A stretch of DNA of 54,769 nt. Source: a virus. Lineage: Duplodnaviria > Caudoviricetes. The position numbers and the translations under genes are program-made. Shown in pieces: positions 1 to 54,769 of the stretch. Under the pieces are notes generated by a model that worked only from the letters and a program-made list of their open reading frames with translations, was not told the DNA's origin and searched no databases. How positions within the stretch are numbered: position 1 is the first letter of the stretch; the number at the start of each line of letters is the position of its first letter. The stretch lies in the IMG/VR virus record IMGVR_UViG_3300048672_000251, positions 1 through 54,769 of that record; one strand, given 5' to 3'.

Positions 1-147
1 CCACCAGCACCTCAGGCAGCTCCAGCACCTCAGGCAGCTCCAGCACCTCAGGCAGCTCCAGCACCTCAGGCAGCTCCAGCACCTCAGGCAGCTCCAGCAC
101 CTCAGGCAGCTCCAGCACCTCAGGCAGCTCCAGCAGCGGGCAAGACC
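1..147. repeat. Left-end copy of the terminal overlap: 7 perfect 18-bp units CCAGCACCTCAGGCAGCT (PAPQAA) plus flanks
   Basis: Units span 4-129. The same flanks (CCA...CCAGCAGCGGGCAAGACC) recur at 54641-54769 with 6 units, indicating a circular contig. Confidence 0.97.
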
Positions 148-366
148 CATGCGGACTTAAAAGGCGCGTTAACTAAAGTGCTGTCTGCTATTAACTCTGC
201 ACTGCCTGGTAAAGCTGCACCGCTGCTGATGGGGCTGATGCAGTCTTACGGCGTGACAGCAATCGATCAAGTGCCGGCGGATAAAGTGGATGACTGCTAC
301 AACCTGATGCAGCGTATGGCGGCTGATCCTGCTAACGCTGAAGCCATCGCGGCTGGGCTGTTGTAA
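1..366 (+). CDS. 3' part of a Pro/Ala-rich phage protein that starts at 54212 and crosses the circular junction (about 264 aa)
   Basis: Frame 1 is open from 1 to TAA at 364-366 and is in frame with ATG 54212 through the overlap. It sits upstream of DUF2800. Confidence 0.85.
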   Translation, partial: PPAPQAAPAPQAAPAPQAAPAPQAAPAPQAAPAPQAAPAPQAAPAAGKTHADLKGALTKVLSAINSALPGKAAPLLMGLMQSYGVTAIDQVPADKVDDCYNLMQRMAADPANAEAIAAGLL

Positions 367-367
367 T

Positions 368-1585
368 ATGGAATATTTCCGCCTCCACAATGCGGAAAGA
401 GCGATAGGCTGCCCCGGCAGCCTCAGCTTAACGCCGCGGGTAACACTGGAACCTGATCCAAAGCGCGAACAGAAAAAGCTGGAAGGTCGGACGGCGGACT
501 GGGTGATTGGAAAACTGTTACGCGGCGATCCGATCTTCACAGGTGAAATGGGGCCACACGGTATCACAGTGGATAGTGAAATGATGGACGGCTGCAAGCT
601 GTATATCGACACCATCCGCCAATATATCGGCACTGAACCCAATTACATTGATGCAGAGCGCGACGCGTATTTAAGCTGGCTGACAGACCCATACGCTCGG
701 CACGACGCGAACCCTGATGACCACGTGCGCGACAAATACGGGCGGTTTTGGTTAACTGAATCCGGCTGCCGTATCCATAAACGCTGGGGCATCATGGGGC
801 GTAGTGATTACCGGCACCTGCGCGGGGTCTCACGGCATCTGACGGTACTGGATTTTAAATACGGGCACCGGTCAGTCGAAGCTGTGAATAACGCGCAGTT
901 GATAGGCGCTTGTCTTGACGAGCTGACACTGCGTTACGTGGACAGTGCAACGTTGATTATCGTGCAGCCGCGTGACATGACTGGTGAAACCGTGAAGGTG
1001 TGGCATGTGGACGCCGCGACCATCGAGCACTGGCGCCAAGTGTTTATCTATGCGGCATGGGAGGCTAACCAGCCTAACGCACCGTTACGCACCGGCAAGT
1101 GGTGTGGCACCTGTAACGCCGCTGGCATCTGTCCGGCCCTTTGGAGACTGCTTATGGAACAACTGACAATACTTGACGCACCGCAGACTACCACACCGGA
1201 AGAAGTTGGCGAGCGTTTGGCCCGCGTGCTGGGACTTGCGGAAACATCGGAAACGATGAAAACCGTATTGAAACAGCAAGCACTGGCAATGATTAAAGCC
1301 GGCAGCCACGTACCAGGCTTTAAAGTGGTGCGCGGTGTTAGTCGCCGGACGCTCAAACGTGTGGACGAGTTGGAACAAATTGCTATGCTGTACGGCGTTG
1401 ACCGCGGCGCTCTGTTTCAGGAAAAGCCACGGCCACTTGGCGAGATCGAAAAACTGTTACCAGCTGAAACACTGGATCTGGTAACTGAAAAACCACTGGG
1501 TGCACTTGAAGTTGCCCCCACCGGCGACAAGCGCGCCGCCGTCATTGAAAATAACCCTGCAGCGGTTTTTGGCCCTGCTCAATAA
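368..1585 (+). CDS. DUF2800-family Cas4-like PD-(D/E)XK exonuclease
   Basis: CPGS near the N-terminus, D..LTVLDFKYG, NNAQL and C-x2-C-x5-C (WCGTCNAAGICP); lies before the SSB-like gene and polymerase. Confidence 0.85.
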   Translation: MEYFRLHNAERAIGCPGSLSLTPRVTLEPDPKREQKKLEGRTADWVIGKLLRGDPIFTGEMGPHGITVDSEMMDGCKLYIDTIRQYIGTEPNYIDAERDAYLSWLTDPYARHDANPDDHVRDKYGRFWLTESGCRIHKRWGIMGRSDYRHLRGVSRHLTVLDFKYGHRSVEAVNNAQLIGACLDELTLRYVDSATLIIVQPRDMTGETVKVWHVDAATIEHWRQVFIYAAWEANQPNAPLRTGKWCGTCNAAGICPALWRLLMEQLTILDAPQTTTPEEVGERLARVLGLAETSETMKTVLKQQALAMIKAGSHVPGFKVVRGVSRRTLKRVDELEQIAMLYGVDRGALFQEKPRPLGEIEKLLPAETLDLVTEKPLGALEVAPTGDKRAAVIENNPAAVFGPAQ

Positions 1586-1600
1586 TCTGGAGTAATACAC

Positions 1601-2506
1601 ATGGCTCAAACGTTTAATTTCTTAACACCTGTTGGTCGTTTAGTTTCTGGCTCGTTCACTGAAGTAAACAAAACCGATCACCAAAATAAACCGCTGGATC
1701 CTGCAAAGTACAACACCTTTGTAGCGTTGGCATTTCCTAAAACTACCGCTGCTTGGTGGGACGAGCCGGGCGATCTGGGCGCAGTGTTCACAGCTATCCG
1801 TAGCGCTGCGCACGACCACTACAAGGGCGCTGAGTTCCAGAATACCGCGTTTGCGTGGAAAATCGATAACGGTGACGATCCGAAACATGCTGGCAAGGAA
1901 GGCTACCCTGGGCATTGGATTTTAAAATTCACCCGTTACGGCTCTATCGGTCCTTGTCGCGTGTACAATACTGCTAACCAGGAGATCATTGATCCGATGC
2001 AGCTGAAGCGCGGCTATTACTACCGCATTGACGGCAGCACGAAGGCCAACGAGCAGACTGGTAATCAAGCCGGCGTATACATGAACATGAACATGGCGCA
2101 GCTTGCCGGTATCGGTCAGGAAATTGTCAGCGGTCCGTCTGCTGCACAAGTGTTCGGCACCGCACCGGTACTACCGGCTGGCGTTATGGCTGCTCCCGCG
2201 GTCGGTGGCATCCCTTCTGCCCCTGCTCTGCCCGGTGCGCCGCTCCCAGCACCAGCAGCACCAGCAGCACCAGCAGCACCAGCAGCACCAGCAGCACCAG
2301 CAGCACCAGCAGCACCAGCAGCACCAGCAGCACCAGCAGCACCAGCAGCACCAGGCGCTGTGCCGGCGCCTAACTTCGCGCAAGGTGGCGGTTATGCACC
2401 TGTGGAAGTGAAGCGGCTGTACGGCGGTGCTGCATACACTGAAGCGGCGTTACGTGGTGCTGGCCACACTGACGCCATGATTGCCACATACCCCGTAGCG
2501 CAGTAA
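1601..2506 (+). CDS. DUF2815-like single-stranded DNA-binding protein with (PAA)11 linker
   Basis: TPVGRLV, KIDNGD, EGYPGHW, GYYYRI and GVYMNMN motifs; GGAG RBS; position between DUF2800 and the polymerase. Confidence 0.8.
   Translation: MAQTFNFLTPVGRLVSGSFTEVNKTDHQNKPLDPAKYNTFVALAFPKTTAAWWDEPGDLGAVFTAIRSAAHDHYKGAEFQNTAFAWKIDNGDDPKHAGKEGYPGHWILKFTRYGSIGPCRVYNTANQEIIDPMQLKRGYYYRIDGSTKANEQTGNQAGVYMNMNMAQLAGIGQEIVSGPSAAQVFGTAPVLPAGVMAAPAVGGIPSAPALPGAPLPAPAAPAAPAAPAAPAAPAAPAAPAAPAAPAAPAAPGAVPAPNFAQGGGYAPVEVKRLYGGAAYTEAALRGAGHTDAMIATYPVAQ
2246..2353. repeat. Perfect 9-bp tandem repeat CCAGCAGCA x11 (PAA)
   Basis: Read directly; units span 2252-2350. Confidence 0.97.
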
Positions 2507-2513
2507 TATCACC

Positions 2514-2541
2514 GGCCCGTTGCTTCCTGCGCGGGCCTTTT
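2514..2541 (+). terminator. Putative intrinsic terminator after the SSB-like gene
   Basis: GGCCCG...CGGGCC stem followed by TTTT. Confidence 0.6.
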
Positions 2542-2557
2542 CTCGGAGCACCCCACC

Positions 2558-4522
2558 ATGACTGATCGCACCTATGACTGTGAGACGTTCCCCAATTGCT
2601 ACATGATAGGTTTTAAATGTGTGGAAACTGGCCAGCGCTGGCGGTTTGAGATTTCCACACGGCGCGATGACCGGCAAGCGTTATATCAGTTTTTAAGCAC
2701 CAAAGGCTGGCGAGCAGTCGGTTACAACAATATCGGCTTTGACTACCCTGTACTGCACTGGCTCGTTATGAATCCGTACTGCAGCGTACAGGACATTTAT
2801 AACTACGCGATGGCGGTTATTCGGTCAGATGATTGGTCGTATCAGGTGTGGGAATCCGACTGGATTGTGCCGCAAATTGACCTGTATAAAATCCACCACT
2901 TTGACAATAACAATAAGCGCACCAGCCTGAAGATGCTGGAATTTAACATGCGCCGGCGTAACGTGTGCGACTTACCGTTTCCAGTGGGTACTTGGCTTAC
3001 GGATTCGCAAATGGACGAACTCGGCGTGTATATGGACGAGGATATTGACGCGACGACAGACTTCTACTTTGAGACGACACCGGCAATTAAATTCCGCGAG
3101 GAACTGACCGAAAAGTACGGCCGCAATTTTCTGAACCACAACGACACCAAAATCGGCAAAGACTACTTTATCATGCGCCTCGGTGACGACATGTGCTATA
3201 CGCGGGCCAGTGGCCGCCGTGAGCCGCGCCAAACCCCGCGCCCGTTTATCCGCCTGTCAGATGTGGTATTCCCCTATATCCGCTTTGAGCATCCGGAATT
3301 TGAGCGCATCCGTGCATGGCTGGTTAGTCAGACTATTTACGAAACTCGCGGCGTGTTTACTGGGCTTACCGCTACTGTCGACGGCTTCCGATATGATTTC
3401 GGCGCCGGCGGTATTCATGGCTCTGTGGACTCGCAAATAGTCCGAAGCACTGATAGCCACGTTATCATGGATTTCGACGTGGCCAGCTACTATCCGAATC
3501 TGGCAATTGCTAACCGCATTTACCCGGAGCATCTGGGGACCGTATTTTGCGACACGTATCTGGACGTGTACCAGCAGCGCCAAGCGCACCCGAAAAAGAA
3601 ATTCCCAGCAATCAACGCGATGCTGAAGCTGGCGCTTAACGGTGTGTATGGTGATAGTAACAACGAGTACAGCCCGTTTTACGACCCTCAGTACACCATG
3701 AAAATCACAATTAACGGGCAGCTGCTGTTATGTATGCTGGCCGAACAGTTGATTAAAGTCATCGGACTGGAAGTGGTGCAGATTAACACAGACGGTATCA
3801 CGGTACGTTACCCACGCGAGCAGTCAGGACCGGTACAGCAGATCACAGACTGGTGGCAGCAGTTCACCCTGCTAACTCTTGAGTTTGCTGAATATAGACT
3901 GATGGCTATCCGTGACGTCAACAACTATATCGCTGTCACAGCTGACAACAAAATCAAACGCAAGGGCGCTTACTGCGCTGTCGGCGCTCATACCGGCGAT
4001 ACATCGGAGATGGACTGGCACCAACCCCACAGCTGCTTAGTGGTGCCGATGGCGGCTGAGGCTGCGATATTGTTTGGCGCTGATATTCGGGAATACATCA
4101 CGTCACACCGCGATTGGTTTGACTTTATGAACGTGATCAAAGTACCGCGCTCAAGCAGTCTGGAAATCGACGGCCAAACCGTGCAGAACATCACGCGGTA
4201 TTACGTCAGCCAGACCGGCGGGCAGATGTTTAAAATCATGCCGCCAACCGGCCCCAAATACGTGTGGACATTACGCAACCCAACGACCGGTAAAACCAAA
4301 GAAGTGAAAAGCGAGCGCGGAGTAGCCAGCAGCGCGGAAAAAGGCTTTACGGAAGTGGTCGGCAAACTGCAGCTGCCTGAAGCTGATCGGCGGTCATCGG
4401 TGTGTGCCGGCTGGCGCGTGAAGGAGTGCAACGACATGTCCACATTCAACCCGGCTGACTTAAATTACGAATGGTACATCGCCGAAGCGGAAAAACTTGT
4501 AAAGCCGCTGATTAGCGGGTAG
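2558..4522 (+). CDS. DNA polymerase, family B, with 3'-5' exonuclease domain
   Basis: Exo motifs YDCET, GYNNIGFDY, YMDEDI; polymerase motifs DFDVASYYPN, KLALNGVYG, QINTDG. Confidence 0.92.
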   Translation: MTDRTYDCETFPNCYMIGFKCVETGQRWRFEISTRRDDRQALYQFLSTKGWRAVGYNNIGFDYPVLHWLVMNPYCSVQDIYNYAMAVIRSDDWSYQVWESDWIVPQIDLYKIHHFDNNNKRTSLKMLEFNMRRRNVCDLPFPVGTWLTDSQMDELGVYMDEDIDATTDFYFETTPAIKFREELTEKYGRNFLNHNDTKIGKDYFIMRLGDDMCYTRASGRREPRQTPRPFIRLSDVVFPYIRFEHPEFERIRAWLVSQTIYETRGVFTGLTATVDGFRYDFGAGGIHGSVDSQIVRSTDSHVIMDFDVASYYPNLAIANRIYPEHLGTVFCDTYLDVYQQRQAHPKKKFPAINAMLKLALNGVYGDSNNEYSPFYDPQYTMKITINGQLLLCMLAEQLIKVIGLEVVQINTDGITVRYPREQSGPVQQITDWWQQFTLLTLEFAEYRLMAIRDVNNYIAVTADNKIKRKGAYCAVGAHTGDTSEMDWHQPHSCLVVPMAAEAAILFGADIREYITSHRDWFDFMNVIKVPRSSSLEIDGQTVQNITRYYVSQTGGQMFKIMPPTGPKYVWTLRNPTTGKTKEVKSERGVASSAEKGFTEVVGKLQLPEADRRSSVCAGWRVKECNDMSTFNPADLNYEWYIAEAEKLVKPLISG

Positions 4523-4559
4523 TATAATAACAATTGACAAACAGCGGAGCGATAATGTA

Positions 4560-5087
4560 ATGCAATACCCACTACACACACTCAACCAGCCGTTGAATCA
4601 CGGCAACTTCACGCCCGGTAAGCAATACGCTTGCCTGAAGCTCACCAGCCACGGCAACGGCGGCCAGCGCGGCTTCTATTGGGATGACCTCGGCGATGTC
4701 CGTATGGTGCCCGCAGATGCGTTTAGCCTCACAGACAGCATATGGAAACCACCGGTACCGAAGCCACTCAGCACTGCCGACCGCGCTGCACTGGCTAAAC
4801 GCTGGGACGTCACGCCACTGACCGTCAGCAACTGGATGACGCCCGATAGCGCGTCATACCAGCCAATCCGGTTTGCAGATGCTTTACGCGGCTCACGGCA
4901 CGAGCTGTGTGTAGAGCCGCTGAACGGTGCTGAGCTGATCGGCTTCATTCAGGGTCGCGGCTATTACATTCAGGAAGTATCGGTGCGCTGGGATATGCAG
5001 CAGTTCGGCGACCGACTGCGGCGTATTGCACAATCGCAGCCTGCTCTGTTTTGGGACTTGTGGCGGGGGATGATCACCCATGAGTAA
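4560..5087 (+). CDS. Hypothetical protein with HTH-like segment(s)
   Basis: RAALAKRWDVTPLTVSNWM resembles an HTH; GGAG RBS. Confidence 0.6.
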   Translation: MQYPLHTLNQPLNHGNFTPGKQYACLKLTSHGNGGQRGFYWDDLGDVRMVPADAFSLTDSIWKPPVPKPLSTADRAALAKRWDVTPLTVSNWMTPDSASYQPIRFADALRGSRHELCVEPLNGAELIGFIQGRGYYIQEVSVRWDMQQFGDRLRRIAQSQPALFWDLWRGMITHE

Positions 5088-5436
5088 ATTCACAGCCGCT
5101 TTAAACGTTATCGGCACCGACTACCACGTAACACTGGCGTTTTGCGACGCCAAGCGTGGCGGTAAAGTCCACACTAGCGCCGCAATCGCCGACGGACTTA
5201 TTACTGACGTGGTTTATTGGCAGGGTAGCAACGTAACAGTTGCACTAATTGACTCCGAACTGGTCCGCCGTCGCCATCAGTATTACACAGACAACGGTTA
5301 TCCGTATGAGGGCTACCACCACGTACCACACGCAACGTTAAGTCGCGGTAACACCGTTGCGGACCACCTGGATCTGGTCGGGTCTATAGTAACGCTCGGC
5401 GAAGAATACATCCGTATTTGGGAGCCCAAGTCATGA
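5080..5436 (+). CDS. acb1: 2H phosphoesterase, Acb1 (T4 gp57B)-like anti-CBASS nuclease
   Basis: Two HxT motifs (HVTL, HATL) plus LIDSELVRRRH, PHATLS and LGEEY, matching T4 57B as I recall it (VLDSEYLRCRH, PHITLS, LDREY). Confidence 0.78.
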   Translation: MSKFTAALNVIGTDYHVTLAFCDAKRGGKVHTSAAIADGLITDVVYWQGSNVTVALIDSELVRRRHQYYTDNGYPYEGYHHVPHATLSRGNTVADHLDLVGSIVTLGEEYIRIWEPKS

Positions 5437-5753
5437 GTAACGGTAACAAAGACATAGCCGATAAAATCGCTCGGCTTTTGGGGTGGATTGACTATCCTGA
5501 TGACAGTCTCGAACAAGGGTGCATGTGGCACCAAAACGCTGAACGAGCACCACACGGCCCAACCTGTTACAAGTACGAATTTGAGCGCGATTTGCGTAAG
5601 TCGTATATCATCATGGACTTAATTGAAAAGTTCAGTATAGAGTTTAAATGGCTATCAGACGCTACACTCGAAGTTCACAGCGTTATAACTAGTAAAACCA
5701 TAACCACAACTGCCGGATACACTGAAGGCGTATTGGAGTGTCTGAGCTCATGA
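5433..5753 (+). CDS. Hypothetical phage protein
   Basis: ATGA overlaps with both neighbours. Confidence 0.65.
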   Translation: MSNGNKDIADKIARLLGWIDYPDDSLEQGCMWHQNAERAPHGPTCYKYEFERDLRKSYIIMDLIEKFSIEFKWLSDATLEVHSVITSKTITTTAGYTEGVLECLSS

Positions 5754-6043
5754 CCACACGCAACGTCCTCTATATCGCTGGGCCAATTACTGACGTGCCG
5801 GACTACCAGCAGCGCTTCGCCACCGCCACAGATCAAGCCCGTGCGGCTGGCTGGCAAGTTATCAACCCCGCAGCGCTGCCATCCGGTATGACAGAAGCGG
5901 CTTATATGGATATCTGCTGTGCGTTTGTCCGTAACTGTGACGCCGTGTTGATGCTGCCGGGTTGGGAAGCGTCTGTCGGCGCCAATATCGAGCATGACTT
6001 GGCGTTTAAGTGCGGGAAGCGCGTTTATTACGGTGCACTGTGA
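5750..6043 (+). CDS. DUF4406 nucleoside 2-deoxyribosyltransferase-like protein
   Basis: LYIAGPIT, VINPA, CDAVLMLPGWEASVGANIEH. Confidence 0.88.
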   Translation: MTTRNVLYIAGPITDVPDYQQRFATATDQARAAGWQVINPAALPSGMTEAAYMDICCAFVRNCDAVLMLPGWEASVGANIEHDLAFKCGKRVYYGAL

Positions 6044-6213
6044 ACACCGACGCGCTGTATCATTATACCGAAATGGTGCTGGTATTAGCGCAAACCCTCG
6101 GTTGGGACCGTGACAGGGACGAACCGAGTCTGCAGGACATTATCGACGCCAGCCACATGGTGTGGCGTTGGAACATTAACAGGATAGCCCTCGGGCTGAG
6201 ACCGTGGATATGA
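6040..6213 (+). CDS. Small hypothetical protein
   Basis: GTGA overlap with the DUF4406 stop codon. Confidence 0.5.
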   Translation: MNTDALYHYTEMVLVLAQTLGWDRDRDEPSLQDIIDASHMVWRWNINRIALGLRPWI

Positions 6214-6455
6214 TAACCCTAATCGAATACACCACCAGCGACAGTAAGCCAACTGGCCGCATCTGTCGGATACCAGACGTTAACCGCCAGCAGCTGACCG
6301 ACCTGCTCATGCTTTACGGGTTTACCGGTGAGTATGGGGAGTACACCGGGCGGCTTGAAGCATACCACCCGGCGCATTGGTGCTTTGTCTATAACGGCTC
6401 GATGGGTCATCACCCTGGCGAGCAGGTAGAGCTTTACGAGCTGATAGCCCCTTAG
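6210..6455 (+). CDS. Hypothetical protein
   Basis: ATGA overlap; last gene of the plus arm. Confidence 0.55.
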   Translation: MITLIEYTTSDSKPTGRICRIPDVNRQQLTDLLMLYGFTGEYGEYTGRLEAYHPAHWCFVYNGSMGHHPGEQVELYELIAP

Positions 6456-6463
6456 TGGGGCTA
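6445..6463. terminator. Hairpin at the convergence of the early and late arms
   Basis: TAGCCCC-TTAGT-GGGGCTA covers both stop codons; U-tracts are weak. Confidence 0.5.
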
Positions 6464-8206
6464 ACTTATTGCTTGAATAATTGCATTAATTGTCAGTGCT
6501 GTTGCGTATGCCGGCTGATTTACCCCCAGCAGCGGGATACTTCCTGTCAGATTAAGCGCGACGATTATCTGATTAACTGTCAGTATATCCACGTAATCCT
6601 CTTGCGTAACCGCCAGCTTCGTCACGTTAATACCCGTTGCATCAATAATCTGATTGATCCGCAGAGCATGTGTCAGAGTTGACTGCCACGGACTCATAGT
6701 AGCAATACCAGACACCGGTGCGCTAGTCAGCACATATGTTTGAGTCGTTTGGGTGCTATCGGCTAACCCGGCTTTAAAGCTGCGGGCTTTGACTGTAGCA
6801 CTCGACGTCAATGTAAACGGCACTGAGTATAGAATAGAGCTGGTGGTTACATCACTACCATCCGTCGTGTAACGCGTCGTTGCGCCATCGGTATTGGTAG
6901 TTATTGTGATGGTGACGTTGTTAACGTATGAACCAGCAGCGGGACTCATGGATGGCGCAGCAACAGTTTCTGGCGGCTCAGCGCTGCCTTGCTGCACGGT
7001 AAACCGGTGGTTTGCACCATTCAGCCGCGTGATCCAGCAGGTATAAACAGCTTCAGGGTCTGCGCCGGTGAAATTGCCGTTGATGTCGAAATTACCCTGG
7101 CTTGACAGCTGCTCACCAGCCACCGGTACATCTGGTCCCCACGACTCGAAAGCATTTGTGGCCACAGGTGCGATCATAGTCACATACTCAACCGGCGACA
7201 CTGGCGCAAACGTGCTGCTGATAGTCTTAGCGCCAAATGTCAGATTGACCGCGCCGTATTGCACGTATTCCTGGCCAGTTGTGCTTGAGGCAAGTGCTGG
7301 CACGGTGAATGTCGCCGTTGTTGCGCTTGTAGCTGTCAGTGGTAGAACCAAGTCATTACCGCGACTATCTACAACCGTTACTGACGTTGGCAGGCTCGGG
7401 TAGTTTAACAGCGTTGCTGTGATTGTAGCGCCGGGAGTAAGTGCTGCTGATATTGAGGCTTCAAGAGCTTCGTAACCATTCGTTAGCTCCCACGGCTCTT
7501 GCGTGATACTTTCTTTCTCAGCAGTAGATAACACAGTATTGAACACAACAAAACCGGCTAGGTTCCACTCTTTGCCGGATGATACAATTGCTGCCAGCTG
7601 CGCCGATATTGGATTGGCCGCAGGAGTAAACACTGGCGCTGTAGTACCGCCAGCTGGTGTGCGGGTAATGCCGTCTGCACAAAATCCAGAAGCACCGGAA
7701 ATGTAGTCTATCGCAGTACAATGCGCCTGCTGTCGTCTAGCTGTCACTGCCGCCTGCTGCGTACTCCAGTCCAGCCCATCGCGATAGGCTTTAAAATCAG
7801 TGGTGTGAACAGTGCCGAAGTTGCCGCGCCGTGTCAGTCGGTAGTCGTATCCACCCCAGTTGCCAGCGTCTAAAATCAGCATGTCTCCGGAAGAAAGACG
7901 GATCATGCTGGTGTCGCCGCCGCCTAAGCTGTTGCTGCCGTATTGCCGGTAGATAAACATAATCGTACACGGAAACGGGATTGGCACATTGGGCGATATT
8001 GCATCAGCTGTTGCGTCAAACTGCCGGATATTAGCGCCAAGCGGTACATCATCTGCAATCGTGGCTGCGGAGCTTGTGTATACCTGACCAGCTTTTAAGT
8101 CCTTGATAGTGGTATCGAACAGAATGAACCGGTCGACTTTGCTGTAAAGCGGGTGCGCTGCATCCAGCGCCGTGATCCCATCGTATTTTTTAAGCTTTAG
8201 CGGCAT
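6461..8206 (-). CDS. Multidomain carbohydrate-binding-like virion protein (LamG-like, Ig-like and chitobiase/Fn3-associated domains)
   Basis: APSMSPAAGSY...GATTRYTTDGS...YSVPFTL...VKARSF is the chitobiase/hexosaminidase C-terminal pattern; FNTVLSTAE is a LamG-like end. Confidence 0.7.
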   Translation of the reverse strand: MPLKLKKYDGITALDAAHPLYSKVDRFILFDTTIKDLKAGQVYTSSAATIADDVPLGANIRQFDATADAISPNVPIPFPCTIMFIYRQYGSNSLGGGDTSMIRLSSGDMLILDAGNWGGYDYRLTRRGNFGTVHTTDFKAYRDGLDWSTQQAAVTARRQQAHCTAIDYISGASGFCADGITRTPAGGTTAPVFTPAANPISAQLAAIVSSGKEWNLAGFVVFNTVLSTAEKESITQEPWELTNGYEALEASISAALTPGATITATLLNYPSLPTSVTVVDSRGNDLVLPLTATSATTATFTVPALASSTTGQEYVQYGAVNLTFGAKTISSTFAPVSPVEYVTMIAPVATNAFESWGPDVPVAGEQLSSQGNFDINGNFTGADPEAVYTCWITRLNGANHRFTVQQGSAEPPETVAAPSMSPAAGSYVNNVTITITTNTDGATTRYTTDGSDVTTSSILYSVPFTLTSSATVKARSFKAGLADSTQTTQTYVLTSAPVSGIATMSPWQSTLTHALRINQIIDATGINVTKLAVTQEDYVDILTVNQIIVALNLTGSIPLLGVNQPAYATALTINAIIQAIS

Positions 8207-10036
8207 TTACACAGCCTCCACAGGGCCGAGCGTGTTTGCTCTGGCGCGTCCGTAAATATCGTAGTTAGACAGCCGGCTGTAACTACCAGCGCTATTCAGT
8301 GGTGACGTCAGCTGCACATCTGGCAAGCTGTCGTACAGCGACATTTTCAGCGCAGTGTTCAGTATGCTGTTTGTCCATCCCGCTGGTAGTGAATTCGAAT
8401 TTGCAGGGTCAAGACTGATAAACGCATTTTTATCAGAGTTTGTCGGCACAGCAGTATTAGTGCCTGCAAAGCGAAAAACAGCAAAATTGCCGTCCGATAC
8501 AATGACGTTTCGAGTTATTCGGTAATCAGCGATACTGCTACGATAATCGATATACGCAGCCGCTGCAGGGCTGTAGATGCGCGAAGATGCGTCAGAGTAT
8601 TTGTAAATCAGATTGTCTTCGATGCGGCATTCAGCAGGCAGCCAGCCGATGCCAAGATACATTGCTTCCGCACTTGTACCGTTCGCAACTTCAGCAACCG
8701 GCCCTTTGCCGCACTCAATTAAAACGTTGTTGTAAATGTGTAACCCGGCGGTCCACGCGTTAGCAGAGTGGCAGCTAATACCCGCACCTTTCTGTCTGAC
8801 GATCACATTATCATGGATTTTTGCCGTGCCAATTAACGTGCTGCTGTCGCCGTATTGGTCTGCTTGATCGTAGATGTGGATCCCAAATTTTGCCTTACAG
8901 TCGCGTAAGTGCATGAATGCAATCTCTGGCGCATTGACAGTCACGAGTGCGCGGGCTGACAGATACATTGTATGCTGATAATGGCTTGTGCCATCGCAGC
9001 CGACATTGTGGATATTGCAGCCAAAATATTTAGTCCCGTCCATGCCGTAATAGTTAGACATAATAGCGGCAGACTGGCCCGTGGTGCATGTATTCGGGTT
9101 ATCTGTTAGCTCTATACCGACAAAGCGACCCTCTTGGCACGAAACCAAGTGCGTACAGCCCACACCCGGTACAAGCTCCCCCGGTGGGGCCGGGGGCTGG
9201 TTGCCCGTCATTACTTTAAATTTGCTGACGCCAACAGCGCGGCTGTTATAGATGTGGACGCCGAATTCGTATCCGTGCACTTCGGGACGAGTGCCGGGAT
9301 ATGCACAAATCATAATTTGCTGTGACAGTGTTCCAGCTGCCCCGCGAATATACATAGCATCGCGCGCGGTAGGTGTTTCAGGAACTTCAATCACGCCACG
9401 GCTATAAACTGTATCACCAGCTTGCAGGTAGTTGCCCATACCAAGACTAGATGGGTTGCCGCCGCCGTTAATATAAAGTTTCGGTGCTGCAAATGAAGTG
9501 CCGGCGTTTGAGTTGTTACCAGTCGGAGCCACCCATAAAATGCGACCAGTGCGCACTGTAAAAGGCATATTATTGAGACTGTACCCGTCATATACAGTCG
9601 CTGCCCAGCCAGCTTTTCTAATGCGGATTGACCCGAGGCCGTCAGCGCTGCCGGCAGGAACACTGAAAGCAACTTCGTACATTAGATGACTTGTCCACAA
9701 GTCAGCCGGACCGCCCGGCAATGTACCGTCGGCTTTTTTCCAGTAATAGACATGCGCAGCAGGTCGCTCAACACCTAGCGAATCCGTATACCAGACTGTG
9801 CCGGTTGCCTCGCCGAAACCCTGCCCCCAAACAGTCACGATAACGCCTGAGCCAAGCCCGTCACCCAAGCCCGTTGCAGGACCGCTGATTAAATCCGTAA
9901 ACCGCAAAACAGGTTGAGGAATGGCACCGGGACGCACACCGTTAATCCGGTCAACGCGGGTTTGCAGCGCTGGCGGAATGTTAGACGGCACTACCGGCGT
10001 GGATAACGCTGAAAGCGAAATGTCAGTTACTGGCAT
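8207..10036 (-). CDS. Right-handed beta-helix protein (putative depolymerase or adhesin) with N-terminal IPT-like domain
   Basis: VTVWGQGFG, ILWVAPTGNNSNAGT, LQAGDTVY and repeated I.DNVI / IYNNVL / IEDNLI / ITRNVI rungs; ATG 10036 after AGGA. Confidence 0.75.
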   Translation of the reverse strand: MPVTDISLSALSTPVVPSNIPPALQTRVDRINGVRPGAIPQPVLRFTDLISGPATGLGDGLGSGVIVTVWGQGFGEATGTVWYTDSLGVERPAAHVYYWKKADGTLPGGPADLWTSHLMYEVAFSVPAGSADGLGSIRIRKAGWAATVYDGYSLNNMPFTVRTGRILWVAPTGNNSNAGTSFAAPKLYINGGGNPSSLGMGNYLQAGDTVYSRGVIEVPETPTARDAMYIRGAAGTLSQQIMICAYPGTRPEVHGYEFGVHIYNSRAVGVSKFKVMTGNQPPAPPGELVPGVGCTHLVSCQEGRFVGIELTDNPNTCTTGQSAAIMSNYYGMDGTKYFGCNIHNVGCDGTSHYQHTMYLSARALVTVNAPEIAFMHLRDCKAKFGIHIYDQADQYGDSSTLIGTAKIHDNVIVRQKGAGISCHSANAWTAGLHIYNNVLIECGKGPVAEVANGTSAEAMYLGIGWLPAECRIEDNLIYKYSDASSRIYSPAAAAYIDYRSSIADYRITRNVIVSDGNFAVFRFAGTNTAVPTNSDKNAFISLDPANSNSLPAGWTNSILNTALKMSLYDSLPDVQLTSPLNSAGSYSRLSNYDIYGRARANTLGPVEAV

Positions 10037-10046
10037 ACGGGCGATC

Positions 10047-10544
10047 CTATTTATCAATCACTTTTCGGATTATATCATACTCCGCCCGGCAAGCCATCAG
10101 CGCTTCTCGGTGCTCGTCAGCATATCCAGCCAGATTTGTTGCTCTTTGCTCAGCGCGTCCGAACAGCTCGGCGAGCACCAAGGCATCTGTGGCGGCATTT
10201 GCGCGTGCGGCGACAGTGCTGGTATCACCGGCTTGTAACAGACGTTTGCGGGCTTCAATGGCGTCGCGCAGCTCGGTAGACAGCTCAGTATTACGCCGCT
10301 CAGCAGCAGCAAGCGCGTTACGCCGCTTTTCAGATTCATCATATGATTGCTCCAGTTCAGTTAATAACGTCCGTTGCTGGCGCGCAGCGGATTCAGCAGC
10401 TACCGCCCGCGCAGTGGCGTCGGCAGTGTCCCGCTCAGCCCAACGCTGTGACCAGTCTCTGTCTGACCACTCATGGCCGCCCCAAGCGCTAATAATTATA
10501 AGTGTAATTAATATTAGCGGTAATCGTAAGATTTCATTGACCAT
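10047..10544 (-). CDS. Rz: i-spanin
   Basis: N-terminal TM helix, long Ala/Arg coiled coil, C-terminal AC..EY; located in the lysis cassette. Confidence 0.85.
   Translation of the reverse strand: MVNEILRLPLILITLIIISAWGGHEWSDRDWSQRWAERDTADATARAVAAESAARQQRTLLTELEQSYDESEKRRNALAAAERRNTELSTELRDAIEARKRLLQAGDTSTVAARANAATDALVLAELFGRAEQRATNLAGYADEHREALMACRAEYDIIRKVIDK
10097..10342 (-). CDS. Rz1: Embedded o-spanin lipoprotein
   Basis: Out-of-frame ORF inside Rz with signal peptide, lipobox LPSC and a Pro-rich mature part. Confidence 0.85.
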   Translation of the reverse strand: MMNLKSGVTRLLLLSGVILSCLPSCATPLKPANVCYKPVIPALSPHAQMPPQMPWCSPSCSDALSKEQQIWLDMLTSTEKR

Positions 10545-10548
10545 TGTG

Positions 10549-10577
10549 TTGCCGTAGTAATTATTTTGCTTTATTAT
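10549..10577 (+). promoter_or_regulatory. Sigma70-like promoter for the HNH gene
   Basis: TTGCCG-17-TATTAT. Confidence 0.55.
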
Positions 10578-10584
10578 AAACCAA

Positions 10585-10708
10585 TCGCAAGGGTGTAGGA
10601 ACCCAAATGATTGCAGGCCAAAAGCTCAAGACAGGTAGCAATATTTTTAAACCCGCAATAGGTGACTTGCTACAGTCCATTCCTAACTATTGCGGGTTTA
10701 ACTTTTTA
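10585..10708 (+). promoter_or_regulatory. Structured leader or attenuator upstream of the HNH gene
   Basis: 14-bp perfect inverted repeat (10648-10661 / 10687-10700) with a T-run; upstream TAGGAA and GTAGCAA are complementary to TTCCTA and TTGCTAC in its loop. Confidence 0.55.
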
Positions 10709-10721
10709 GAAGGTTTATAAA

Positions 10722-11303
10722 ATGGGTAGAAAAAAGAGTAAGGTCTACGGGGTTGGTACAAACGATGCGGACTATTGTGTGGTAACTCGAATAAATGGTA
10801 AACAGGTGTGGTGTAAGTTTTACATGACTTGGGTCTGCATGATCGGTAGATGTTATTCAAAGACTATGCTTAAGAAGCATCCGTCATACATCGGATGCTC
10901 CGTACACCATGATTGGTTAGTGTTCAGTAATTTTAAGCGTTGGATGCAAGCTCAAGATTGGCAAGGTAGGCATTTAGATAAAGATATAATTGTTCATGGG
11001 AACAAAATTTACTCAAAGGAAACGTGCGCTTTTGTCAGCCCAGAATTAAACACTTTTGTTTTACAAAGAGACGCATCTAGGGGAGAGTTCCCTATTGGCG
11101 TTTGTTTTGATTCAAGACGAAACGTGTTTAGGGCACAGTGCCGCAACCCTTTCACATATAAAAATGAAAATTTAGGCGCTTATAAAACACCAGAAGATGC
11201 CCACGAAGCGTGGAGGCGCAGAAAGCATCAGTTAGCTTGTGAGTTAGCTGATTACCAGCAAGACGTCCGTGTCGCAAATGCACTGCGGATCAGGTACGCT
11301 TAG
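10722..11303 (+). mobile_element. Free-standing HNH homing endonuclease with AP2-like C-terminal domain, antisense inside the lysis cassette
   Basis: VYGVGTND, W..MIGRCY, YIGCSV..DWLVFSNFKRW, HLDKDII.GNKIYS..TCAFV...LN, FPIGV, NLG.Y.TPEDAH.AW; lower GC than the flanks. Confidence 0.9.
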
Positions 11304-11869
11304 AGACCGCTAATAATATAACGCCGATAAGTTGCCCGTATCCTCTTAACATAATTAACGGTTTCAATCGAGTGTCTCCCAGTGACTTGTGGCAGTACAG
11401 CAGCGACTGGCTCCCAACCGAGCGGGTCGCCTGCTAACCGCTGAGCTCTAATTATATTACCCGCACCAGCATTATACGCCGCACAGGCGAGATTGTGGCG
11501 ATCAATTTCTGGTCGTGGTGCTTTAAACACTGCCCGCTGGCGTGCCATATAGTAAGCGCCGGTGTTTAGATTCGTCCACGGGTCGAATGGGTCACCACTG
11601 ATACCTGACGCCCGTGCTATGTCCCTGAACGTCGCCGGCATGACCTGCGCGAGACCCATAGCCCCTACCGGTGATCTGGCAGTTGGGCGCATGGCGGATT
11701 CAGTTTCTATCTGCGCCCGCCACAACCGCCAATCAACGGTCGGCATCCATGTGGCGGCGCTACGTTCGATCAGTTCGTCGTATTTACCAGGCGCTGCTGA
11801 TAACGAGTGCGGCGCCAATAAAGTGGCCAACAACGAGCAGGCTAAAAGCCATCGGGTTATTCTCCACAC
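11300..11869 (-). CDS. Endolysin, SLT-type lytic transglycosylase with an N-terminal signal peptide or SAR
   Basis: QIETES, SPVGAMGLAQVMPAT, AAYNAGAG, ETVNYV. Likely GTG start at 11869 (SD AGGCGG); 11899 is the alternative. Confidence 0.9.
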   Translation of the reverse strand: MWRITRWLLACSLLATLLAPHSLSAAPGKYDELIERSAATWMPTVDWRLWRAQIETESAMRPTARSPVGAMGLAQVMPATFRDIARASGISGDPFDPWTNLNTGAYYMARQRAVFKAPRPEIDRHNLACAAYNAGAGNIIRAQRLAGDPLGWEPVAAVLPQVTGRHSIETVNYVKRIRATYRRYIISGL

Positions 11870-12011
11870 GATCCACCGCCTTTTTAATGTCAATTCCACA
11901 CAGCCAAGCGCCTGCTGCGGCGCATCCGGCTAAAATACCGATAGCTGTCACTGCTGCCAGCATTTTAAGCGCAAACGATACCGTCAGCAGCATTAATTCT
12001 TCTGTGGTCAT
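11784..12011 (-). CDS. Putative holin (2 TM)
   Basis: 75 aa, two hydrophobic segments, AAGGAG RBS, upstream of and overlapping the endolysin. Confidence 0.7.
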   Translation of the reverse strand: MTTEELMLLTVSFALKMLAAVTAIGILAGCAAAGAWLCGIDIKKAVDRVENNPMAFSLLVVGHFIGAALVISSAW

Positions 12012-12012
12012 A

Positions 12013-13773
12013 TTAACTCCTTGCCGTCCAAGTACCGGGGCTGCCCGCAGTGGTGCACTCCCAATAGTCAATTCCGCCGCCACCAGTCACGTTATAAACG
12101 CGAGAACCTACTGCACCTGTGCCGGTGCTTGGCGCCGCGTTACCGTAAGAGTATACAACACGGGCGTCAATCGCAGTAGGGTGCTGATAGCACGCTGGTA
12201 AACCGCCGGTCACGTTGGCCACTCTGCCAGACAGGTATTCATTGCGGCCGACGATTGTACCGAAGTGGCTGGCACGTAACGACACTGCAAACGAGCTTGA
12301 CGATGACTGGATTTTGTTATCATAGAATCGGTTGCCTACGCCAGAAAACGTACCTTGCTCGACGTATGTTACACCCTGTGAAAATCCGGTGCCGTCAAAG
12401 AAAGTGCCGTCAAACTCACAGTAACTGCTGGTGCCGTACATACCGATAAGCCCCGTACCGTTTGGATCGGTAGTGCTGCGCCCTTTGATGTAGCTGCGGC
12501 CAGTGATGGAGCAGTTATTGCTGTTAATGAACTGGAAGTATTCCACATCTGACTTGTCGTAAAGCGGGTTGATTGTGTGATCAATGTACCGCACGTTGCT
12601 GCACGACTCTAAACGGTTGCCGCGGTAATATGACGCAGACGTACCGCCCGACCAGTCCCGGTTATTGCGTAACGTAACGTCATTAGCTTGAAACGCTTCA
12701 AGAAACAAACCGTACTGGTTACTGTTTGCAATCAGACCACTGTTGCTGTAAGTGTTGTTCTCAATGACCACACCGCGAGTATTCGGGCTGGTGAGTGATA
12801 TGCACGCGGCACCGGCAAACGTGTTGTCAGAGATGTTGATGTGGTAAATAAATTCGCCACTGAGCAATGCGCCGGCTGATGTGGCCGCAAAGCAACCTGA
12901 CAGACCTGCCGACACCGAATTGCGGCGTACAGTAGTCCTGATGCAGTTTTGTGGTACGTTGTTATTGGGTTCCAGCAGAATAGCAGTCGTATAGCCGGTG
13001 TACTTCTCGCAGTAGTTATCTTCAAACACTAACCCGATATGGTGAACGGATGACAGACAGCCACGGAAGGGGTTTCGCAAATCACAGTTGCGTACAGCGA
13101 TGTTACGGTTTGGTGTATGTGACGGATCGCCAAGATAGCCGCCCGACGTTACCCATACGCAGTCGCCCCACACATTGACAATCTCGCAGTTGTCGATAAT
13201 CACATCCTCAGACTGACAGATACTGATGCCGTGACCATCTTCGCCGCGCCCGTTGGTCTGACTATTTGACCAGTACGATGTGTTAATACCCGGTGTTTGC
13301 GGGTTTGCAGGGTTATAACCGCCACGAATGCGCAGCCCGTCTATAGTAATATTCTTGCAGTTCAATATCACTAAAATATGCTGGTCGATGCCGGGGTTTA
13401 TATAACCTGTATATGGATTGTTCGGCTGCCCAGGGTACATACCGTCCGTTTGGTTGCGTAACAACCGCGCACCGTTACCATAAACCATAACGTCCTGTTG
13501 GGCGCTCATGGTGAAGCGGGACGTAACAAGATATGTCGCACCGGGGCGCAGCATTTTAGTTTTAGCCGTTGCGTTCCAGAATGAAGTCATGGCCGTTGTG
13601 TCATTCGTCGTACCGTCACCTACAGCACCAAACATTTCAGGTGTGACGTAGTACGCCTCGCCGTTGTACGACAACGGATGCCAGCGGTTATCAGCCCGCC
13701 ACTGCCACGTGCGACCGCCGACCGTATAGACCGCACCGACCGTAGGGCTGCTTGGAAAATTGGGTAGTGCCAT
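12013..13773 (-). CDS. Tailspike with pectate-lyase-like beta-helix (depolymerase)
   Basis: VTPEMFGAVGDGTTNDTTA entry motif, beta-helix rungs, C-terminal AP.TGT..VG..VYN...W.CTTAG.PGTW. Confidence 0.88.
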   Translation of the reverse strand: MALPNFPSSPTVGAVYTVGGRTWQWRADNRWHPLSYNGEAYYVTPEMFGAVGDGTTNDTTAMTSFWNATAKTKMLRPGATYLVTSRFTMSAQQDVMVYGNGARLLRNQTDGMYPGQPNNPYTGYINPGIDQHILVILNCKNITIDGLRIRGGYNPANPQTPGINTSYWSNSQTNGRGEDGHGISICQSEDVIIDNCEIVNVWGDCVWVTSGGYLGDPSHTPNRNIAVRNCDLRNPFRGCLSSVHHIGLVFEDNYCEKYTGYTTAILLEPNNNVPQNCIRTTVRRNSVSAGLSGCFAATSAGALLSGEFIYHINISDNTFAGAACISLTSPNTRGVVIENNTYSNSGLIANSNQYGLFLEAFQANDVTLRNNRDWSGGTSASYYRGNRLESCSNVRYIDHTINPLYDKSDVEYFQFINSNNCSITGRSYIKGRSTTDPNGTGLIGMYGTSSYCEFDGTFFDGTGFSQGVTYVEQGTFSGVGNRFYDNKIQSSSSSFAVSLRASHFGTIVGRNEYLSGRVANVTGGLPACYQHPTAIDARVVYSYGNAAPSTGTGAVGSRVYNVTGGGGIDYWECTTAGSPGTWTARS

Positions 13774-14987
13774 TAGTATACTCCGATTGCAAATACTGAT
13801 GCGTTGATGGCTGATGTCGTACCGGGCGCACCCTGTCTAAACGTTGCGGCTGATGTGCTTGGTGCACCAGTGGCCCCGTTGATGATACTCGACAAGTTAC
13901 CACCGACTGGAAAGCCCATAACCGAGACATCACCTGAAAAAGTTTGTGGAAATGTCCACGTCGTATCACTGGCACTGTAGTAGAAATTCGTAGTGCCGAA
14001 CTGTGTAGCAGCTCCCGCCACTGATATAGTGTGCCAGCAAATCTGGATGCCGCTTGTATCACCAGTACCAATCCGCAGCCACGCCCCGTTAGCATTACTG
14101 CCGCTGGTTATTTTAAGAGCGGTTAGCGCCGCAATGACGCCAGAGGATGCAAGAAAGTTTAAAGCAAATGCGGTCACTGTGGCCAATGAGGCCGTCGACG
14201 TCCCTGTAAAATACGGGAAAGTATTCGCCGTCGTACTAAGCCCCATCATTGCGCGGGTGCTGGCAGTTGTTAAAAACTGCGTGGCGCCGGCTGCAGTAAA
14301 CACCGGTACGTTATTATTTTCAGCAGTGATTGTCTGCAGCCGCGTTAATGTATCACCAAGCGTCCCGCTGCCGCCGCCAGACGAGCTAAACGTCAGGTAA
14401 GTACCGTTGTCGGTAATGGTCATGCCGGGGCCGGCAAATACTCGTTTAAACGGTTGGGTTGTGGACGTCTTGGTATTTACTAAACCGATACCCGTAGCAC
14501 CGTCGTTAACCGGTGTCAGTGTTTCCACAATCACGCTATTGCCGGACTCAGTGATGGTTACGTTATTAGCTGCACCGGCTTTAATGCGGCGGATCGGATA
14601 GTTAGACGATATCAGACCAAGCACTAACCCAGCGCCGTCTGTAGTGCCGCCAGCATTGCTTAACGTGATCGTACTACCGCCGCCAGAGCCTCCAACGAAG
14701 TTAAGCGACCCACTACCGGCCAGCAACGGAAACGCTAAATACTGCGTTGAGTCCGTATCCTGATATGAAAAAACAAGCTCGGATGCTTCAGCGTCAAAAT
14801 ACGTAACACCAGGAACTAGTGTTGTGGGCAGAGTATTGCTGTAAATAATCCCGCCACCAGTACCGCCCGCGCCGCTCTGCGCCACGAATTCACCGCGGCC
14901 GGCTGTGATTCGATACTGGAATGTCACACCGTTTACGACATACGTACCGCCGTTGACTGGTGATGATGGAAAATTCGGTAATGCCAT
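13773..14987 (-). CDS. Tail fibre with gp53-like C-terminal domain
   Basis: ANTFPYFTG..TASLA repeat; SGSNANGAW...GIQICW...WTFPQTF...AIG C-terminus. Confidence 0.8.
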   Translation of the reverse strand: MALPNFPSSPVNGGTYVVNGVTFQYRITAGRGEFVAQSGAGGTGGGIIYSNTLPTTLVPGVTYFDAEASELVFSYQDTDSTQYLAFPLLAGSGSLNFVGGSGGGSTITLSNAGGTTDGAGLVLGLISSNYPIRRIKAGAANNVTITESGNSVIVETLTPVNDGATGIGLVNTKTSTTQPFKRVFAGPGMTITDNGTYLTFSSSGGGSGTLGDTLTRLQTITAENNNVPVFTAAGATQFLTTASTRAMMGLSTTANTFPYFTGTSTASLATVTAFALNFLASSGVIAALTALKITSGSNANGAWLRIGTGDTSGIQICWHTISVAGAATQFGTTNFYYSASDTTWTFPQTFSGDVSVMGFPVGGNLSSIINGATGAPSTSAATFRQGAPGTTSAINASVFAIGVY

Positions 14988-14997
14988 TTTAGCTCCG

Positions 14998-15708
14998 TTA
15001 GCCTAATCGTTTTAGCGGTTTTGTGACCCACGCGCTACCATTCCAATACTTTAGCGGTTTTGTGACCCACGCGCTACCATTCCAATACTTTAGCGGTTTT
15101 GTAGTCCATACCGGATCATCGGGTACCCACCAGCTATTTGTAGCACCCGTAAAATTGACTAAAGATGCTTGGTTAGTACCAGCCGTTGTTCGTAGTATAT
15201 TACCCAACCCGCCAGATAAGTCGGCAGACCAAGTGCGGTCATTCACAAGTCCCGATATTTCCAGCGATTTTAAATCTATCTCAGGTGCTGTGCCGCTTGA
15301 TGATAGTGCACCGATCCGATTGAGGGCTGACGCACCAACCCATATCAAGCTAGGCGTGGAAAATGTAGACGTGTGTAACAGTACGTCATCTTTTAAAAAC
15401 GTCCACTCACCATCGAATAAGTGATTTATCCGGTAGCTGTGGTATTGGTTCAAATCAACCACAAAGTTTGGAGTAGAGTATCGCAGTACATCACCCTGCC
15501 ACACCTCTAGCGCTCCAGTTGGTGATATGGCGAGACCGTTACGCTGCGTTGTACCACCAGAACCTAAAATGCCCCGAGATACGCTGGGATATGCTCGGAG
15601 CTTTAATGTAGTCAGAAAACTATAAGTCGACTGTCCAACATCGCCAATCAGTCCACTGGCAAACTCGGCGTAGTTATTAGATGCCTGAAATCGTAGATTC
15701 CACCCCAT
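14998..15708 (-). CDS. LamG/concanavalin-like adhesin with C-terminal KPLKYWNGSAW repeats
   Basis: Beta-sandwich pattern; TGATG coupling to the upstream fibre gene; 39-bp repeats. Confidence 0.65.
   Translation of the reverse strand: MGWNLRFQASNNYAEFASGLIGDVGQSTYSFLTTLKLRAYPSVSRGILGSGGTTQRNGLAISPTGALEVWQGDVLRYSTPNFVVDLNQYHSYRINHLFDGEWTFLKDDVLLHTSTFSTPSLIWVGASALNRIGALSSSGTAPEIDLKSLEISGLVNDRTWSADLSGGLGNILRTTAGTNQASLVNFTGATNSWWVPDDPVWTTKPLKYWNGSAWVTKPLKYWNGSAWVTKPLKRLG
15011..15102. repeat. 39-bp perfect tandem repeat (about 2.4 copies)
   Basis: Units 15011-15049 and 15050-15088, partial 15089-15102. Confidence 0.95.
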
Positions 15709-16664
15709 CAGTTAATATCCAGCCAGAGTTTAGTTGTGTCTGTTGGCGCAGTGGTGCTGACCACAATTTCCTTAACATCTGTCAGCATCGACCACGTATC
15801 AGCGCCGGTACGCCGCGGTACGCCATTTGTGGATAATGCAGCGATTGCCGTCAAGTCACCGTCCAGCGGCTGTTTACCGCTAAGCGCTGACGCTAACCCT
15901 GTAATTGCGCTCATAGGGTGCTGGTCGTTTGCGTCACGGTTAGTCAGCAATGCGTGGTCTGTTGTACCGCCCCCACCGCCCCCGGTCGCGCTGATGGTGA
16001 CCGTGGTACTGGTATTACTTAGCGTTACGCCAGAGCCGGCCACCAGCGATTTAAATTGCAGGTCGACGCCTGACTTAGCTGCAAATAGCCCAGTACCTGC
16101 ACCAAGGTTTGAAGCTGTGTTAGCCTCACCACTGCTACTACCACCGCCCCCAAGCGGTTTTGCGAGCGGAAAAGTCACATATTGTGTCGTGTCGCCATCG
16201 TCATAGGAAAACGCCAGCTCGAATGTTTCAGCGTTGAAATACGTGACGCCTTCTACAAATGATGACGGCGGCGGATCGTATACAATGCCGTTACCGCTGC
16301 CACCAGCAGAGTTAACCACCAGCAGCCACTTACCGGCGCCGATGCCGCCAGACGTTGCAGGTGTGCCACCGGCTGTCACAGTTTTAGGTAATGTACCGTC
16401 CCACCGGTATAATTCACCTGTGGCAGCATATCGCAGCGCCTCGCTGCGGCTGGTGATTGTGGCGCCGGTTTCAAAGCTGTCAACAACTGTCCACCCGATC
16501 AAGTCCAGCGCATCGTTAAACTGCTTATCGTAACCGGCAAGGGTGTCAACGGTTTTACCGCTAGGGGTAACGGTGGTGAGTTCGTCGCCGTTGACAATCG
16601 TGTCAACAGTCTCCATGTTTGCAACGAAGCGCTGAATATCTGTATTAATATTGCCGCAACTCAT
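15708..16664 (-). CDS. Tail fibre or adaptor with tailspike N-terminal (TSP1/gp63-like) anchor
   Basis: GWTVVDSFETGATI...YRWDGTLPKTV.AG.TPATSGGIGAGKW anchor; H..L.NRDA.DQHP..AITGL and KQPLD.DLTAIAAL fibre motifs. Confidence 0.82.
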   Translation of the reverse strand: MSCGNINTDIQRFVANMETVDTIVNGDELTTVTPSGKTVDTLAGYDKQFNDALDLIGWTVVDSFETGATITSRSEALRYAATGELYRWDGTLPKTVTAGGTPATSGGIGAGKWLLVVNSAGGSGNGIVYDPPPSSFVEGVTYFNAETFELAFSYDDGDTTQYVTFPLAKPLGGGGSSSGEANTASNLGAGTGLFAAKSGVDLQFKSLVAGSGVTLSNTSTTVTISATGGGGGGTTDHALLTNRDANDQHPMSAITGLASALSGKQPLDGDLTAIAALSTNGVPRRTGADTWSMLTDVKEIVVSTTAPTDTTKLWLDIN

Positions 16665-19246
16665 GGGTCTAAGTCTCCGTCATAATAGGCGCTGTCATAG
16701 TTGATAAATGAGACCGACACTTTATCGTATTGCGTTGGTACAACATCCACGACGGTCATTGCCATTGCTGTACGCATATCGTCGTTGCCTATAACGTAAG
16801 GCGTGCGGTCAGCATCCCGGCCAGTTTGCGGCGCTTCAGTTAAAGCACCACTGATTATAACCTGATTGGGCGCTGGTTGCGATAGTATCTGCCGCGTCTG
16901 TGCCATACCATCAGACATGGTAAGCGATATGGCATAATCCGTTGGTGTGGCTAACGTGACCGGCTGGCTTAAAGTCAGTATTAAGCCGTCAACCGCTTTA
17001 ATCTCACCGTCGTACACAGCTGCACGCGTGTTATCCACAACATCAACGCGCATACCGGGCGCTATTAGCCGACCAATTGCTGTAAGGTCGCACTTATGCT
17101 GTACGCGGGCGCCAAGCAGCTTTGCGTATTCCCGACGCGCCCTGATATTAGCGCCCTGCTTCGTAATGCAGCCTGATAATTCTATCTGCAGTGGGTTCAC
17201 ATCCGATCCGAGCTTGACAACATCAAAGCTGCGTTCAGATGCGTTGTAATAGGTCAGCTCAACGCCTGTCTTGTCATCACGGTTGCCGTATGTCCGCACC
17301 CGCTCGTCGCTGCCAGGGTGTTTGTGGCGGTGGCCGATTGACATTGCGCTGGTAGCCTGTGGCCGCTCAAAATAAAATTGCAGCACCGATCCGACCCGAT
17401 ATGGTCTGACGTTGACCGCATCGCAAATCATCCTGATAGCATCCTCAGCGGTAATGTTATCTGAGTCAAACGTGTAGCCGACGCGCAGCGGATTATCGCT
17501 GCCGTAATAACTGATCATCTGAGTTTGCAGCGCGAAAAGCTGCGCCCAGTCTACCTCGTCATCCCGCATGCGACCGAATAGCGGATCACGGCAAATGCTG
17601 GCCAACACCGGCGCAAATAAAACGGCTGGTTCTGTCTCGCTGGTGCCGAATGTACCACCGCTGTACGGGGCCACACGCCGCGTGACGTCACAGTTAAGTT
17701 TGCGCTCTTTTACCCGCAGTGCTGATTCAGTGGCGCGGATCTGCGCGTGAATTGTCGTTGCATAGCTGGTATCAATGCTGTTAACGGTGTTCACCAGATA
17801 CAGGTCGCGCCATTGAATTTCGTCAACCACAGTGCCCGCGAATACTGTGTCGGTGTTGCCGGTACGCTTAACGAGGATTTCAGCGTTATCGTATGGTACG
17901 GCGATATCCACAGTAATACCGGTCGACAGCTTAGGGTCGGCAACGTTTGCCGGTACGGTGTACATAGTTTCCGTAACTAAACCAGTCGGCGCGCCGGTTT
18001 CTGTGGTCTGGCGGATGGTCACTGAAAACATCGCATCGATACTTGGCGTCACCGTGTCGCCGTTGTCCTTAAACAAACCGTTGCGGGCAACCACGTTGAG
18101 CCATACACGGGCGTAACCGCTGATATCAATTGGCCCAACGCTATTGCCGGATACACCCACGCCGTCAATACTTGGCGCGTATGTGACTTGATATGCCACA
18201 GCGCCAGGGTTGGACGTGTACCAGATGTTCTGGTCGGCTAAGTCGTTCCAAACGACGCTGCGCATGGGCTGCGGGCCGCTTAAAGTAGCAAAAGCCGCTG
18301 ACCATTCCGGCGTGGTGTCGATGGTGATTGTAGATGCTGTAACAGCAGAAACAGTGTACTGTCCGCCGATTGGAAACTGTAAGCTACCGCCGCCGTCCGC
18401 TACCTCACGGTATGTAAAGAAGTCGGCAAAGGTAACAGAGCCGCCTACTGTTAAAAACGTCGTAAAGTCCACAGTAGAGCCAGTAACACTGACCACGCCA
18501 GCAGATGTGGCAGTGATGGACAGCGACGTTGTGCCAAGACCGCCAGCGTTAGGCGCTTTGAGTATCACGCCGTCGACTTCATTACTCTGAACGACGGTGT
18601 ATAGCGATTCTTCAGGAATAAAGCCGACACTCTGATACGGTGCGCCAGAAAGCGGGCTGGTGCCGGGGCCATATACAGCAGCGCCAGCGCCTTGAATTTT
18701 TGACAGCAGCGTATCGCCATCACGGATATTTTCAACCTGTACATAGCCTTCAGAGATCTGACCGTAGATGTACTCGATTTCCGTACCCTGCACAAATTTA
18801 CGATACGGCAGCTGCAATAAATCCACATACGCGCCAGCCACATAACCGCGGATATCCGCCGCCCGTTCATTGACGCGGGCAGTGTTTGACCGATTGCTGA
18901 GCGAGTTGTTAGGTGACTGCTGGTTGCGGTTGGCGTTTGTCGGTGCTGCGATCTTTGGGATGCTTGTTAGCGCAACGACCGATACGACGACCGCAATAAC
19001 CACAAGTGCGGCAGTGAGCGGATCACCAGGGGCCACTGTGATATCGTAAACGGCGTCATCAGTGCTAAACGCGACCGATTGGTCGACCAACAGTGTGGCA
19101 GTGATATCAACGCCGTTACGCGCAATGCGCATTCCACCGGGTACACCGGCGCCGTCAGGGTAGCGTGCGACCAGCTCAGCAGCAAGGGTATCAGCTGTGC
19201 GCTGCTCATAACTGTCATCGGCATACCAGTAATTTATCTTAACCAT
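16661..19246 (-). CDS. Central tail tip / host specificity protein (TipJ family)
   Basis: SPNNSLSNRSNTARVNER..DIRG, ERKLNC.VTR, GVELTY and C-terminal INYDSAYYDGD; follows NlpC. Confidence 0.85.
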   Translation of the reverse strand: MVKINYWYADDSYEQRTADTLAAELVARYPDGAGVPGGMRIARNGVDITATLLVDQSVAFSTDDAVYDITVAPGDPLTAALVVIAVVVSVVALTSIPKIAAPTNANRNQQSPNNSLSNRSNTARVNERAADIRGYVAGAYVDLLQLPYRKFVQGTEIEYIYGQISEGYVQVENIRDGDTLLSKIQGAGAAVYGPGTSPLSGAPYQSVGFIPEESLYTVVQSNEVDGVILKAPNAGGLGTTSLSITATSAGVVSVTGSTVDFTTFLTVGGSVTFADFFTYREVADGGGSLQFPIGGQYTVSAVTASTITIDTTPEWSAAFATLSGPQPMRSVVWNDLADQNIWYTSNPGAVAYQVTYAPSIDGVGVSGNSVGPIDISGYARVWLNVVARNGLFKDNGDTVTPSIDAMFSVTIRQTTETGAPTGLVTETMYTVPANVADPKLSTGITVDIAVPYDNAEILVKRTGNTDTVFAGTVVDEIQWRDLYLVNTVNSIDTSYATTIHAQIRATESALRVKERKLNCDVTRRVAPYSGGTFGTSETEPAVLFAPVLASICRDPLFGRMRDDEVDWAQLFALQTQMISYYGSDNPLRVGYTFDSDNITAEDAIRMICDAVNVRPYRVGSVLQFYFERPQATSAMSIGHRHKHPGSDERVRTYGNRDDKTGVELTYYNASERSFDVVKLGSDVNPLQIELSGCITKQGANIRARREYAKLLGARVQHKCDLTAIGRLIAPGMRVDVVDNTRAAVYDGEIKAVDGLILTLSQPVTLATPTDYAISLTMSDGMAQTRQILSQPAPNQVIISGALTEAPQTGRDADRTPYVIGNDDMRTAMAMTVVDVVPTQYDKVSVSFINYDSAYYDGDLDP

Positions 19247-19562
19247 TGAGTGCCCAGTATGTTAAGTCAGCGCCGCGGCGCATTAACGGCAGTGGTGTGC
19301 GGATCACCTGCCCGATACGGTGATTATGCACCATCATACCGTCATCATAAACCCCGACATGAAATGAACCGTGCCCGCGGTACTTCACCAGCACAAGGCA
19401 GTCTTGCGCCGGCTCCGCGATAGCGTGGAAATGCTGCCGCATCCACCGGATAAAACGATAACCCCAAGCACTCGGAGCGCCGGCCGGCATTTGCAGCCCC
19501 CGTGCAGCGTAATACTCCGCCACAAAGTGCGAGCAGTTATATGTTTCCAGATCGTAAGTCAT
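19239..19562 (-). CDS. NlpC/P60-like tail tip assembly protein
   Basis: YNCSHFV...HVGVY...H catalytic pattern. Confidence 0.85.
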   Translation of the reverse strand: MTYDLETYNCSHFVAEYYAARGLQMPAGAPSAWGYRFIRWMRQHFHAIAEPAQDCLVLVKYRGHGSFHVGVYDDGMMVHNHRIGQVIRTPLPLMRRGADLTYWALNG

Positions 19563-20071
19563 CGAGTAAACCCGCGTATCATTGGAAACCGCTGAACCGT
19601 CATGCGCCGCCCGGTGCCCGTTGAGTTAACGTTACGCGGCGTGGCTGTGACTTTAAACCCGTCAGGTGTGAATACGCTATCAGTGACCTGTAGTCTGTAC
19701 GGGCCATCCGCCAGCGCTGAGACCTCACCGCCGTTATACACAAACGATCTTATTTCAATCTGTGGGCGCTCAGTGCTGTTGATGGGGATTAAATCAACGA
19801 GTGGCGCAATTATCGTGTTCAAGTCCTGAAACACGATGCTAAACCGCTGGCTTAAATTACCCTCTTGTGATGCACGGGTAAGTTTTATCGGTAGGTAAAT
19901 GAATTCCACAACCTCGCTGGTTTCGAGCTCGGCGGTAAACCCCGGGTGAATGCTGGCAGTAAAATGCTGTGTGGCAGGCCAAGCACTGTGCGACACGCTG
20001 ATACCCTCAAGCTCAACGCGGCCACGTACTGCCGATACTAAAATTCGTTTAAGGTCCGTTGAGATAGTCAT
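19559..20071 (-). CDS. DUF1833-like minor tail protein
   Basis: ISVSHSAW, GPYRLQV, TG.RMTVQRFPMIRG; synteny. Confidence 0.75.
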   Translation of the reverse strand: MTISTDLKRILVSAVRGRVELEGISVSHSAWPATQHFTASIHPGFTAELETSEVVEFIYLPIKLTRASQEGNLSQRFSIVFQDLNTIIAPLVDLIPINSTERPQIEIRSFVYNGGEVSALADGPYRLQVTDSVFTPDGFKVTATPRNVNSTGTGRRMTVQRFPMIRGFTR

Positions 20072-20459
20072 CTAACGCCGCCGCTCCCGCATCAAAACCC
20101 GCGCCGAAATAAGCGCCTATACTGGCTAATTGTACCATGTTACAGTAATCAATGGGTGCGTCATATTCTAACCGCATGCTGACCGTCGCGCTGACCCCGT
20201 TTGACTGTGAGTACGCCGGCTGACCGATGATTTGTACAGTGTCGCTGCCGACCTGAAACGGTATTGAACCGTCTTGGATCGTGTCGCGGTAAAACGCCAA
20301 CCATGTGGAAACCTCAGCCGGCGACAGCAACTTTATCTGCACGTCACGATACGACGGATTGCTTAACGTATCCGGTCGGTTGCGCCCAGCCACGCGCCAA
20401 GCGCCCCAAGGCAGCGTTTCGCGGTATCCGGTTTCAATCTCAAACGGTAATAGGGCCAC
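20049..20459 (-). CDS. Distal-tail-like minor tail protein (copy 2)
   Basis: W.AFYR..I.DGS.PF core; located after the TMP. Confidence 0.6.
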   Translation of the reverse strand: MALLPFEIETGYRETLPWGAWRVAGRNRPDTLSNPSYRDVQIKLLSPAEVSTWLAFYRDTIQDGSIPFQVGSDTVQIIGQPAYSQSNGVSATVSMRLEYDAPIDYCNMVQLASIGAYFGAGFDAGAAALDDYLNGP

Positions 20460-20808
20460 TTAGCACCTCAAACTTAGCGGAAAGTACCCCGCGAAACCCA
20501 TAGCTTACAATCACTGGCGGCGCTGAAAACTGCACGGTGTATAACTGCAGCGGTCCGCCGTTTACCGATAGTTTTGCGGTAAATGATGCGCCACCCTCAA
20601 GCGCAACAACCCGATACCAGGCTTTAAACCACTCAATTTGCCAACAGTCCTGCAGCAAGTAATCAGCCGGTACAATTGCCAGCGGCGATACTTGATTGCG
20701 GATCTGCCGGCTGACGCCACCGGCGAGTTTTAATTCATACACTGCGCGCGGCAAATCCGGTGTATGGCCGGTTTTCAGCGGAACCATGTACTCACCACCA
20801 TACATCAT
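20440..20808 (-). CDS. Distal-tail-like minor tail protein (copy 1)
   Basis: LAGG.SRQ, F.AWYR....EGG.SF and Y.VQF..PP; directly after the TMP. Confidence 0.65.
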   Translation of the reverse strand: MMYGGEYMVPLKTGHTPDLPRAVYELKLAGGVSRQIRNQVSPLAIVPADYLLQDCWQIEWFKAWYRVVALEGGASFTAKLSVNGGPLQLYTVQFSAPPVIVSYGFRGVLSAKFEVLSGPITV

Positions 20809-23756
20809 CAGCGACGCTCCAATCTGTATGCGTTGTTCATTGAGCGGTTGAATTTGCTGTATGAGTCTGTCGCTTGCTCAGCCATCACACCCGGTACGCG
20901 CTCGTTAATGCGCCGGTCAATTGTGGCTATCAGCTCACCGTCTGGACCTTCAGCCACAGTCACGTCTGCCACATCTGCAGCGTTGTTGTTAATCGTAACG
21001 CGCATACCGCTTGAGCCGGACTGTGTGCCGCCATAAGTACCGCGGCGCATGGCGTCAAGCTCGTTACGATACTGGTCGGTGCGTTGCGCCGGCATGACGT
21101 ACTCACCGTTGCTGAGCATAGCCGGGATGCTATCACTGCGCCCGGTACCCGGTCCTGACACATAGCCGCCATCTGCGAAATTAGCAGGCGCTTTCAGCGA
21201 CGTCAGCAGCCCAGCGCCAGCCGTGGCAATCGCTGCGTAGTTGGCTATTTTCTGTGGCAGTGTTACAGCCGTTGGATCTGCCAGCGCTTGTGCCTGTGCT
21301 TGCGCCAGTTTAGCGATACTGTCAGCCAATGCAAATGCGCGGGATGCCGCAAACACTGCACGGTATGCTTTGGATGACTTGCCGCCGCCAGCTTCAATAA
21401 TACCGGCAAGCGCATCAAGGCCCTGTGCCGCCGCTTGCCGCATCGCCGAGTTGCTGGCAGATTGTGCGGCAGCGCGTTTGGTGGCCAGCTCTTTATCGAG
21501 GTTGACCACACGTTGGTTGTATTCTTCCTGCCCGATCAATTCTTCATAATAGGCGTTAAACAGCAGGTCTTTGCGTTCCTGTATTTCACGCTCTAACTTT
21601 TGTGCCGGGGTTTCTTCAGCATTGCCGAACTCGCGTACAGCGTTTGCCTCTGTGATAGCCCGCTCAGCTTCCTGCTGTGCGTACAGCGATTGTGTGAGGG
21701 CTTCCACAGCTGCGCGTTGTTCGGCGGTTGCCCCGGCTGACAGCCGCGCTAAGTTTGCGTTAACCTGCGCTTGGAGTCCTACTTCTTTCTCAGCAGCGAC
21801 TTGCCGGCCAAGGCTCAGGATATATTTATCAGCCTCTGCCCGCTGCTGCTCGACAACCGCCTGTGCTGCAAGGTCGGTGTACGCTTTGATCTGCGCTTCA
21901 GTCAGCTTCACGCCTTCTTTGGTGGATTTGTTTAACAGCTCCTGACGGGCTTGTAATCTGGCTTGTTCGACTTCGGTCAGCCCGATCAGTGCTATCTGCT
22001 GCTCAAGTTTTAATTTCAGTTCGTCGTAAAACTTAAGGGTTTCGTCAGCTTCCGGGGGCTTAAGCCATTTGTCTGCATCTGGCGCACGGGATTGGAACAG
22101 TGCGTCTAGTTGTTTTTTCGTGGACTCAAGCGCAAGTTTAAGATCGTTAACCCTTGCTTGCGCTGCAGCCAGCTCAGCACTAGCTGTAACGTCGCCGCCC
22201 ACAAAGCTCTGACCGCGTGATGAGTTTGCATCATCTGCTTTGCGCTTCGCTTCTTCAAGCAAGCGGTTAGACTCAATTAACTGATCGTTAAGACTTATCT
22301 GCTGCTTAGTCAGATCCTCAACAAACCCACGCTGTCTGAGTCGCCCCATCTCGCCATAGTTTTTAACAAGGCGCTCAAGTTCGTCGTTTACTTTACTGTC
22401 GCGGGTTTTCTGGCCGGCCTCTGCGGCGCTATCCGCAAAATACAGCAGTGCAGAGCCTGCCAGTATCGCCACGCCTGCTGGTCCGCCGAGCAGTGCCATA
22501 GCTGCGGATAACCCACGTGTAGCTGTTGCCAGTGCGCCAGTAGCGGCTGCGGCTGTGTTGGCAGCAGTTAACCGGGCGTTTGCGACGTTAAGGGTTTCAG
22601 TTGTACGGGCTGCGGCGGCGGTAGCCACTGCCACACTACCCTGCGCCCGAGTCTGTGCGTTCAGCACTGGGATCAGCCGAGCAATGGATTCTGTTTCTAA
22701 CGCTGTGGCACGGGTGTTTTGTGTGGCTGCAATGGTCGCCGCCAGCTTTTCGCGCTTGGCCGCCAGTGCTTGCATCGCTGCAATTTTTTCAACTTCTGCA
22801 CGCCGCACCGCAGCGCCGGCCGCTAACTGTTCAGCCTTAATACTTTCCAGTGTGGCAGCGTTTGCGGCAACTGTGGCGGCTTGTTTAGCGATCAGCTGAC
22901 CGACTAACCGTGAGGCGTATATGGCCGCCAGCGCGGTCGCAGCGTCTGCCGCAGTGTCCAAGTTTTCAGCCAGTGTTACCAGTGTGGCGCCAGCGGCAGC
23001 AGAGGCTTTACGGATATTATCGGACGTGCCGACCCATTCCGTGGAAAGGTTGCGGGCAACGGTAAGCTGCTGATCGAATGTGGTCGCTGTGCGGGCAAAC
23101 TCGCGGTCTATGGTAGCCGCGTAACCCTCAATCGACTTGATCAGGATGTCGGCAGTAATGCCACCCTGTGCGGCGAATTCGCGCAGCTGACCGATAGTTT
23201 TACCGGTCTCTTGCGATACGGCACGCAGAATAACCGGTGCTTGTTCAGCCACGGAGTTGAATTCGTCACCACGCAACGTGCCCGACGCGAGACCCTGTGC
23301 AAGTTGGATCATAGCGTTACTGGCTTCAGTCACCGTAGCGCCACTAGACACGAAACCCTTGTTAATGAGGTCGGTAATGCGCAACACCCGGTCCTGACTG
23401 ATGCCGAGTTCATCCGTGGCGCGTTTTAATTTACCGTACAGTGCGGCGGTTGCTTCAAAGCTACTGCGGGATTGGTTGGCCACACGTAACAGCTCGCCGG
23501 TGCGTTGCGTCAGCTCCTGAGTGCTGCTGACAACGTTAACGATACTGTTCTGGATTTTAGTGTAACTGTCCGACAGTTTAACGAGCTGGCTGATACCAGC
23601 CCCTGTCGCAATTGTGGCAATGGCAGCACCGAGCGCACGGGAAGCTGTAGCCGCCGCCGTTGCGCTCTTATCAGTTTCGTTCAGCTGTCGATTGAGTGGT
23701 CCGAGCTTACTGGCGTCGGACGTATCAATCTTTATGTCTATTGGAAACTGTGCCAT
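20808..23756 (-). CDS. Tape measure protein
   Basis: 982 aa, Ala-rich and helical; QLAQGLASGTLRGDEFNSVAEQAP; C-terminal FADGGYVSGPGTGRSDSIPAMLSNGEYV. Confidence 0.96.
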   Translation of the reverse strand: MAQFPIDIKIDTSDASKLGPLNRQLNETDKSATAAATASRALGAAIATIATGAGISQLVKLSDSYTKIQNSIVNVVSSTQELTQRTGELLRVANQSRSSFEATAALYGKLKRATDELGISQDRVLRITDLINKGFVSSGATVTEASNAMIQLAQGLASGTLRGDEFNSVAEQAPVILRAVSQETGKTIGQLREFAAQGGITADILIKSIEGYAATIDREFARTATTFDQQLTVARNLSTEWVGTSDNIRKASAAAGATLVTLAENLDTAADAATALAAIYASRLVGQLIAKQAATVAANAATLESIKAEQLAAGAAVRRAEVEKIAAMQALAAKREKLAATIAATQNTRATALETESIARLIPVLNAQTRAQGSVAVATAAAARTTETLNVANARLTAANTAAAATGALATATRGLSAAMALLGGPAGVAILAGSALLYFADSAAEAGQKTRDSKVNDELERLVKNYGEMGRLRQRGFVEDLTKQQISLNDQLIESNRLLEEAKRKADDANSSRGQSFVGGDVTASAELAAAQARVNDLKLALESTKKQLDALFQSRAPDADKWLKPPEADETLKFYDELKLKLEQQIALIGLTEVEQARLQARQELLNKSTKEGVKLTEAQIKAYTDLAAQAVVEQQRAEADKYILSLGRQVAAEKEVGLQAQVNANLARLSAGATAEQRAAVEALTQSLYAQQEAERAITEANAVREFGNAEETPAQKLEREIQERKDLLFNAYYEELIGQEEYNQRVVNLDKELATKRAAAQSASNSAMRQAAAQGLDALAGIIEAGGGKSSKAYRAVFAASRAFALADSIAKLAQAQAQALADPTAVTLPQKIANYAAIATAGAGLLTSLKAPANFADGGYVSGPGTGRSDSIPAMLSNGEYVMPAQRTDQYRNELDAMRRGTYGGTQSGSSGMRVTINNNAADVADVTVAEGPDGELIATIDRRINERVPGVMAEQATDSYSKFNRSMNNAYRLERR

Positions 23757-24033
23757 TAATTAGCGCCCCTATGATCCGTTTAAGCCTGTCGGTGCGCTCC
23801 CCATACCGCGTCGCGTACTGGTCGTATGCTGTCCACGGTATGACACCTTTTTCATTCCCGCAGCTCATTAAGTCGATATAAGCCTGCAGGTAAAACAACG
23901 CATCATCACGCAGCGTCGGGCGTTGACTGACTATCTGTGGGATTGGTCGACCGGTGGCTTTCGCCTGCTCAATAATCCAGTCAGGCGCACCAATGCCGGT
24001 ATCTTCCCACAGCAGCCAGTCTATGAGTTTTTT
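23725..24033 (-). CDS. Tail assembly chaperone GT extension (-1 frame)
   Basis: The -1 frame is open from the slippery site to 23725; IPWTA..QYA..YG motif; precedes the TMP. Confidence 0.75.
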   Translation of the reverse strand, partial: KKLIDWLLWEDTGIGAPDWIIEQAKATGRPIPQIVSQRPTLRDDALFYLQAYIDLMSCGNEKGVIPWTAYDQYATRYGERTDRLKRIIGALINGTVSNRHKD

Positions 24034-24461
24034 GTAACGACCGACTCCCAATCAAGCGCGTAGTTGGTTTGCGTAACGGCATGGTCAATAACTGCCACAG
24101 CGATGCTTGCGCCAATACCGTCGGGCAGCGTCAGTAAATCAATGCACTCGCCGGTGCTGAATGACTGTTGCTTACCGTCATCATCCAGTAGCGTCCAACC
24201 GGTAATAACCACATTAGCCAGATACTGCACGATGTCAGCCGACAGCTCCCGGCGCCATAAGCGCTTAAAGAATTCAGCACTGTCTGCCACAGCTGAATGC
24301 GTAGGATTATTGCGTAAAAACTCGGTCTGCCGCTGTAAATACTGAGTGTTGCTGGTATCAATGCTGCCGATGTGTAACGACAGTGACGGGCTGATAACGA
24401 GTGTCGACTCAGGTTTACGCGCTAAGCCGCTGAGGGCTGTTTTCAGTTTGGATAATTGCAT
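24021..24461 (-). CDS. Tail assembly chaperone (G-like)
   Basis: Between the tail tube and TMP; VITGW motif; ends in a slippery heptamer. Confidence 0.8.
   Translation of the reverse strand: MQLSKLKTALSGLARKPESTLVISPSLSLHIGSIDTSNTQYLQRQTEFLRNNPTHSAVADSAEFFKRLWRRELSADIVQYLANVVITGWTLLDDDGKQQSFSTGECIDLLTLPDGIGASIAVAVIDHAVTQTNYALDWESVVTKNS
24027..24033 (-). promoter_or_regulatory. -1 ribosomal frameshift site A-AAA-AAC
   Basis: ACA AAA AAC TCA TAG in the 0 frame; the -1 frame continues KLIDWLL. Confidence 0.85.
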
Positions 24462-24488
24462 GGTCTGCTCCGGTTGGTAACTGTGGGT

Positions 24489-24498
24489 TAGTATACCA
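24489..24498 (-). promoter_or_regulatory. Late-type extended -10 element TGGTATACTA
   Basis: The same motif occurs at 26430, 31301 and 37241, each before a structural gene. Confidence 0.6.
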
Positions 24499-24510
24499 CC
24501 GTACCACCGG

Positions 24511-24536
24511 AAATAAAAACGGCCCCGAAGGGCCGT
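24511..24536 (-). terminator. Intrinsic terminator after the tail tube gene
   Basis: ACGGCCC-TTCG-GGGCCGT followed by TTTTATTT. Confidence 0.9.
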
Positions 24537-24543
24537 CTGTCAC

Positions 24544-25983
24544 TTACGGTACGTACCAGAACAGCGAGCAGCTGAATCGGTATGACGCCGGGTCTGTGAA
24601 AGTGTTAATCGTACCGGAAATCTTAGTATTCTCGTTACGGTTTAACACTTTTGCCGGATCATCCCACGTGCCATCCGGCTGGTGGAATACCACAGTGCCC
24701 TGGCTGTTACTCAAGCCCAACGTCAGCTGTACGGTGTCGTTATTGCGTGCAGCGCGTAACACACTACCGTCAATAAACACTGCTTCAGTCGCGCTCGATA
24801 CCTGTTGGTTGCCGAAGGTGCTGAACGTTGCCGTCAAGTCACCCCATACAGCCTCTGCGCCGCCGTTGTTGTTGATGGTGATCGTTACGTCCTTGACGTA
24901 GCTTGACAGACCGGTTTCGTCCACCTTATCCACACTGACGCGGCGAGCACCTGTGGCGGCGGCCATTGAGTCGTTATTCAGTGTGCTGCCCCACGTACCT
25001 AAGCGGCGTGTGGTGCTTGGCGCTTCGACATCACCGGCACTGAACGTTACGTCAGCAGTCGCTTTCGCAGTTACTGGCAGATTCAGTACGATTTGGTTAG
25101 CCTGTGCGCGGCGAGCATATTCGTACTCTGGCGTTACGCTGTTGTGGCGCAGCTCCATTGTCATTACAGGCTGACGGAAAGCCGGATCAGTCACAGGTAC
25201 TGTCTTGGCTAACTGCGCCTGGTAGATGCTGATGGTTTTGCCGGTGCCAACTTCGGCGATCAGTTGACTATTGCTCAATGTCAGTTTTTTAGCAGCAACG
25301 CCGGTAATGCGTGCCAATGTGGAAGCGCCGGTAGTCTGTGCAGTAAATCCGCGTACATCAATCCACTGATTGACTAAGTAGCCCTGAGCAACAAAGTCAG
25401 CCGCTGTACAGGTCAAGTCGCCGTTGGCATCTAACACCACATCGCCCACCGCATACTCAATACCCGCGATATGCAGCTGTGCGGTGCTTGGCGGTGATGC
25501 CTCGGCCACCAAACCACTTACAGTAACGCTAGTTGCTGTTGGCGTGCCTGACACGACTTTACGGCCGTTGTTCGCAGCTGTGGCGAAACCTGACGCAAAT
25601 ACAATGGTGCCGACCGGGACTACAGTACCTGAAGCCACCGTATAGCCGGTACTGGTCACTGCTGACAGCGTGAATTTACGGGCAGCTAAACCAGTCCACG
25701 TGGTGAACAGGAAGTCGTCCATAAAGTAATCAATGAAATCAATCGTCAAGTCGTGGCTAAAGCCCGGCGCTGCTTCAAGCGCTGTTACAACTGGCTTACC
25801 GCCGCCACGGTTCTGGCTGATTGGGTCGCGTGCTTCTTTCGTCAGTGTTGCGTCGAAGCTGGAAATTTCGTTAGGTTCCCAGTATTTCCACGCGGTGCTG
25901 CCTACTGGATCACAAACTTTAGCAGTCGATAACGACGTGGCGTTGGTCTGTGCGGCGACGGGTGCATTACAATTAACTGCCAT
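24544..25983 (-). CDS. Major tail tube protein
   Basis: 479 aa; EPNEISSF, ARDPI..NR...K..VT.L.A, SGFA.AANNG; lies between terminator and chaperone genes. Confidence 0.85.
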   Translation of the reverse strand: MAVNCNAPVAAQTNATSLSTAKVCDPVGSTAWKYWEPNEISSFDATLTKEARDPISQNRGGGKPVVTALEAAPGFSHDLTIDFIDYFMDDFLFTTWTGLAARKFTLSAVTSTGYTVASGTVVPVGTIVFASGFATAANNGRKVVSGTPTATSVTVSGLVAEASPPSTAQLHIAGIEYAVGDVVLDANGDLTCTAADFVAQGYLVNQWIDVRGFTAQTTGASTLARITGVAAKKLTLSNSQLIAEVGTGKTISIYQAQLAKTVPVTDPAFRQPVMTMELRHNSVTPEYEYARRAQANQIVLNLPVTAKATADVTFSAGDVEAPSTTRRLGTWGSTLNNDSMAAATGARRVSVDKVDETGLSSYVKDVTITINNNGGAEAVWGDLTATFSTFGNQQVSSATEAVFIDGSVLRAARNNDTVQLTLGLSNSQGTVVFHQPDGTWDDPAKVLNRNENTKISGTINTFTDPASYRFSCSLFWYVP

Positions 25984-25996
25984 GATTTGGCCCTCG

Positions 25997-26413
25997 TTAT
26001 CTGACTGTTTCCAGTCGGTAGGTTATTACACAATTTGTCACGTAAGCAGCAGTACCGTCGCGCCCCGTTGTGCGTACTGCCACATTGTCGTAATACAGCG
26101 GTGCGTCGGCGTTACGCCCTTCAAACAGCGCCTGGATCTGCTCGGCGTACCGGATGCCGGTAATGTCTTCGCCTTTCTGGATAGGCGTATGGACTGCGGC
26201 AAACACCACACCGCCATACTCACGGCGGCGGCATACGTCATCGCTGCCAAGTGTGGTTATCTCAGCAGTTGCCGGCAGCAGCGATAAGACGATACGCGGC
26301 TGCGATACCTGCTGCTCAAGCGGCACGTTGCTGCTGGTAAATACCCGCCCCGGCAGGATATTAGCAGCCGTGATCCGGTTATAAACGACGTTTAAAATAT
26401 CTGATTGCAGCAT
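25997..26413 (-). CDS. Tail terminator-like protein
   Basis: G.V...VHTP..KG and A.QI.ALFEG motifs; synteny. Confidence 0.7.
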   Translation of the reverse strand: MLQSDILNVVYNRITAANILPGRVFTSSNVPLEQQVSQPRIVLSLLPATAEITTLGSDDVCRRREYGGVVFAAVHTPIQKGEDITGIRYAEQIQALFEGRNADAPLYYDNVAVRTTGRDGTAAYVTNCVITYRLETVR

Positions 26414-26429
26414 GGCGCACCTCTGCGGC

Positions 26430-26439
26430 TAGTATAGCA
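26430..26439 (-). promoter_or_regulatory. Late-type extended -10 element TGCTATACTA
   Basis: Motif family member upstream of 26413. Confidence 0.6.
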
Positions 26440-26475
26440 CTGTGGGTGGTTTTGGTGAATAGTTTAAAATAGTGG

Positions 26476-26504
26476 TTGACAGCAGTGTGTGGTGCGGCTA
26501 GAGT
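26476..26504 (+). promoter_or_regulatory. Sigma70 promoter of an antisense accessory cassette
   Basis: TTGACA-17-TAGAGT. Confidence 0.7.
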
Positions 26505-26534
26505 TAGCGTACTGACACACAACGGAGCGACAGT

Positions 26535-26993
26535 ATGAAAACTCAGTACAAAGTGGTATGTAGCTACTACACCGCAGAATTTATTCAGGTTGATGATGCT
26601 ACCAATAAAATTGGTATTGTAGCCAGAAACATGAAACTCAAGCACGTACAAACTGGCCACGATTGCCTACTGGTGGCTATGGCTGCACGTGCTTCTGGGT
26701 TCGGTGAGAATTTTGAAGGTGTCGAGGTGAAAGTTATTGACCTTATTACGCTGGAAGACATTAACTACCGCAACGCTACATTCACTATTGAAATGGTTAG
26801 AACCGAGTTAGATCGGTTAAAACCGGGCTTCACGGCGCGTACTGATGATGGTAGGGAGATATCTACAGATGGACTATCGGCATACAAAATCAAACGCATC
26901 GCCGAAGAAAGGGTTCAAGTGGAGTTACCAAATGGTGCTACGCATCATTTAACTGTACCTGAGGCCGCGTTTACTTTAGAAGTACGCTATTAA
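26535..26993 (+). CDS. Hypothetical protein (accessory cassette)
   Basis: GGAG RBS directly after the promoter. Confidence 0.7.
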   Translation: MKTQYKVVCSYYTAEFIQVDDATNKIGIVARNMKLKHVQTGHDCLLVAMAARASGFGENFEGVEVKVIDLITLEDINYRNATFTIEMVRTELDRLKPGFTARTDDGREISTDGLSAYKIKRIAEERVQVELPNGATHHLTVPEAAFTLEVRY

Positions 26994-27007
26994 CTCGGAG
27001 CCAACCA

Positions 27008-27340
27008 ATGAAAACCTACCTTTTCCCAGCTTATATGTCACTAACCATTGCTGCAGGTATTGCCCTGGCTTATGGTGACGTGCCGCCACCGCAGACCGTT
27101 AAGCCCGGTTACGTGGCTTGCACGACTGCTTACATGCTCGACCAGTACCAGCAATCTCCACACCGCCGGCAGATTGGTATGATGCTGCAAGACCAGTGCT
27201 TACCGACAGACCGGTTGGCCGACTATGAATATCTGGTGCTGAATGACGGCCGCGTGCGCGTGATGCTGCCTGACGATCAATACGCTGACCTGTATATGCC
27301 GGTTGAGGCGGTGCGCGCTGTGGAGGTGTCTGGTGGCTAA
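27008..27340 (+). CDS. Putative exported protein
   Basis: GGAG RBS; hydrophobic N-terminus ending IALA; two Cys. Confidence 0.65.
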   Translation: MKTYLFPAYMSLTIAAGIALAYGDVPPPQTVKPGYVACTTAYMLDQYQQSPHRRQIGMMLQDQCLPTDRLADYEYLVLNDGRVRVMLPDDQYADLYMPVEAVRAVEVSGG

Positions 27341-27605
27341 CGCTAGTATTGAACTAATGCAGAAGATGATTAACGAAATCAATCGTAAGCCGGATGCACT
27401 CAGGTTGTGGGTGACAGTACCAAAATCTAAGTGGGATAACGTCCGTGAAATGCTTCGCAAATTAGCAGTACACGACGGGCGGATCGAACAATATACCGAA
27501 ACACTGCCCCGTCGCTGGTGGCAGCTCAAAGCGGCTACACGGATTCGCATCCGGCGCGTGCAGCCACAAACCTTTAATTGCCGGTGCGTGAGGGTAGAGT
27601 TATGA
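27333..27605 (+). CDS. Hypothetical protein ending in NCRC
   Basis: GGAGG RBS before GTG 27333. Confidence 0.55.
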   Translation: MANASIELMQKMINEINRKPDALRLWVTVPKSKWDNVREMLRKLAVHDGRIEQYTETLPRRWWQLKAATRIRIRRVQPQTFNCRCVRVEL

Positions 27606-27817
27606 TTAACGACCCGTCCCGTACAGTTGTCCGCCGAGATGACTTAAAAATGACAGTAACTCTGGGTAACGGTGAAACAATCAATCAGGAAGAGTATCAG
27701 CAGCGGATGGATACTCAAGACAGGGCGAACTTGGCCTACAATGATCAGTTGGTATTACTCGCCCGAGGCGCGTATGGTCCTGTCGATATTCCAATAGTTA
27801 TGGGCTGCTCTGACTAA
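27602..27817 (+). CDS. Hypothetical protein
   Basis: ATGA overlap; GAGG RBS. Confidence 0.55.
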   Translation: MINDPSRTVVRRDDLKMTVTLGNGETINQEEYQQRMDTQDRANLAYNDQLVLLARGAYGPVDIPIVMGCSD

Positions 27818-28215
27818 CCCAACCGCCGATACCGGGATGCAAATTGCTCCCGGACTACCGCACGATCTACAAACCCTGCTGGACTCTGCTGGCTGCTGCC
27901 GTCGTTTAACAACCCGATATATGAAGCGTTGTTGGTGATGTGCAGCGGCTGGCCGTTTATCGTGGCGGTAGCAATGCTCAGTGTGTCAGCAGCGATACGC
28001 GACGAGCCGCCGGCTGTGGGGGAACTGGGGCTATCCGCTGGAGCGCCTACGTTAAACCACCAGTTATTGCTGGCAAAGCCTGTATCGATGGGTGTACCGT
28101 CTGGTGGTTCATCGACTAACGTGTTGCGGATATTCAATGTCACGCGGCGTACTTCATCCTCGACAGCATCGCCGAGCTGAGCTTGCAGCGCCAACATGCG
28201 GACGGATGGCATCAT
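27814..28215 (-). CDS. HK97 gp10-like neck / tail completion protein
   Basis: TPIDTG.A..NW, ITNNASYI..LNDGSSQQSPAGFV. Confidence 0.85.
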   Translation of the reverse strand: MMPSVRMLALQAQLGDAVEDEVRRVTLNIRNTLVDEPPDGTPIDTGFASNNWWFNVGAPADSPSSPTAGGSSRIAADTLSIATATINGQPLHITNNASYIGLLNDGSSQQSPAGFVDRAVVREQFASRYRRLG

Positions 28216-28598
28216 GCCACTCCAGAGTGCCAGAAAACAGCAATACGTCCCTCAAGTCGCGGGTGCTGGTCCTGAGTCATTACCCATTCTTTACCGCTGC
28301 CGTCAATGACCACATCGCCTGCCTGGCTGATAACCGTTAGCGCTGCCGCAGTGTTGCCTGCAATGCTCAACGGGTCAATCAGTACATCGTTAGTCGTGAC
28401 AGGCACACGGTTAGCAGTGTCAAACCGTGTGACGGGTCCGACATAGCCGCGGCACTGGCGGTCAACCACAGTCTGCGTGCCGGGGCCGGTCGGGTCCAGT
28501 GGGTCTTGCACGACCGTATAGCGGCGTAAAGTCAGCGTTTCGCCGGCTTCCGCCAGCGCTTCGATAACACCTGCGATCACATCGGGTAAATTACTCAC
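28212..28598 (-). CDS. Head closure / head-tail joining protein
   Basis: G.TLTLRR...DP..P pattern; synteny; GTG start. Confidence 0.65.
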   Translation of the reverse strand: MSNLPDVIAGVIEALAEAGETLTLRRYTVVQDPLDPTGPGTQTVVDRQCRGYVGPVTRFDTANRVPVTTNDVLIDPLSIAGNTAAALTVISQAGDVVIDGSGKEWVMTQDQHPRLEGRIAVFWHSGVA

Positions 28599-28654
28599 TG
28601 CTCGCTCCGTCTCACACCGCCCAACGGCGGTAAATTACTCACTGCTCGCTCCGT
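28585..28654. repeat. 26-bp perfect direct repeat (GGTAAATTACTCACTGCTCGCTCCGT) duplicating a stop/start junction
   Basis: Copies at 28585-28610 and 28629-28654 with an 18-nt spacer. Confidence 0.95.
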
Positions 28655-29030
28655 ATCGCGGCGGGTTATCAAACTGGCCGACGTATACCGGTTCGGACAG
28701 CCCACCGCCGGTTAGTGTGGCAGCACCAAAAGTTGTAAGACCCGCAAGGCCAACTCCTCCCCCTGGTACACCAGTTCCCAGCAGCTTACGCTTAATCAGG
28801 TTGTCTTTAATCTGCTGCCAGTTCTGGGAGCTTGCGGCTTTGTCGATGGTGATCGGGCCGACCTTAATCATTTTTGACGCGCCACCAGTGCGTGTGGCCA
28901 TGTAGTCGCAGATAGCGATAGCCACATCAATGGCGTCGGTATAACCGTCGTCTGCGTATGCCTGTATCTGTGTATCGTCAAGCTCCGGTACGTATACCAA
29001 CCGGCGCACGGCGTCTACTGTGAAACTCAT
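28635..29030 (-). CDS. Head-tail adaptor-like protein
   Basis: VRRLV..PEL.D..I, KVGPITI, GQFDNPP; TAATG coupling at 29030. Confidence 0.65.
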   Translation of the reverse strand: MSFTVDAVRRLVYVPELDDTQIQAYADDGYTDAIDVAIAICDYMATRTGGASKMIKVGPITIDKAASSQNWQQIKDNLIKRKLLGTGVPGGGVGLAGLTTFGAATLTGGGLSEPVYVGQFDNPPRYGASSE

Positions 29031-29401
29031 TAGCCACCCCCAGCACGTGAAGCGATAAATCCTGCAGATATAATGGGCGTGAGTATTGCGACAAGGATAA
29101 ACCACACTAATTTAGCATTCAGCCCCCGCACGCCGTTGATCACATCTTGGTTGGCTGCGTTCTGCTCGCGGATGGCTGCTATCTGCGCCGTGTGGGCTTT
29201 CTGCTCTGTTTTAATGTCGGTGATGTCAGTGGCTGAACGCTCGTGGCGCTCGATGTACTTATTGAGGCTGATAGTTAAGTCAGTGAGGGATTCGGTCAGT
29301 TGCTTCTGCCCGTCAATCATTTGCCGGGTCGACTGGCCAATCAGCGCAATCTCGCGCTCGTGCTGGTCCAGACGGTTCTGTACGCTTGTCAGATCGCTCA
29401 T
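29030..29401 (-). CDS. Coiled-coil protein with C-terminal TM (XhlA/holin-like architecture)
   Basis: Heptad-rich body followed by LVWFILVAILTPIISAGFIA. Confidence 0.7.
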   Translation of the reverse strand: MSDLTSVQNRLDQHEREIALIGQSTRQMIDGQKQLTESLTDLTISLNKYIERHERSATDITDIKTEQKAHTAQIAAIREQNAANQDVINGVRGLNAKLVWFILVAILTPIISAGFIASRAGGG

Positions 29402-29510
29402 GCCGTTTAATCTCTATCAGTGCTTTAATTACAATGATGCCGATTATAGCGTTTACCAGTGCTAGTACGCAAATAAGGGTTATTGTAATTTGAGATTCGG
29501 ACACCGCCAC
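29313..29510 (-). CDS. Small single-TM protein overlapping both neighbours
   Basis: ITITLICVLALVNAIIGIIVI; GGGAG SD near the GTG starts. Confidence 0.4.
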   Translation of the reverse strand: MAVSESQITITLICVLALVNAIIGIIVIKALIEIKRHERSDKRTEPSGPARARDCADWPVDPAND

Positions 29511-29910
29511 TCCCTAAAACGGCAAACAGTAAATCAAGTGGTATTGCTATTTCCTGCCGCCATTTATGCCACTGATAAAATCTGTGGATATCAATAACCT
29601 GATCGAACAGCATCAGGCCGTTACATATCAAACTACTGGCAATTATAGCCGCATAAAGTCCATAAAAGTTGTGATATTTTACTGATAAATAAATACAGAG
29701 TATTAAAAACGTGAGGTCGATGGCAGATTGCTTGATGTACACCATGTACACGTTGATAGATTGATTGGTATCCAACGGTGCTGACCGCAGATAAACAGAC
29801 GCCAAAAACACTGCGTAGTAGCCGAGAATTAACAGACAGAGGTTTACGCCCCTGCCCGTTTTCAGCCACAACGCGGCCAGAATTAGCAGCGCTAACTCAT
29901 TTGTCATCAT
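29425..29910 (-). CDS. Polytopic membrane protein (4-5 TM)
   Basis: Several hydrophobic segments; AT-rich codon usage. Confidence 0.7.
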   Translation of the reverse strand: MMTNELALLILAALWLKTGRGVNLCLLILGYYAVFLASVYLRSAPLDTNQSINVYMVYIKQSAIDLTFLILCIYLSVKYHNFYGLYAAIIASSLICNGLMLFDQVIDIHRFYQWHKWRQEIAIPLDLLFAVLGSGGVRISNYNNPYLRTSTGKRYNRHHCN

Positions 29911-29974
29911 CTGGCTTCGGCGGCTGGCTATCAGGCTGAACTGGTGGCTTTACCGGGGTTTCTTGTTCTGGCAT
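29897..29974 (-). CDS. 25-aa Pro-rich peptide MPEQETPVKPPVQPDSQPPKPDDDK
   Basis: AAGGA RBS; upstream TTGATG-16-TAATCT promoter with TG extension; overlaps the start of the membrane gene. Confidence 0.55.
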   Translation of the reverse strand: MPEQETPVKPPVQPDSQPPKPDDDK

Positions 29975-30229
29975 TGGTACGGTCCTTAGGTTAGTTATCA
30001 GCTCAGATAGATTACCAGAGTAACCGACAGCATCAAACTTATTTTTACGCCGGCTGGCTCGCGTTCGGCATCTGTCACGACATCTCACATGATTGGCGCT
30101 GGTAATAGGCCCGGACAACAGCGTAGAAGCAATGGCGCTCAAGTATTGGATGAAAGAGTACGCCGAACATGGTGATAAGGTGCTGGAAGTCGATACGGCT
30201 GTTCCAATTGCTTTAGGAGCGCCAGGCTG

Positions 30230-30283
30230 ATGGACTACTTACCGCCACAACCAAGTTACCCGCCGCCGGATGACGACGATTAG
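30230..30283 (+). CDS. 17-aa Pro/Asp peptide MDYLPPQPSYPPPDDDD
   Basis: TAGGAG RBS and a terminator immediately downstream. Confidence 0.35.
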   Translation: MDYLPPQPSYPPPDDDD

Positions 30284-30296
30284 TGGCGGTATTCAG

Positions 30297-30325
30297 AGCG
30301 GTCAGTGATGGCCGCTTTTTTATTT
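30297..30325 (+). terminator. Intrinsic terminator (possibly bidirectional)
   Basis: AGCGGTCA-GTGA-TGGCCGCT followed by TTTTTATTT. Confidence 0.75.
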
Positions 30326-30388
30326 GGTCGGTGCGGTAGGCGTGATCTGCGCCCCAAACGCAGCGATCAGCCATTGACCCAGACACCG
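30325..30388 (-). tRNA. tRNA-Pro(TGG)-like element lacking the T arm (64 nt, encoded CCA)
   Basis: Acceptor CGGTGT/GCACCG plus ACCA; D arm GGTC-AATGGCT-GATC; anticodon arm CTGCG-TTTGGGG-CGCAG; only 12 nt where the variable loop and T arm should be, with no TTC. Confidence 0.75.
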
Positions 30389-30395
30389 GAATTGT

Positions 30396-30750
30396 AATGA
30401 GCTGGCCGGTGCTTAACTCCGGCTTCGTCTGTAGGTTTACCCGCAACCAGACTGGACGCTCCAACGCCTTACGGCGCAGCGGCCCTCCCAAGGTGGATAT
30501 GCGACCCAGCGCGTTAGCTCGCGCATTCAGCTCATTGGTTTTGGTGTCTGACCGGACGATCCTGCAAGAGACTGTTTTAATCAACCAAACACCAAACCAA
30601 TAAACTGGGCGGTATCTCTACCGCGGTAAGCCGCCATTACAGCGGGAAGTGCATAACAACCTCCGATTATCTGACCGTCTCTTACTTGGCTGACGGTGTG
30701 GCCGCACTGTGTAAGAAAAGCCCCGTTACTCTGCAATTCGCAGCGGGGCG
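30396..30750 (-). ncRNA. Cluster of structured non-coding RNA elements
   Basis: 9-bp closing stem AATGAGCTG/CAGCTCATT around a multibranch domain; 20-bp stem with four G-U pairs on the minus strand; GNRA-capped hairpins (GAGA, GTAA). Confidence 0.65.
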
Positions 30751-30784
30751 GTCTGCTCTGATGCGTTTTAAATATATTGGTTGA

Positions 30785-31273
30785 CTACTCGCCTGTCAAG
30801 TAATTATTTTCAGCTGCCCACGCTAACGCAGCGGATTTACCTTTCAGCTTCGATGGGTTCACCGGGCCGAGACCTTCCACAACAACGTTGTACCAGCCCA
30901 TACCGAGGTTTTCCAATGTGGCGGGGATGCCGGCGGCTTCAGGTGCTGTTACGGCTTCAGGTGCTACTGCGGCTGGCTCCGTTACCACTGCGGCTGGCTC
31001 CGTTACCACTGCGGCTGGCTCCGTTACCACTGCGGCTGGCTCCGTTACCACTGCGGCTGGCTCCGTTACCACTGCGGCTGGCTCGTCCACATTACCATCG
31101 AGCGTGTGGCGGATTTGGCGCGCATTCCACAGACGCGAAACCATGTGCTGACCAATAGCCATGTGACGCCAGTTAAACTCGTCGCCTGGTTTAAAAATCT
31201 GTGCGCCGTACTGAAATTCCACAATTGCGTACAGCGGCTTTGATAAATCTAAGTCCTCAAATTTGTATGTCAT
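30785..31273 (-). CDS. Hypothetical (likely virion-associated) protein with EPAAVVT repeat linker
   Basis: GGAG RBS; follows the MCP; two globular ends joined by the repeat. Confidence 0.75.
   Translation of the reverse strand: MTYKFEDLDLSKPLYAIVEFQYGAQIFKPGDEFNWRHMAIGQHMVSRLWNARQIRHTLDGNVDEPAAVVTEPAAVVTEPAAVVTEPAAVVTEPAAVVTEPAAVAPEAVTAPEAAGIPATLENLGMGWYNVVVEGLGPVNPSKLKGKSAALAWAAENNYLTGE
30966..31084. repeat. Perfect 21-bp tandem repeat (about 5.7 copies)
   Basis: Unit ACTGCGGCTGGCTCCGTTACC. Confidence 0.96.
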
Positions 31274-31300
31274 AGCGGTTCTCCGGTTAATTGACTATCG

Positions 31301-31310
31301 TAGTATATCA
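31301..31310 (-). promoter_or_regulatory. Late-type extended -10 element TGATATACTA
   Basis: Motif family member upstream of 31273. Confidence 0.6.
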
Positions 31311-31323
31311 TAAATAATTTTAG

Positions 31324-31352
31324 TTGACAGCGCGTAAAATACGGATAATACT
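31324..31352 (+). promoter_or_regulatory. Sigma70 promoter
   Basis: TTGACA-17-AATACT. Confidence 0.55.
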
Positions 31353-31385
31353 GACAGCGTGTTTAATCAATTAGGAGTTACACAG

Positions 31386-31601
31386 ATGAACGGTAAGAAA
31401 GCTAAATCATTACGTCGGACTGCTCGCGCTTTAACAATCGGCAAGGCAAATGTAGCTTACAACGATGTGGTCAACCCAAAGCGTAAAGCGTGTGGTTTTA
31501 CGCAAATTGCAAGCGGCCTGCGGGTGCCTTATTTAGTTCAAACAACTCGCAGAACTTTAAAACCCGGCACGACGCGCCAAGTCTACCAGTCGCTGAAATG
31601 A
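31386..31601 (+). CDS. Small basic hypothetical protein (single-gene antisense cassette)
   Basis: TAGGAG RBS; MNGKKAKSLRR...RQVYQSLK. Confidence 0.75.
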   Translation: MNGKKAKSLRRTARALTIGKANVAYNDVVNPKRKACGFTQIASGLRVPYLVQTTRRTLKPGTTRQVYQSLK

Positions 31602-31602
31602 T

Positions 31603-31620
31603 AAAGGGCCTTGCGGCCCC
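31603..31620 (-). terminator. Terminator after the MCP gene
   Basis: GGGCC-GCAA-GGCCC followed by TTT on the minus strand. Confidence 0.7.
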
Positions 31621-31642
31621 TCTACTTAACGCTACTGACCAG

Positions 31643-32620
31643 TTAGACCAGTGTGCGGAAGTACGCGCCTAAATCTGCGCTGACTTTCTTCTGGTCGTAG
31701 GCCAGATCCAGTTCAACGCGGTCAGAGTTTAAATGCTCCATGCGGAAGCGTTTAACGCGCACGCCTTCGTTATTACCTAACAGACCGCGCCAGCTGAACA
31801 CATAACCAGCTGATGGTGCCATCAGTGATGGTGTGGTCGCTGAGTAAGTCAGCAGTGCGCCGCCTTTGATAACAAAGTCGTTGCTTGCCGCTGCGCCTTC
31901 TTTGGCGTTATTGATAACTGCGCCAGATACGACGATCCGGGCAACACCAAACACACGCGCTAAGTCTGCGTCAGTGACCACAACAGCGCCTGGTGACGTT
32001 TGGCCGTACTTCAGACGGTCGATAATGGACGGGTTAGTGTCCAGCGCATCGCGCACGTCTTGAGCCAGAGTCAGCGTGTTAGGCCGGAAACCAGTCAGTT
32101 TGTGGATAGCAGAAGTAGCTGCTTTAATCTGTGCAACTGGATCAGACGCTGAGTTCGTCCACTTCAGAACCTGAGAGCCAGTAGGACCAGACGCCACACC
32201 TTCATAATCCAATGACCATACTGACTGCGCCATGAATTTCTGGGCGAACGTTACTTCACGCTGGATCAACGACTGACCAATCAGGAACTGCGTTGCGGCA
32301 GTGTCGAGGTCTAACGGGTCGTCAGCGTTTGCACGGATTTGGTCGTCAATATCTTTGTGCAGGCTGTAAACCTGACAAGAATAGTTATCGGTGTTGATAC
32401 CAAAGCCTGAGCCAGCCGATTCAGTACCCGGCGCACGTGGGCGGATATCGTTACGGTGCATGTCGGCTTTGTCGTAGATGAAATACAGGTCGCTCTTAGA
32501 TTCGACCGGCACCATCGGGAAAACCTGACCAGCTGCAAACATGTTCGCTTGCTGAATAAACGCAATTGAAATGTTGGTAAGCGGGCGGTTAACGTGAACT
32601 TGCGAACTTGTTGGTTTCAT
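31643..32620 (-). CDS. Major capsid protein
   Basis: HVNRPLTNISIA, VFP.VPV...SDLY..Y, RAPGTES, PSAGYVFSW; follows scaffold and decoration genes. Confidence 0.92.
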   Translation of the reverse strand: MKPTSSQVHVNRPLTNISIAFIQQANMFAAGQVFPMVPVESKSDLYFIYDKADMHRNDIRPRAPGTESAGSGFGINTDNYSCQVYSLHKDIDDQIRANADDPLDLDTAATQFLIGQSLIQREVTFAQKFMAQSVWSLDYEGVASGPTGSQVLKWTNSASDPVAQIKAATSAIHKLTGFRPNTLTLAQDVRDALDTNPSIIDRLKYGQTSPGAVVVTDADLARVFGVARIVVSGAVINNAKEGAAASNDFVIKGGALLTYSATTPSLMAPSAGYVFSWRGLLGNNEGVRVKRFRMEHLNSDRVELDLAYDQKKVSADLGAYFRTLV

Positions 32621-32630
32621 TCAAGACTCC

Positions 32631-33002
32631 TTAAGCCAGTGGGCCAGCGGTGCGGATCACCATACTGCCGATTTCGTTATCAGCGCCGCCGAGGGTCAGA
32701 ATACCCATCACGTAGCTACCAGTACCGGCAGCTGCTGCAGCTTTACCGCCAGTTGCGCCAACTTCCACAATCGCGCCGGCTGCTAACGTTGCGCCTAATT
32801 TAATTTTCGTTTCGCCGCCGATAGCCACATTCGCAGCCTCGCCAGAAACAGGGTTGTTTTGCAGTACGCCTGCAGCCAGTGAGTTAGCAGCCGCAGCTAC
32901 CACCTGACCTGAGCTGTTCAGGGTTACAAACGTGTACTGCAGAGCTGACAGGTCGGCACCAGCCGCTGCACTGAAGCTCTGTAATGCGGTTTCATGAGCC
33001 AT
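32631..33002 (-). CDS. Capsid cement / decoration protein (DUF2190-like)
   Basis: AGADLS..QY.FV, GVLQN.P..GEAA.V..GG.TK. Confidence 0.8.
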   Translation of the reverse strand: MAHETALQSFSAAAGADLSALQYTFVTLNSSGQVVAAAANSLAAGVLQNNPVSGEAANVAIGGETKIKLGATLAAGAIVEVGATGGKAAAAAGTGSYVMGILTLGGADNEIGSMVIRTAGPLA

Positions 33003-33005
33003 CTG

Positions 33006-33974
33006 TTAGCCCTCCAGTGATTGTTGGTACAGTGCGCGACCTTCTTCGGTTTTCAGCACCGCGACGGATGCGACGGCGTGAGAAACCTTATGGGTAGCAG
33101 CGTATACTTTAGCCAGATTATCCAGCTTGTCGGCAGCGTTCTCGTCACCACCAGCAGCTGAGTCGGCGGCTGGCTGACGGCGCTCTTTGTACAGCGTGTC
33201 GGCAGCTTTGAGCGTATCAGTCACCCAAGTACGGGTAGCCGCGTCCAATGCGTTCAGACCCATAACAGCCTTGGCTTTTGCCAGCGGTTCGCCCGGTAAA
33301 TTACCAAAGTCAGCAGCAGTCTGAGCGATTGCTTTCTGCAGATTCTGCTCGTCCAGCATTTTACGCAGCTGCGCGTCCTGAGACTTCAGAACAGCAAACA
33401 TCGCGCCGGCAGCGGATTTGGTGATCACAGTGCCATCTTGCATGGTGTGGGTTTCATCGGCAACGGCAGCAGACTTAACGATTAAGTCGCGGCTGGCACC
33501 GTCCAGTTTTAAAAAGTCGGCTTTCTCGGCCTCCGGCAACGACTGATAGTGCGCCTTTTGAGCGTCTGTCATTTGCGCCAGGGCTTTGTAAAGCTCCAGT
33601 TCTTGGTTATCAGCCATGTCGGCCTCCGGTTGGGTGTTAAAAAGACTTACAACGTGTTGCAAATAGTCAGACACTGACGCCCGCAGTGCTGCCTGTTTAT
33701 CGGTGATCGTATCGTCCTGCATGATTTTCTCAGCAGCTTCACGCAGCGCGTAATTGTACTGCCACAACGGGTCAAGCCAAGCGCGTACAGCGGCTTCGAG
33801 CTTCTCGTCGGCCAGTTCTTCGGCAAACATGGATTTAATCAGCGTGTCGACGTCGGTGCCGAATTTCAGGATAGTGACGTTAGCACCAGTATGCGCCGGT
33901 ACAGTGACGCCGGACAGCTCACCGATGCGTAGCGCTGTGGCCACTTGTGGATTTGTCTTACCGTCAAACCGCAT
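33006..33974 (-). CDS. Scaffold protein carrying the C-terminal strand motif of the prohead protease; internal start at 33617
   Basis: N-terminal LRIGELSGVTVPAH.GA resembles E.S.V..PA; helical body; GGAGG before the internal MADNQ. Confidence 0.75.
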   Translation of the reverse strand: MRFDGKTNPQVATALRIGELSGVTVPAHTGANVTILKFGTDVDTLIKSMFAEELADEKLEAAVRAWLDPLWQYNYALREAAEKIMQDDTITDKQAALRASVSDYLQHVVSLFNTQPEADMADNQELELYKALAQMTDAQKAHYQSLPEAEKADFLKLDGASRDLIVKSAAVADETHTMQDGTVITKSAAGAMFAVLKSQDAQLRKMLDEQNLQKAIAQTAADFGNLPGEPLAKAKAVMGLNALDAATRTWVTDTLKAADTLYKERRQPAADSAAGGDENAADKLDNLAKVYAATHKVSHAVASVAVLKTEEGRALYQQSLEG

Positions 33975-34344
33975 TTACGTCCTCCCAAGCAGCACTGCCG
34001 CCGATGCTAAACCCTGTGTACTCACCTGACGCAAATTTCTGCAGTGTTGCGTCGTCAGACACATAAACACCAGTGAGTATACCAGTTTGCGGAAGGTTTT
34101 CAAAGCCTAACGATTTTGCAATATCCGACAGCATCGGAAATGCAAAAACTACCTGCCCGACTTCCACACCTGCGTGCATGGCTTTGTGGGTGCGGTTGGC
34201 TGACATCATGAATTCTTTCCACCCCTTGAGGGCGACGTCTTCGGGAATGGCCTGGTTATCGGTGTCGAAATACAGCTCGCCGTTTTTGGTACAGACCTGC
34301 CCCCAACCGAACACTAAACGTTCCTGAGCGCTGACTTTAAGCAT
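33964..34344 (-). CDS. XkdF-like prohead serine protease domain
   Basis: ERLVFGWG, KAMH, GEYTGFSIGG; GAGG RBS before ATG 34344. Confidence 0.85.
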   Translation of the reverse strand: MLKVSAQERLVFGWGQVCTKNGELYFDTDNQAIPEDVALKGWKEFMMSANRTHKAMHAGVEVGQVVFAFPMLSDIAKSLGFENLPQTGILTGVYVSDDATLQKFASGEYTGFSIGGSAAWEDVNAV

Positions 34345-34357
34345 GGTAAACCTCGGA

Positions 34358-34563
34358 TTGCAGAATTGCAGATAATTATACATTTTCCTTATATCTTTTC
34401 CTATCTTCTTATTTCTTCTTATTTTTATATCTATTTAATTTATTTTAAAAAGTATAAGGAAGTATAATATTAATAGGAATCAAGGGCTTACGGTGGTTCT
34501 GTAGTGCAATAGACTGCAAGAATGTGCAATGTGGCTGTACCGATTAATAGAACTGAAGTGCAA
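34358..34563. other. AT-rich, strand-asymmetric element flanked by TTGCA/TGCAA repeats (copy 1; ori-like)
   Basis: Shares the 20-mer ACATTTTCCTTATATCTTTT and other blocks with 46449-46683. Confidence 0.6.
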
Positions 34564-34573
34564 TAAATAACAG

Positions 34574-34601
34574 TTGACAGTGGTGTTAGGTGCGTTATAA
34601 T
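34574..34601 (+). promoter_or_regulatory. Consensus sigma70 promoter
   Basis: TTGACA-16-TATAAT. Confidence 0.8.
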
Positions 34602-34647
34602 CAACCACACGAACAGCGGCATGGTGCCGGTGAGTGAGGGAAGCAAA

Positions 34648-34836
34648 ATGAAAACATTTAAAAACACGGCGGCAGATTTAGATTCAGAAGCAACAGTTAT
34701 TTTATTTGCTGAATCCGAAACCGTACCATCCATTCGCGGAACATGGGTTGAGTGCACTCGTGAAGAATTAGAAACAACTGCTTGCGTTAGCTCGCTGTTT
34801 GTTCAGGCTGGCGTGCGCTACTACGGATTTTTATAA
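34648..34836 (+). CDS. Hypothetical protein
   Basis: GAGGG RBS; first gene after the promoter. Confidence 0.7.
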   Translation: MKTFKNTAADLDSEATVILFAESETVPSIRGTWVECTREELETTACVSSLFVQAGVRYYGFL

Positions 34837-34872
34837 AACCGCCGCCGGACGGTTTCCGGCTAAGGAGTTACA

Positions 34873-35163
34873 GTGACAGTTTTAGTTCAAGACAAGAGAC
34901 GCAAAAGCCAGTCAGTTGGCGCTCTGCACCTACCAAACGGCGCTTGGTTTACTCTTCTCGATATTCCGGGTATGGGTGAGCTGATAAACACACAGCACAC
35001 TAATGACGAGCTCAGTGTGAGCCCTGCAGTAGCAAAGAAGATGGCCGTACTCGTTGCCGGATGGTGCCCACCAGACTATTGGGCACAAGGCGTCGGATCA
35101 CAAACAATGAAGCTTTTTGTTCTTGAGTTTTTGCTGACATGCAACGGATTCAGGGCGTCATAA
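34873..35163 (+). CDS. Hypothetical protein
   Basis: TAAGGAG RBS before GTG. Confidence 0.75.
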   Translation: MTVLVQDKRRKSQSVGALHLPNGAWFTLLDIPGMGELINTQHTNDELSVSPAVAKKMAVLVAGWCPPDYWAQGVGSQTMKLFVLEFLLTCNGFRAS

Positions 35164-35288
35164 CAACTAACCCGGCGCCAGTCGGTTACTGGCTAAGGAA
35201 ATTAAATGTACCACTACCGACTGATTGCTTGGCGCTGGCGGATGCTGCCAGCTGAGTTACGCCACTCTACGATGCTGGAGTTCTGACC

Positions 35289-35489
35289 ATGCCGGACGCC
35301 ATCGAGGAAATGATTAAAGTCAGCGCGATGTACGGACTGTGCGCTATTGGCGCAGTCGCAAAGTTCACCGGCGCTGTGTTACGTGGCGATAAGCCGGCTG
35401 CCACACTGCTCTGGCGTAACGAGCTGGGCGCTGTGGCTAACCATATGGACGACATTTACAATGCGGAGATTAACGAATGGCTACGATAA
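35289..35489 (+). CDS. Hypothetical protein
   Basis: GGAG RBS; preceded by a 26-codon ORF at 35206. Confidence 0.55.
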   Translation: MPDAIEEMIKVSAMYGLCAIGAVAKFTGAVLRGDKPAATLLWRNELGAVANHMDDIYNAEINEWLR

Positions 35490-35884
35490 ACGTGAGCGAT
35501 CTGACTGGCGCGGCATTGGATTGGGCGGTGGCTAATGCTCTTGGTTTAACAATACGCAGTAAGGACAGTGTTGCTGGCGACAGGACCGGATTCTATGCGG
35601 TTGGGGCCTCTTACAATTATTTTTGGAAAGACTCACAGCCGGAACGCCCCGTAGAAAGTTATTACTGGTGGTCTCCCTCAGAATCGTGGAAAGACTGCGG
35701 ACCATTAATTGATCAACACTCTGCGATATTTTTATCTTGTATGGGTCAGATCCGCGCAGAAATTTTAGGCGGTGTTGGTATGGGCGAAAATCATAAAGTT
35801 GCAATCTGCCGCGCTATAGTCGCCGCTAAATTTGGTAAAACGATTGATATCCCACTGGAGCTGTTACATGGCTACAATAACTGA
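35477..35884 (+). CDS. NinX / DUF2591-family protein
   Basis: VSDLTGAALDWAVA, SPSESW.DCGPLI, AICRAIVAAKFG. Confidence 0.8.
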   Translation: MATINVSDLTGAALDWAVANALGLTIRSKDSVAGDRTGFYAVGASYNYFWKDSQPERPVESYYWWSPSESWKDCGPLIDQHSAIFLSCMGQIRAEILGGVGMGENHKVAICRAIVAAKFGKTIDIPLELLHGYNN

Positions 35885-36275
35885 CATCCTCGCGGAAGCG
35901 TTCAACCGCGTTAAAACTGAACACGGCGTTACACTGTCTCGGGTGGAGTTTGAGCATTACTCAGACAACTTGGCGGGCGTTGAGTTTACATCGACTGGTA
36001 GCGTACGTGTGGTAGTAGCGCCAATGCCGCCACAATTACAGACCGTTGCTGCGCCGCCACCAGCGCTTGACACCATATCTGGACCACCTAAAAATGCAAC
36101 GCACGTTGGGGGTGTTCAAGGTGGAAAGATTGCGTTTTGGCGTTATGAAGATGAGACTCTGTATTTTTATAGCTTGGGTAGCTGGATAAAATTGGAGGCG
36201 CTGACTGATGCCCCACATAACCACTTAGTTGATGAGTTAACCCCACTTGAAGGCTCACCACCGTACCAGCCCTAA
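35868..36275 (+). CDS. Hypothetical protein
   Basis: GGAG RBS before ATG 35868. Confidence 0.65.
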   Translation: MATITDILAEAFNRVKTEHGVTLSRVEFEHYSDNLAGVEFTSTGSVRVVVAPMPPQLQTVAAPPPALDTISGPPKNATHVGGVQGGKIAFWRYEDETLYFYSLGSWIKLEALTDAPHNHLVDELTPLEGSPPYQP

Positions 36276-37213
36276 TCGTCCAACATCACAATCTTCATCC
36301 GGCAGCGGCAGTTAATGACATTCGCCGCTGTGCCGTTTGGGTCACGTGGAAAAGCCATCGGCCCCAAAGGTGTTTGGAAATCCTGCGCATAAGGTATCAC
36401 CCCGTTAAGCCCCGGAGTCGCTAAATGCGGCTCGCGGGTGCGTCCATCACCGCGACGCGCTACCCACTGCTTGCCGAGTCTATCACTCATAACGCCCAAT
36501 AACTGCCCTTGGCGGATCGCTTGGTCCTGACCGATGCTGAGCGCCCGTAACGATTCTGTACGCGCTATAGTCTCGCTACGCTGCGTCACGTATCTTGCCC
36601 GCATCTGTTCAGTCATGCGGTCAATTTGCGCCTGACGGGTAACGCCAACCTCAGCGGCTGATACCATCCGTTGGTCAGCTGTGGACAAGCCCGCGATATA
36701 CGCCGCGTCACCATCAATTAAAGCCTGTCTGAATCGCTGTACGGTTTCTTCACGCGCTCGGGTAAGACCTATCGCTGATTTAAAATCGCGTGCAATGGCG
36801 CGGGGATTGCGTCCAGCCAGCACCGCAGACTGCACAGCAAGTCGCACCGCTTCAACGGTCTCTGCTGATATCTCGCGGATAATGTCAAGCGTATACGTGC
36901 GGATGTATGACGCCGCTTGTGGGTTAACCAGGCTGAACGTAAACGGTCCGAGCTGAGCGCCAGCTGGCAGCACTTCCACAACTGCGCGACCACCAGCCAA
37001 GATCGCATCCTCAAGCACCGGTACGAGCTCAGCGGCTAATATAGGTTCAATGTCGCGCAGGTATTCCAGCACGGCAAATGCGCCGCCGGTTTGGATCACT
37101 TCAGTCAGCGTATCAAGGCTGGCAGTACCGCGCAGCTTCTCCCATGCGCGTAACAGTGCGTCACGGACTAACGGTTCAAATTTAGCGGCAAGCTGTGGGT
37201 AGGGATCTGACAT
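36272..37213 (-). CDS. Head morphogenesis protein (Mu gpF / SPP1 gp7 family)
   Basis: RSETIARTE, KQW...D.RTR..H, NVINCRC. Confidence 0.92.
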   Translation of the reverse strand: MSDPYPQLAAKFEPLVRDALLRAWEKLRGTASLDTLTEVIQTGGAFAVLEYLRDIEPILAAELVPVLEDAILAGGRAVVEVLPAGAQLGPFTFSLVNPQAASYIRTYTLDIIREISAETVEAVRLAVQSAVLAGRNPRAIARDFKSAIGLTRAREETVQRFRQALIDGDAAYIAGLSTADQRMVSAAEVGVTRQAQIDRMTEQMRARYVTQRSETIARTESLRALSIGQDQAIRQGQLLGVMSDRLGKQWVARRGDGRTREPHLATPGLNGVIPYAQDFQTPLGPMAFPRDPNGTAANVINCRCRMKIVMLDD

Positions 37214-37240
37214 GGTACGCGGCTCCGTGTGGTGTGCCGG

Positions 37241-37250
37241 TAGTATACCA
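37241..37250 (-). promoter_or_regulatory. Late-type extended -10 element TGGTATACTA
   Basis: Directly after the terminator and upstream of gpF. Confidence 0.6.
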
Positions 37251-37255
37251 CAAGT

Positions 37256-37280
37256 AATAAAAAGCCCGCACGAGGCGGGC
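37256..37280 (-). terminator. Intrinsic terminator closing an accessory cassette
   Basis: GCCCGC/GCGGGC stem followed by TTTTTATT. Confidence 0.85.
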
Positions 37281-37285
37281 ATCTG

Positions 37286-37507
37286 CTAACAGCTGAGGAA
37301 CATGCCCTCAGATACGTCAAGTATCTTCTGCCGCTCAGCAGGTGTGGCGGTGAGGAAGATACCCAATGATTCGTAAGTGTCTCTGCTGTGCGTTTCGTTG
37401 CGTAAAACGCGTGCAGTGTGGATCATCGCTTGCTGCTGGTTGCGACCATCTGCAATCGCTAAACGCCGGCTCAACACCAGTGTCAGGGCTTCACTATTAA
37501 CGCTCAC
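37286..37507 (-). CDS. Hypothetical protein
   Basis: GTGA overlap; GGAGG RBS. Confidence 0.65.
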   Translation of the reverse strand: MSVNSEALTLVLSRRLAIADGRNQQQAMIHTARVLRNETHSRDTYESLGIFLTATPAERQKILDVSEGMFLSC

Positions 37508-38001
37508 TCGGTCGCCTCCAGATACTGTAACCGCGCTTCGATGCTTTGAATTGCTTCAAGCAGGTCTTGCTTTTCATCCTTAACGCCACGCTGACCAGGG
37601 GCGAGCAGTTTCTTTACGGCGTGGTCAATCTCTGGCGACAGCGGGCCGAATGCGTTCAGCACCCGATACACATCCACAGTGCACTTGCCGGTGCCGTACT
37701 TGCCGTGAATTGTACGGTCATATTTGTTTCGTGGGGCTTCGGTTGGTGCTGCTTCCATAACTTCCTGATGTAACCGTATCGCCTCTTTCTCTACGGCTTT
37801 ACGGACGAAATCAGGAGTTGCTGGGCGAGGTATTAATGATTTTATCCATTGGGCTTTTGTTTCTTCCGAACGTATGAAAGGTGGTAACCATTTTTCTGAA
37901 TCCCAGACCTTTACGTCACCATCAATCAACTTGCAAAATAAATCATCAAACTCAGCATCGCAGTGCGTCGCACCCTCAGGCGCTTTACTCCAATCAACCA
38001 C
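37504..38001 (-). CDS. Hypothetical protein with a C-terminal domain resembling DUF3310-related proteins
   Basis: DVYRVL..F...HAVKKLL..GQRG.KD..QDL.EAI; GGAGG before GTG 38001. Confidence 0.65.
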   Translation of the reverse strand: MVDWSKAPEGATHCDAEFDDLFCKLIDGDVKVWDSEKWLPPFIRSEETKAQWIKSLIPRPATPDFVRKAVEKEAIRLHQEVMEAAPTEAPRNKYDRTIHGKYGTGKCTVDVYRVLNAFGPLSPEIDHAVKKLLAPGQRGVKDEKQDLLEAIQSIEARLQYLEATE

Positions 38002-38344
38002 GATACACCTCCGCAAGTGCTGCCCGTAGATTATCGCCGCGGACGTCACCTGCCAGCGGGCCATGTGCGACCATCTGGGCGGCTTCTGCCACAGCTTCGA
38101 GCCGTACGATGTAATCAGCAACGTTACGCTTGTCACACGTCGTACCGCAGCACATAGACTGTTCAGACGGTGGCAGTGGTGTTGGGTTACACACTGGTTT
38201 GTTATCGACGCAACGCGTCCACTCGCTGCGGAAAACGTTCCAGAATTTCCACACGTGCCCGTCGAAGCGGTAGTAAGCGGACCCGCGCTCGCCAGGGTGG
38301 TGGTGTGTCGCCCCTAACGGAGCTTTAATAGCGTTATCGGCCAT
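37994..38344 (-). CDS. Hypothetical protein
   Basis: AAGGA RBS; APLGATH motif. Confidence 0.6.
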   Translation of the reverse strand: MADNAIKAPLGATHHHPGERGSAYYRFDGHVWKFWNVFRSEWTRCVDNKPVCNPTPLPPSEQSMCCGTTCDKRNVADYIVRLEAVAEAAQMVAHGPLAGDVRGDNLRAALAEVYRG

Positions 38345-38637
38345 ATCAGTTTTCCTTTGTTTAATGCGACCATGTGCCGCAATGGGTTAATTTCAGTTAC
38401 AACGCCGCGGTCAGTCATCTGCCCCAGCTGTACGGGCGTCCCGCAGCGCCAGGCAAACGGATCGGGCGTCAGGGTGTGGGCAGCATACCAGCAGCCCTCA
38501 ACACGTTTAGCCCGGCCAGACGGATACAGCGGCGTCGGGTCACTGACAGCCTCGATATAAAACCGACCGTCAGTTGGGTGGCTTACGAGACTACCGGGAC
38601 AGAGCACGTAACACCCGCTCAGGGTATCCGGTATCAC
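38314..38637 (-). CDS. Hypothetical protein
   Basis: Fills the cassette; GTG start. Confidence 0.45.
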   Translation of the reverse strand: MIPDTLSGCYVLCPGSLVSHPTDGRFYIEAVSDPTPLYPSGRAKRVEGCWYAAHTLTPDPFAWRCGTPVQLGQMTDRGVVTEINPLRHMVALNKGKLIWPITLLKLR

Positions 38638-38737
38638 CGTTCAGCGCGTCAAGCAGCTGTTGGGCAGCGGCTGGGTTTGCAGCTGTGGCAATCAGCTTAA
38701 CGCCTTGGTAGATTTTAAGACCGTTCAGTCGGTACAT
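38591..38737 (-). CDS. Small hypothetical protein
   Basis: GGAG RBS directly after the promoter. Confidence 0.55.
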   Translation of the reverse strand: MYRLNGLKIYQGVKLIATAANPAAAQQLLDALNGDTGYPERVLRALSR

Positions 38738-38768
38738 GTGGCTTGCTCCGTTATGAGTGGTAACGGTA

Positions 38769-38797
38769 AGCGTATACACCATAATACTGACTGTCAA
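38769..38797 (-). promoter_or_regulatory. Sigma70 promoter of an accessory cassette
   Basis: TTGACA-17-TACGCT. Confidence 0.7.
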
Positions 38798-38807
38798 CTG
38801 CTATTTA

Positions 38808-38831
38808 ATAAAAAGCCCCTTAACGGGGGCT
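38808..38831 (-). terminator. Terminator after the portal gene
   Basis: AGCCCC/GGGGCT stem followed by TTTT. Confidence 0.8.
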
Positions 38832-40176
38832 ATTCGAGTGGGTCGAGTGCGGGAGTCGCGGTAGGGTCAATATTGTCGGTAGGCAGCCCCAATTCCTTGT
38901 AGGCGTGTTCCTGCAGCAGTGGATCTGGTGCTACAGGGAAACCAGCCCGGCTTAATACCTCCAGCGACTTCAGCACTTCTGAGATTTTCTCACGCTGAAT
39001 AACACCGGCACGGATTTTCGGCATCGGCCAGCGCTCAAAGCCTGGGTTTAATTTCCACAGCATTGGGATCAGCTGGCGGTTGATGGTCTCGACTTTACGC
39101 TCCAGCAGCCCTGTCAGTGACTGATGGAATAATTCGACACGGACAGTTAACCCGCCGCTGTTACCGCTACCGCCGTCGGTGTTGAAAAACATAAAATCCG
39201 CCAGCACTGCACGACCTAACGATGCGTCTAGCCGGCGTATGGTTTTATCGATGTCTGCAGGGGTGGACTCGGAGGACAGCAGCTGTAATTCCACAGTCTT
39301 GGTATCGGTGTTCGTCACGCCGCCATCAGCCGAGACGTCTTTTACGGTGTCGAAATACACCACAGCGCCAGACTGCTGATTGCGCTTAATGTCGCGTACC
39401 ATATTACCGTAACTGTCCATCGCCGACTGTGCGGCTTTGGCGCGGTCAGTCGACTGACCGGTGCTGGTCTTCTCCATCGCCTGGCGTTTAACATCCGCAT
39501 GGACGTAAAGCACCGGGAAGCCGGCGCCACGGTCATGTAAAATCGCTTCCTGCTCCATTGCACGTGTTTTGTAATACCAGTCGCGGTACGCAGCGCGGAA
39601 TATTGAGCGACCTTCAGGACTTCCCTTATACGGCACGCTGACGAGGTGCAGCGCTCGGGTCGTTGGGATCGGAATGTAGCGGAAAGTGCGCGGCGATTGT
39701 TGAGTTAACCCGTGGACATAGCCACGCTCGTCAATATCCCATTCGTACAGAGATTCAGGCGCGATGGGTATCAGTCGTGCGATGCCTTCAGTCCCGTCCT
39801 CCAGCTGCTTAGTCTGCACGTCATAGTAACCCCAGCCGAAAGCATCGACCTCGTGGAACGACTGTACGAATGCTGACCACGTGTCGTCAGGCTGCTTATA
39901 TTCTGGGTCGCCCATGTGGTCAAACAATGTAGCACGTAACCACTCGGCAGCGTCAACAGCTATGGGGTCGTCCTTATCGGCAGGATCGACAAACCACGGC
40001 AGGCTCGAATAGATAGAGCTAACCCCCAGCATGTAAGCGGCGATGGTACTGTCATTCGTCATTTGCCGGATAGTTTTACGACCCCTTTCGCCGCGTAACT
40101 CCGGCTGGTAGTCGTCGATAACGTCGCCACCTGAGGATTTATAGCCAGCGACGGCGAGTGGTTCGTACTGATCCAT
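38830..40176 (-). CDS. Portal protein (DUF935-like)
   Basis: PELRG.RG..T.RQM, FGW.Y, GSPEGRSIFR.AYR.WYYK, INRQLIP.LW.LN; lies between terL and gpF. Confidence 0.9.
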   Translation of the reverse strand: MDQYEPLAVAGYKSSGGDVIDDYQPELRGERGRKTIRQMTNDSTIAAYMLGVSSIYSSLPWFVDPADKDDPIAVDAAEWLRATLFDHMGDPEYKQPDDTWSAFVQSFHEVDAFGWGYYDVQTKQLEDGTEGIARLIPIAPESLYEWDIDERGYVHGLTQQSPRTFRYIPIPTTRALHLVSVPYKGSPEGRSIFRAAYRDWYYKTRAMEQEAILHDRGAGFPVLYVHADVKRQAMEKTSTGQSTDRAKAAQSAMDSYGNMVRDIKRNQQSGAVVYFDTVKDVSADGGVTNTDTKTVELQLLSSESTPADIDKTIRRLDASLGRAVLADFMFFNTDGGSGNSGGLTVRVELFHQSLTGLLERKVETINRQLIPMLWKLNPGFERWPMPKIRAGVIQREKISEVLKSLEVLSRAGFPVAPDPLLQEHAYKELGLPTDNIDPTATPALDPLE

Positions 40177-40232
40177 TGGGGCACTCCAAACAGTGTAATG
40201 CCCCAATGGTAGCATAAAGCAGCGGGTGGTGG

Positions 40233-40592
40233 CTATACACCAGCGTAACGCCGGCCGGTGCGTATATTACTGATGGTTGATTGACTTGTGTTGTAATCGG
40301 CGGCCAGCTGTACGCCGGTCTTATCGCTGGTGCGGATATTGAACACCGCGTCTGGCGATAAGTGGCCGCGCTTACCGACCTTTCTGTTAAGGCACCCGCA
40401 GCTGCGTGTATTACGTCCAACGAGCGCGTAATTTCCACAACTGCAACGGGCCACCCACTTGATAACATCACCGTGGCGTTCTGTCGTTGGCCACAGGAAT
40501 GTGAGCCTCCCGCGTACAGTGCAGGTATGGTCGTGAGCACCGGGCGGCAGCTTGCAGCGGATCGACGCTGCGTATGACTGTGTTACTCTCAT
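40233..40592 (-). CDS. HNH-endonuclease-derived protein retaining the N-terminal Cys domain and C-terminal HTH but no nuclease core
   Basis: GRLT..W..RCSCGN...TRSCGC joined directly to LS.DAV.NIR...LAADYNTSQSTISNIRTGRRY. Confidence 0.6.
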   Translation of the reverse strand: MRVTQSYAASIRCKLPPGAHDHTCTVRGRLTFLWPTTERHGDVIKWVARCSCGNYALVGRNTRSCGCLNRKVGKRGHLSPDAVFNIRTSDKTGVQLAADYNTSQSTISNIRTGRRYAGV

Positions 40593-40765
40593 TTATTGGC
40601 ATCCGGTGACTTGACGGGTGCTGCATATGACTGTGAGAAAACCTCAAAGCACGCTAAGCATCTTACCCATCTCTGACCCGCAACATTAAACCCGCGACCC
40701 TTTGCGGGGAACTTATAACCGCAGTAAATACACTGGCATTGCTGGGGATTTTTCACAGTTTTCAT
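40589..40765 (-). CDS. Small Zn-finger-like protein (58 aa; not in the ORF track)
   Basis: CIYC...CLAC; ATGA overlaps on both sides. Confidence 0.6.
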   Translation of the reverse strand: MKTVKNPQQCQCIYCGYKFPAKGRGFNVAGQRWVRCLACFEVFSQSYAAPVKSPDANK

Positions 40766-40920
40766 AACTCACCGCCTTGGTGCTTTGGCTCTGGTAAGAT
40801 AGCAAAAACGGCCAACCAAATATTAAGGTTTACGAACATTGCAGCAGTCCAAACGGAGCTGCCAGAAGCGGCAGCCACAATAAGACCGCCAATACTAAAC
40901 CATGTCATAAATACTCTCAT
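40762..40920 (-). CDS. Small 2-TM protein (52 aa; not in the ORF track)
   Basis: MRVFMTWFSIGGLIVAAASGSSVWTAAMFVNLNIWLAVFAIL. Confidence 0.6.
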   Translation of the reverse strand: MRVFMTWFSIGGLIVAAASGSSVWTAAMFVNLNIWLAVFAILPEPKHQGGEL

Positions 40921-40923
40921 AAC

Positions 40924-41133
40924 TCACCGCCCCAAGTTTTCATAAAATTTAGCGCATTCGGTCAGCGCTGTGGCCACGATGAACTTACCCTGACGTCGGG
41001 CAGCCGAGATATTCTTTTGCAGTGACAGTCCGCTGTCGTAACGGAATTGGAAGCGCCAGCACCAGTCAGTAGCGGTGTTATGAAATTCTTCACGACTGCG
41101 GGCAGCAGCGACAAGACCTGATAGTGGTTTCAT
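40924..41133 (-). CDS. Hypothetical protein
   Basis: ATGA overlap at 41130-41133. Confidence 0.55.
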   Translation of the reverse strand: MKPLSGLVAAARSREEFHNTATDWCWRFQFRYDSGLSLQKNISAARRQGKFIVATALTECAKFYENLGR

Positions 41134-41567
41134 TTTGCACCACCTTGCCGAATACTGTCGGCGTAGTCGTTTGCGCAAGTTAAAATTTCGTCTTCCGGTA
41201 TAATTTCGTCAGGGCACCACTCTTTAGCACCCTGCCAATACCCATCCCGACCTTTCTGCGCGTCACGTTCCAGCAGGTGTTGTTGCAGGTCATCACCAGT
41301 TACGTTTTCAAAATTACTTATTGCGTTTTTAAGTGAGTCAATACTTTGTAAAATGCTTTCGGTGTTTCTACTCCCGTACGCGAGGTTGTGGCAAATATTT
41401 GATACTGTCACGCATTCGGATTTAACTTTCTTAAATGCCGCTGACAGTGCGTCGCGCTCTGCTTTCATGGCATCAAATGCCGCGGCTGCCAACGCCCATT
41501 TATCTTCCCGCAGCACCTTCTGTCTGCCTTCTGGTAGTCCGCAAAACCATTCATTAAAATCACTCAT
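41130..41567 (-). CDS. Hypothetical protein
   Basis: GGAG RBS after the promoter. Confidence 0.7.
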   Translation of the reverse strand: MSDFNEWFCGLPEGRQKVLREDKWALAAAAFDAMKAERDALSAAFKKVKSECVTVSNICHNLAYGSRNTESILQSIDSLKNAISNFENVTGDDLQQHLLERDAQKGRDGYWQGAKEWCPDEIIPEDEILTCANDYADSIRQGGAK

Positions 41568-41598
41568 ACTGTAATGCTCCGTTGGTTAATTCGCATAA

Positions 41599-41642
41599 AG
41601 CGTATAACTGTGCTTGCTTTTTGTCAATCACTGTTTTATAGT
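41599..41642. promoter_or_regulatory. Overlapping divergent sigma70 promoters
   Basis: Minus strand TTGACA-17-TACGCT; plus strand TTGCTT-17-TATAGT. Confidence 0.7.
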
Positions 41643-41670
41643 TTTCAGCATTGATTAACCACGGAGCGAA

Positions 41671-41805
41671 ATGATGCACGTAAACATTCCGGTAACACTG
41701 ATCGGTAATCTCGGCTGTAAGAGATTTAGTTTTAAATTCTACCCACTGCGTCGCGGTATGAGTAAACGCCAATACCGCCGCAAACAACTTAAGGAGCCAA
41801 AATGA
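41671..41805 (+). CDS. Small basic protein (44 aa; not in the ORF track)
   Basis: GGAG RBS; ATGA overlap with the next gene. Confidence 0.5.
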   Translation: MMHVNIPVTLIGNLGCKRFSFKFYPLRRGMSKRQYRRKQLKEPK

Positions 41806-41987
41806 ACCAGAATATATTTGAAGCCATCATATTAGAGCGCGAAGCCGCCGCAATTATGCAGGCACCGTTCGAACAGTCGCTGAAGTTAAGCGCTGAGCAA
41901 CTGGCAGTGTTTCGACGCATCGCTGAAAATATGCAGGAACGTGCGGCGGCGTTGCGTCAGAGCGCGATTGACGGGGTCGTATCATGA
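41802..41987 (+). CDS. Small helical hypothetical protein
   Basis: TAAGGAG RBS. Confidence 0.7.
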   Translation: MNQNIFEAIILEREAAAIMQAPFEQSLKLSAEQLAVFRRIAENMQERAAALRQSAIDGVVS

Positions 41988-42115
41988 AAACCCTATCTTT
42001 CGCGCTTCTGGCAGTTTCTGCGGCAGCGTTTTATGTGTCCGGGCATCAAACAACAGCCATGTGGCTTGGTATCGCAGCGGCGGCTGTGTTGATTTTTGGG
42101 GACGATAGAAGATGA
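41984..42115 (+). CDS. Small 2-TM protein (43 aa; not in the ORF track)
   Basis: MKTLSFALLAVSAAAFYV...MWLGIAAAAVLIFG; ATGA overlaps. Confidence 0.65.
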   Translation: MKTLSFALLAVSAAAFYVSGHQTTAMWLGIAAAAVLIFGDDRR

Positions 42116-42270
42116 TCGCACTCATAATTTTTATACTCATAGCGGCTGTGCTGGGTGTGGAGATACTGAACGAGACGTTTACACGATCTCTGTGTATCGT
42201 GCTCTGCTTCGCGGCACTGACCGGGTTGCTGTATCTGTTTTCGTGTGCGGTTGGAGCGCTAATATCGTGA
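42112..42270 (+). CDS. Small 2-TM protein (52 aa; not in the ORF track)
   Basis: MIALIIFILIAAVLGV...LCIVLCFAALTGLLYLF; coupled to both neighbours. Confidence 0.65.
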   Translation: MIALIIFILIAAVLGVEILNETFTRSLCIVLCFAALTGLLYLFSCAVGALIS

Positions 42271-42455
42271 ATACCTCAAAGCACCTGCTCGCCGCTGTCA
42301 GCGAATGGCAGCAGCGTAACGCCACTACAGCACTCCCGACGCGGCTGCTGGCTACTGCTGATGTTGTCCACGACCTGCAGCGGCAAAACGCCGTCCCGCA
42401 GTGGTTGGAAGTGGTTTATATTTCCGGCGACTGCCCGATACTGAAAGTGGAGTGA
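42267..42455 (+). CDS. Hypothetical protein
   Basis: GGAG RBS; GTGA overlap. Confidence 0.55.
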   Translation: MNTSKHLLAAVSEWQQRNATTALPTRLLATADVVHDLQRQNAVPQWLEVVYISGDCPILKVE

Positions 42456-42461
42456 CAACGT

Positions 42462-42668
42462 ATGGCCACATTACTAGCTGTTTTATTCTTAGCGCTGCTG
42501 CCGGCTTTCGTATCGTGGTTTTACGACCAGTCAGGCGCCAAAGGTTTCGCAGGGCACCTGATACTTGGCTGGCAAAGTGTGATGTTTGCCGCAGCGTTTC
42601 TAACTGTGGCGGTAGCGCTAACGGCGCTATTCGTTCTGTCCGTATCTGTACTGGTGGGCAACGTATGA
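42462..42668 (+). CDS. Small 2-TM protein
   Basis: Two hydrophobic segments; GGAG RBS. Confidence 0.7.
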   Translation: MATLLAVLFLALLPAFVSWFYDQSGAKGFAGHLILGWQSVMFAAAFLTVAVALTALFVLSVSVLVGNV

Positions 42669-42943
42669 GACTATCCAAAACCACGCAGACTATCTTAGCC
42701 CAGTCACGCAGCTTATCGAATCGCCAAGTTGCTGATAAGCTCGGCGTTGATATCGACACTGTGCGATTTGCCCGTATCAGACACGGCATCCCGCACGGCG
42801 GCTTAAAGCGTAACCGGGGTATAGCAGAATTAGTTGCTGCACAATACGGCCGGTCCGATGCGCAGCTTGTGGCTGATGAAATCGGCTGCTCTAAAGGATA
42901 CGTCCAGCGCGTTTGGCGGGAGATACGGAATGCTGAACGCTGA
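42665..42943 (+). CDS. Tandem-HTH DNA-binding protein
   Basis: SNRQVADKLGVDIDTVR and AQLVADEIGCSKGYVQR. Confidence 0.75.
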   Translation: MRLSKTTQTILAQSRSLSNRQVADKLGVDIDTVRFARIRHGIPHGGLKRNRGIAELVAAQYGRSDAQLVADEIGCSKGYVQRVWREIRNAER

Positions 42944-43247
42944 TACCGTGGCGCTCATTTACAGTCTGATTGAACAGGGCTTACCGTGTCGTGACATCGC
43001 TGCACGCATCGGTATCAGCCCTGAGCGCGTCAGGTATTACGGCGTCAAAGTCGGGGCCGATATGAACCGGCTCGGACGTTACAAGCAAATACCGCTGTCC
43101 GACGCGCAAAAAACTAAAATACTGCAGATGCTATCCGAAGGCGTACCGCACCGCAAAATAGCGAAAACCGTCAAGTGCGGTGCGGCGTCGGTATCACGGT
43201 TAAAAAACCAGCTCAGGAACAACGTTAGCCACACCCAACGCCCCTGA
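42930..43247 (+). CDS. Tandem-HTH DNA-binding protein
   Basis: CRDIAARIGISPERVR and HRKIAKTVKCGAASVSR. Confidence 0.75.
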   Translation: MLNADTVALIYSLIEQGLPCRDIAARIGISPERVRYYGVKVGADMNRLGRYKQIPLSDAQKTKILQMLSEGVPHRKIAKTVKCGAASVSRLKNQLRNNVSHTQRP

Positions 43248-44897
43248 GTGCTCCACGCCGTATTCCAGCGCCTGCACGCGGCGTTGACGCGGCGCAAAAC
43301 AGATTTTAAGCGCGTCAAACTTGTTCGGAGATTTGGCGCCGTTTGGTTTCTTATCGATGGTTATTTTCGGCGTGCTGCTGTACGTTGGCTGTGATAGCTC
43401 TTGGATGAGCTCATAGTCATCGGCCGGTATGCTGATCATCATGTCAGGGTCTTGCCGCTCGCCAAGTACCACCGCTTTGTACGTCCGCTGAAAACGCAGC
43501 CGGAGATTCCACGCTGTCTGTGCGTTGGCGTTGGCAAAGTAGTCTCTGTTGCACATGCGATCAGGCTCGCCAGGCTGCGTACCGGCAATGTCATCCGCGT
43601 TAGGATTCACCACGGCGCCTGACGGCGACCACGGGATAGCCTCAAACCGGTCATACATGCGTGCAGCAACTTTAGGCGCCGTACCGACACCTGTAACCTC
43701 GTACTGGTACACCTTAACGCCCCACAGTGTGGCAGTCAGCATCAGGTGCGGTATAGCGTGGTCGACCTCGCGGCCGTCCTTCTCTGTGTAACGCACGATA
43801 GAGCCTTGAGCGATGACCAGCGCGTTAACGTCCCCGCCGCTGTCTGCAACGTCTTGGCCGGCTGTCCACATGCCGGACGGCTCCCAGTAGTCTAACCGCT
43901 CATGTGCGTTGATTGCAGCCTGTACCCATGCGGACGGTATCAGCACACCTTCCACCGCAGAGTTATAATCGCGGTCAACTTCCTGTGCGAATTTGTGCAG
44001 CAGACCTTCATCCTCTGCACGCTGGCGGCGGGCGTCGTACCATGCTTGGTCTTTCGCAGGGTGGTCGCGCCAATCCATGATAAATACCCGCGTCTTGCCG
44101 GGCGTCATGCGCTTGCCGGGTTCCCACACTTCGCCAGCCATCCTACGGCGATGGAACACGTTACCGGGACCGTTAACGGACGATATATCGATACGCACGT
44201 TGGTGTTATCAGCCAGTGCAGCCTCGATAAGCTCTGGGCGCTCGTAGTGAGCGCTTTCGTCAGTCACGTACATCATCTTCCGACCGCCACGACCGATATT
44301 GTCGCCAGCCTCACCGGATATAATCGCACCGGTAGCCGGGTTCAGTATCTTCATGCTCGGCATGTGCGTTTGGGGCTTAAAGCCTTTCGGCCAGAATAAA
44401 TCCCGCGGCAGCATGTCGATCATCATGCGAACTTTTTCTAACAGTGAATCAGGGTCGCCGATGCGGTCCACTAAAATTTCCTTGCGGCTACCCACGCCGA
44501 TAGCCATGCCGGGCATGAATAGCCACGCCCACACAGCAAAGCCGAGCGTTACGTAACTGGCACCCATGTCACGGCACTTTTCAACCAGGCCGCCCGCTTC
44601 GTCCTGCACGCATTCATGCAGAAACTGAACGTAGTCTATCTGCCTTGGGAACATACACATAGGCATTGTCGTTGGGAGGCCACGGGATGCGTTACGCGGG
44701 TCGTAAGTGGTGATCCAATCCAGAATGAAATCGACCGGCGAGTGCCGGTAGTGGGTCAGTGCTGATGCGCGTGCTTTAGGGTCTTTACGCAGAATACCGT
44801 ACAACTTGGCGCGGCGTGCGTATTCCTTGCCGTAGTCTGGCCGGTAGTCGTGCGTCCAGACTCGGGGGTCGTTAAGATATCGGTCTGACCAGCGCAT
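43200..44897 (-). CDS. terL: Terminase large subunit
   Basis: Walker A variant VEKCRDMGAS, GRGGR, Walker B YVTDESAH, ISSVNG, nuclease GQDVADSGGD, KSPNKFDA. Confidence 0.95.
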   Translation of the reverse strand: MRWSDRYLNDPRVWTHDYRPDYGKEYARRAKLYGILRKDPKARASALTHYRHSPVDFILDWITTYDPRNASRGLPTTMPMCMFPRQIDYVQFLHECVQDEAGGLVEKCRDMGASYVTLGFAVWAWLFMPGMAIGVGSRKEILVDRIGDPDSLLEKVRMMIDMLPRDLFWPKGFKPQTHMPSMKILNPATGAIISGEAGDNIGRGGRKMMYVTDESAHYERPELIEAALADNTNVRIDISSVNGPGNVFHRRRMAGEVWEPGKRMTPGKTRVFIMDWRDHPAKDQAWYDARRQRAEDEGLLHKFAQEVDRDYNSAVEGVLIPSAWVQAAINAHERLDYWEPSGMWTAGQDVADSGGDVNALVIAQGSIVRYTEKDGREVDHAIPHLMLTATLWGVKVYQYEVTGVGTAPKVAARMYDRFEAIPWSPSGAVVNPNADDIAGTQPGEPDRMCNRDYFANANAQTAWNLRLRFQRTYKAVVLGERQDPDMMISIPADDYELIQELSQPTYSSTPKITIDKKPNGAKSPNKFDALKICFAPRQRRVQALEYGVEHSGALGVANVVPELVF

Positions 44898-45102
44898 ACC
44901 ACTCCGCTCTGTCAAATTCTAACGGCACCGCACAGCCCATAGTCGCTGGTGGCGCTGGTACGTAGCGTGAGCCGTCCCAAACGCTGTTACCGCATACCAG
45001 CAGCGACCCGGCGCGATGCGTGGGCTGCGCGGCTGATAGCGGCGGCCAGCTCTCAATGCGGCTGAGGATATGCTGCTGGTGCTCCAGGCTGGCGGGTGTC
45101 AT
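44872..45102 (-). CDS. Hypothetical protein
   Basis: Between the terS-proximal genes and terL; preceded by a coupled 39-aa ORF at 45099-45218. Confidence 0.5.
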   Translation of the reverse strand: MTPASLEHQQHILSRIESWPPLSAAQPTHRAGSLLVCGNSVWDGSRYVPAPPATMGCAVPLEFDRAEWYALVRPIS

Positions 45103-45214
45103 TGCTCGTCCACCCGAATAGCGCAACGTGGTATCCACAGCTGGTAGCCCAGCGCGTGCTGTACGAACCAAACGGGGCGGAGAAGTTTAATCCACCACGC
45201 GACGTGGACTGTGG

Positions 45215-45469
45215 TCATACGAATGCCGCCACACGCTCGTTAAGCACGGCGAGGTATTCAACCATGATTAATTTCTGGCGCTGTAAACGGCCTTGCTCGG
45301 CGGTATCCACGGATTCAAAACGGTCAGAATCAATGAAAGTTTTAAGCGCTGCAAGTCGCGTTGAAAGCTCGTCGCTCTCTGCGACTACTCGTTGCTGGTG
45401 GGGTCGTAAACGCGGACCGCTGTGTCCGACGGGCGTAAGATTTACCGAGTGTTTAGATGGTTCTAACAT
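45215..45469 (-). CDS. crAss001_48-related / Sequestin-like helical protein (candidate anti-Thoeris sponge)
   Basis: HQQRV..E.DEL..RL.AL..FI....F......EQ.RL..Q...M..Y..VL.ERVAAF signature. Confidence 0.7.
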   Translation of the reverse strand: MLEPSKHSVNLTPVGHSGPRLRPHQQRVVAESDELSTRLAALKTFIDSDRFESVDTAEQGRLQRQKLIMVEYLAVLNERVAAFV

Positions 45470-45655
45470 ATCGCTGCTCCGCGTTTTGTGTGGTTAGTAA
45501 TACACGCCTTCGCCGTCAACGACGGCTGGTTAGACGTCGTTGACCTCAGGGTCTAAACCCCAGTCTTGCTCGTTACGCACGTCCACACTCCTGCTCCGGG
45601 TTAGTGACACACCGACGGCTGGCGGAGCGTCCAGACGCGTCGGGGTCAATACAGA

Positions 45656-46321
45656 TTAACGCCGTCCGGCAGCGTCGTCAAGCCCTCGCATCAACGCGGT
45701 GTACTCTGCGGCGGCCTTGAGCGGGTCGGATGCGTCTAACTCGACCGACGCGCTGACCACACCGCCCGATAGCTCGACGCGTTCGGTCAGCTCGCCGCCC
45801 ATCTTGGCAAGCAGTTCTACGGCCTTCTGGCGCGTTTTCTCGTCGACCAGTTCGCGCAGCTCAAGTACGAATCCTTCGCCGTCTGGAGCTGGTTTGAAGC
45901 GCGTGACGTGGGCTTTCAGCTCTGAGGGCCACTCGTGGGGGTTTTCCGCCCAAGGCATCGTTGCGGTCGTGCCGTCGTCCAACGTGTACGTGCGGTGCTC
46001 GATGTGATCGCCCAGCGCTTGCTCGGCGGTAGTGGCCTGGCGCTGCAGCATGGAAATCAGGGTAGCCCGGTTAACGCCTACACGCTTCAGGGCGTTACGG
46101 TTCATCGTGTCGATGTAATGCCTGACGCGGTTGTTGTAATTGAGCATCTTGCTGGCGGTCGTAATGAGCGATTTGTATTCTTGGTTCGGGTAGGCAATCT
46201 GAGCACACTGCCACGCCTTCAAACCGGTTTCATGAGCGTTAAGCCATGCGTTTGCAAAAACAAGTTCACGCTGGTCGAGGTCTGCAGCTGCCTGACGCTG
46301 CTCTACGGTCAGGTCGGTCAT
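45656..46321 (-). CDS. terS: Terminase small subunit
   Basis: N-terminal HTH (FANAWL...AQIAY...ASKML...VRHYI) and KAVELLAKMGG..TERVELSG; AGGAG RBS. Confidence 0.85.
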   Translation of the reverse strand: MTDLTVEQRQAAADLDQRELVFANAWLNAHETGLKAWQCAQIAYPNQEYKSLITTASKMLNYNNRVRHYIDTMNRNALKRVGVNRATLISMLQRQATTAEQALGDHIEHRTYTLDDGTTATMPWAENPHEWPSELKAHVTRFKPAPDGEGFVLELRELVDEKTRQKAVELLAKMGGELTERVELSGGVVSASVELDASDPLKAAAEYTALMRGLDDAAGRR

Positions 46322-46448
46322 CGTTAAGCTCCTAGTGGTTTCGTTAGCGCCAGTGTAGCGCAACTTCCAGCGGATATCCACAACTCGCTGGTTGTAACGC
46401 AGTTGTAAACGGCGAGCGGTTTCAGGTCGAATTTAGGTCTTATAGATA

Positions 46449-46683
46449 TTGCACATTTTCCTTATATCTTTTTTATATCCCTTTTTATCCTTCTTTTCTT
46501 ACTCTTTTTCTATCTATTTACTTTATTCTTAAAAAGTATAATAAAGTATAATAATAATAAGAAACAAGGAGTTACCGACCGATTTTGAATTTCGAAAGTG
46601 CAAGGAGGTGAAACAAAGTATAAGAGGGTCTGTTCCCAATAATAGAACAAGTCGTATAGATTATTGCACTTTGGGCTGTTGCA
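46449..46683. other. AT-rich, strand-asymmetric element flanked by TTGCA/TGCAA repeats (copy 2; ori-like)
   Basis: Homologous to 34358-34563; downstream of the primase-helicase operon. Confidence 0.6.
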
Positions 46684-46695
46684 CGAATGTTAAAG

Positions 46696-46892
46696 ATGTT
46701 GCTGGTAGCGCTTGGGATTAACATTTGACTGGTCGGACGTTGCTACGGTGTTGCTGATAAGAGCTGGGAGTAACAGACGGATAACATATGTTGCTGGTAG
46801 CGCTTGGGATTAACAATTGACTGGGGCGGCTGGTAGCGCGTGTTATGAGTATGTTACTGGGAGAGATGGGATTAACAGTCGGGTAACATATG
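46696..46892. repeat. Four 26-27-bp TGTT...GGGA(T/G)TAACA units within an imperfect 92-103-bp duplication
   Basis: Units at 46697, 46749, 46789 and 46852; 46696-46732 and 46788-46824 differ by one base. Confidence 0.88.
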
Positions 46893-46907
46893 GGCGGTAT
46901 TTCAGGC

Positions 46908-46933
46908 AATAAAAAGCCCGCTCAGCGGCGGGC
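46908..46933 (-). terminator. Intrinsic terminator ending the primase arm
   Basis: GCCCGC/GCGGGC stem followed by TTTTTATT. Confidence 0.85.
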
Positions 46934-46971
46934 ATTGTGGCTATAAATGACGGCTGGTCCGATTACATGGA

Positions 46972-47247
46972 TTAACCAGGTTGGTCGAATGTTTCAACAG
47001 GCGGTAACCCTTTTTGCTTTCTTTGCGCATTACGCCGCTCTAAACCTATTTGCTCACAATGAGCACAACGGTCAACCAACGGGATTTTCTTGTATTCGGA
47101 AGGCTTTAATATCGGGCTGCTCATGTTGATATATGTATCACGATTGTTCTTTTTACACTGACCATCACCCAAAGATTTTGATGCACATATCGCGTATACC
47201 TGGTCTCCGTTTACACCCTTGTTTGCAGCTAAGTGTACTTTTGACAT
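46972..47247 (-). CDS. Hypothetical Cys/His-containing protein
   Basis: Own promoter upstream; H..C..CAHC. Confidence 0.65.
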   Translation of the reverse strand: MSKVHLAANKGVNGDQVYAICASKSLGDGQCKKNNRDTYINMSSPILKPSEYKKIPLVDRCAHCEQIGLERRNAQRKQKGLPPVETFDQPG

Positions 47248-47282
47248 TTTATCACCGGGGTCCATTTTGTTTCGATGACCTA

Positions 47283-47320
47283 AATATAAACGCATATGTG
47301 TGGTGCTGTCAACTATTATT
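47283..47320 (-). promoter_or_regulatory. Sigma70 promoter
   Basis: AATAATAG-TTGACA-18-TATATT. Confidence 0.6.
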
Positions 47321-47660
47321 TGTATGGCTCATAAACCATCAGCCCGTGTAGTTTAGCTTTACGCACCATATCAGCCGTACCGCGACCACCCGGAAACGCA
47401 ACGCAGTATTGCGGTCCAGCTAGCAGCATCTGACCGTTGCGTATAGCACCAGCGGCCTTACCGTAACTCTCCCAATCTGCCGGGTACGCCTCATGTGGAA
47501 TTCCACGGCTAATAGCCCAGTCACGACACAGGCTGTCAGAGCCTCGGGCATCACCATGTATTATGCAGCTGATGGGATAACGGGCGTGTAATGCGTCGAG
47601 GGCGGTATAGGCCGCCACCCTGTCGTTATAGTCACGCCCGCCGGTTACTAACGTCCGCAT
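47316..47660 (-). CDS. SLOG-family (DUF2493 / YspA-like) protein
   Basis: LVTGGRDY, IIHGDARGSD, PADW..YGKAAG.IRN.QML, AFPGGRGTADMV. Confidence 0.9.
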   Translation of the reverse strand: MRTLVTGGRDYNDRVAAYTALDALHARYPISCIIHGDARGSDSLCRDWAISRGIPHEAYPADWESYGKAAGAIRNGQMLLAGPQYCVAFPGGRGTADMVRKAKLHGLMVYEPYK

Positions 47661-47848
47661 AACCGCTGCCTCCGCTCCCAGTCCTCCTGGCACTCACCGC
47701 CGGGGCAGAAGCGACCAGCGTCTATTGGTTCGTCACAGTTAAAACACCGCCCCGTCACAGGTGGTAGCGCCGAGCGTCTTGCCGCTTCTATACGCTGCTG
47801 CAGGATGCGGTCCTCTATTTCGGTGGTGTCGTCTATAAAATCGGTCAT
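47648..47848 (-). CDS. DksA/TraR-like C4 zinc-finger protein
   Basis: DFIDD N-terminal helix, CFNC...C....C. Confidence 0.75.
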   Translation of the reverse strand: MTDFIDDTTEIEDRILQQRIEAARRSALPPVTGRCFNCDEPIDAGRFCPGGECQEDWERRQRLCGR

Positions 47849-50220
47849 GCGCGTATGCTCGCTACGTTATTCATCAAATCCACTGCCTTAAGCGACAGTC
47901 CCTCAAAGCCGTTTACTGTTCGGCCGTTAATACTGACCGGTTTTTTAACCACACCCTTGGCCCGCAATGTGGATTTCAGTTCACGGGTAAACCGGTTATG
48001 GCCACCCGCTTTCTGTCCGTTCTGCGTGCACCATAAAACGTAACGGTTGTACAGGTCCGCGGTGCTGACGGTGTGCATCGGTGCTATATCGCACTCCTGG
48101 CGGATGAACGTCAGTAACGGTGCTTGCTGCTCCAGCATGTCGTCACGTTCTTCACGGCAGATGGCCGGCTCAGTGAATCGACCAGTGGCCCGCAGCCGCT
48201 GCAGTCCTTCAATCGCCCAATTACAGATACCCGGCATTTCAGTCAGCAACCGGTTTAGCAGCGTCGGGTCTTCGTTACCCAGTGCGGACTTGTTGAACGG
48301 TAGTAACAGCAGCCGGTTACCAAAAGCACCTGAGTCATCATAAAACGTCGGGATGCTGTTAGCTGCGATAGTAATGCGCCCCGGCAGCTGACCGCTGAAT
48401 GACTGCTTGTAAAGCCGACCAATGGTCAGTGAGTCGTTACCCGTGATCGACATCAGGCGGTCGAGGATGCGGTTTTTATCCGGCCCCGAAACACTGTGGG
48501 CATCACCGATAAAGAGGACAGTTTTCGTCAGCGCTGCCTCCATCGTTTTATTATCTGCAAACCCGTCAAGCGTCATACCCATGTAGTTAGAGCTGCCGAC
48601 CAGTGAATTCAAGATCCGGCCGATGGTGCCCTTACCTGAGCGCGGCGCACCGACCAGTAACATCGCTTTATGGTGGCTATAGTCGTTCACCAGCTGATAG
48701 CCCAACCACTCCTGCAGCAGCGCAATGCGCTGTACGTCACCTTCAAAGATATCCACAAGGAATGACTGCCACTGTGGCGCGGTTGCGTGTGGGTCGTAAC
48801 TGTACGGCAGAATGCCGGTAGTGAAAAACTGCGGGTTATGCGGTTCGAGCTGCCCAGTGTGGACATCAAGTATACCGTTTTGGCACGCCACCAAATGCGA
48901 CGTGTCGCGGCCAATCCACTGACCGGGCTTTAAGTGCGGTGCGGTGCGGTGTTTCTGTAGGATGCGGAAAGCGCTGGAGATTGTCGCGTCTTTAGGCTCA
49001 GCCGCCCACATAGCGATAGTCATCTCGTGGATCAGCGTCTGGTTGTCCACAAGCTCCCACACTTGACCGTTAAACCGATAGCCCTGTTCAGCCACAAAGA
49101 CGAGTGTGTTATCTGGATACCAACACTGAATAAACGTAGCGGCGTTTTGAGTGTCTTTACCGTCACCATACACGCCCTGGCCAGACACGATAGACGCGTA
49201 ACGCGGTTTGACAGCCACTGATGGCGGCGGTGCGACTACTGATGCTTGGGTCAGCGCTTCAGGCACTGCCGGTCGCTGATGGACACTGCGGCAGCGTGCA
49301 ACAGCGCCAGCAATGGTGTCAGTCACGTATTGCGGGCGGTCGGCCCACTTATCGCGCATGAGAGCGGACTGGCGGAATAGCCGGTCGATACGCCCGCAGT
49401 CCTTACCCGTCCAGAATGCAAGGTGCTGGCAGAGTGCTGCATCCGCTGCGCTGTGGTCAAATGTGTCTGGCGTTGCGTCATGCGGGTAGCTAACTGTCAG
49501 TGCTTCGGCGTTAGCTGTCCACAGGTCGTCAAATGTCGCCTTGCCGGTGAACGTCGCGGCCACAGACTTAGAGCGGCGTGCGGCTTGGATCAGCTCTGCA
49601 TCATCGGTATACCCTGACCACTCTGGAACAGGGCCGCCAGCCCAGTCAACAGTGGCGCCGGTTTCTTTCGGCCGCATATAACTGGTAACAATGCGGTTAA
49701 TCTCCGCACTGTGGTCAAAACTGGCGTCGCCGTACCCGTTAGAGCCAGTTAAAGCAGCCCAACGCCCCCATTCGTATACGTCAAAGCCGATGTCGGACTT
49801 AACCTTGTACCCATCAGGGCGCTTGCCGATACCGATAATGTGGAGACCAGTACCAGATACTGATGCTTCGATAAAACAACCTTGCAGCCGCTGGCAAAGT
49901 TCGACGGCGAGCGGCGACCATCCTGACGACTCATGGTAGCAATTATCCACATCCACAAAGAAAAACGGATCTTCCGCTGTAAACACAAACCCAACGCCCA
50001 GATCGTGCTCCGTGGCGTAAATTAACGCAGTATGGTAGTCACTCCACGTGGTTGAATCTGTGGACGATGCCGCATAACCGCCGTTAGGGCTTAGTAATTC
50101 TTTTTTCCAGCGGTCGCCCGGATTAACAGGGGGCACTGGTCGCCACACTACCCACTGCGGGTAAAGCGTGAGAATAGAAAGGCCGCCAGCGGCGGCCTGT
50201 TGTAAGGCGGATAGGTTCAT
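47845..50220 (-). CDS. NrS-1-like primase-polymerase fused to a D5/P4-type SF3 helicase
   Basis: QWVVW, TTWSDY, VDVD, EASVSGTGLH, D.SAAD.AL...LAFWT...RLFRQSAL.RDKW, Walker A GAPRSGKGT, C-terminal winged-helix-like region. Confidence 0.92.
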   Translation of the reverse strand: MNLSALQQAAAGGLSILTLYPQWVVWRPVPPVNPGDRWKKELLSPNGGYAASSTDSTTWSDYHTALIYATEHDLGVGFVFTAEDPFFFVDVDNCYHESSGWSPLAVELCQRLQGCFIEASVSGTGLHIIGIGKRPDGYKVKSDIGFDVYEWGRWAALTGSNGYGDASFDHSAEINRIVTSYMRPKETGATVDWAGGPVPEWSGYTDDAELIQAARRSKSVAATFTGKATFDDLWTANAEALTVSYPHDATPDTFDHSAADAALCQHLAFWTGKDCGRIDRLFRQSALMRDKWADRPQYVTDTIAGAVARCRSVHQRPAVPEALTQASVVAPPPSVAVKPRYASIVSGQGVYGDGKDTQNAATFIQCWYPDNTLVFVAEQGYRFNGQVWELVDNQTLIHEMTIAMWAAEPKDATISSAFRILQKHRTAPHLKPGQWIGRDTSHLVACQNGILDVHTGQLEPHNPQFFTTGILPYSYDPHATAPQWQSFLVDIFEGDVQRIALLQEWLGYQLVNDYSHHKAMLLVGAPRSGKGTIGRILNSLVGSSNYMGMTLDGFADNKTMEAALTKTVLFIGDAHSVSGPDKNRILDRLMSITGNDSLTIGRLYKQSFSGQLPGRITIAANSIPTFYDDSGAFGNRLLLLPFNKSALGNEDPTLLNRLLTEMPGICNWAIEGLQRLRATGRFTEPAICREERDDMLEQQAPLLTFIRQECDIAPMHTVSTADLYNRYVLWCTQNGQKAGGHNRFTRELKSTLRAKGVVKKPVSINGRTVNGFEGLSLKAVDLMNNVASIRA

Positions 50221-50543
50221 TCTCTGGCGGCTCCAATGGCGGCGGCTGCACGCACGATAGCGCGACGGGTGGCGGCGTAGGGGTCATCACCGTGCGGTTC
50301 TGAGACGTGGTTGTTATCTCTAGAATAAACATCCACGCGGTCCCGAGAGTAGCATGCGGGTGAAAGCTCAAGATGCAACTTCACAGCCAACCGCAGTGCG
50401 TCGCCGTCGTCATATAGTGGGTTCCAGCGAGAATACCCTGTATGCCCAGCTGGTATATACTCGATAGCTCCAGAACATTCATTCCACTCGTAAGCTAAGC
50501 CAGCAGCCTTTGCCGACAGCTCTAATAATTCGCGGTCGGTCAT
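50217..50543 (-). CDS. Conserved phage protein (NinX-related fold likely)
   Basis: MTDRELLEL.AKAAG, WNPL.DDGDALRLAVKL, ATRRAIVRAAA.IG. Confidence 0.8.
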   Translation of the reverse strand: MTDRELLELSAKAAGLAYEWNECSGAIEYIPAGHTGYSRWNPLYDDGDALRLAVKLHLELSPACYSRDRVDVYSRDNNHVSEPHGDDPYAATRRAIVRAAAAIGAARE

Positions 50544-50674
50544 ACAGCAGACCCCGCCGCTTTAGGCTTCGTTACGATAACTCGAAGCGTCGGACCAACT
50601 AAATCCGGAATTTGTGGTAATGGCGTGACTACTTTGTGGCCGCGCTCGGCTAGGTACTTGATAAACGCCGTCAT
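50540..50674 (-). CDS. Small hypothetical protein
   Basis: GGAG RBS before ATG 50674. Confidence 0.55.
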   Translation of the reverse strand: MTAFIKYLAERGHKVVTPLPQIPDLVGPTLRVIVTKPKAAGSAV

Positions 50675-50689
50675 AATATTTGCTCCGAG

Positions 50690-50746
50690 AAAATAAAAAC
50701 GCATAACAGTTTTAACGCCGTTATGCGCCGTTGTCAATTGTTATTT
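50690..50746 (-). terminator. Terminator hairpin overlapping a TTGACA promoter
   Basis: CGCATAAC-N12-GTTATGCG followed by TTTTTATTTT; TTGACA-17-TAAAAC is embedded. Confidence 0.65.
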
Positions 50747-50889
50747 AATTTCTTTTCAGCATTGACGAGTTTAACGGTGCGGATCCCCCGGCCAGACTTC
50801 AGGCAGCGCTTAACGTACCTTTCCGTCATGCCCAGCACCACCGCCACACGTTCAGCGCCGTGCTGCTCTACCAGTGTTTTTAAGTCCAT
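50734..50889 (-). CDS. Small Cro-like HTH protein (51 aa; not in the ORF track)
   Basis: GGAGG RBS; HGAERVAVVLGMTERYVKRCLKSG. Confidence 0.7.
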   Translation of the reverse strand: MDLKTLVEQHGAERVAVVLGMTERYVKRCLKSGRGIRTVKLVNAEKKLNNN

Positions 50890-50939
50890 AGTGTTACCTC
50901 CGGTAGTGAGTGTAACCGACGGGCGGATTGCTGGCTATT

Positions 50940-50975
50940 AATAATAGTTGACAGGTGAAATAAATCTGGTAAGGT
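50940..50975 (+). promoter_or_regulatory. Sigma70 promoter
   Basis: AATAATAG-TTGACA-16-TAAGGT with TG extension. Confidence 0.6.
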
Positions 50976-51021
50976 TTGAGAGTGGCCTAGCGCGGTGCTT
51001 GGCTTAATCGGAGCTTGATGT

Positions 51022-51243
51022 ATGAAAAATCCAAAAGTAGGCCAAACAGTTGTAGTTCACGACCGGTATCGTTTTGCTATTCCCCTTAAAGCCATTGTGG
51101 TCAAATTGTCGGATATTAATGACGGTGTGCAGTTGCAAATGCTTGAATCTAACAACCATAGATACCCTGTGGGTTGCGATGATGTGTGGGTGTCCAAACA
51201 CCAGCTCACAAAGGTTAAATTGAATGAACCTAACACTCGATGA
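51022..51243 (+). CDS. Small SH3-like hypothetical protein
   Basis: GGAG RBS; PKVGQTVVV...VWV...L.KV. Confidence 0.7.
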   Translation: MKNPKVGQTVVVHDRYRFAIPLKAIVVKLSDINDGVQLQMLESNNHRYPVGCDDVWVSKHQLTKVKLNEPNTR

Positions 51244-51370
51244 AATGATCCGCCTCGGTATGGTGCCACCCGACATACTGCATGCCATCGAAAAAGAGCG
51301 TGACGAGTGGCGGGAATACTGCCGCGCTCTTGAGCAGGGATTAGCCGGTCACACCCCACCGACGCAATAA
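51224..51370 (+). CDS. Small hypothetical protein (48 aa; not in the ORF track)
   Basis: AAGG RBS; MNLTLDEMIRLG... Confidence 0.5.
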   Translation: MNLTLDEMIRLGMVPPDILHAIEKERDEWREYCRALEQGLAGHTPPTQ

Positions 51371-51862
51371 CTCCACGTATTGGCCGGGGTCAGATATGAA
51401 ACTAAATATCCCTCCGGCTCCTATCACTATCTGCCCGAATGCTGCCTGTGCATGCCCGCGCTTATCGCCTGCCGTCAGCGTCCATCCGGGCTTTTTAAAC
51501 TCTAGCGCCGTAAATACCCCAAACTGCCGACCGATGTGGTGAGGCTGTACGGTAATTGTGGTTATCCCGATATAGTCGGACGACTTCATAACGGCATTAA
51601 TCCGCTTTGAGGTGTTGCCAAGTCCGTAACGGATTTGCCGCCCCTGGTCGTCGACTGCCGCCCCTGAGTTATTCCGCCACAAGCGCTGCCGGTACTGGCC
51701 GGACAGTCGCACAGTCGCCGCTTGCACAGTGGACTCGCTGCCAGTGCCTGCCGTCGGCGTATCGCTGGCGTATAGCGCTGCAAGGTCTGCCAGCGCTGCG
51801 GCGTGTAGTGACGGGTGGACGTATGCTTGTAGCCATTGCTGTATGGTGTCTGGTGTGGTCAC
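51341..51862 (-). CDS. VRR-NUC nuclease
   Basis: LWRNNSG, IRYGL, SSDYIG, ALEFK, Q..F...V..AGG. Confidence 0.88.
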   Translation of the reverse strand: MTTPDTIQQWLQAYVHPSLHAAALADLAALYASDTPTAGTGSESTVQAATVRLSGQYRQRLWRNNSGAAVDDQGRQIRYGLGNTSKRINAVMKSSDYIGITTITVQPHHIGRQFGVFTALEFKKPGWTLTAGDKRGHAQAAFGQIVIGAGGIFSFISDPGQYVELLRRWGVTG

Positions 51863-52119
51863 GGTTGGCTCCGGTCGTATAAGTTTTCAGTTTTGGCAGA
51901 TGCGTTACTCGGTCCGCCGTTCGTGTATTTCTTGCAGTTGCTGACCATATCCTGACCAGACTCAAAGAAGCCGTAAGCCCAGTAATCGGTATGACCACAT
52001 GACTGACAAACGGTTTCAGCTTCTGACACGTAACCGGCGTCCGACTGCGTTACTTTAAGTTTATTTACGCCGATGCCACACGCGTTGCAGCTGCTCGGCT
52101 CGTGGTATTCTGTAGTCAT
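51859..52119 (-). CDS. Small Zn-ribbon protein
   Basis: CNAC...CQSC. Confidence 0.7.
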   Translation of the reverse strand: MTTEYHEPSSCNACGIGVNKLKVTQSDAGYVSEAETVCQSCGHTDYWAYGFFESGQDMVSNCKKYTNGGPSNASAKTENLYDRSQP

Positions 52120-52310
52120 ACTAATTTAACCTCGCATTGAATACTAAGTGTAACGGGTTGGCCGTATTTGAAAGCCGGCCCGATGTCGGGCGTACAAACG
52201 TAACGCTTTATTGGCTTATTTCTGTAGTAATAATAGCCCTTGCGCGTGTATATCTGACCGGTACGCAACAGTACAAACCGCTGACCAAACGCTACTTCCC
52301 GCAGCTTCAT
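52116..52310 (-). CDS. Hypothetical protein
   Basis: ATGA overlaps. Confidence 0.65.
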   Translation of the reverse strand: MKLREVAFGQRFVLLRTGQIYTRKGYYYYRNKPIKRYVCTPDIGPAFKYGQPVTLSIQCEVKLV

Positions 52311-53968
52311 ATCCCAGTCACCCCATGTAATTTATCTGCCAACTGCCGCATGTCCGCTGCAGTACCTGTTAACGCGCTGAGGGTGTCAACCCCATACGCG
52401 GTGTAAAAAATCCGATAGGCGTCTGACTCGCTAACGCCTAAATCTCTGTGAATACCCGCCCAGACATTTATCGACCGCTCCAAGCGCTCTCTAGCCTCGG
52501 CACGCATCCGGATCTGTTTAGCGGCGCTGAGTGCTGCCACAGTCGGCGCGCCGGCTGCCAGCATCTTATCGCGCACCGCATTCGGGTCTTGCGATACGCT
52601 GACGAGCGCCCGGCGCAGTTCTTCCAACTCGGCAGGCGACAATAGCCGCAAGTCACCATCCACCCGCTCGGGGCCGCTGCGCTCAGTCTTTATAGGCTCA
52701 TGGCCACAATACGGGCACGCACTCAGCCCAACAGGGTACGGAAAGCCGCAGTCCGGTACGTTGGTGCACATCGTATTGCCATCAGCAGCGCCAGCCCCTG
52801 CACCGCCCTTACGGTCTCTACGCTCCAATGACCACGCATGGTGGTTATCCGGCAGCGGGAAACCCCTTGCTAGGAATTTACGAGTGTTGCCGACTTTATC
52901 GATGATTAACGCCCGCTTGCCGGCAACGTAACGTAACGCACGGCCCCACTGCTGTACGAATAACCTGTAACTCTCAGTGTGGCGGTCAAAGATAACACAC
53001 TCAATCTCCGGACAGTCGAAGCCCTCACCGAGTAGATCGTTATTGACCAGCACCAGCGTCTGCCGTTTCTCAAAGCGGCGCAAAATATCTGCCCGCTCTT
53101 TATCGCTGTTGCGGGAGCTGATCGCCTCTGCAGGAATACCAGCGTCGCGGAACTGTTTTGACTGTTCTTCAGCTAAATCCACATCCGCGGTAAACACCAC
53201 AGTCAGCCGGCCGGCGGCGTAACGCTGGTACGACTCGACGGTATCACCACAAATGCGGGACTCTTTTAACGCGCTGGCCAGCTGCTTCTCGACATAATCA
53301 CCTGTGGCGGCGCTGATGGCTACCCTGGATAGGTCAATGTCCGTCTCATCCATGACGATATCGTAATCAGCCAAATGCCGCTCATTGATAAGCTGGCGCA
53401 TACTGGGGCCGATAATCATCTGGTCGATAAAGCCGTCGAAGTCACGCCCCAAACCGGCGCCCTCATCCCGGATAGGCGTAGCAGTCGGCCACAGTGCTTT
53501 AGCGTGCGGGAACCTTGCGCGGTTGCGGCCCCATACGGATTCGCGCAGTCCGTGGTGCCCCTCGTCGCTAAAGAAATATTTTACGCCTGCGTGCCACGCC
53601 TCGGTCGGTCGGGTGTGCAGCGTTTGCGCAGACACGATGATATTTTCAGCCATTGGGGTATAAGTGGTATAACCGAGTTTTTCGATCTGCTGGTCAGTGA
53701 TAAACTTCACCATACTTTTATCACCAATGACCCGGTGCGGTTGGCGCTCTTTAGCAATGGCCAGCGCTATCTGTGCGACAAGCTCCCGCCGGTGCGCCTG
53801 GTAAATCTTCAGCCCCGGACGGTGCGAGAACTCTGCCATAATGCGCGTCTTGCCGCTGCCGGTTGGTAGCACAGGCATAACGTCATCGGCCCCGGCGTCC
53901 CACGAATCCCCGATGCTATCCACCATATCACGCTGATAATAACGCAGCGGAAAACTACTAACGGGCAT
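52307..53968 (-). CDS. SF2 DEAD/DEAH-box helicase with C-terminal Zn finger
   Basis: LRYYQ, PTGSGKT, DEGHH, TATP, EGFDCP, QQWGRALR, C..C..CPYC. Confidence 0.93.
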   Translation of the reverse strand: MPVSSFPLRYYQRDMVDSIGDSWDAGADDVMPVLPTGSGKTRIMAEFSHRPGLKIYQAHRRELVAQIALAIAKERQPHRVIGDKSMVKFITDQQIEKLGYTTYTPMAENIIVSAQTLHTRPTEAWHAGVKYFFSDEGHHGLRESVWGRNRARFPHAKALWPTATPIRDEGAGLGRDFDGFIDQMIIGPSMRQLINERHLADYDIVMDETDIDLSRVAISAATGDYVEKQLASALKESRICGDTVESYQRYAAGRLTVVFTADVDLAEEQSKQFRDAGIPAEAISSRNSDKERADILRRFEKRQTLVLVNNDLLGEGFDCPEIECVIFDRHTESYRLFVQQWGRALRYVAGKRALIIDKVGNTRKFLARGFPLPDNHHAWSLERRDRKGGAGAGAADGNTMCTNVPDCGFPYPVGLSACPYCGHEPIKTERSGPERVDGDLRLLSPAELEELRRALVSVSQDPNAVRDKMLAAGAPTVAALSAAKQIRMRAEARERLERSINVWAGIHRDLGVSESDAYRIFYTAYGVDTLSALTGTAADMRQLADKLHGVTGI

Positions 53969-54101
53969 ATAGGACTCCAAGTGCGAAACCGATAACGTAA
54001 GCAATTAACAGTGCCGACCACGCGGCGCGGGATTCACGCAGCTGGCGGCGTAGTTCGTTATTTTCGGCAGTGAGGTGATTTAAGCGGTCGTTAAGGTCCA
54101 T
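53958..54101 (-). CDS. Small coiled-coil plus TM protein (47 aa; not in the ORF track)
   Basis: GGAG RBS; MDLNDRLNHLTAENNELRRQLRES...WSALLIAYVIGFALGVLY. Confidence 0.65.
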   Translation of the reverse strand: MDLNDRLNHLTAENNELRRQLRESRAAWSALLIAYVIGFALGVLYAR

Positions 54102-54134
54102 CAGTTGCGCTCCGTTTTAGTTAATGTGGTAAAA

Positions 54135-54178
54135 ACTTTAAAAAACATCTTGCGTTTTGTCAATTGTTATTTTAACCT
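54135..54178. promoter_or_regulatory. Overlapping divergent promoters for the two replication arms
   Basis: Minus strand TTGACA-17-TAAAGT; plus strand TTGCGT-17-TAACCT. Confidence 0.7.
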
Positions 54179-54211
54179 CTTTTCCGTCGAACAACATAAA
54201 CGGAGACGACT

Positions 54212-54769
54212 ATGACAATTGAAATTAAAGTAACTGGCGCTGATGCCGCCGAAACCGCCCAGCAGTTTTTAGGGCTTGCAGGTTATTTTGGTGCATCACA
54301 TGCGCTGCCAGTATCAGTCGTGACTGCCGCAGTTACAGCTGATGCCGATGACGAAGAAGGCGGTAAGCTGGATTACGCCACTGCCCGTGATGAAAAAGGC
54401 GTTGCGTTTAACGATTCATATTTTGGCAAGGCCACAAACCCATTCTACCCTAACGGACAGTGGAAAAAACGTAAGGGTGTAAGTCAGGCAGATTACGATA
54501 ACTATTACGCTGGTGAATTAGCAAAGTTGCAGGCAGCGGCCTCAGGTGCACCGGCTGCGGACGTGGCACCAGCGCCTGCCCCACAGGTTGCACAGACCAA
54601 TACTGTGGTGGATGTTGCCCCTGCTGCTGACGTACCGCCTCCACCAGCACCTCAGGCAGCTCCAGCACCTCAGGCAGCTCCAGCACCTCAGGCAGCTCCA
54701 GCACCTCAGGCAGCTCCAGCACCTCAGGCAGCTCCAGCACCTCAGGCAGCTCCAGCAGCGGGCAAGACC
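54212..54769 (+). CDS. 5' part of the junction-spanning Pro/Ala-rich protein (continues at 1-366)
   Basis: GGAG RBS; DEKGV.F...GQWKKRKGV motif; no stop before the window end. Confidence 0.85.
   Translation, partial: MTIEIKVTGADAAETAQQFLGLAGYFGASHALPVSVVTAAVTADADDEEGGKLDYATARDEKGVAFNDSYFGKATNPFYPNGQWKKRKGVSQADYDNYYAGELAKLQAAASGAPAADVAPAPAPQVAQTNTVVDVAPAADVPPPPAPQAAPAPQAAPAPQAAPAPQAAPAPQAAPAPQAAPAAGKT
54641..54769. repeat. Right-end copy of the terminal overlap: 6 units of the 18-bp repeat
   Basis: Units span 54644-54751. Confidence 0.97.

Follow-up and report, generated by a model that had tools for sequence, protein, structure and literature searches.

Branched receptor-binding proteins of phages

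Branched sets of receptor-binding proteins (RBPs) decide how many hosts a phage recognises and offer handles for plug-and-play host-range engineering. To our knowledge, all the sockets validated so far in such sets are T4gp10-like domains of podo- and myophages, and we know of no previous description of the docking modules considered here (S and P, see below). In the multi-layered TSP1-4 complex of CBA120, a secondary RBP in turn provides the site on which the next one docks, and XD/T4gp10-like domains are used on the myophage baseplate. This CBA120-type (Ackermannviridae) complex is named as background in PMC13352976. The branched RBPs of podophages (KP32 gp37-gp38, K11, KP34, K1-5, and G7C gp66-gp63.1) consist, according to the accounts given in PMC6872550 and PMC13352976, of an anchor, a branching domain, and a conserved peptide, and the branching principle is presented as experimentally established in KP32, K11, and KP34 (PMC13352976). 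In the JD001-group Klebsiella phages, an anchor protein without a T4gp10-like domain is described together with a depolymerase having a conserved N-terminus of about 70 aa (PMC6872550). As to single tailspikes, a helix of the distal tail protein gp17 is reported to be the binding site of helices 4-59 of Sf11 gp13 (PMC12724387). A DUF2793-type repeat occurs in tail fibres, e.g., Rcc00171 of RcGTA, where the account in PMC5026251 describes it without a docking role.

The window analysed here, i.e., the whole stretch of 54,769 nt of the record IMGVR_UViG_3300048672_000251 (Caudoviricetes), constitutes the complete genome of a siphophage that is uncultured and has a tail tip resembling those of 9NA and Sf11. 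Three of its genes, all on the minus strand within 12013..16664, encode the proteins A, B, and C; a repeat of about 43 aa (module S) is common to A and B, and an N-terminal peptide of 26-37 aa (module P) is common to B and C. As in the podophage systems (KP32 etc.) in their published descriptions, the primary RBP (RBP1) has an anchor with a candidate docking site directly behind it, and the secondary RBP (RBP2) is anchor-less and encoded directly downstream; its conserved N-terminal peptide measures 29 aa in KP32 and about 26-37 aa here, and the bodies are swappable in both cases. The anchor of the primary RBP and the shared N-terminal peptide of the anchor-less proteins, two of the traits of branched RBPs given by Latka et al., are found in this locus, and the T4gp10-like branching domain was not detected by sequence and profile comparisons. 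By analogy, the combination of an anchored A with B and C sharing a short N-terminal peptide supports the presence of the grammar of the known branched systems.

Some differences can be observed. The docking site described for podophages is a T4gp10-like domain, whereas the candidate S is a repeat without gp10 likeness, present up to twice per fibre; the candidate plug P seems to be a diverged form of the candidate socket; the carrier A has no body for enzymatic activity or binding; and the phage backbone is of the siphophage type. The likeness to CBA120 concerns the proposed multi-layer scheme and the N-terminal tailspike domain that A shares with TSP1, TSP3, and TSP4, but no XD/T4gp10-like domains were detected in the window proteins. 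The JD001 group, as described, is similar in that the anchor/adaptor is a separate protein lacking an enzymatic body and the attachment is not of the T4gp10 type, and differs in peptide length and phage type. The principle of anchor, branching site, and conserved peptide is already known and has been validated by experiment in podophages (PMC6872550, PMC13352976); the possible novelty lies in this module pair and in its occurrence on the tip of a siphophage.

Organization of the tail locus

The three genes were confirmed at the places given in a preliminary description; they occupy, on the minus strand, 15708-16664 (A), 13773-14987 (B), and 12013-13773 (C). The RBP operon is tight, with gene overlaps of 1-4 nt. 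Directly upstream of A, and overlapping it by 4 nt, lies the gene for the tail tip/baseplate hub protein (861 aa, 16661..19246, minus strand; phrog_469 tail protein, E 1e-146), which shares 33-37% identity over 97-100% of its length with its counterparts in Mulvp2, 9NA, and Sasha; the 9NA/Sasha-like trait of a homologous tail tip protein adjoining the RBP genes is present. Among cultured phages, no DNA-level relative of the window was found, B gave no tblastn match at E <= 0.01, P0040 gave a single, irrelevant match, and a fragment spanning S and the shaft repeat K matched only the K repeat of Pseudomonas phage Rollin, whose fibre is without P and without a full S. Scans of Metagenome_contigs for relatives yielded nothing confirmed, and an IMG/VR scan with B as a single protein returned no relatives.

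Protein A (318 aa, 15708..16664, minus strand) is composed of an anchor, one S, one K repeat, and a conserved end. The virion anchor previously proposed for A is borne out by the match of residues 15-118 with residues 20-123 of the Sf11 tailspike gp13 (PDB 9occ_G, E 6.7e-24) and of residues 63-116 with the Pfam domain Tail_spike_N (PF18668, E 3.4e-15). The anchor, made of helices and of the latter domain, occupies residues 1-118 (16311..16664), and residues 59-120 also match the N-terminal tailspike domain of CBA120 TSP1, TSP3, and TSP4 (4oj5, 5w6f, and 5w6h; E 1e-12 to 9e-10). The homology with gp13 provides a concrete model for A on the siphophage tail tip; however, gp13 is a complete single tailspike, whereas A is cut down to the anchor, S, one shaft repeat, and the conserved end. 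A is probably a virion-anchored adaptor without a receptor-binding tip. Its S, of the alpha subtype and a candidate socket for the P of B, spans residues 126-167 (16164..16289), followed by K, of about 48 aa (residues 180-227, 15984..16127), and by a C-terminal module (residues 265-318, 15711..15872), which emerges from the alignment of the adaptor family: the last 55 aa or so are nearly identical in 11 of the 12 rows, and the N-terminal anchors are of several unrelated kinds. The AF2 monomer of A has a mean pLDDT of 43.1, with values below 50 in the S region.

The ORF between A and B (236 aa, 14998..15708, minus strand) encodes a LamG-like jellyroll whose C-terminus bears a short tandem repeat, as indicated by atlas feature and structure matches to Laminin_G_3 clusters; a DUF2510 match is weak. 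This ORF contains neither P nor S, gave no match in the PHROG search, and is not similar (E 0.18) to the LamG-like ORF of another locus, L002.

Protein B (404 aa, 13773..14987, minus strand) is organized as P, Gly linker, S, shaft repeats, and receptor-binding tip. Its P, referred to as P_B, covers residues 1-37 (14877..14987; P-HMM E 8e-15); its S, of the beta subtype and a candidate socket for the P of C, residues 46-88 (14724..14852; S-HMM and BLASTP versus A); its K repeat, residues 158-203 (14379..14516); and the tip, residues 290-404 (13776..14120), where pLDDT is 80-95. In the AF2 monomer of B (mean pLDDT 67.7, about 70 in the S region), Foldseek identified the tip domain only, with matches to the C-termini of R1/R2 pyocin fibres and to AP22 gp53 (E 6e-5 to 3e-3). 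Some relatives carry the B body joined to a genuine virion anchor.

Protein C (586 aa, 12013..13773, minus strand), whose start overlaps the stop of B by 1 nt, begins with P of the subtype P_C (residues 1-37, 13663..13773; P-HMM E 5e-14), and P is kept in 21/21 full-length homologs. The view of C as P followed by a beta-helix tailspike holds through these homologs, 17 of which have a precomputed Beta_helix or pectate-lyase-like Pfam match, but not through C itself, whose only Pfam match, to End_N_terminal, is sub-threshold. Pfam and PHROG searches found no known anchor family in B or C, and among the three proteins a virion anchor is recognisable in A alone.

Nature of the shared modules

Both the sharing of S by A and B and that of P by B and C, already pointed out from the first inspection, were confirmed: residues 127-176 of A and 47-94 of B have 28/51 identical positions (55%, BLASTP E 2e-12; S-HMM on A, E 5.7e-17), and residues 1-26 of B and C have 17/26 (65%, BLASTP E 2e-7). 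Over the whole window, HMMs find S in A and B only and P in B and C only. A back-translated P pattern has two exact matches in the window, both at the start codons of B and C, and none in 100 dinucleotide-preserving shuffles. At the DNA level, the near identity of the two P copies is limited to the first 21 nt or so, which points to an old paralogy rather than to a recent copy.

The other motif shared by A and B, originally regarded as a knob, is a real repeat of about 48 aa; however, it is a tandem shaft repeat (K), with tandem copies in P0087, P0038, and P0089 (at least six in the last). A K-HMM built from 18 units of eight other proteins matches residues 158-203 of B at E 2.2e-6. Part of the profile of PRD1_P5_C (PF08949) matches the K regions of the relative P0005 (E 3.4e-7) and of the RBP1s of two other loci, L003 (E 1.1e-5) and L005 (E 4.8e-4); this family gave no match in A or B.

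The strands predicted in B for P (15-18, 21-28, and 31-36) and for S (62-65, 70-76, and 81-87) follow the same three-strand pattern, and the hhalign comparison of the two profiles gave E 2.2e-4 with a probability of only 45%. P seems to have diverged from an S-type repeat, a likeness that also fits a plain repeat family without mutual binding. The interpretation of S as a dedicated socket domain was rejected, S being a widespread shaft repeat, probably of a DUF2793-like kind, present once or twice per fibre; many anchored B-type fibres contain two copies, and distant proteins contain as many as eight. S being so abundant in these fibres, its co-occurrence with P could partly reflect this general abundance. 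Residues 1-95 of B align with a wide family of P+S proteins at E 1e-5 to 1e-12. In the distant relative P0048, the S repeats of this wide family reach DUF2793 (PF10983; E 2.7e-7, 30.8 bits, cut-off 27), whereas A and B themselves have no DUF2793 match in Pfam; the domain is precomputed on 6 of the 120 matches listed for A. Sequence and profile searches of PDB with P and S gave nothing significant, and the best matches, i.e., a phiKZ-like gp184 (E 0.017) and an SH3b domain (E 0.023), were treated as chance. Aligned to T4 gp10, S reached an hhalign probability of 0.5% and the A family of 0.1%, and no gp10 chains appeared in the PDB sequence searches.

Gene order in other loci

In all the four S-bearing IMG/VR loci found via B (L002, L003, L004, and L005, the last two being near-identical to each other), the next gene begins with P. 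The same four contigs were returned by an IMG/VR scan with S alone, and the fifth locus of the B-based search (L006) has neither P nor S. In a further locus found via P alone (L126), RBP1 combines a weak T7-fibre-like anchor, one S (S-HMM E 1.3e-7), and a beta-helix, without a K repeat and without a B-type tip, and RBP2 begins with P; the search for relatives of this RBP1 returned only itself. The sole element common to the RBP1s of the window (A), L002, L003, L005, and L126 is S directly behind the anchor. The anchors vary across loci, being Sf11-like, P22 Head_binding (E 3.7e-15), T7-like, or of other types, and the bodies differ too; a P gene is located directly downstream of an anchored S-bearing RBP in unrelated backbones.

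The arrangement of P, Gly linker, and one or more S is a widespread fibre N-terminus: many of 65 representative matches align residues 1-85 of B at their own residues 1-87, and the exact P pattern of the wide family occurs in 108 IMG/VR stretches, often with 2-4 genes per contig. As a DNA pattern, MALPxFPxxP retrieved three true P genes in 117 stretches, the rest being mostly chance. Directly upstream of the 73 distinct P genes of the wide family, a P-less S-bearing ORF was found for 9 and another P gene for 17, and neither carrier type lies within 2 kb of 45, of which 13 are cut by the locus edge; this count, with at least one misclassified case, is too noisy to serve as support.

Partner switching and pairing of subtypes

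In 15 pairs of B and C homologs (matched by equal contig sizes, from which co-location in most of them was deduced), the partner of C is a B-type fibre with P in five cases and one with other anchors in ten. Since the anchors vary while the P of C is kept in all the 21 homologs, neither the anchor nor the virion seems to be the conserved partner of P. Moreover, P_B is accompanied by alpha-type S in the window (between A and B), in the contig 46770 (P0070-P0016), and, with different bodies, in L005; P_C occurs alongside beta-type S in the window (between B and C), in another 14 pairs, and in L002, the B/C cassettes being related to one another and thus not independent. This distribution supports a pairing of the two S and the two P subtypes as predicted by a chain A<-B<-C. 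Lastly, on the basis of equal contig sizes, adaptors with S accompany P-type B in 2/2 cases (the window and 46770), and adaptors without S accompany anchored B in 2/2 cases (8647, with P0090 and P0004; 7803, with P0111 and P0012).

Proposed assembly and alternative explanations

The comparison among loci suggests, at what we judge to be an even chance, that A, B, and C form a branched, swappable host-recognition set in which P docks onto S (A<-B<-C). The modules, the homology of the anchor, and the gene grammar with its recurrence in other backbones were observed; the binding of P to S, the order of the chain, and its stoichiometry are inferred. A, the only virion-anchored member, would be fixed to the distal tail protein through its Sf11-gp13-like N-terminus and would act as an adaptor carrying the other RBPs, without a receptor-binding tip. 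B, a fibre whose tip is pyocin-like, and C, a beta-helix tailspike, both anchor-less, would be loaded through their N-terminal P of about 35 aa, which would land on the S repeat directly behind the anchor or the N-terminus of the preceding protein, i.e., the P of B on the alpha-type S of A and the P of C on the beta-type S of B. As to S being the socket, we consider the case evenly poised. If the docking is real, a second and much smaller socket/plug pair would extend the host-range toolbox, working on a siphophage tip and behind at least four unrelated anchors, possibly with orthogonal specificities, and it would account for the numerous fibre genes without an anchor that environmental phage genomes contain.

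A broader version, which we regard as conceivable but rather doubtful, is that S-type (DUF2793-like) repeats serve in general as lateral sockets for P, itself a diverged S, so that a fibre with P and S would be both plug and socket and would permit daisy chains without a fixed end. The order of assembly would be set by at least two orthogonal pairs (P_B/alpha-S and P_C/beta-S), a change of the anchor of the first protein would allow transfer between sipho- and podophages, and the scheme would be the basis of the arrays in which many marine phage contigs carry 2-4 P-initiated fibre genes in tandem.

It is also possible, albeit unlikely, that B and C are loaded via P onto another conserved part of the carrier, mainly the C-terminal module of A in an end-on joint, or else the K repeat. 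The near identity of this module despite unrelated anchors is typical of an interface, and an end-on partner would be natural since A has no tip of its own. The module resembles the first half of an S-type repeat, of which P might supply the rest, and the S-HMM gives a faint, insignificant match on residues 300-309 of A. The module is kept in S-less adaptors too (P0090, P0111, P0119, P0108, and P0092), two of which, P0090 (8647) and P0111 (7803), are each matched by equal contig size to a B-type fibre, and of the two P0090 alone is also matched to a P-bearing C homolog (P0208). However, in both of these cases the fibre is an anchored B and not a P-type one, and P-initiated RBP2s occur in L002, L003, L004/L005, and L126, where tblastn and the ORF lists disclose no C-terminal module of the A type; the lack of K repeats in the RBP1 of L126 argues against K as the socket.

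Docking of P onto S would also be dispensable if P and S were one trimeric-shaft repeat family without mutual binding, with P as an N-terminal cap attaching B and C to a tail component (tip protein, distal tail protein, or LamG-like ORF) or via some other protein. The finding would then reduce to a well-documented modular RBP cluster made from a common fibre repeat. The wide diffusion of the P-linker-S N-terminus and of the P pattern, the weak profile similarity and common strand pattern of the two modules, and the majority of wide-family P genes without an S carrier within 2 kb are all in keeping with this possibility. We nevertheless consider it improbable: the co-located fibres swap anchors fitting sipho- and podophage tails and the P of C does not vary, so that a direct contact between P and the tail would need to be re-invented each time, and P-only proteins are found immediately behind anchored S-bearing genes in five backbones.

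Finally, although soluble second depolymerases are proposed for some Klebsiella siphophages in the account given by PMC6872550, it is very improbable that lysis releases B and/or C as soluble proteins of a depolymerase-like or lectin-like kind, with the shared N-terminus serving for folding or export, given that B combines a fibre shaft with a tip similar to that of pyocin fibres, that the genes of B and C belong to the tail operon and have stops and starts that overlap, and that the B body is joined to true virion anchors in its relatives.

Organization of the tail operon

The tail operon is located on the minus strand and, in reading order, begins with the gene for the tape measure protein (20808-23756), followed by those for four small tail proteins, for an 861-aa tail tip protein (16661-19246), for the 318-aa adaptor A (15708-16664), for a 236-aa LamG-like protein (ORF236, 14998-15708), for the 404-aa fibre B (13773-14987) and for the 586-aa tailspike C (12013-13773), after which the lysis genes (SLT transglycosylase and DUF2514 spanin) are found. 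Stop and start codons overlap by 1-4 nt at the tip/A, A/ORF236 and B/C junctions. The tip protein shares 33-37% identity over 97-100% of its length with those of Enterobacter phage Mulvp2, of Salmonella phages 9NA and Sasha, and of others; it matches 726 records, every one of them below 60% identity, and no match to the window at the DNA level was found among cultured phages.

Modules shared by the three receptor-binding proteins

A and B have in common a module of about 43 aa, referred to as S (A 127-176 versus B 47-94; 28/51 identical residues, E 2e-12), and B and C start with a common module of 26-37 aa, referred to as P (residues 1-26 of both; 17/26 identical, E 2e-7). This agrees with the preliminary description, which had read P as a plug, S as a socket, and the three receptor-binding proteins (RBPs) as a branched complex A<-B<-C, i.e., with P of B docked onto S of A and P of C onto S of B. 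The back-translated P pattern matches the window exactly twice, at the start codons of B and C (0 matches in 100 shuffles); at the DNA level, the two copies are diverged beyond the first ~21 nt. HMM searches of the whole window for extra copies of S or P yielded none. As for the knobs that had been ascribed to both A and B, a shared unit of ~48 aa (K) does exist, but it represents a shaft repeat rather than a knob. An HMM of K (18 units from 8 other proteins) matches B 158-203 (E 2.2e-6), and tandem copies occur elsewhere (at least six in P0089, three in P0087 and three in P0038); in relatives, part of the PRD1 P5 spike profile is matched by the K-repeat region.

The P and S profiles align in register (hhalign E 2.2e-4, probability 45%), and the same three-strand meander is predicted for both in the AF2 monomer of B, the monomer models being poor around S. 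On the basis of these profiles and predictions, P is probably a diverged S repeat, a kinship absent from the earlier picture. With B 1-95 as the query, exhaustive HMMER searching retrieved 65 representatives (E <= 0.001), many of which align their own residues 1-87 to residues 1-85 of the query; it is thus common for fibres to begin with P, a Gly linker and S, the latter often in several copies. In one tested protein, the S repeats of this wide family reach Pfam DUF2793, a domain reported for the tail fibre of RcGTA (PMC5026251). Within the set of 24 B homologs (B included), the body is constant while the N-terminus changes between P22 Head_binding, that of the T7 tail fibre, Tail_spike_N and others, and many of these proteins contain two copies of S. 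P-start fibre genes of the wide family often form tandem arrays of 2-4 per contig (IMG/VR L127-L206), about half of them with S right behind P and the others with P only.

Gene neighbourhoods

Five IMG/VR loci related to B were retrieved. S is present in four of them, L002, L003, L004 and L005 (the last two being near-identical), and in all four, the next gene is P-initiated; the fifth (L006) has neither S nor P. Different bodies follow P: L002 has a homolog of C there, L003 an unrelated beta-helix, and L005 a fibre that includes an S74 chaperone. A scan of IMG/VR with S only returned the same four S-bearing contigs, and the P start pattern returned 117 stretches, only 3 of which encode real P proteins. 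In L126, found via this pattern and then extended, the carrier protein (RBP1, 873 aa) consists of an N-terminus weakly resembling that of T7 fibres, a single S (S-HMM E 1.3e-7) and a beta-helix, K repeats and a B-type tip being absent, and its gene is directly followed by that of a P-initiated beta-helix protein. The sole element common to the carriers of the window (A), L002, L003, L005 and L126 is S directly behind the anchor, which is the position of the branching domain in known branched RBP systems.

In IMG/VR, 108 stretches contain the exact P pattern of the wide family, often with 2-4 such genes on one contig. Of 73 distinct P genes, only 9 were directly preceded by an ORF with S but without P (at least one such "P-less" ORF being misclassified), and 17 had another P gene in front of them; for 45, neither type was present in the 2 kb retrieved, the locus edge truncating 13 of these, and for the other 2, there was nothing. 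This count neither supports nor refutes P-S docking.

Pairing of module subtypes

P of C is kept in 21/21 full-length homologs, a count made without seven weak partial matches (P0221-P0227). Among 15 B-type fibres paired with C homologs, 5 carry P and 10 carry other anchors; the co-location of these pairs derives from source contigs of equal size rather than from seen gene order, and the cassettes are related to each other. For one pair, the NCBI locus tags are adjacent. Since P of C is constant and the anchors of the paired fibres change, neither the anchor nor the tail is the constant partner of P.

Both modules occur in two sequence subtypes (alpha and beta for S, P_B and P_C for P). P_B accompanies alpha-S in the A-B pair of the window, in contig 46770 (P0070-P0016) and in L005, and P_C accompanies beta-S in the B-C pair of the window, in L002 and in 14 further pairs; this is what A<-B<-C predicts. 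Moreover, as judged from contigs of equal size, S-bearing adaptors co-occur with P-type B (2/2) and S-less adaptors with anchored B (2/2). The co-occurrence of P and S is partly expected, because S is abundant in these fibres.

Anchor and candidate docking site

The N-terminus of A is a virion anchor, as had been proposed: residues 15-118 match residues 20-123 of the Sf11 tailspike gp13 (PDB 9occ_G, E 6.7e-24), and residues 63-116 match Pfam Tail_spike_N. In the cryo-EM study of Sf11 (PMC12724387), helices 4-59 of gp13 are reported to form a bundle with a single helix from gp17, the distal tail protein. Behind S, A contains one K unit, a stretch resembling a "phage tail repeat" and the C-terminal ~55 aa, and it is devoid of a receptor-binding body.

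These C-terminal residues (15711-15872, minus strand) are almost invariant in 11 of the 12 aligned adaptor-like proteins (alignment A3), they are combined with N-terminal anchors of several unrelated kinds, and they are present in adaptors wholly without S (P0090, P0111, P0119, P0108 and P0092). They may represent an interface, and a socket located there rather than in S is a credible alternative; however, L002-L005 and L126 are without this C-terminus. P0025, an adaptor-like protein of 387 aa, combines a beta-S at ~142 with an alpha-S at ~251 and also has the invariant C-terminus; under the docking of P onto S, it would be a two-socket adaptor.

The shared modules are confirmed, and the branched plug-and-socket reading finds partial, comparative support. 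Judging from the sequences, B and C are quite probably carried by another RBP through P. The chances that S is the socket for P appear about even, and the strict order A<-B<-C can be put forward only tentatively, being somewhat doubtful.

An anchor and a docking site, together with an anchor-less carried protein (RBP2) having a conserved N-terminal peptide, have been modelled for many Klebsiella phages (PMC6872550). For KP32, K11 and KP34, deletions and swaps are reported to have validated this scheme, with a 29-aa peptide and a T4gp10-like docking domain, and multi-layer versions exist in CBA120-type phages, which are named in the same source (PMC13352976). The general scheme is, therefore, already known, and it is the candidate docking site that differs: whereas the socket reported for KP32, K11 and KP34 is a T4gp10-like domain (PMC13352976), no likeness to T4 gp10 was detected by hhalign (probability 0.5% for S and 0.1% for the A family), nor did PDB searches return a gp10 chain. 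In this respect, the candidate carriers resemble the anchor protein of the JD001 group, described as devoid of a T4gp10-like domain (PMC6872550). The open-access full texts searched gave no description of this P/S pair, nor of a branched set located on a tip of the 9NA/Sf11 type.

Bodies of B and C and other features of the genome

B is a fibre; for its tip (residues 290-404, pLDDT 80-95), Foldseek found similarity to the C-terminal parts of R1/R2 pyocin fibres and of AP22 gp53 (E 6e-5 to 3e-3). C is a beta-helix tailspike, with Beta_helix or pectate-lyase-like matches in 17/21 full-length homologs; the L002 homolog has such a match as well. Between A and B, ORF236 (14998-15708, minus strand) encodes a LamG-like jellyroll, at the end of which a ~13-aa unit is repeated in tandem about 2.5 times and shows a weak DUF2510-like motif. 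Fibre genes are followed by LamG-like ORFs in L002 (9585-11186) and in Pseudomonas phage Rollin as well (L240, 5400-6263); the L002 ORF has no detectable sequence similarity to ORF236, and the Rollin ORF is so labelled from its translation only.

Downstream of the lysis genes, a 616-aa ORF (8207-10057) and a 581-aa ORF (6461-8206), both on the minus strand, gave no match to P, S, an anchor or a PHROG; the latter contains CHB_HEX_C_1 and Fn3_assoc domains, and both ORFs may encode additional proteins that are surface-active or soluble. The lysis cassette includes, on the other strand, an ORF of 193 aa (10722-11303, plus) with a sub-threshold AP2-domain match (E 0.0056), which looks like an inserted homing-endonuclease-type gene.

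The window, of 54,769 bases, corresponds to an entire virus record. Bases 22-147 are identical to bases 54644-54769, and the window therefore represents a circularly assembled phage genome. This overlap falls inside a repeat-rich ORF spanning the window ends, and Ser/Thr/Gly-rich 9/18-nt tandem repeats are located at 1-201, 2216-2386 and 54590-54769. A 21-nt tandem repeat of six copies (73-100% identity) is found at 30936-31103, in a gene on the minus-strand side of the structural region.

Follow-up and report, generated by a model that had tools for sequence, protein, structure and literature searches.

A T-armless tRNA-Pro(UGG)-like element behind a structured RNA of a tailed phage is probably a young tRNA gene relic

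The window analysed here is the whole stretch of 54,769 nucleotides of an IMG/VR virus record, which is 95% complete. The tRNA-like element sits within an untranslated stretch of ~640 nt in the structural module on the minus strand, with the major-head-protein region on one side and the head-tail connector genes on the other. The element is preceded on the same strand by a promoter and by a structured RNA, whose homology to an RNA of a Klebsiella phage suggests that the host is probably an enterobacterium. No Pfam or PHROG family is found for the open reading frames (ORFs) that cross the element region. The features of the locus are given below in the reading direction of the minus strand; L003 is an IMG/VR phage that carries a homologous RNA.

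30771-30799, minus strand: sigma-70-type promoter TTGACA-17-TATATT driving the RNA cassette, with 11 of 12 consensus matches
30535-30764, minus strand: 5' part of the upstream RNA (83 predicted pairs in the window/L003 alignment, 6 of them compensatory)
30720-30749, minus strand: terminator-like hairpin followed by TTTTCTT, in the 5' part of the upstream RNA
30637-30654, minus strand: domain with a Shine-Dalgarno sequence and a 5-codon mini-ORF, in the 5' part of the upstream RNA
about 30528-30607, minus strand: long hairpin with a variable tip, in the upstream RNA
30398-30534, minus strand: 3' module of the upstream RNA, with the closing helix P1 and four hairpin domains (three-sequence alignment)
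30528-30534 with 30398-30404, minus strand: P1, the 7-bp closing helix; the relic starts 9 nt after it
30325-30388, minus strand: probable tRNA-Pro(UGG) gene relic of 64 nt including A73 and CCA, with the T-stem 5' strand and the T loop absent (sequence, ARAGORN -mt call, alignment to five intact phage tRNA-Pro genes, permutation test)
30382-30388, minus strand: acceptor 5' strand CGGTGTC, forming 6 of 7 pairs with 30329-30335 (T6-G67 wobble, C7-C66 mismatch)
30365-30379, minus strand: D arm GGTC-AATGGCT-GATC with G18 G19 (with its flanks, 19/20 identical to the tRNA-Pro of Pectobacterium phage CBB in the alignment)
30347-30363, minus strand: anticodon arm CTGCG-TTTGGGG-CGCAG with U33 and G37, anticodon TGG at 30354-30356 (with the variable region, 23/23 identical to the tRNA-Pro of Bacillus phage Bc431v3)
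30336-30346, minus strand: variable region ATCAC, followed by a G that opens the T stem and by the retained 3' strand of that stem, CCTAC; the 11 nt were lost between 30341 and 30340
30325-30335, minus strand: acceptor 3' strand CGCACCG with the discriminator A73 and an encoded CCA (together with CCTAC and three trailing bases, 19/19 identical to Wc4 and phiAbaA1)
30295-30328, plus strand: intrinsic terminator with a stem-loop at 30295-30318 and then a T tract (terminator prediction, sequence)

Read on the minus strand from 30388 to 30325, the element is CGGTGTC TG GGTC-AATGGCT-GATC G CTGCG-TTTGGGG-CGCAG ATCACG CCTAC CGCACCG ACCA. These letters and coordinates match those given when it was described earlier as a tRNA-Pro(UGG)-like element without a T arm. 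The identity elements of tRNA-Pro are G72, A73, G35 and G36. Many landmarks of a real tRNA gene are retained in the relic, including U8, A14, G18 G19, U33, G37, A73 and CCA. Its acceptor stem keeps six of seven pairs, one of which is G-U, with C7 and C66 mismatched and with A73 and CCA in place, and pair 3:70 is G-C. A D arm with G18 G19 and an anticodon arm with U33 and a 7-nt loop are present and match real tRNA-Pro genes. The T arm (a 5-bp stem and the T-loop GTTCRANYC) is absent in the alignment against five intact genes, and the 3' strand CCTAC is all that is left of it. On the other side of the element, the A-rich trailer that follows the CCA of the relic is, on the complementary strand, the T tract of the plus-strand terminator, and thus the relic has no minus-strand terminator of its own.

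The canonical tRNA searches return nothing at this locus. ARAGORN in its standard mode finds 0 tRNA genes in the whole window and none at the element at -ps80 either. Rfam gives 0 matches in the window at gathering scores and 0 on 30300-30420 at E<=10, and its canonical tRNA family RF00005 has no match over the window's record. No tmRNA is found in the window region by the ARAGORN tmRNA mode (default, -ps90 and -ps80) and no Rfam tmRNA match at E<=10. A comparison with an ARWEN-type search had been suggested along with the original prediction, and the metazoan-mitochondrial mode of ARAGORN indeed calls exactly 30325-30388 as 'TV-loop mtRNA-Pro(tgg)', where the standard mode calls nothing. This call is made at the background rate: 15 dinucleotide shuffles average 9.2 calls (range 5-15), the 54.8-kb window has 14, and the majority of these 14 sit within long ORFs. 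Calls that end in CCA number one in the window, namely the relic, against a mean of 0.2 per shuffle, with at least one in 2 of the 15 shuffles. The folding energy of the relic is also ordinary (z = -1.2 to -1.4), since 20-22 of 200 shuffles fold equally well. The tRNA shape and the folding energy of the element are therefore at chance level, while its sequence homology, described next, is far above chance. As a canonical tRNA the relic fails by its missing T arm and its lack of any detector score, and as a functional T-armless tRNA it fails by its background-level detection and the lack of a partner factor. The result also calls for caution in a wider sense, as mitochondrial-mode tRNA finders call 'armless tRNAs' in phage DNA at a background rate.

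Comparison with intact phage genes reveals the origin of the element. A BLAST search of 86 nt against 50,697 phage records gives weak local matches, and tRNA-Pro-annotated features lie under 12 of the 25 matches listed. Five intact phage tRNA-Pro(UGG) genes were compared, including those of Pectobacterium phages Wc4 and CBB, Acinetobacter phage phiAbaA1 and Bacillus phage Bc431v3. MAFFT alignments of these five genes misplaced their 5' ends, and a permutation test was used in place of a covariance model. The global-alignment score of the element against the five genes is 53.5, and none of 2000 shuffles reaches this value (mean 10.2, sd 3.3, maximum 24). In a tile scan over both strands of the window (13,678 tiles), the eight best tiles all overlap the element. 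The earlier description of a tRNA-Pro(UGG)-like gene that lacks a T arm and has kept identity elements and CCA is thus borne out by the letters, by the alignment to five intact genes and by the permutation test. Judged by this alignment, the element belongs by descent to the tRNA-Pro(UGG) lineage, and no single intact tRNA-Pro gene is closely related to it overall. An attP site or a fragment of a host tRNA was also considered and is out, since both gene halves are present, the similarity is to phage tRNAs and there is no E. coli match. Searches for an intact tRNA-Pro in a close relative gave 0 matches for a combined anticodon and T-arm pattern, and an exact 27-nt anticodon-arm pattern had 0 matches in IMG/VR. 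A T-arm/acceptor pattern matched only a 104-kb Acinetobacter phage family (two loci), with no close relative carrying a full tRNA-Pro.

The damage to the gene is confined to two places. Against all five intact genes the relic has one 11-column gap, which against phiAbaA1 alone is a single gap of 11 nt. The gap takes in the 7-nt T loop and four bases of the T-stem 5' strand, and leaves the first T-stem base (G) and CCTAC in place. The second lesion is C7: the two intact genes with an identical acceptor 3' strand (Wc4 and phiAbaA1) have G7, and pair 7:66 is now C-C. The original prediction had the T arm replaced by a short linker. With 11 nt missing, the 3' strand of the T stem orphaned and pair 7:66 broken, the T arm was instead cut out and not remodelled into a replacement loop, and the whole pattern looks like a recent deletion in an ordinary tRNA gene. 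A contig of 158 nt from run X3, an independent wastewater study (record 10), spans 30291-30448 and matches the window there without a single difference or gap. Because the same 158 nt are found in an independent sample, the deletion is not an assembly error and is stable in a circulating phage. The rest of the gene seems pristine, and so either the deletion is very recent or the remainder is still constrained.

The 3' module of the RNA upstream of the relic (30534-30398) has homologues in L003 and in Klebsiella phage VLCpiS13b, and promoters are found in equivalent positions in both when their sequences are read. In the alignment of the window, L003 and VLCpiS13b, the model of P1 and four domains contains 33 pairs, with 98% of cells paired and 8 pairs showing compensatory changes. 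None of 500 shuffles reaches these pairing values, and slid controls are 31-43% paired. No minus-strand terminator was found between this RNA and the relic. The upstream RNA is absent from Rfam 15. Two degenerate patterns run over viral contigs in search of more carriers matched only L003, two metagenome scans gave 0 matches, and plasmids and 5,426 E. coli genomes gave none. One contig with this RNA is found in a genome collection, and being 100% identical to L003 over 8 kb it is not independent. The layout of promoter and terminator had suggested antitermination of the lambdoid Q type; this candidate was rejected, as PF06530 and PF03589 have no match in the phage.

Apart from the relic, the scaffold of the 3' module recurs. 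It consists of a closing helix of 7-9 bp, AAT, a 5-bp hairpin, a variable core and a further 5-bp hairpin that abuts the 3' strand of the closing helix, and it can be read by eye in BUCT610, Erwinia phage Gungnir39, HK620 and P1. In HK620 it lies in the late leader between pR'/qut and tQ, and in P1 it lies in the ban operon near tRNA-Asn, tRNA-Thr and tRNA-Ile. The Klebsiella and HK620 versions have a 5' part with a tmRNA-like tag frame (ANEEVYLAVA or ANEEMYLAVA, each followed by a stop), which is missing in the window's RNA. This tag-frame part gives sub-threshold Rfam tmRNA matches, at 26-27 bits where the gathering score is 47, and 805 phage records match it. At the Klebsiella and Erwinia phage loci Rfam gave nothing beyond sub-threshold tmRNA matches. 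Neither the scaffold nor the tag-frame part is described among the literature matches listed, which does not imply that no description exists.

Alignment of the cassettes shows what stands behind the module in each phage. Behind the VLCpiS13b module, at a distance of 9 nt from P1, come an intact tRNA-Arg(TCT) and tRNA-Met. C1 of the relic and G1 of this tRNA-Arg share one alignment column, 9 nt past the last P1 pair, and thus the relic occupies a true tRNA slot. A relation to the upstream RNAs had been part of the original prediction; the shared slot in the homologous VLCpiS13b cassette gives that relation a firm footing, while the proposed role as a processing tag is a minority reading, weighed below. 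L003 has an unrelated hairpin-forming sequence in the slot. Contigs from runs X2 and X4 have flanks that match the window on one or both sides, and the L003-type sequence replaces the relic in them (loose ends 30320 and 30398). This L003-type hairpin folds no better than shuffles (z = 0.02, equalled by 94 of 200 shuffles), and the idea that the slot always needs a stable hairpin is ruled out by this value. In the closest capsid relative (87% identity of the major capsid protein) the whole cassette is absent and membrane-protein genes are found in its place. Whether relatives share the deletion had also been raised earlier: the X3 contig does, whereas L003, X2 and X4 carry the unrelated hairpin and the capsid relative has no cassette. 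To judge from these loci, the slot content is dispensable and exchangeable. Behind the related modules of Klebsiella phage BUCT610 stands a tRNA-Met of which just the final third is left, the part from T loop through CCA. Judging from this remnant, repeated decay of the tRNAs beside this RNA family is evident. None of the three records of the window, the capsid relative and L003 contains a canonical tRNA. The EF-Tu-family profile PF00009 has no match in the phage record, and it matched 14 of 14 control genomes. By its gene content, the phage does not depend on tRNAs of its own.

We consider the relic to be probably a young pseudogene of an ordinary phage tRNA-Pro(UGG) gene, with at most incidental activity. 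An ordinary phage-type gene would once have stood directly behind the conserved structured RNA and been co-transcribed with it. A deletion of 11 nt would then have taken the T-stem 5' strand and the T loop, and a change of G7 to C would have broken acceptor pair 7:66. The RNA may still be made as a 3' trailer of the upstream RNA, as the promoter, the shared strand and the missing intervening minus-strand terminator suggest. Both the elbow and the EF-Tu binding surface of a tRNA are lost with its T arm. Such a product would have no elbow and could not be carried by the host's canonical EF-Tu, which does not bind T-armless tRNAs, nematode mitochondria needing a dedicated EF-Tu1 (PMC1636415). With the T arm absent and canonical EF-Tu unable to bind, decoding by the relic is excluded for practical purposes. 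The isolated RNA is predicted to form a rod of -25.6 kcal/mol, against -15.9 for the T-arm-less cloverleaf, which lies about 10 kcal/mol above the minimum-energy fold. Predicted pair probabilities are 0.86-0.99 for the acceptor helix and about 0 for the D stem. The longer alternative anticodon helix proposed earlier (TGATC/GATCA) is part of this predicted fold. Alone, the relic RNA would thus fold up as a rod-like hairpin whose acceptor end has 6 bp and an overhanging ACCA. Leftover activity, if any, would be incidental, such as an RNase P cut at C1 or a shielding of the upstream RNA at its 3' end. Some points speak against a plain relic: useless DNA is usually purged from phage genomes, the relic has stayed exactly 9 nt from the upstream RNA, and the deletion-bearing sequence is stable in a circulating phage.

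Several other readings have to be weighed against the pseudogene. That there is no real feature at all, but a chance look-alike, a terminator hairpin, an assembly artefact or a part of a protein-coding ORF, deserves almost no credence and is refuted. Shape and energy taken alone are at chance, and a stop-free ORF does span the region (30213-30584, minus strand, 123 aa). However, the similarity to tRNA-Pro genes is matched by none of the 2000 shuffles and the same 158 nt recur in an independent run. The hairpin has no T tract after it on the minus strand, and the spanning ORF, which is without a PHROG or Pfam family, would have to cross an RNA with 8 compensatory pairs. Just as little credence goes to a working T-armless decoder tRNA of the kind used in nematode mitochondria. 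The mitochondrial mode of ARAGORN calls a TV-loop tRNA-Pro, and CCA codons make up 29% of the proline codons in 59 long phage ORFs. Yet the mode calls such genes at background (14 in the window, 9.2 on average in shuffles), a half T stem survives and pair 7:66 is broken, and the cloverleaf lies about 10 kcal/mol over the minimum-energy fold. Moreover, the phage has no gene of the EF-Tu family, and T-armless tRNAs need a dedicated EF-Tu1 according to PMC1636415. The decoder reading is close to refuted.

The remaining readings grant the relic a function of another kind. The original prediction proposed a decoy or mimic for ProRS or for a tRNA-targeting defence. Such an RNA would present the tRNA-Pro identity elements and so titrate ProRS, or it would act as bait for an anticodon nuclease or another tRNA-targeting defence. 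The intact anticodon stem-loop, A73 and CCA are in line with such a role, and phage tRNAs are known to counter tRNA-targeting defences (PMC10264068 and PMC11555353). The counter-defence tRNAs that have been described are complete and working, however, and no tRNA-Pro-specific defence is found in the literature among the matches listed. Only one lineage has the element; in relatives whose flanks are nearly identical it is replaced, and three cassette versions carry an unrelated hairpin. The predicted fold buries the D arm and the variable region in the rod, and there is zero sequence variation by which selection could show. No support was found for this decoy function, which we regard as improbable. 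The relic could instead be selected as a handle for processing or stability, in which a cut by RNase P at C1 would set the 3' end of the upstream RNA, and the rod or the uncut hairpin would block 3' exonucleases. Its position in the column of a true tRNA of VLCpiS13b, 9 nt after P1 and on the strand of the upstream RNA, would suit such a handle. So would the predicted acceptor helix (0.86-0.99) with intact A73 and CCA, the lack of a minus-strand terminator found between RNA and relic, and an otherwise undamaged gene that is identical in an independent sample. What bacterial RNase P recognises is the T loop together with the stacked acceptor/T-stem helix. In the relic this stack is missing, and only 6 bp precede the internal loop. 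In L003-type cassettes the slot is free of tRNA-like elements and holds a hairpin at shuffle level (z = 0.02), from which it follows that this RNA does not generally require a handle shaped like a tRNA. We hold the handle to be unlikely, although it deserves serious thought. Somewhat more doubtful is an exapted counterpart of mascRNA, in which RNase P cutting at C1 would mature an undescribed phage RNA while the freed, CCA-ended and rod-like 64-mer would persist and could engage tRNA-Pro-binding factors.

As a young pseudogene, the relic would in itself be ordinary, a decaying phage tRNA gene. It serves as a signpost to the tRNA slot of a promoter-driven, covarying RNA, whose scaffold usually lies next to tRNAs, including in P1 and HK620, and this neighbouring RNA family merits a follow-up of its own. 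If the relic were processed, it would offer a simple natural way to learn which share of a tRNA is enough for bacterial RNase P in vivo.

Compared with the intact phage tRNA-Pro(UGG) genes, the relic is alike piecewise at 95-100% in its acceptor strands, D arm, anticodon arm, variable loop and A73, and it differs by the 11 missing nucleotides and by C for G at position 7. Its encoded CCA is shared with three of the five. Stable RNAs with a tRNA-shaped 3' neighbour are known from other systems. In MALAT1, RNase P cuts at the tRNA-like mascRNA behind it and thereby defines the 3' end, and further RNase P substrates or handles that are not tRNAs include the precursor of the P1/P7 C4 antisense RNA and the T4 stable RNAs in the tRNA cluster. 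Like the relic, these have a tRNA-shaped or CCA-ended helix directly behind a stable RNA. They are conserved and keep the acceptor/T-arm stack, whereas the relic is without this stack and its cleavage is putative. The tRNA-like domain of tmRNA is likewise a partial tRNA with an acceptor stem and CCA on a larger structured RNA. It keeps the T arm and has no anticodon arm, which is the opposite of the relic, and the relic has no G3-U70. The T-armless (TV-replacement-loop) tRNAs of nematode mitochondria have the same outline as the relic, with acceptor, D arm and anticodon arm, and are found by the same ARAGORN/ARWEN mode. They form a whole co-evolved set with EF-Tu1, according to PMC1636415. The relic stands alone, without a partner factor, and its gene has a fresh deletion that left half of the T stem orphaned. 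Among the literature matches listed, no description of a T-armless phage tRNA or of a phage tmRNA-like element was found, which does not imply that none is in print. The truncated tRNA-Met of BUCT610 is, like the relic, a tRNA remnant right after the same kind of RNA module. Of the BUCT610 gene just the 3' third is left (T loop through CCA), whereas the relic keeps all but the T-stem 5' strand and the T loop.

The T-arm-less tRNA-Pro(UGG) gene, a probable pseudogene, is preceded by a structured RNA that holds a short reading frame and a hairpin close to its start.

Window 30398-30799, minus strand: structured RNA of ~370 nt, promoter-driven
Window 30637-30665, minus strand: GGAGG Shine-Dalgarno, 5-nt spacer and 5-codon mini-ORF MHFPL*, inside the structured RNA
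Window 30720-30749, minus strand: terminator-like hairpin GCCCCG...CGGGGC followed by TTTTCTT

The ~370-nt RNA has no match in Rfam 15. Its 3' module is modelled with 33 pairs, 8 of them compensatory, across the window, the homologous IMG/VR phage locus (L003) and Klebsiella phage VLCpiS13b. A long-range helix is also predicted between TGCGGCC (~30695-30701) and GGTCGCA (~30500-30506). The Shine-Dalgarno and mini-ORF arrangement is kept in L003, where the peptide is MHFTL*, while RNAalifold would instead fold this stretch into a G-U-rich helix. These nucleotides may encode a leader peptide or may form a structural element.

By eye, the module scaffold of this RNA is also found in unrelated phages.

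Klebsiella phage BUCT610 (L067) 1000-1345: scaffold copy
Erwinia phage Gungnir39 (L068) 900-1050: scaffold copy
HK620 (L072) 1200-1305: scaffold copy
P1 (L071) 1320-1640: scaffold copy

From its closing helix the scaffold runs through AAT, a 5-bp hairpin and a variable core to a second 5-bp hairpin, which abuts that helix; on this by-eye reading only, the outline is cloverleaf-like. A 38-nt piece is 97-100% identical among many of the copies, and the operons that carry the scaffold usually hold tRNAs too, as in the P1 ban operon and the HK620 late leader. In Gungnir39, the stretch between the RNA module and tRNA-Met (1058-1184) has acceptor-strand-like ends, a T arm and ACCA, and an interior longer by ~60 nt; ARAGORN makes no call on it when introns are allowed.

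A tmRNA-like messenger segment is found in three of these phages and is absent from the window.

VLCpiS13b (L001) 2651-2843: tmRNA-like messenger segment
BUCT610 731-838: tmRNA-like messenger segment
HK620 ~990-1035: tmRNA-like messenger segment

Its tag frame reads ANEEVYLAVA* or ANEEMYLAVA*, and the ~190 nt around it have counterparts in 805 phage records, Felixounavirus, Vi1-like, T1-like, N4-like and SSU5 phages among them. The segment scores 26-27 bits against Rfam tmRNA_permuted, below the gathering score of 47, and ARAGORN at default settings finds no tRNA-like domain with it.

The other side of the relic is occupied by a unit that adjoins its CCA and lies antisense to the late operon.

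Window 30093-30328, plus strand: two small overlapping ORFs, then an intrinsic terminator

The first ORF, read from a TTG start, encodes 45 aa (32 aa if counted from the ATG) and the second a 17-aa peptide rich in proline and aspartate; a good intrinsic terminator (30295-30318 plus a T tract) follows both. In the phage with the closest capsid (L061 290-1870), the position of the RNA cassette holds three small ORFs that resemble membrane-protein genes, together with a short peptide rich in Lys, Asp and Pro whose style recalls window 29897-29975. Within the structural module, the cassette is an insert that can be swapped. A 44-kb contig titled as a Flavobacterium MAG (L004) matches the IMG/VR phage of L003 at 100% identity across 8 kb. 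The contig is probably phage DNA that was placed in that MAG's bin, so it is no guide to the host.

The terminator-like hairpin lies only ~15 nt downstream of the predicted RNA start. This promoter-proximal layout resembles a Q-type antitermination leader, but the window phage has no gene of PF06530 or PF03589. An equivalent hairpin is present in L003, and HK620 has one downstream of pR'/qut.

Follow-up and report, generated by a model that had tools for sequence, protein, structure and literature searches.

The minus strand of positions 30396-30750 in the stretch of viral DNA analysed here (54,769 nt, hereafter the window) carries a real folded non-coding RNA, which confirms what a first-pass annotation of the locus had observed. 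On balance, the segment from ~30765 to ~30390 on this strand is probably a single transcription unit of a modular non-coding RNA, with a 141-nt domain (D) as its functional core, and D is one member of a large RNA family, found in phages and prophages, that has gone unannotated. The locus lies in a freshwater, lytic-looking siphophage, with head genes on one side and head-tail connector genes on the other, and the RNA unit is best explained as a moron-like insertion between these two groups of genes.

Folding statistics were compared with shuffled controls on both strands. The whole 355 nt reach -139.1 kcal/mol on the minus strand (z -2.80, none of 100 shuffles as good), against z -1.19 with 13 of 100 shuffles as good on the plus strand. 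The long hairpin H_L (30528-30607, minus), to which a stem of the annotation extends, folds at -31 kcal/mol with z -5.16, or about -5.2 (0/200 shuffles), while the same bases on the plus strand give z -1.91 with 7 of 200 shuffles as good. As such, the argument that G-U pairs favour one strand holds because of this difference in H_L, and the excess stability specific to the minus strand supports a structure formed by RNA rather than by DNA or by a gene. All of the helices named in the annotation were found in place on the minus strand. The whole 355 nt, the first hairpin (T0) and H_L beat their shuffles, but module 30608-30712 alone does not; similarly, several of its head-to-tail RNA modules do lie in one likely transcription unit, whereas only the 141-nt domain is widely conserved.

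Searches of the window with all families of Rfam 15, among them self-cleaving ribozymes, riboswitches, the phi29 pRNA and the large ornate phage RNAs, gave no match at gathering score, in agreement with the hammerhead core having been judged absent. Five sub-threshold Rfam matches in the region are not credible, the best being P27, which scores 20.2 bits where 50 are required. The roles proposed earlier (packaging RNA, decoy, antitoxin mimic) are guesses. Readings of the locus as a retron, a type III antitoxin array, a CRISPR-like repeat or an integron attC site were dropped, having no Rfam support and no reverse transcriptase, tandem repeat, cas gene or integrase near the locus. Of the 24 sequencing runs listed for the locus, none is registered as RNA, and those labelled RNA-Seq are wastewater libraries flagged as probably DNA; comparisons used contigs.

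D has a defined architecture and spans 30396-30536 on the minus strand, closed by AATGAGCTG/CAGCTCATT. Its closing helix P1 pairs 30528-30536 with 30396-30404 and is followed by an AAU linker; the domain further contains hairpin P2 (30509-30524), an inner helix (UGGG.CGC with GCG.UCCA), P3 with a GUAA loop (30465-30476), P4 with a conserved 16-nt loop (30427-30452) and hairpin P5 (30405-30423). This multibranch domain was recovered independently, at exactly these coordinates, by a covariance model (R1) built from 16 relatives with the window and the viral contig L067 left out. R1 aligns over its full length of 130 positions to 30396-30536(-), at 58 bits (E 6.2e-13); no second match was found on either strand of the 54,769 bp. 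The best explanation is a D-type family with the following hallmarks: a P1 of 7-9 bp, the AAU linker, P2 adjoining the 5' strand of P1, P5 stacked on its 3' strand, six base pairs joining the loops of P2 and P5, and an exchangeable core.

Covariation among homologues is present in this frame. Across 19 aligned sequences, 94.7% of 342 cells are paired and 12 of the 18 pairs have changed on both sides, a level reached by none of 500 shuffles, while slid registers leave 27.5-52% of cells paired. P1 of the window keeps 9/9 Watson-Crick pairs despite differing from the common P1 at six of its nine positions. Furthermore, the P2-P5 loop helix is paired in 91.2% of 114 cells family-wide (12.8-62.3% in slid controls), with three of its six pairs changed on both sides. 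The window loops, GCUAAC (30513-30518) and GUUA[A]GC (30411-30417), form six pairs by eye if one A is bulged, two of them compensatory when set against the consensus GCUGAU/AUCAGC; the fixed register of the alignment counts four of the six. Among four sequences with the core of type 1, compensatory change is seen in 17 of 38 predicted pairs.

The family is widely distributed. Frame matches were found in 152 phage records and in 965 of 5426 E. coli genomes, with no RNA feature annotated under any match inspected and no Rfam 15 family at any D copy scanned. Carriers include P1-like plasmids, Stx-type and P22-like phages, and phages of Klebsiella, Aeromonas, Erwinia and Pseudomonas, and the contexts differ between them. 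For example, D in E. coli prophages stands alone downstream of a repressor gene, with promoter-like sequence and a terminator-like hairpin recognised by eye, and in late leaders it is placed between Q/pR' and the lysis genes. In VLCpiS13b, a P1-like plasmid and phiEt88 it lies a few to ~12 bases upstream of tRNA genes or inside tRNA clusters, and in other phages a true tRNA often follows within a few bases.

Members of the family range from 94 to 226 nt, and modules are exchanged between them. Alignments A3 and A4 hold several unrelated cores within one frame. One core type is common to Cronobacter, E. coli-plasmid and Pseudomonas phages, with its inner helix built from four different sequences. 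In a contig of a relative (X4), the flanks are kept and 269 other letters replace 30407-30715, and a second contig of the source sample has the same frame ends joined by a 32-letter core. If this view of D is right, the swapping of cores among phages that are otherwise nearly the same has the look of diversifying selection, a pattern typical of phage-host or phage-phage conflict.

Close relatives of the window locus itself are few. Using BLAST, window positions 29400-31300 matched a single phage (two records, 68 nt) in the phage search and nothing in the E. coli genomes. Exact-pattern scans of viral contigs gave real loci in 1/1, 1/7 and 1/12 cases, most of the others being chance, and 1/60 in genome contigs. 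The last of these, L082, is the L067 element binned into a MAG, since the two are identical over 621 nt. The closest sequenced relative, with 87% capsid identity, lacks the locus entirely, and no credible D copy was found in 55 capsid-related loci; a weak R1 match in L024 (26.3 bits) was set aside as chance, having no P5 and overlapping the end of an ORF. The RNA is therefore dispensable for this type of phage.

The closest described family to D is STnc100 (with its variant PasD), and its architecture is the same. The claim of an undescribed system is thus half right: neither Rfam 15 nor any annotation seen includes D, yet STnc100/PasD has the same architecture. These functionally uncharacterised RNAs are reported to be abundant sRNAs of prophages in Salmonella and pathogenic E. 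coli, with differing seeds, and Hfq binding and base pairing in trans are described for them. The published habitats of STnc100, namely lambdoid prophages, the late region around Q and sites downstream of stx2, are also those of D. In both, the 5' strand of the closing helix ends in ...UGGUG and is followed by the AAU linker, the first hairpin has an 8-nt loop, the centre varies between copies, and the last hairpin lies directly against the 3' strand (CACCA...) and has a ...GCA loop. Two STnc100 copies of O157:H7 likewise have one frame and different centres. The STnc100 model placed on the ES2 copy of D brings P1, AAU, P2, P5, P1' and the terminator into register at 23.8 bits (cut-off 47), and the helix order of the window D is that of STnc100 by eye, not by score.

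There are also differences between the two families. The P2 and P5 sequences of STnc100 are unlike those of D, and no 6-bp loop-loop complementarity is obvious in it by eye. Moreover, the window D lacks the downstream intrinsic terminator that STnc100 and the E. coli prophage copies have, and D occurs additionally in virulent phages, beside tRNA genes and beside a tmRNA-like module. STnc100 (RF02076) has no match in the window at its gathering score (47 bits) and none in 29900-30850 at E<=10; R1 found none of six STnc100 loci at E<=10. Because neither model detects members of the other family, the transfer of an Hfq-sRNA function to D is weak. D-type sequences might already be present in tables and alignments that accompany the PasD/STnc100 preprint.

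Upstream of D, the unit begins with a sigma70-like promoter (TTGACA, 17 nt, TATATT; 30771-30799, minus; 11 of 12 matches in a consensus scan), from which the predicted start would lie ~15 nt ahead of the first hairpin. This hairpin, T0 (30713-30749, minus), carries a U-run and is intrinsic-terminator-like, with -16.5 kcal/mol, z -2.83 and one of 200 shuffles as good. Analogous hairpins follow pR'/qut in HK620 and ES2, and L067, the only other viral contig that shares the upstream hairpins, has, ahead of the conserved modules, a hairpin and U-run of other sequence with an additional long hairpin behind it. In contig X2, a C-to-U change at 30740 leaves the T0 pair intact as G-U. On our reading, a substitution at 30774 in the same contig would turn the -10 hexamer into TAGATT, as in the Klebsiella phage units, though neighbouring changes and one inserted base are present there too. 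At least 17 of the 21 differences of X2 fall in 30740-30937, and at most four in the 249 nt of RNA modules covered.

Module M (30608-30712, minus) is conserved with L067. It contains an ACCGUC/GACGGU hairpin (30674-30697, arms 30692-30697 with 30674-30679), a Shine-Dalgarno-like GGAGG (30660-30664), a 5-codon mini-ORF reading MHFPL stop (30637-30654), a small hairpin (30631-30645) and the GCGGTA-GAGA-TACCGC hairpin (30609-30624), all on the minus strand. Relative to L067, the GAGA hairpin has one compensatory pair (GCGGUA/UACCGC against GCGGCA/UGCCGC) and the first hairpin a U-A to U-G change. Folded alone, M reaches z -0.75 with 51 of 200 shuffles as good. Not significantly structured and holding a strong ribosome-binding-like site with a 5-codon ORF, it is left unexplained by the non-coding RNA model and counts against it. 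A long-range GCGGCC/GGCCGC pairing between M and the core of D, present in the minimum-energy fold, was dropped, being absent in phages with other cores.

Between M and D, the base of H_L pairs CAGUUUAUUGG with CCAAUGAGCUG, including two G-U pairs. This base includes the 5' strand of P1, and H_L and P1 are therefore mutually exclusive. L067 has two hairpins of this type (z -9.25 and -6.55), with the base identical and the interiors unrelated. When only the upstream flank was folded, all nine bases of the P1 5' strand paired upstream in the window, L067 and AH02, and at least six of nine did so in 14 of 20 loci. The competitor helix is thus retained across three P1 sequences, those of the window and L067, of AH02 and of the Klebsiella type. 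The evidence for a competitor strand is that of the minimum-energy folds and of the window, L067 and AH02 cases, as a control using the longest complementary run does not discriminate for the common P1, which is rich in G and U (43 to 200 of 200 shuffles as good). When the whole 355 nt are folded to minimum energy, H_L is formed and P1 is absent, which counts against the main reading.

Downstream of D, the annotation had placed a tRNA-like element. The stretch in question (30325-30390, minus) has z -1.54; ARAGORN found no genes in the window, and the Rfam tRNA model (RF00005) has no match at E<=10 in 29900-30850. The tail is most likely a degenerate or unrelated hairpin region and no tRNA. It is not conserved in L067, and 30325-30406 is kept in the X4 contig of the relative. 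The 3' limit of the locus is likely marked by an intrinsic-terminator-like hairpin of ten pairs followed by a T-run, which the scan found at 30295-30318 on the plus strand only. It suggests convergent transcription from the small plus-strand ORF 30093-30230, an ORF with no family support. The scan gave no minus-strand terminator-like site downstream of 30396, and its single minus-strand site is the GAGA-loop hairpin at 30609-30624, upstream of D. An Hfq-type 3' end is consequently not evident, given that no minus-strand intrinsic terminator follows D in the window.

From these features, we infer how D could be transcribed, processed and folded, and how it could act in trans. Transcription would start at the promoter of the unit or come from read-through of T0, and H_L would fold first, sequestering the 5' strand of P1. 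RNase III-type cleavage of the long duplex, together with processing of the 3' flank, could then release D, which once freed would close P1 and lock the frame. The compact frame might serve as a nuclease-resistant chassis and the variable core as the effector, acting in trans on RNAs or proteins of host or phage, either by pairing or by sequestration. Imperfect duplexes of ~20-30 bp punctuate polycistronic RNA elsewhere, as in the RNase III hairpins between phage early genes and the stalks on either side of rRNAs. By analogy with these, H_L and the two similar hairpins of L067 may separate modules, although the base of H_L, in addition, competes with P1 of D. The T4 species 1 and 2 RNAs, which are stable structured RNAs of phage tRNA operons released by the tRNA-processing machinery, offer a purely functional analogy to D.

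If this reading is true, annotation is missing a class of RNA genes that is abundant in phages and prophages, with frame matches in about one-sixth of complete E. coli genomes, and the orphan sRNA STnc100/PasD is tied to a much wider set of RNAs. The superfamily would also gain a testable model consisting of a frame, a loop-loop lock, an exchangeable core and a competing upstream hairpin. Tractable carriers of D would be HK620 and E. coli K-12-type prophages or plasmids.

Several alternatives have to be weighed against a trans-acting RNA. The one that survives best, though it is unlikely, is that D mimics a tRNA or tmRNA, copying the shape of acceptor, T-arm and elbow. Handled by tRNA-processing enzymes, it would act on translation or on tRNA-directed defence, for instance as a decoy or cofactor for host factors with an affinity for tRNA-like shapes (anticodon nucleases, SmpB, RNase P), and where a tag template lies upstream the two might form an alternative trans-translation RNA. 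The likeness is one of helix order, with P1, a hairpin at the position of the D-arm, a core at that of the anticodon and a last hairpin abutting the 3' strand of P1, and the P2-P5 contact between first and last loops is placed like that of the tRNA D-loop and T-loop. The position close upstream of tRNA genes or within tRNA clusters fits as well, as does the fact that D directly follows a tmRNA-like module in eight of 19 aligned copies (among six Klebsiella siphophages, DS8, KP6 and HK620). However, where a tRNA has its anticodon arm D has a core of 60-190 nt, none of the copies seen encodes a CCA after P1, the aligned copies all lack a G-U identity pair at the third position of P1, and the loops are unlike D- and T-loops, that of P5 having no T-loop-like consensus. 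ARAGORN detected no tRNA or tmRNA in the window or in any D copy of the loci scanned, and the Rfam tRNA and tmRNA models gave nothing at E<=10 in the region.

The tag template deserves separate mention. Many enterobacterial phages have an unannotated tmRNA-like tag template beside D; the window is without one. The module gives weak tmRNA matches (beta_tmRNA, E 1.2e-6), holds a 10-codon tag-like ORF in 11/11 loci and encodes A-N-[D/E]-x-x-x-L-[A/M]-[V/A]-A in many phages. Searches of the literature for phage tmRNA-like RNAs, printed motifs and tag peptides turned up no description of D motifs or of these tags, and some phage genome papers mention tmRNA solely through the ARAGORN reference. In favour of mimicry, module M of the window reads ...YALPAVMAA... 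in one frame, but this frame has no stop after ...MAA in the window or L067. The tag-template profile is blank in the window, L067 and G001 (best E 0.21-0.34), its best match in the window (E 0.23) lying outside the locus. Furthermore, the fetched loci of FO1a and SKML-39 have the tag without D, and many loci have D without the tag.

Rather unlikely, too, is a cis-acting leader in which the promoter, T0 and the competing helices (base of H_L versus P1) make up a switch, resembling an attenuator or riboswitch, that governs read-through into the membrane-protein ORF 29425-29910 and the connector genes. A terminator-like hairpin ~15 nt past a strong promoter-like site would suit such a switch, the alternative pairing is kept with different sequences in three lineages, and the lambdoid D sits in a Q-controlled late leader between two terminators. 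Against this, the E. coli prophage D stands alone with its own promoter-like and terminator-like elements (by eye), and in Klebsiella phages tRNA genes rather than mRNAs come after D. The competitor strand is upstream of D rather than within an expression platform downstream; moreover, so many unrelated cores are unexpected for a ligand-binding aptamer, and Rfam yields no riboswitch match.

A quite improbable further reading is a plug-in RNA chassis carried by phages of enterobacteria and their neighbours, in which a tRNA-shaped, loop-locked frame with interchangeable effectors is coupled in many phages to the tag template as a split trans-translation or ribosome-rescue RNA, or as a mimic that subverts the host. 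The window would then be a derived version whose tag template had decayed into module M.

Self-assembly is very unlikely. The phi29 packaging RNA and the multimeric large phage-associated RNAs form rings or larger assemblies, and D could do the same in the virion or at the packaging motor if its P2 and P5 loops paired between molecules. The covarying six-base complementarity of the loops is compatible with this, as the data do not distinguish pairing within from pairing between molecules, and a 6-bp kiss within one molecule is presumably sterically demanding for two short stems at one junction. The locus is, furthermore, among head genes here. Other copies, however, occupy plasmids, late leaders and the immunity regions of prophages, not the vicinity of packaging genes, and the Rfam models of pRNA and large ornate phage RNAs do not match. 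D cannot be an essential part of packaging because the closest relative is without the locus.

An element acting at the level of DNA, with the inverted repeats and cassette swaps marking a recombination site, a single-stranded DNA hairpin site or an origin, is highly improbable. It would account for the 11-nt inverted-repeat ends around variable interiors, in tandem in L067, and for the replacement breakpoints of the relative, which coincide with the module borders 30406/30407 and 30715/30716. Yet G-U pairs favour one strand, as the z-scores of H_L attest, covariation proceeds through G-U intermediates, D is framed by promoter-like and terminator-like sequences in E. coli prophages, and no recombinase or replication gene is adjacent. 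Single-stranded DNA of the minus strand as the structured form is formally conceivable.

The view that no credible ORF covers the region needs qualification, as mechanical ORFs do span it (123 aa, 30213-30584, minus; 51 aa, 30581-30736, minus; 68 aa, 30397-30603, plus), but none of the three has a Pfam or PHROGs match. The core of D was also considered as a small ORF ending in the P3 loop and rejected, the stop frames differing by eye between the window and VLCpiS13b. That one of the three ORFs or the 5-codon mini-ORF is the product is the least probable reading of all, for although GGAGG stands 5 nt ahead of the mini-ORF ATG and is kept in L067 (MHFPL against MHFTL), the larger ORFs match no Pfam or PHROGs family, L067 has no ORF of at least 70 aa on the RNA strand across D, family members of 94 to 226 nt differ by unrelated cores and by indels that are not multiples of three, and substitutions in the helices are compensatory.

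The analysis shows that the 141-nt domain at 30396-30536 on the minus strand, here called D, is a conserved RNA gene of compact fold whose core can be swapped. Relatives were gathered by searching with a Klebsiella spacer and then with further copies. All copies (94-226 nt whole, core length variable) consist of a closing helix P1, an AAU linker, the hairpin P2, a variable core, A-A/U-G, the hairpin P5 and then directly the 3' strand of P1. P2 has 4-5 bp, usually GCGC-AGGCUGAU-GCGC, and P5 has 5 bp, usually GCCGG-AGAUCAGCA-CCGGC. P1 occurs as GUUGUGGUG/CACCACAAC, as AAUGAGCUG/CAGCUCAUU in the window and as AUGAAGAUG/CAUCUGCAU in AH02 (8/9 paired), while that of PAJU2 is shorter (GAGUG/CACUC) and, in the fixed register, only partly paired. 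In 19 sequences, 94.7% of 342 cells in the frame formed by P1, P2 and P5 are paired. Covariation in homologues, the lack of which the first-pass annotation named among the results that would refute its proposal, was found, with both sides changed in 12 of 18 frame pairs; none of 500 column shuffles matched the observed frame values, and sliding the partners by 1-3 columns lowers pairing to 27.5-52%.

Six bases of the P2 loop (GCUGAU) are complementary to six of the P5 loop (AUCAGC). This loop-loop helix is paired in 91.2% of 114 cells, against 12.8-62.3% in slid controls, and three of its six pairs have changed on both sides (two in DS8, one in MK54 and one in the P1-like plasmid copy). By eye, the loops of the window pair as GCUAAC with GUUA[A]GC and include two compensatory pairs that are under-counted in the fixed register. 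Furthermore, a covariance model of D built from 16 members, with the window and the related viral contig L067 left out, recovers 30396-30536 (minus) at full length with 58 bits and E 6.2e-13, and L067 with 71.5 bits. It gives no further match in the window, none in G001, the closest sequenced genome, and none in two loci holding only the tag template described below.

Among Klebsiella phages that are nearly identical, one frame holds at least four unrelated cores. L067, phage VLCpiS13b and, at a greater distance, MK54 have the same core type as the window. Over these four sequences RNAalifold gives 38 predicted pairs, 17 of them with compensatory change. This core contains a GNRA-type hairpin and a hairpin with the conserved loop GUUGCGGGUAAAC. 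A second type, whose inner helix occurs in four different sequences, is found in Cronobacter phage ES2, a P1-like E. coli plasmid and two Pseudomonas phages. A relative's contig from public runs (X4) keeps 30716-30898 and 30325-30406 and has 269 other letters in place of 30407-30715, and on a second contig, from the probable source sample, a 32-letter core joins the frame ends. Another contig (X2) spans 30491-30937 with 21 differences, at least 17 of them in 30740-30937; the promoter region and the upstream gene end have thus diverged far more than the RNA modules.

Among known families, the closest likeness is to the prophage sRNA STnc100 (RF02076). An Rfam scan of other D copies gave one sub-threshold match, STnc100 on the ES2 copy (23.8 bits against a cut-off of 47), and this alignment is in register at P1, AAU, P2, P5, the 3' strand of P1 and the downstream terminator. 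Genuine STnc100 copies, of which one O157:H7 chromosome holds 18 matches, 11 above the cut-off, follow the same plan as D, with UGGUG-AAU-hairpin, a centre varying between copies, and hairpin-CACCA. The models, however, do not detect each other: the D model finds 0 of 6 STnc100 loci at E<=10, and the STnc100 model finds nothing in the window at gathering score and nothing in 29900-30850 at E<=10. D is therefore filed as having STnc100 architecture but lying outside RF02076. It forms a new and widespread group, sister to a prophage sRNA family that is known but uncharacterised. A preprint proposes a common ancestor for PasD and STnc100, whose seeds differ and whose function it gives as not elucidated, and describes Pas sRNAs as abundant and Hfq-bound by RIL-seq (bioRxiv 10.64898/2026.05.13.724894). 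One STnc100 copy is placed 75 nt downstream of stx2, with a role that 'remains unclear' (PMC12370729).

Many unrelated phages have D, and the slots it occupies are typical of accessory genes and tRNAs. The frame was matched in 152 phage records and 965 of 5426 complete E. coli genomes (1096 places, 260 on plasmids), and no annotated RNA feature lies under the matches inspected. In E. coli prophages, D comes after the repressor gene; by eye, it has a promoter-like sequence of its own and a U-run hairpin resembling a terminator. In one such immunity region, of an E. coli O157:H7 prophage, the opposite strand also carries, ahead of the repressor genes, Rfam matches to C4 antisense RNA (81.4 bits) and isrK (62.2 bits) (L163, 271-459). 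The late leader holds D after Q in HK620 (between the annotated pR'/qut and the late terminator), ES2, PAJU2 and phiEt88, and after NinG in AH02. A tRNA gene starts a few to about a dozen bases after D in Klebsiella siphophages, the P1-like plasmid and phiEt88. The plasmid, from E. coli O104:H4, has two copies with different cores in one tRNA cluster (L159, 938-1039 and 1207-1334; order Asn, Tyr, Thr, D, D, Ser), differing by compensatory changes in P1, P2 and P5.

For the unit as a whole, BLAST against phage records gave one 68-nt match, in an unannotated spacer of Klebsiella phage VLCpiS13b directly upstream of tRNA-Arg and tRNA-Met. Scanning viral contigs by pattern yielded L067, with 80.6% identity over 324 nt, and a MAG-binned locus (L082) is an identical copy over 621 nt; the remaining pattern-scan matches were chance. 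Homology with L067 begins right behind the first hairpin's U-run (about 30712) and ceases where D ends at 30396, and the 'tRNA-like' tail (about 30325-30390) is therefore not common to both. L067 has one additional long hairpin. The two of L067 and that of the window have a common 11-nt base, CAGUUUAUUGG with CCAAUGAGCUG, and unrelated interiors, yet each is far more stable than shuffles. The GAGA-loop hairpin differs by one compensatory pair between window and L067.

The 5' strand of P1 doubles as the 3' base of the upstream long hairpin (30528-30607, minus). When folded with the upstream flank, all 9 of its bases pair upstream in the window, L067 and AH02, which represent two unrelated P1 sequences, and at least 6 of 9 do so in 14 of 20 loci. 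A simple control by complementary runs is uninformative for the common G/U-rich P1. The minimum-energy fold of the full 355-nt stretch (30396-30750) favours the long hairpin and leaves P1 open, despite which P1 covaries strongly; two states are therefore inferred. In the precursor, the long hairpin would capture the P1 5' strand, and in the mature state P1 would be closed. Duplexes of the size of the long hairpin are substrates of RNase III.

The best-supported mechanism, predicted from sequence, is a processed, stable, trans-acting RNA in which the frame would confer stability and set the RNA ends and the core would be the effector. Stand-alone copies with promoter and terminator fit this reading, as do the 'different seeds, same fold' picture of PasD and STnc100 and the turnover of cores between close relatives, as for a conflict-related function. 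It is unlikely that the RNA instead mimics a tRNA or tmRNA. ARAGORN found neither anywhere in the window, and the tRNA-like element proposed next to D is not supported, with no ARAGORN hit in the window and no counterpart in L067; that tail alone folds at z -1.54. A cis-acting switch is slightly less probable again; in the window Infernal returned 0 Rfam 15 families at gathering score, and five non-credible matches at E<=10 in 29900-30850. A self-assembling RNA is very improbable, and an element acting at the DNA level marginally more so. Least probable of all is a protein-coding role: mechanically called ORFs of 123, 51 and 68 aa do overlap the locus, and none has a Pfam or PHROGs family.

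In all, the locus is a real modular ncRNA, and not a tRNA, tmRNA, ribozyme or riboswitch of any Rfam 15 family. Each helix named in the first-pass annotation was found in its place. The minus-strand fold of the 355-nt stretch (30396-30750) is more stable than shuffled controls (-139.1 kcal/mol, z -2.80, 0/100 shuffles as good), while the plus strand reaches -120.4 kcal/mol (z -1.19, 13/100). Its most striking piece is the long hairpin (z -5.16 minus, -1.91 plus); the 5' terminator-like hairpin (30713-30749, minus) has z -2.83 and the module between them (30608-30712, minus) alone z -0.75. The annotation's interpretation is partly right: an ncRNA locus is borne out, and 'undescribed' holds only in part, D being a sister group of a known sRNA family. 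A sigma70-like promoter (TTGACA, 17 nt, TATATT; 30799-30771, minus; 11/12 consensus matches) stands just before the first hairpin, and the only terminator-like site on the 3' side is at 30295-30318 on the plus strand. At 30637-30664 (minus), a strong Shine-Dalgarno-like GGAGG lies 5 nt ahead of ATG-CAC-TTC-CCG-CTG-TAA (MHFPL), with the stop in the loop of a small hairpin; L067 keeps the arrangement as MHFTL. Another frame of this stretch reads ...YALPAVMAAY..., resembling a tmRNA tag end without a stop.

The window, estimated as 95% complete (whole IMG/VR record, 54,769 bp), looks like a siphovirus of lytic lifestyle by gene content. It has its own DNA polymerase, primase, helicase, Gp2.5-like single-strand-binding protein and exonuclease, with terminase, portal, major head protein (31643-32620, minus), tape measure, tail and lysis genes, and no integrase among the 53 ORFs scanned. 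The RNA locus is on the coding strand of the structural genes. After the capsid gene and upstream of the locus comes a repeat-rich 162-aa protein (30785-31273, minus) whose sole PHROG match is a family of unknown function. It has five tandem EPAAVVT repeats and a sixth, variant unit, replaced by PVVTD repeats in the G001 homologue (L064, 2-328); the repeats are a fast-evolving linker in what is possibly a head-decoration protein. Directly downstream of the locus is a multi-pass membrane-protein ORF (29425-29910, minus; 161 aa, low GC of 0.38-0.40, no family match), and the connector genes are likewise downstream. In G001, which is collinear and has a capsid 87% identical, the RNA locus is absent without trace and two different membrane-protein ORFs occupy its slot; no credible D copy was found in 55 capsid-related loci. 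This marks the locus as an accessory insertion whose slot is variable; lying between head and connector genes, the slot is a moron hotspot. A small plus-strand ORF from 30093 (within 30093-30318; 45 aa from TTG, 32 aa from an inner ATG) converges on the ncRNA unit and is followed by the strong intrinsic-terminator-like hairpin at 30295-30318 (plus). On a relative's contig, 140 other letters replace 29982-30324.

A conserved module of some 280 nt comes before D in Klebsiella phages, DS8, KP6 and HK620. It was noted at L002 (2650-2925), L145-L150 and L153-L157 (in HK620, L157 about 950-1200), and a profile search found it absent from the window, L067 and G001. It matches Rfam tmRNA models weakly, below threshold (beta_tmRNA E 1.2e-6; tmRNA_permuted 24-32 bits); ARAGORN reports no tmRNA at these loci and a canonical tRNA-like domain was not seen. 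No description was found in the searched literature, and a separate study may be warranted. The 433-nt Klebsiella unit matches 827 phage records, including Felixounavirus (Felix O1-like), Ackermannviridae, P1 and HK620, mostly over the tag region and with RNA annotation on none of the records listed. In 11 of 11 loci, AUAAAU is followed by a 10-codon frame, A-N-[D/E]-x-x-x-L-[A/M]-[V/A]-A, and a stop (UAA or UGA), read as ANEEVYLAVA, ANEEMYLAVA, ANEDRFLMAA, ANDDVVLMAA, ANDNTFLAVA, ANDNVFLAVA or ANDNAYLAVA. There are synonymous differences between loci. By eye, the loop of a hairpin contains the stop, and pairings resembling pseudoknots flank the frame.
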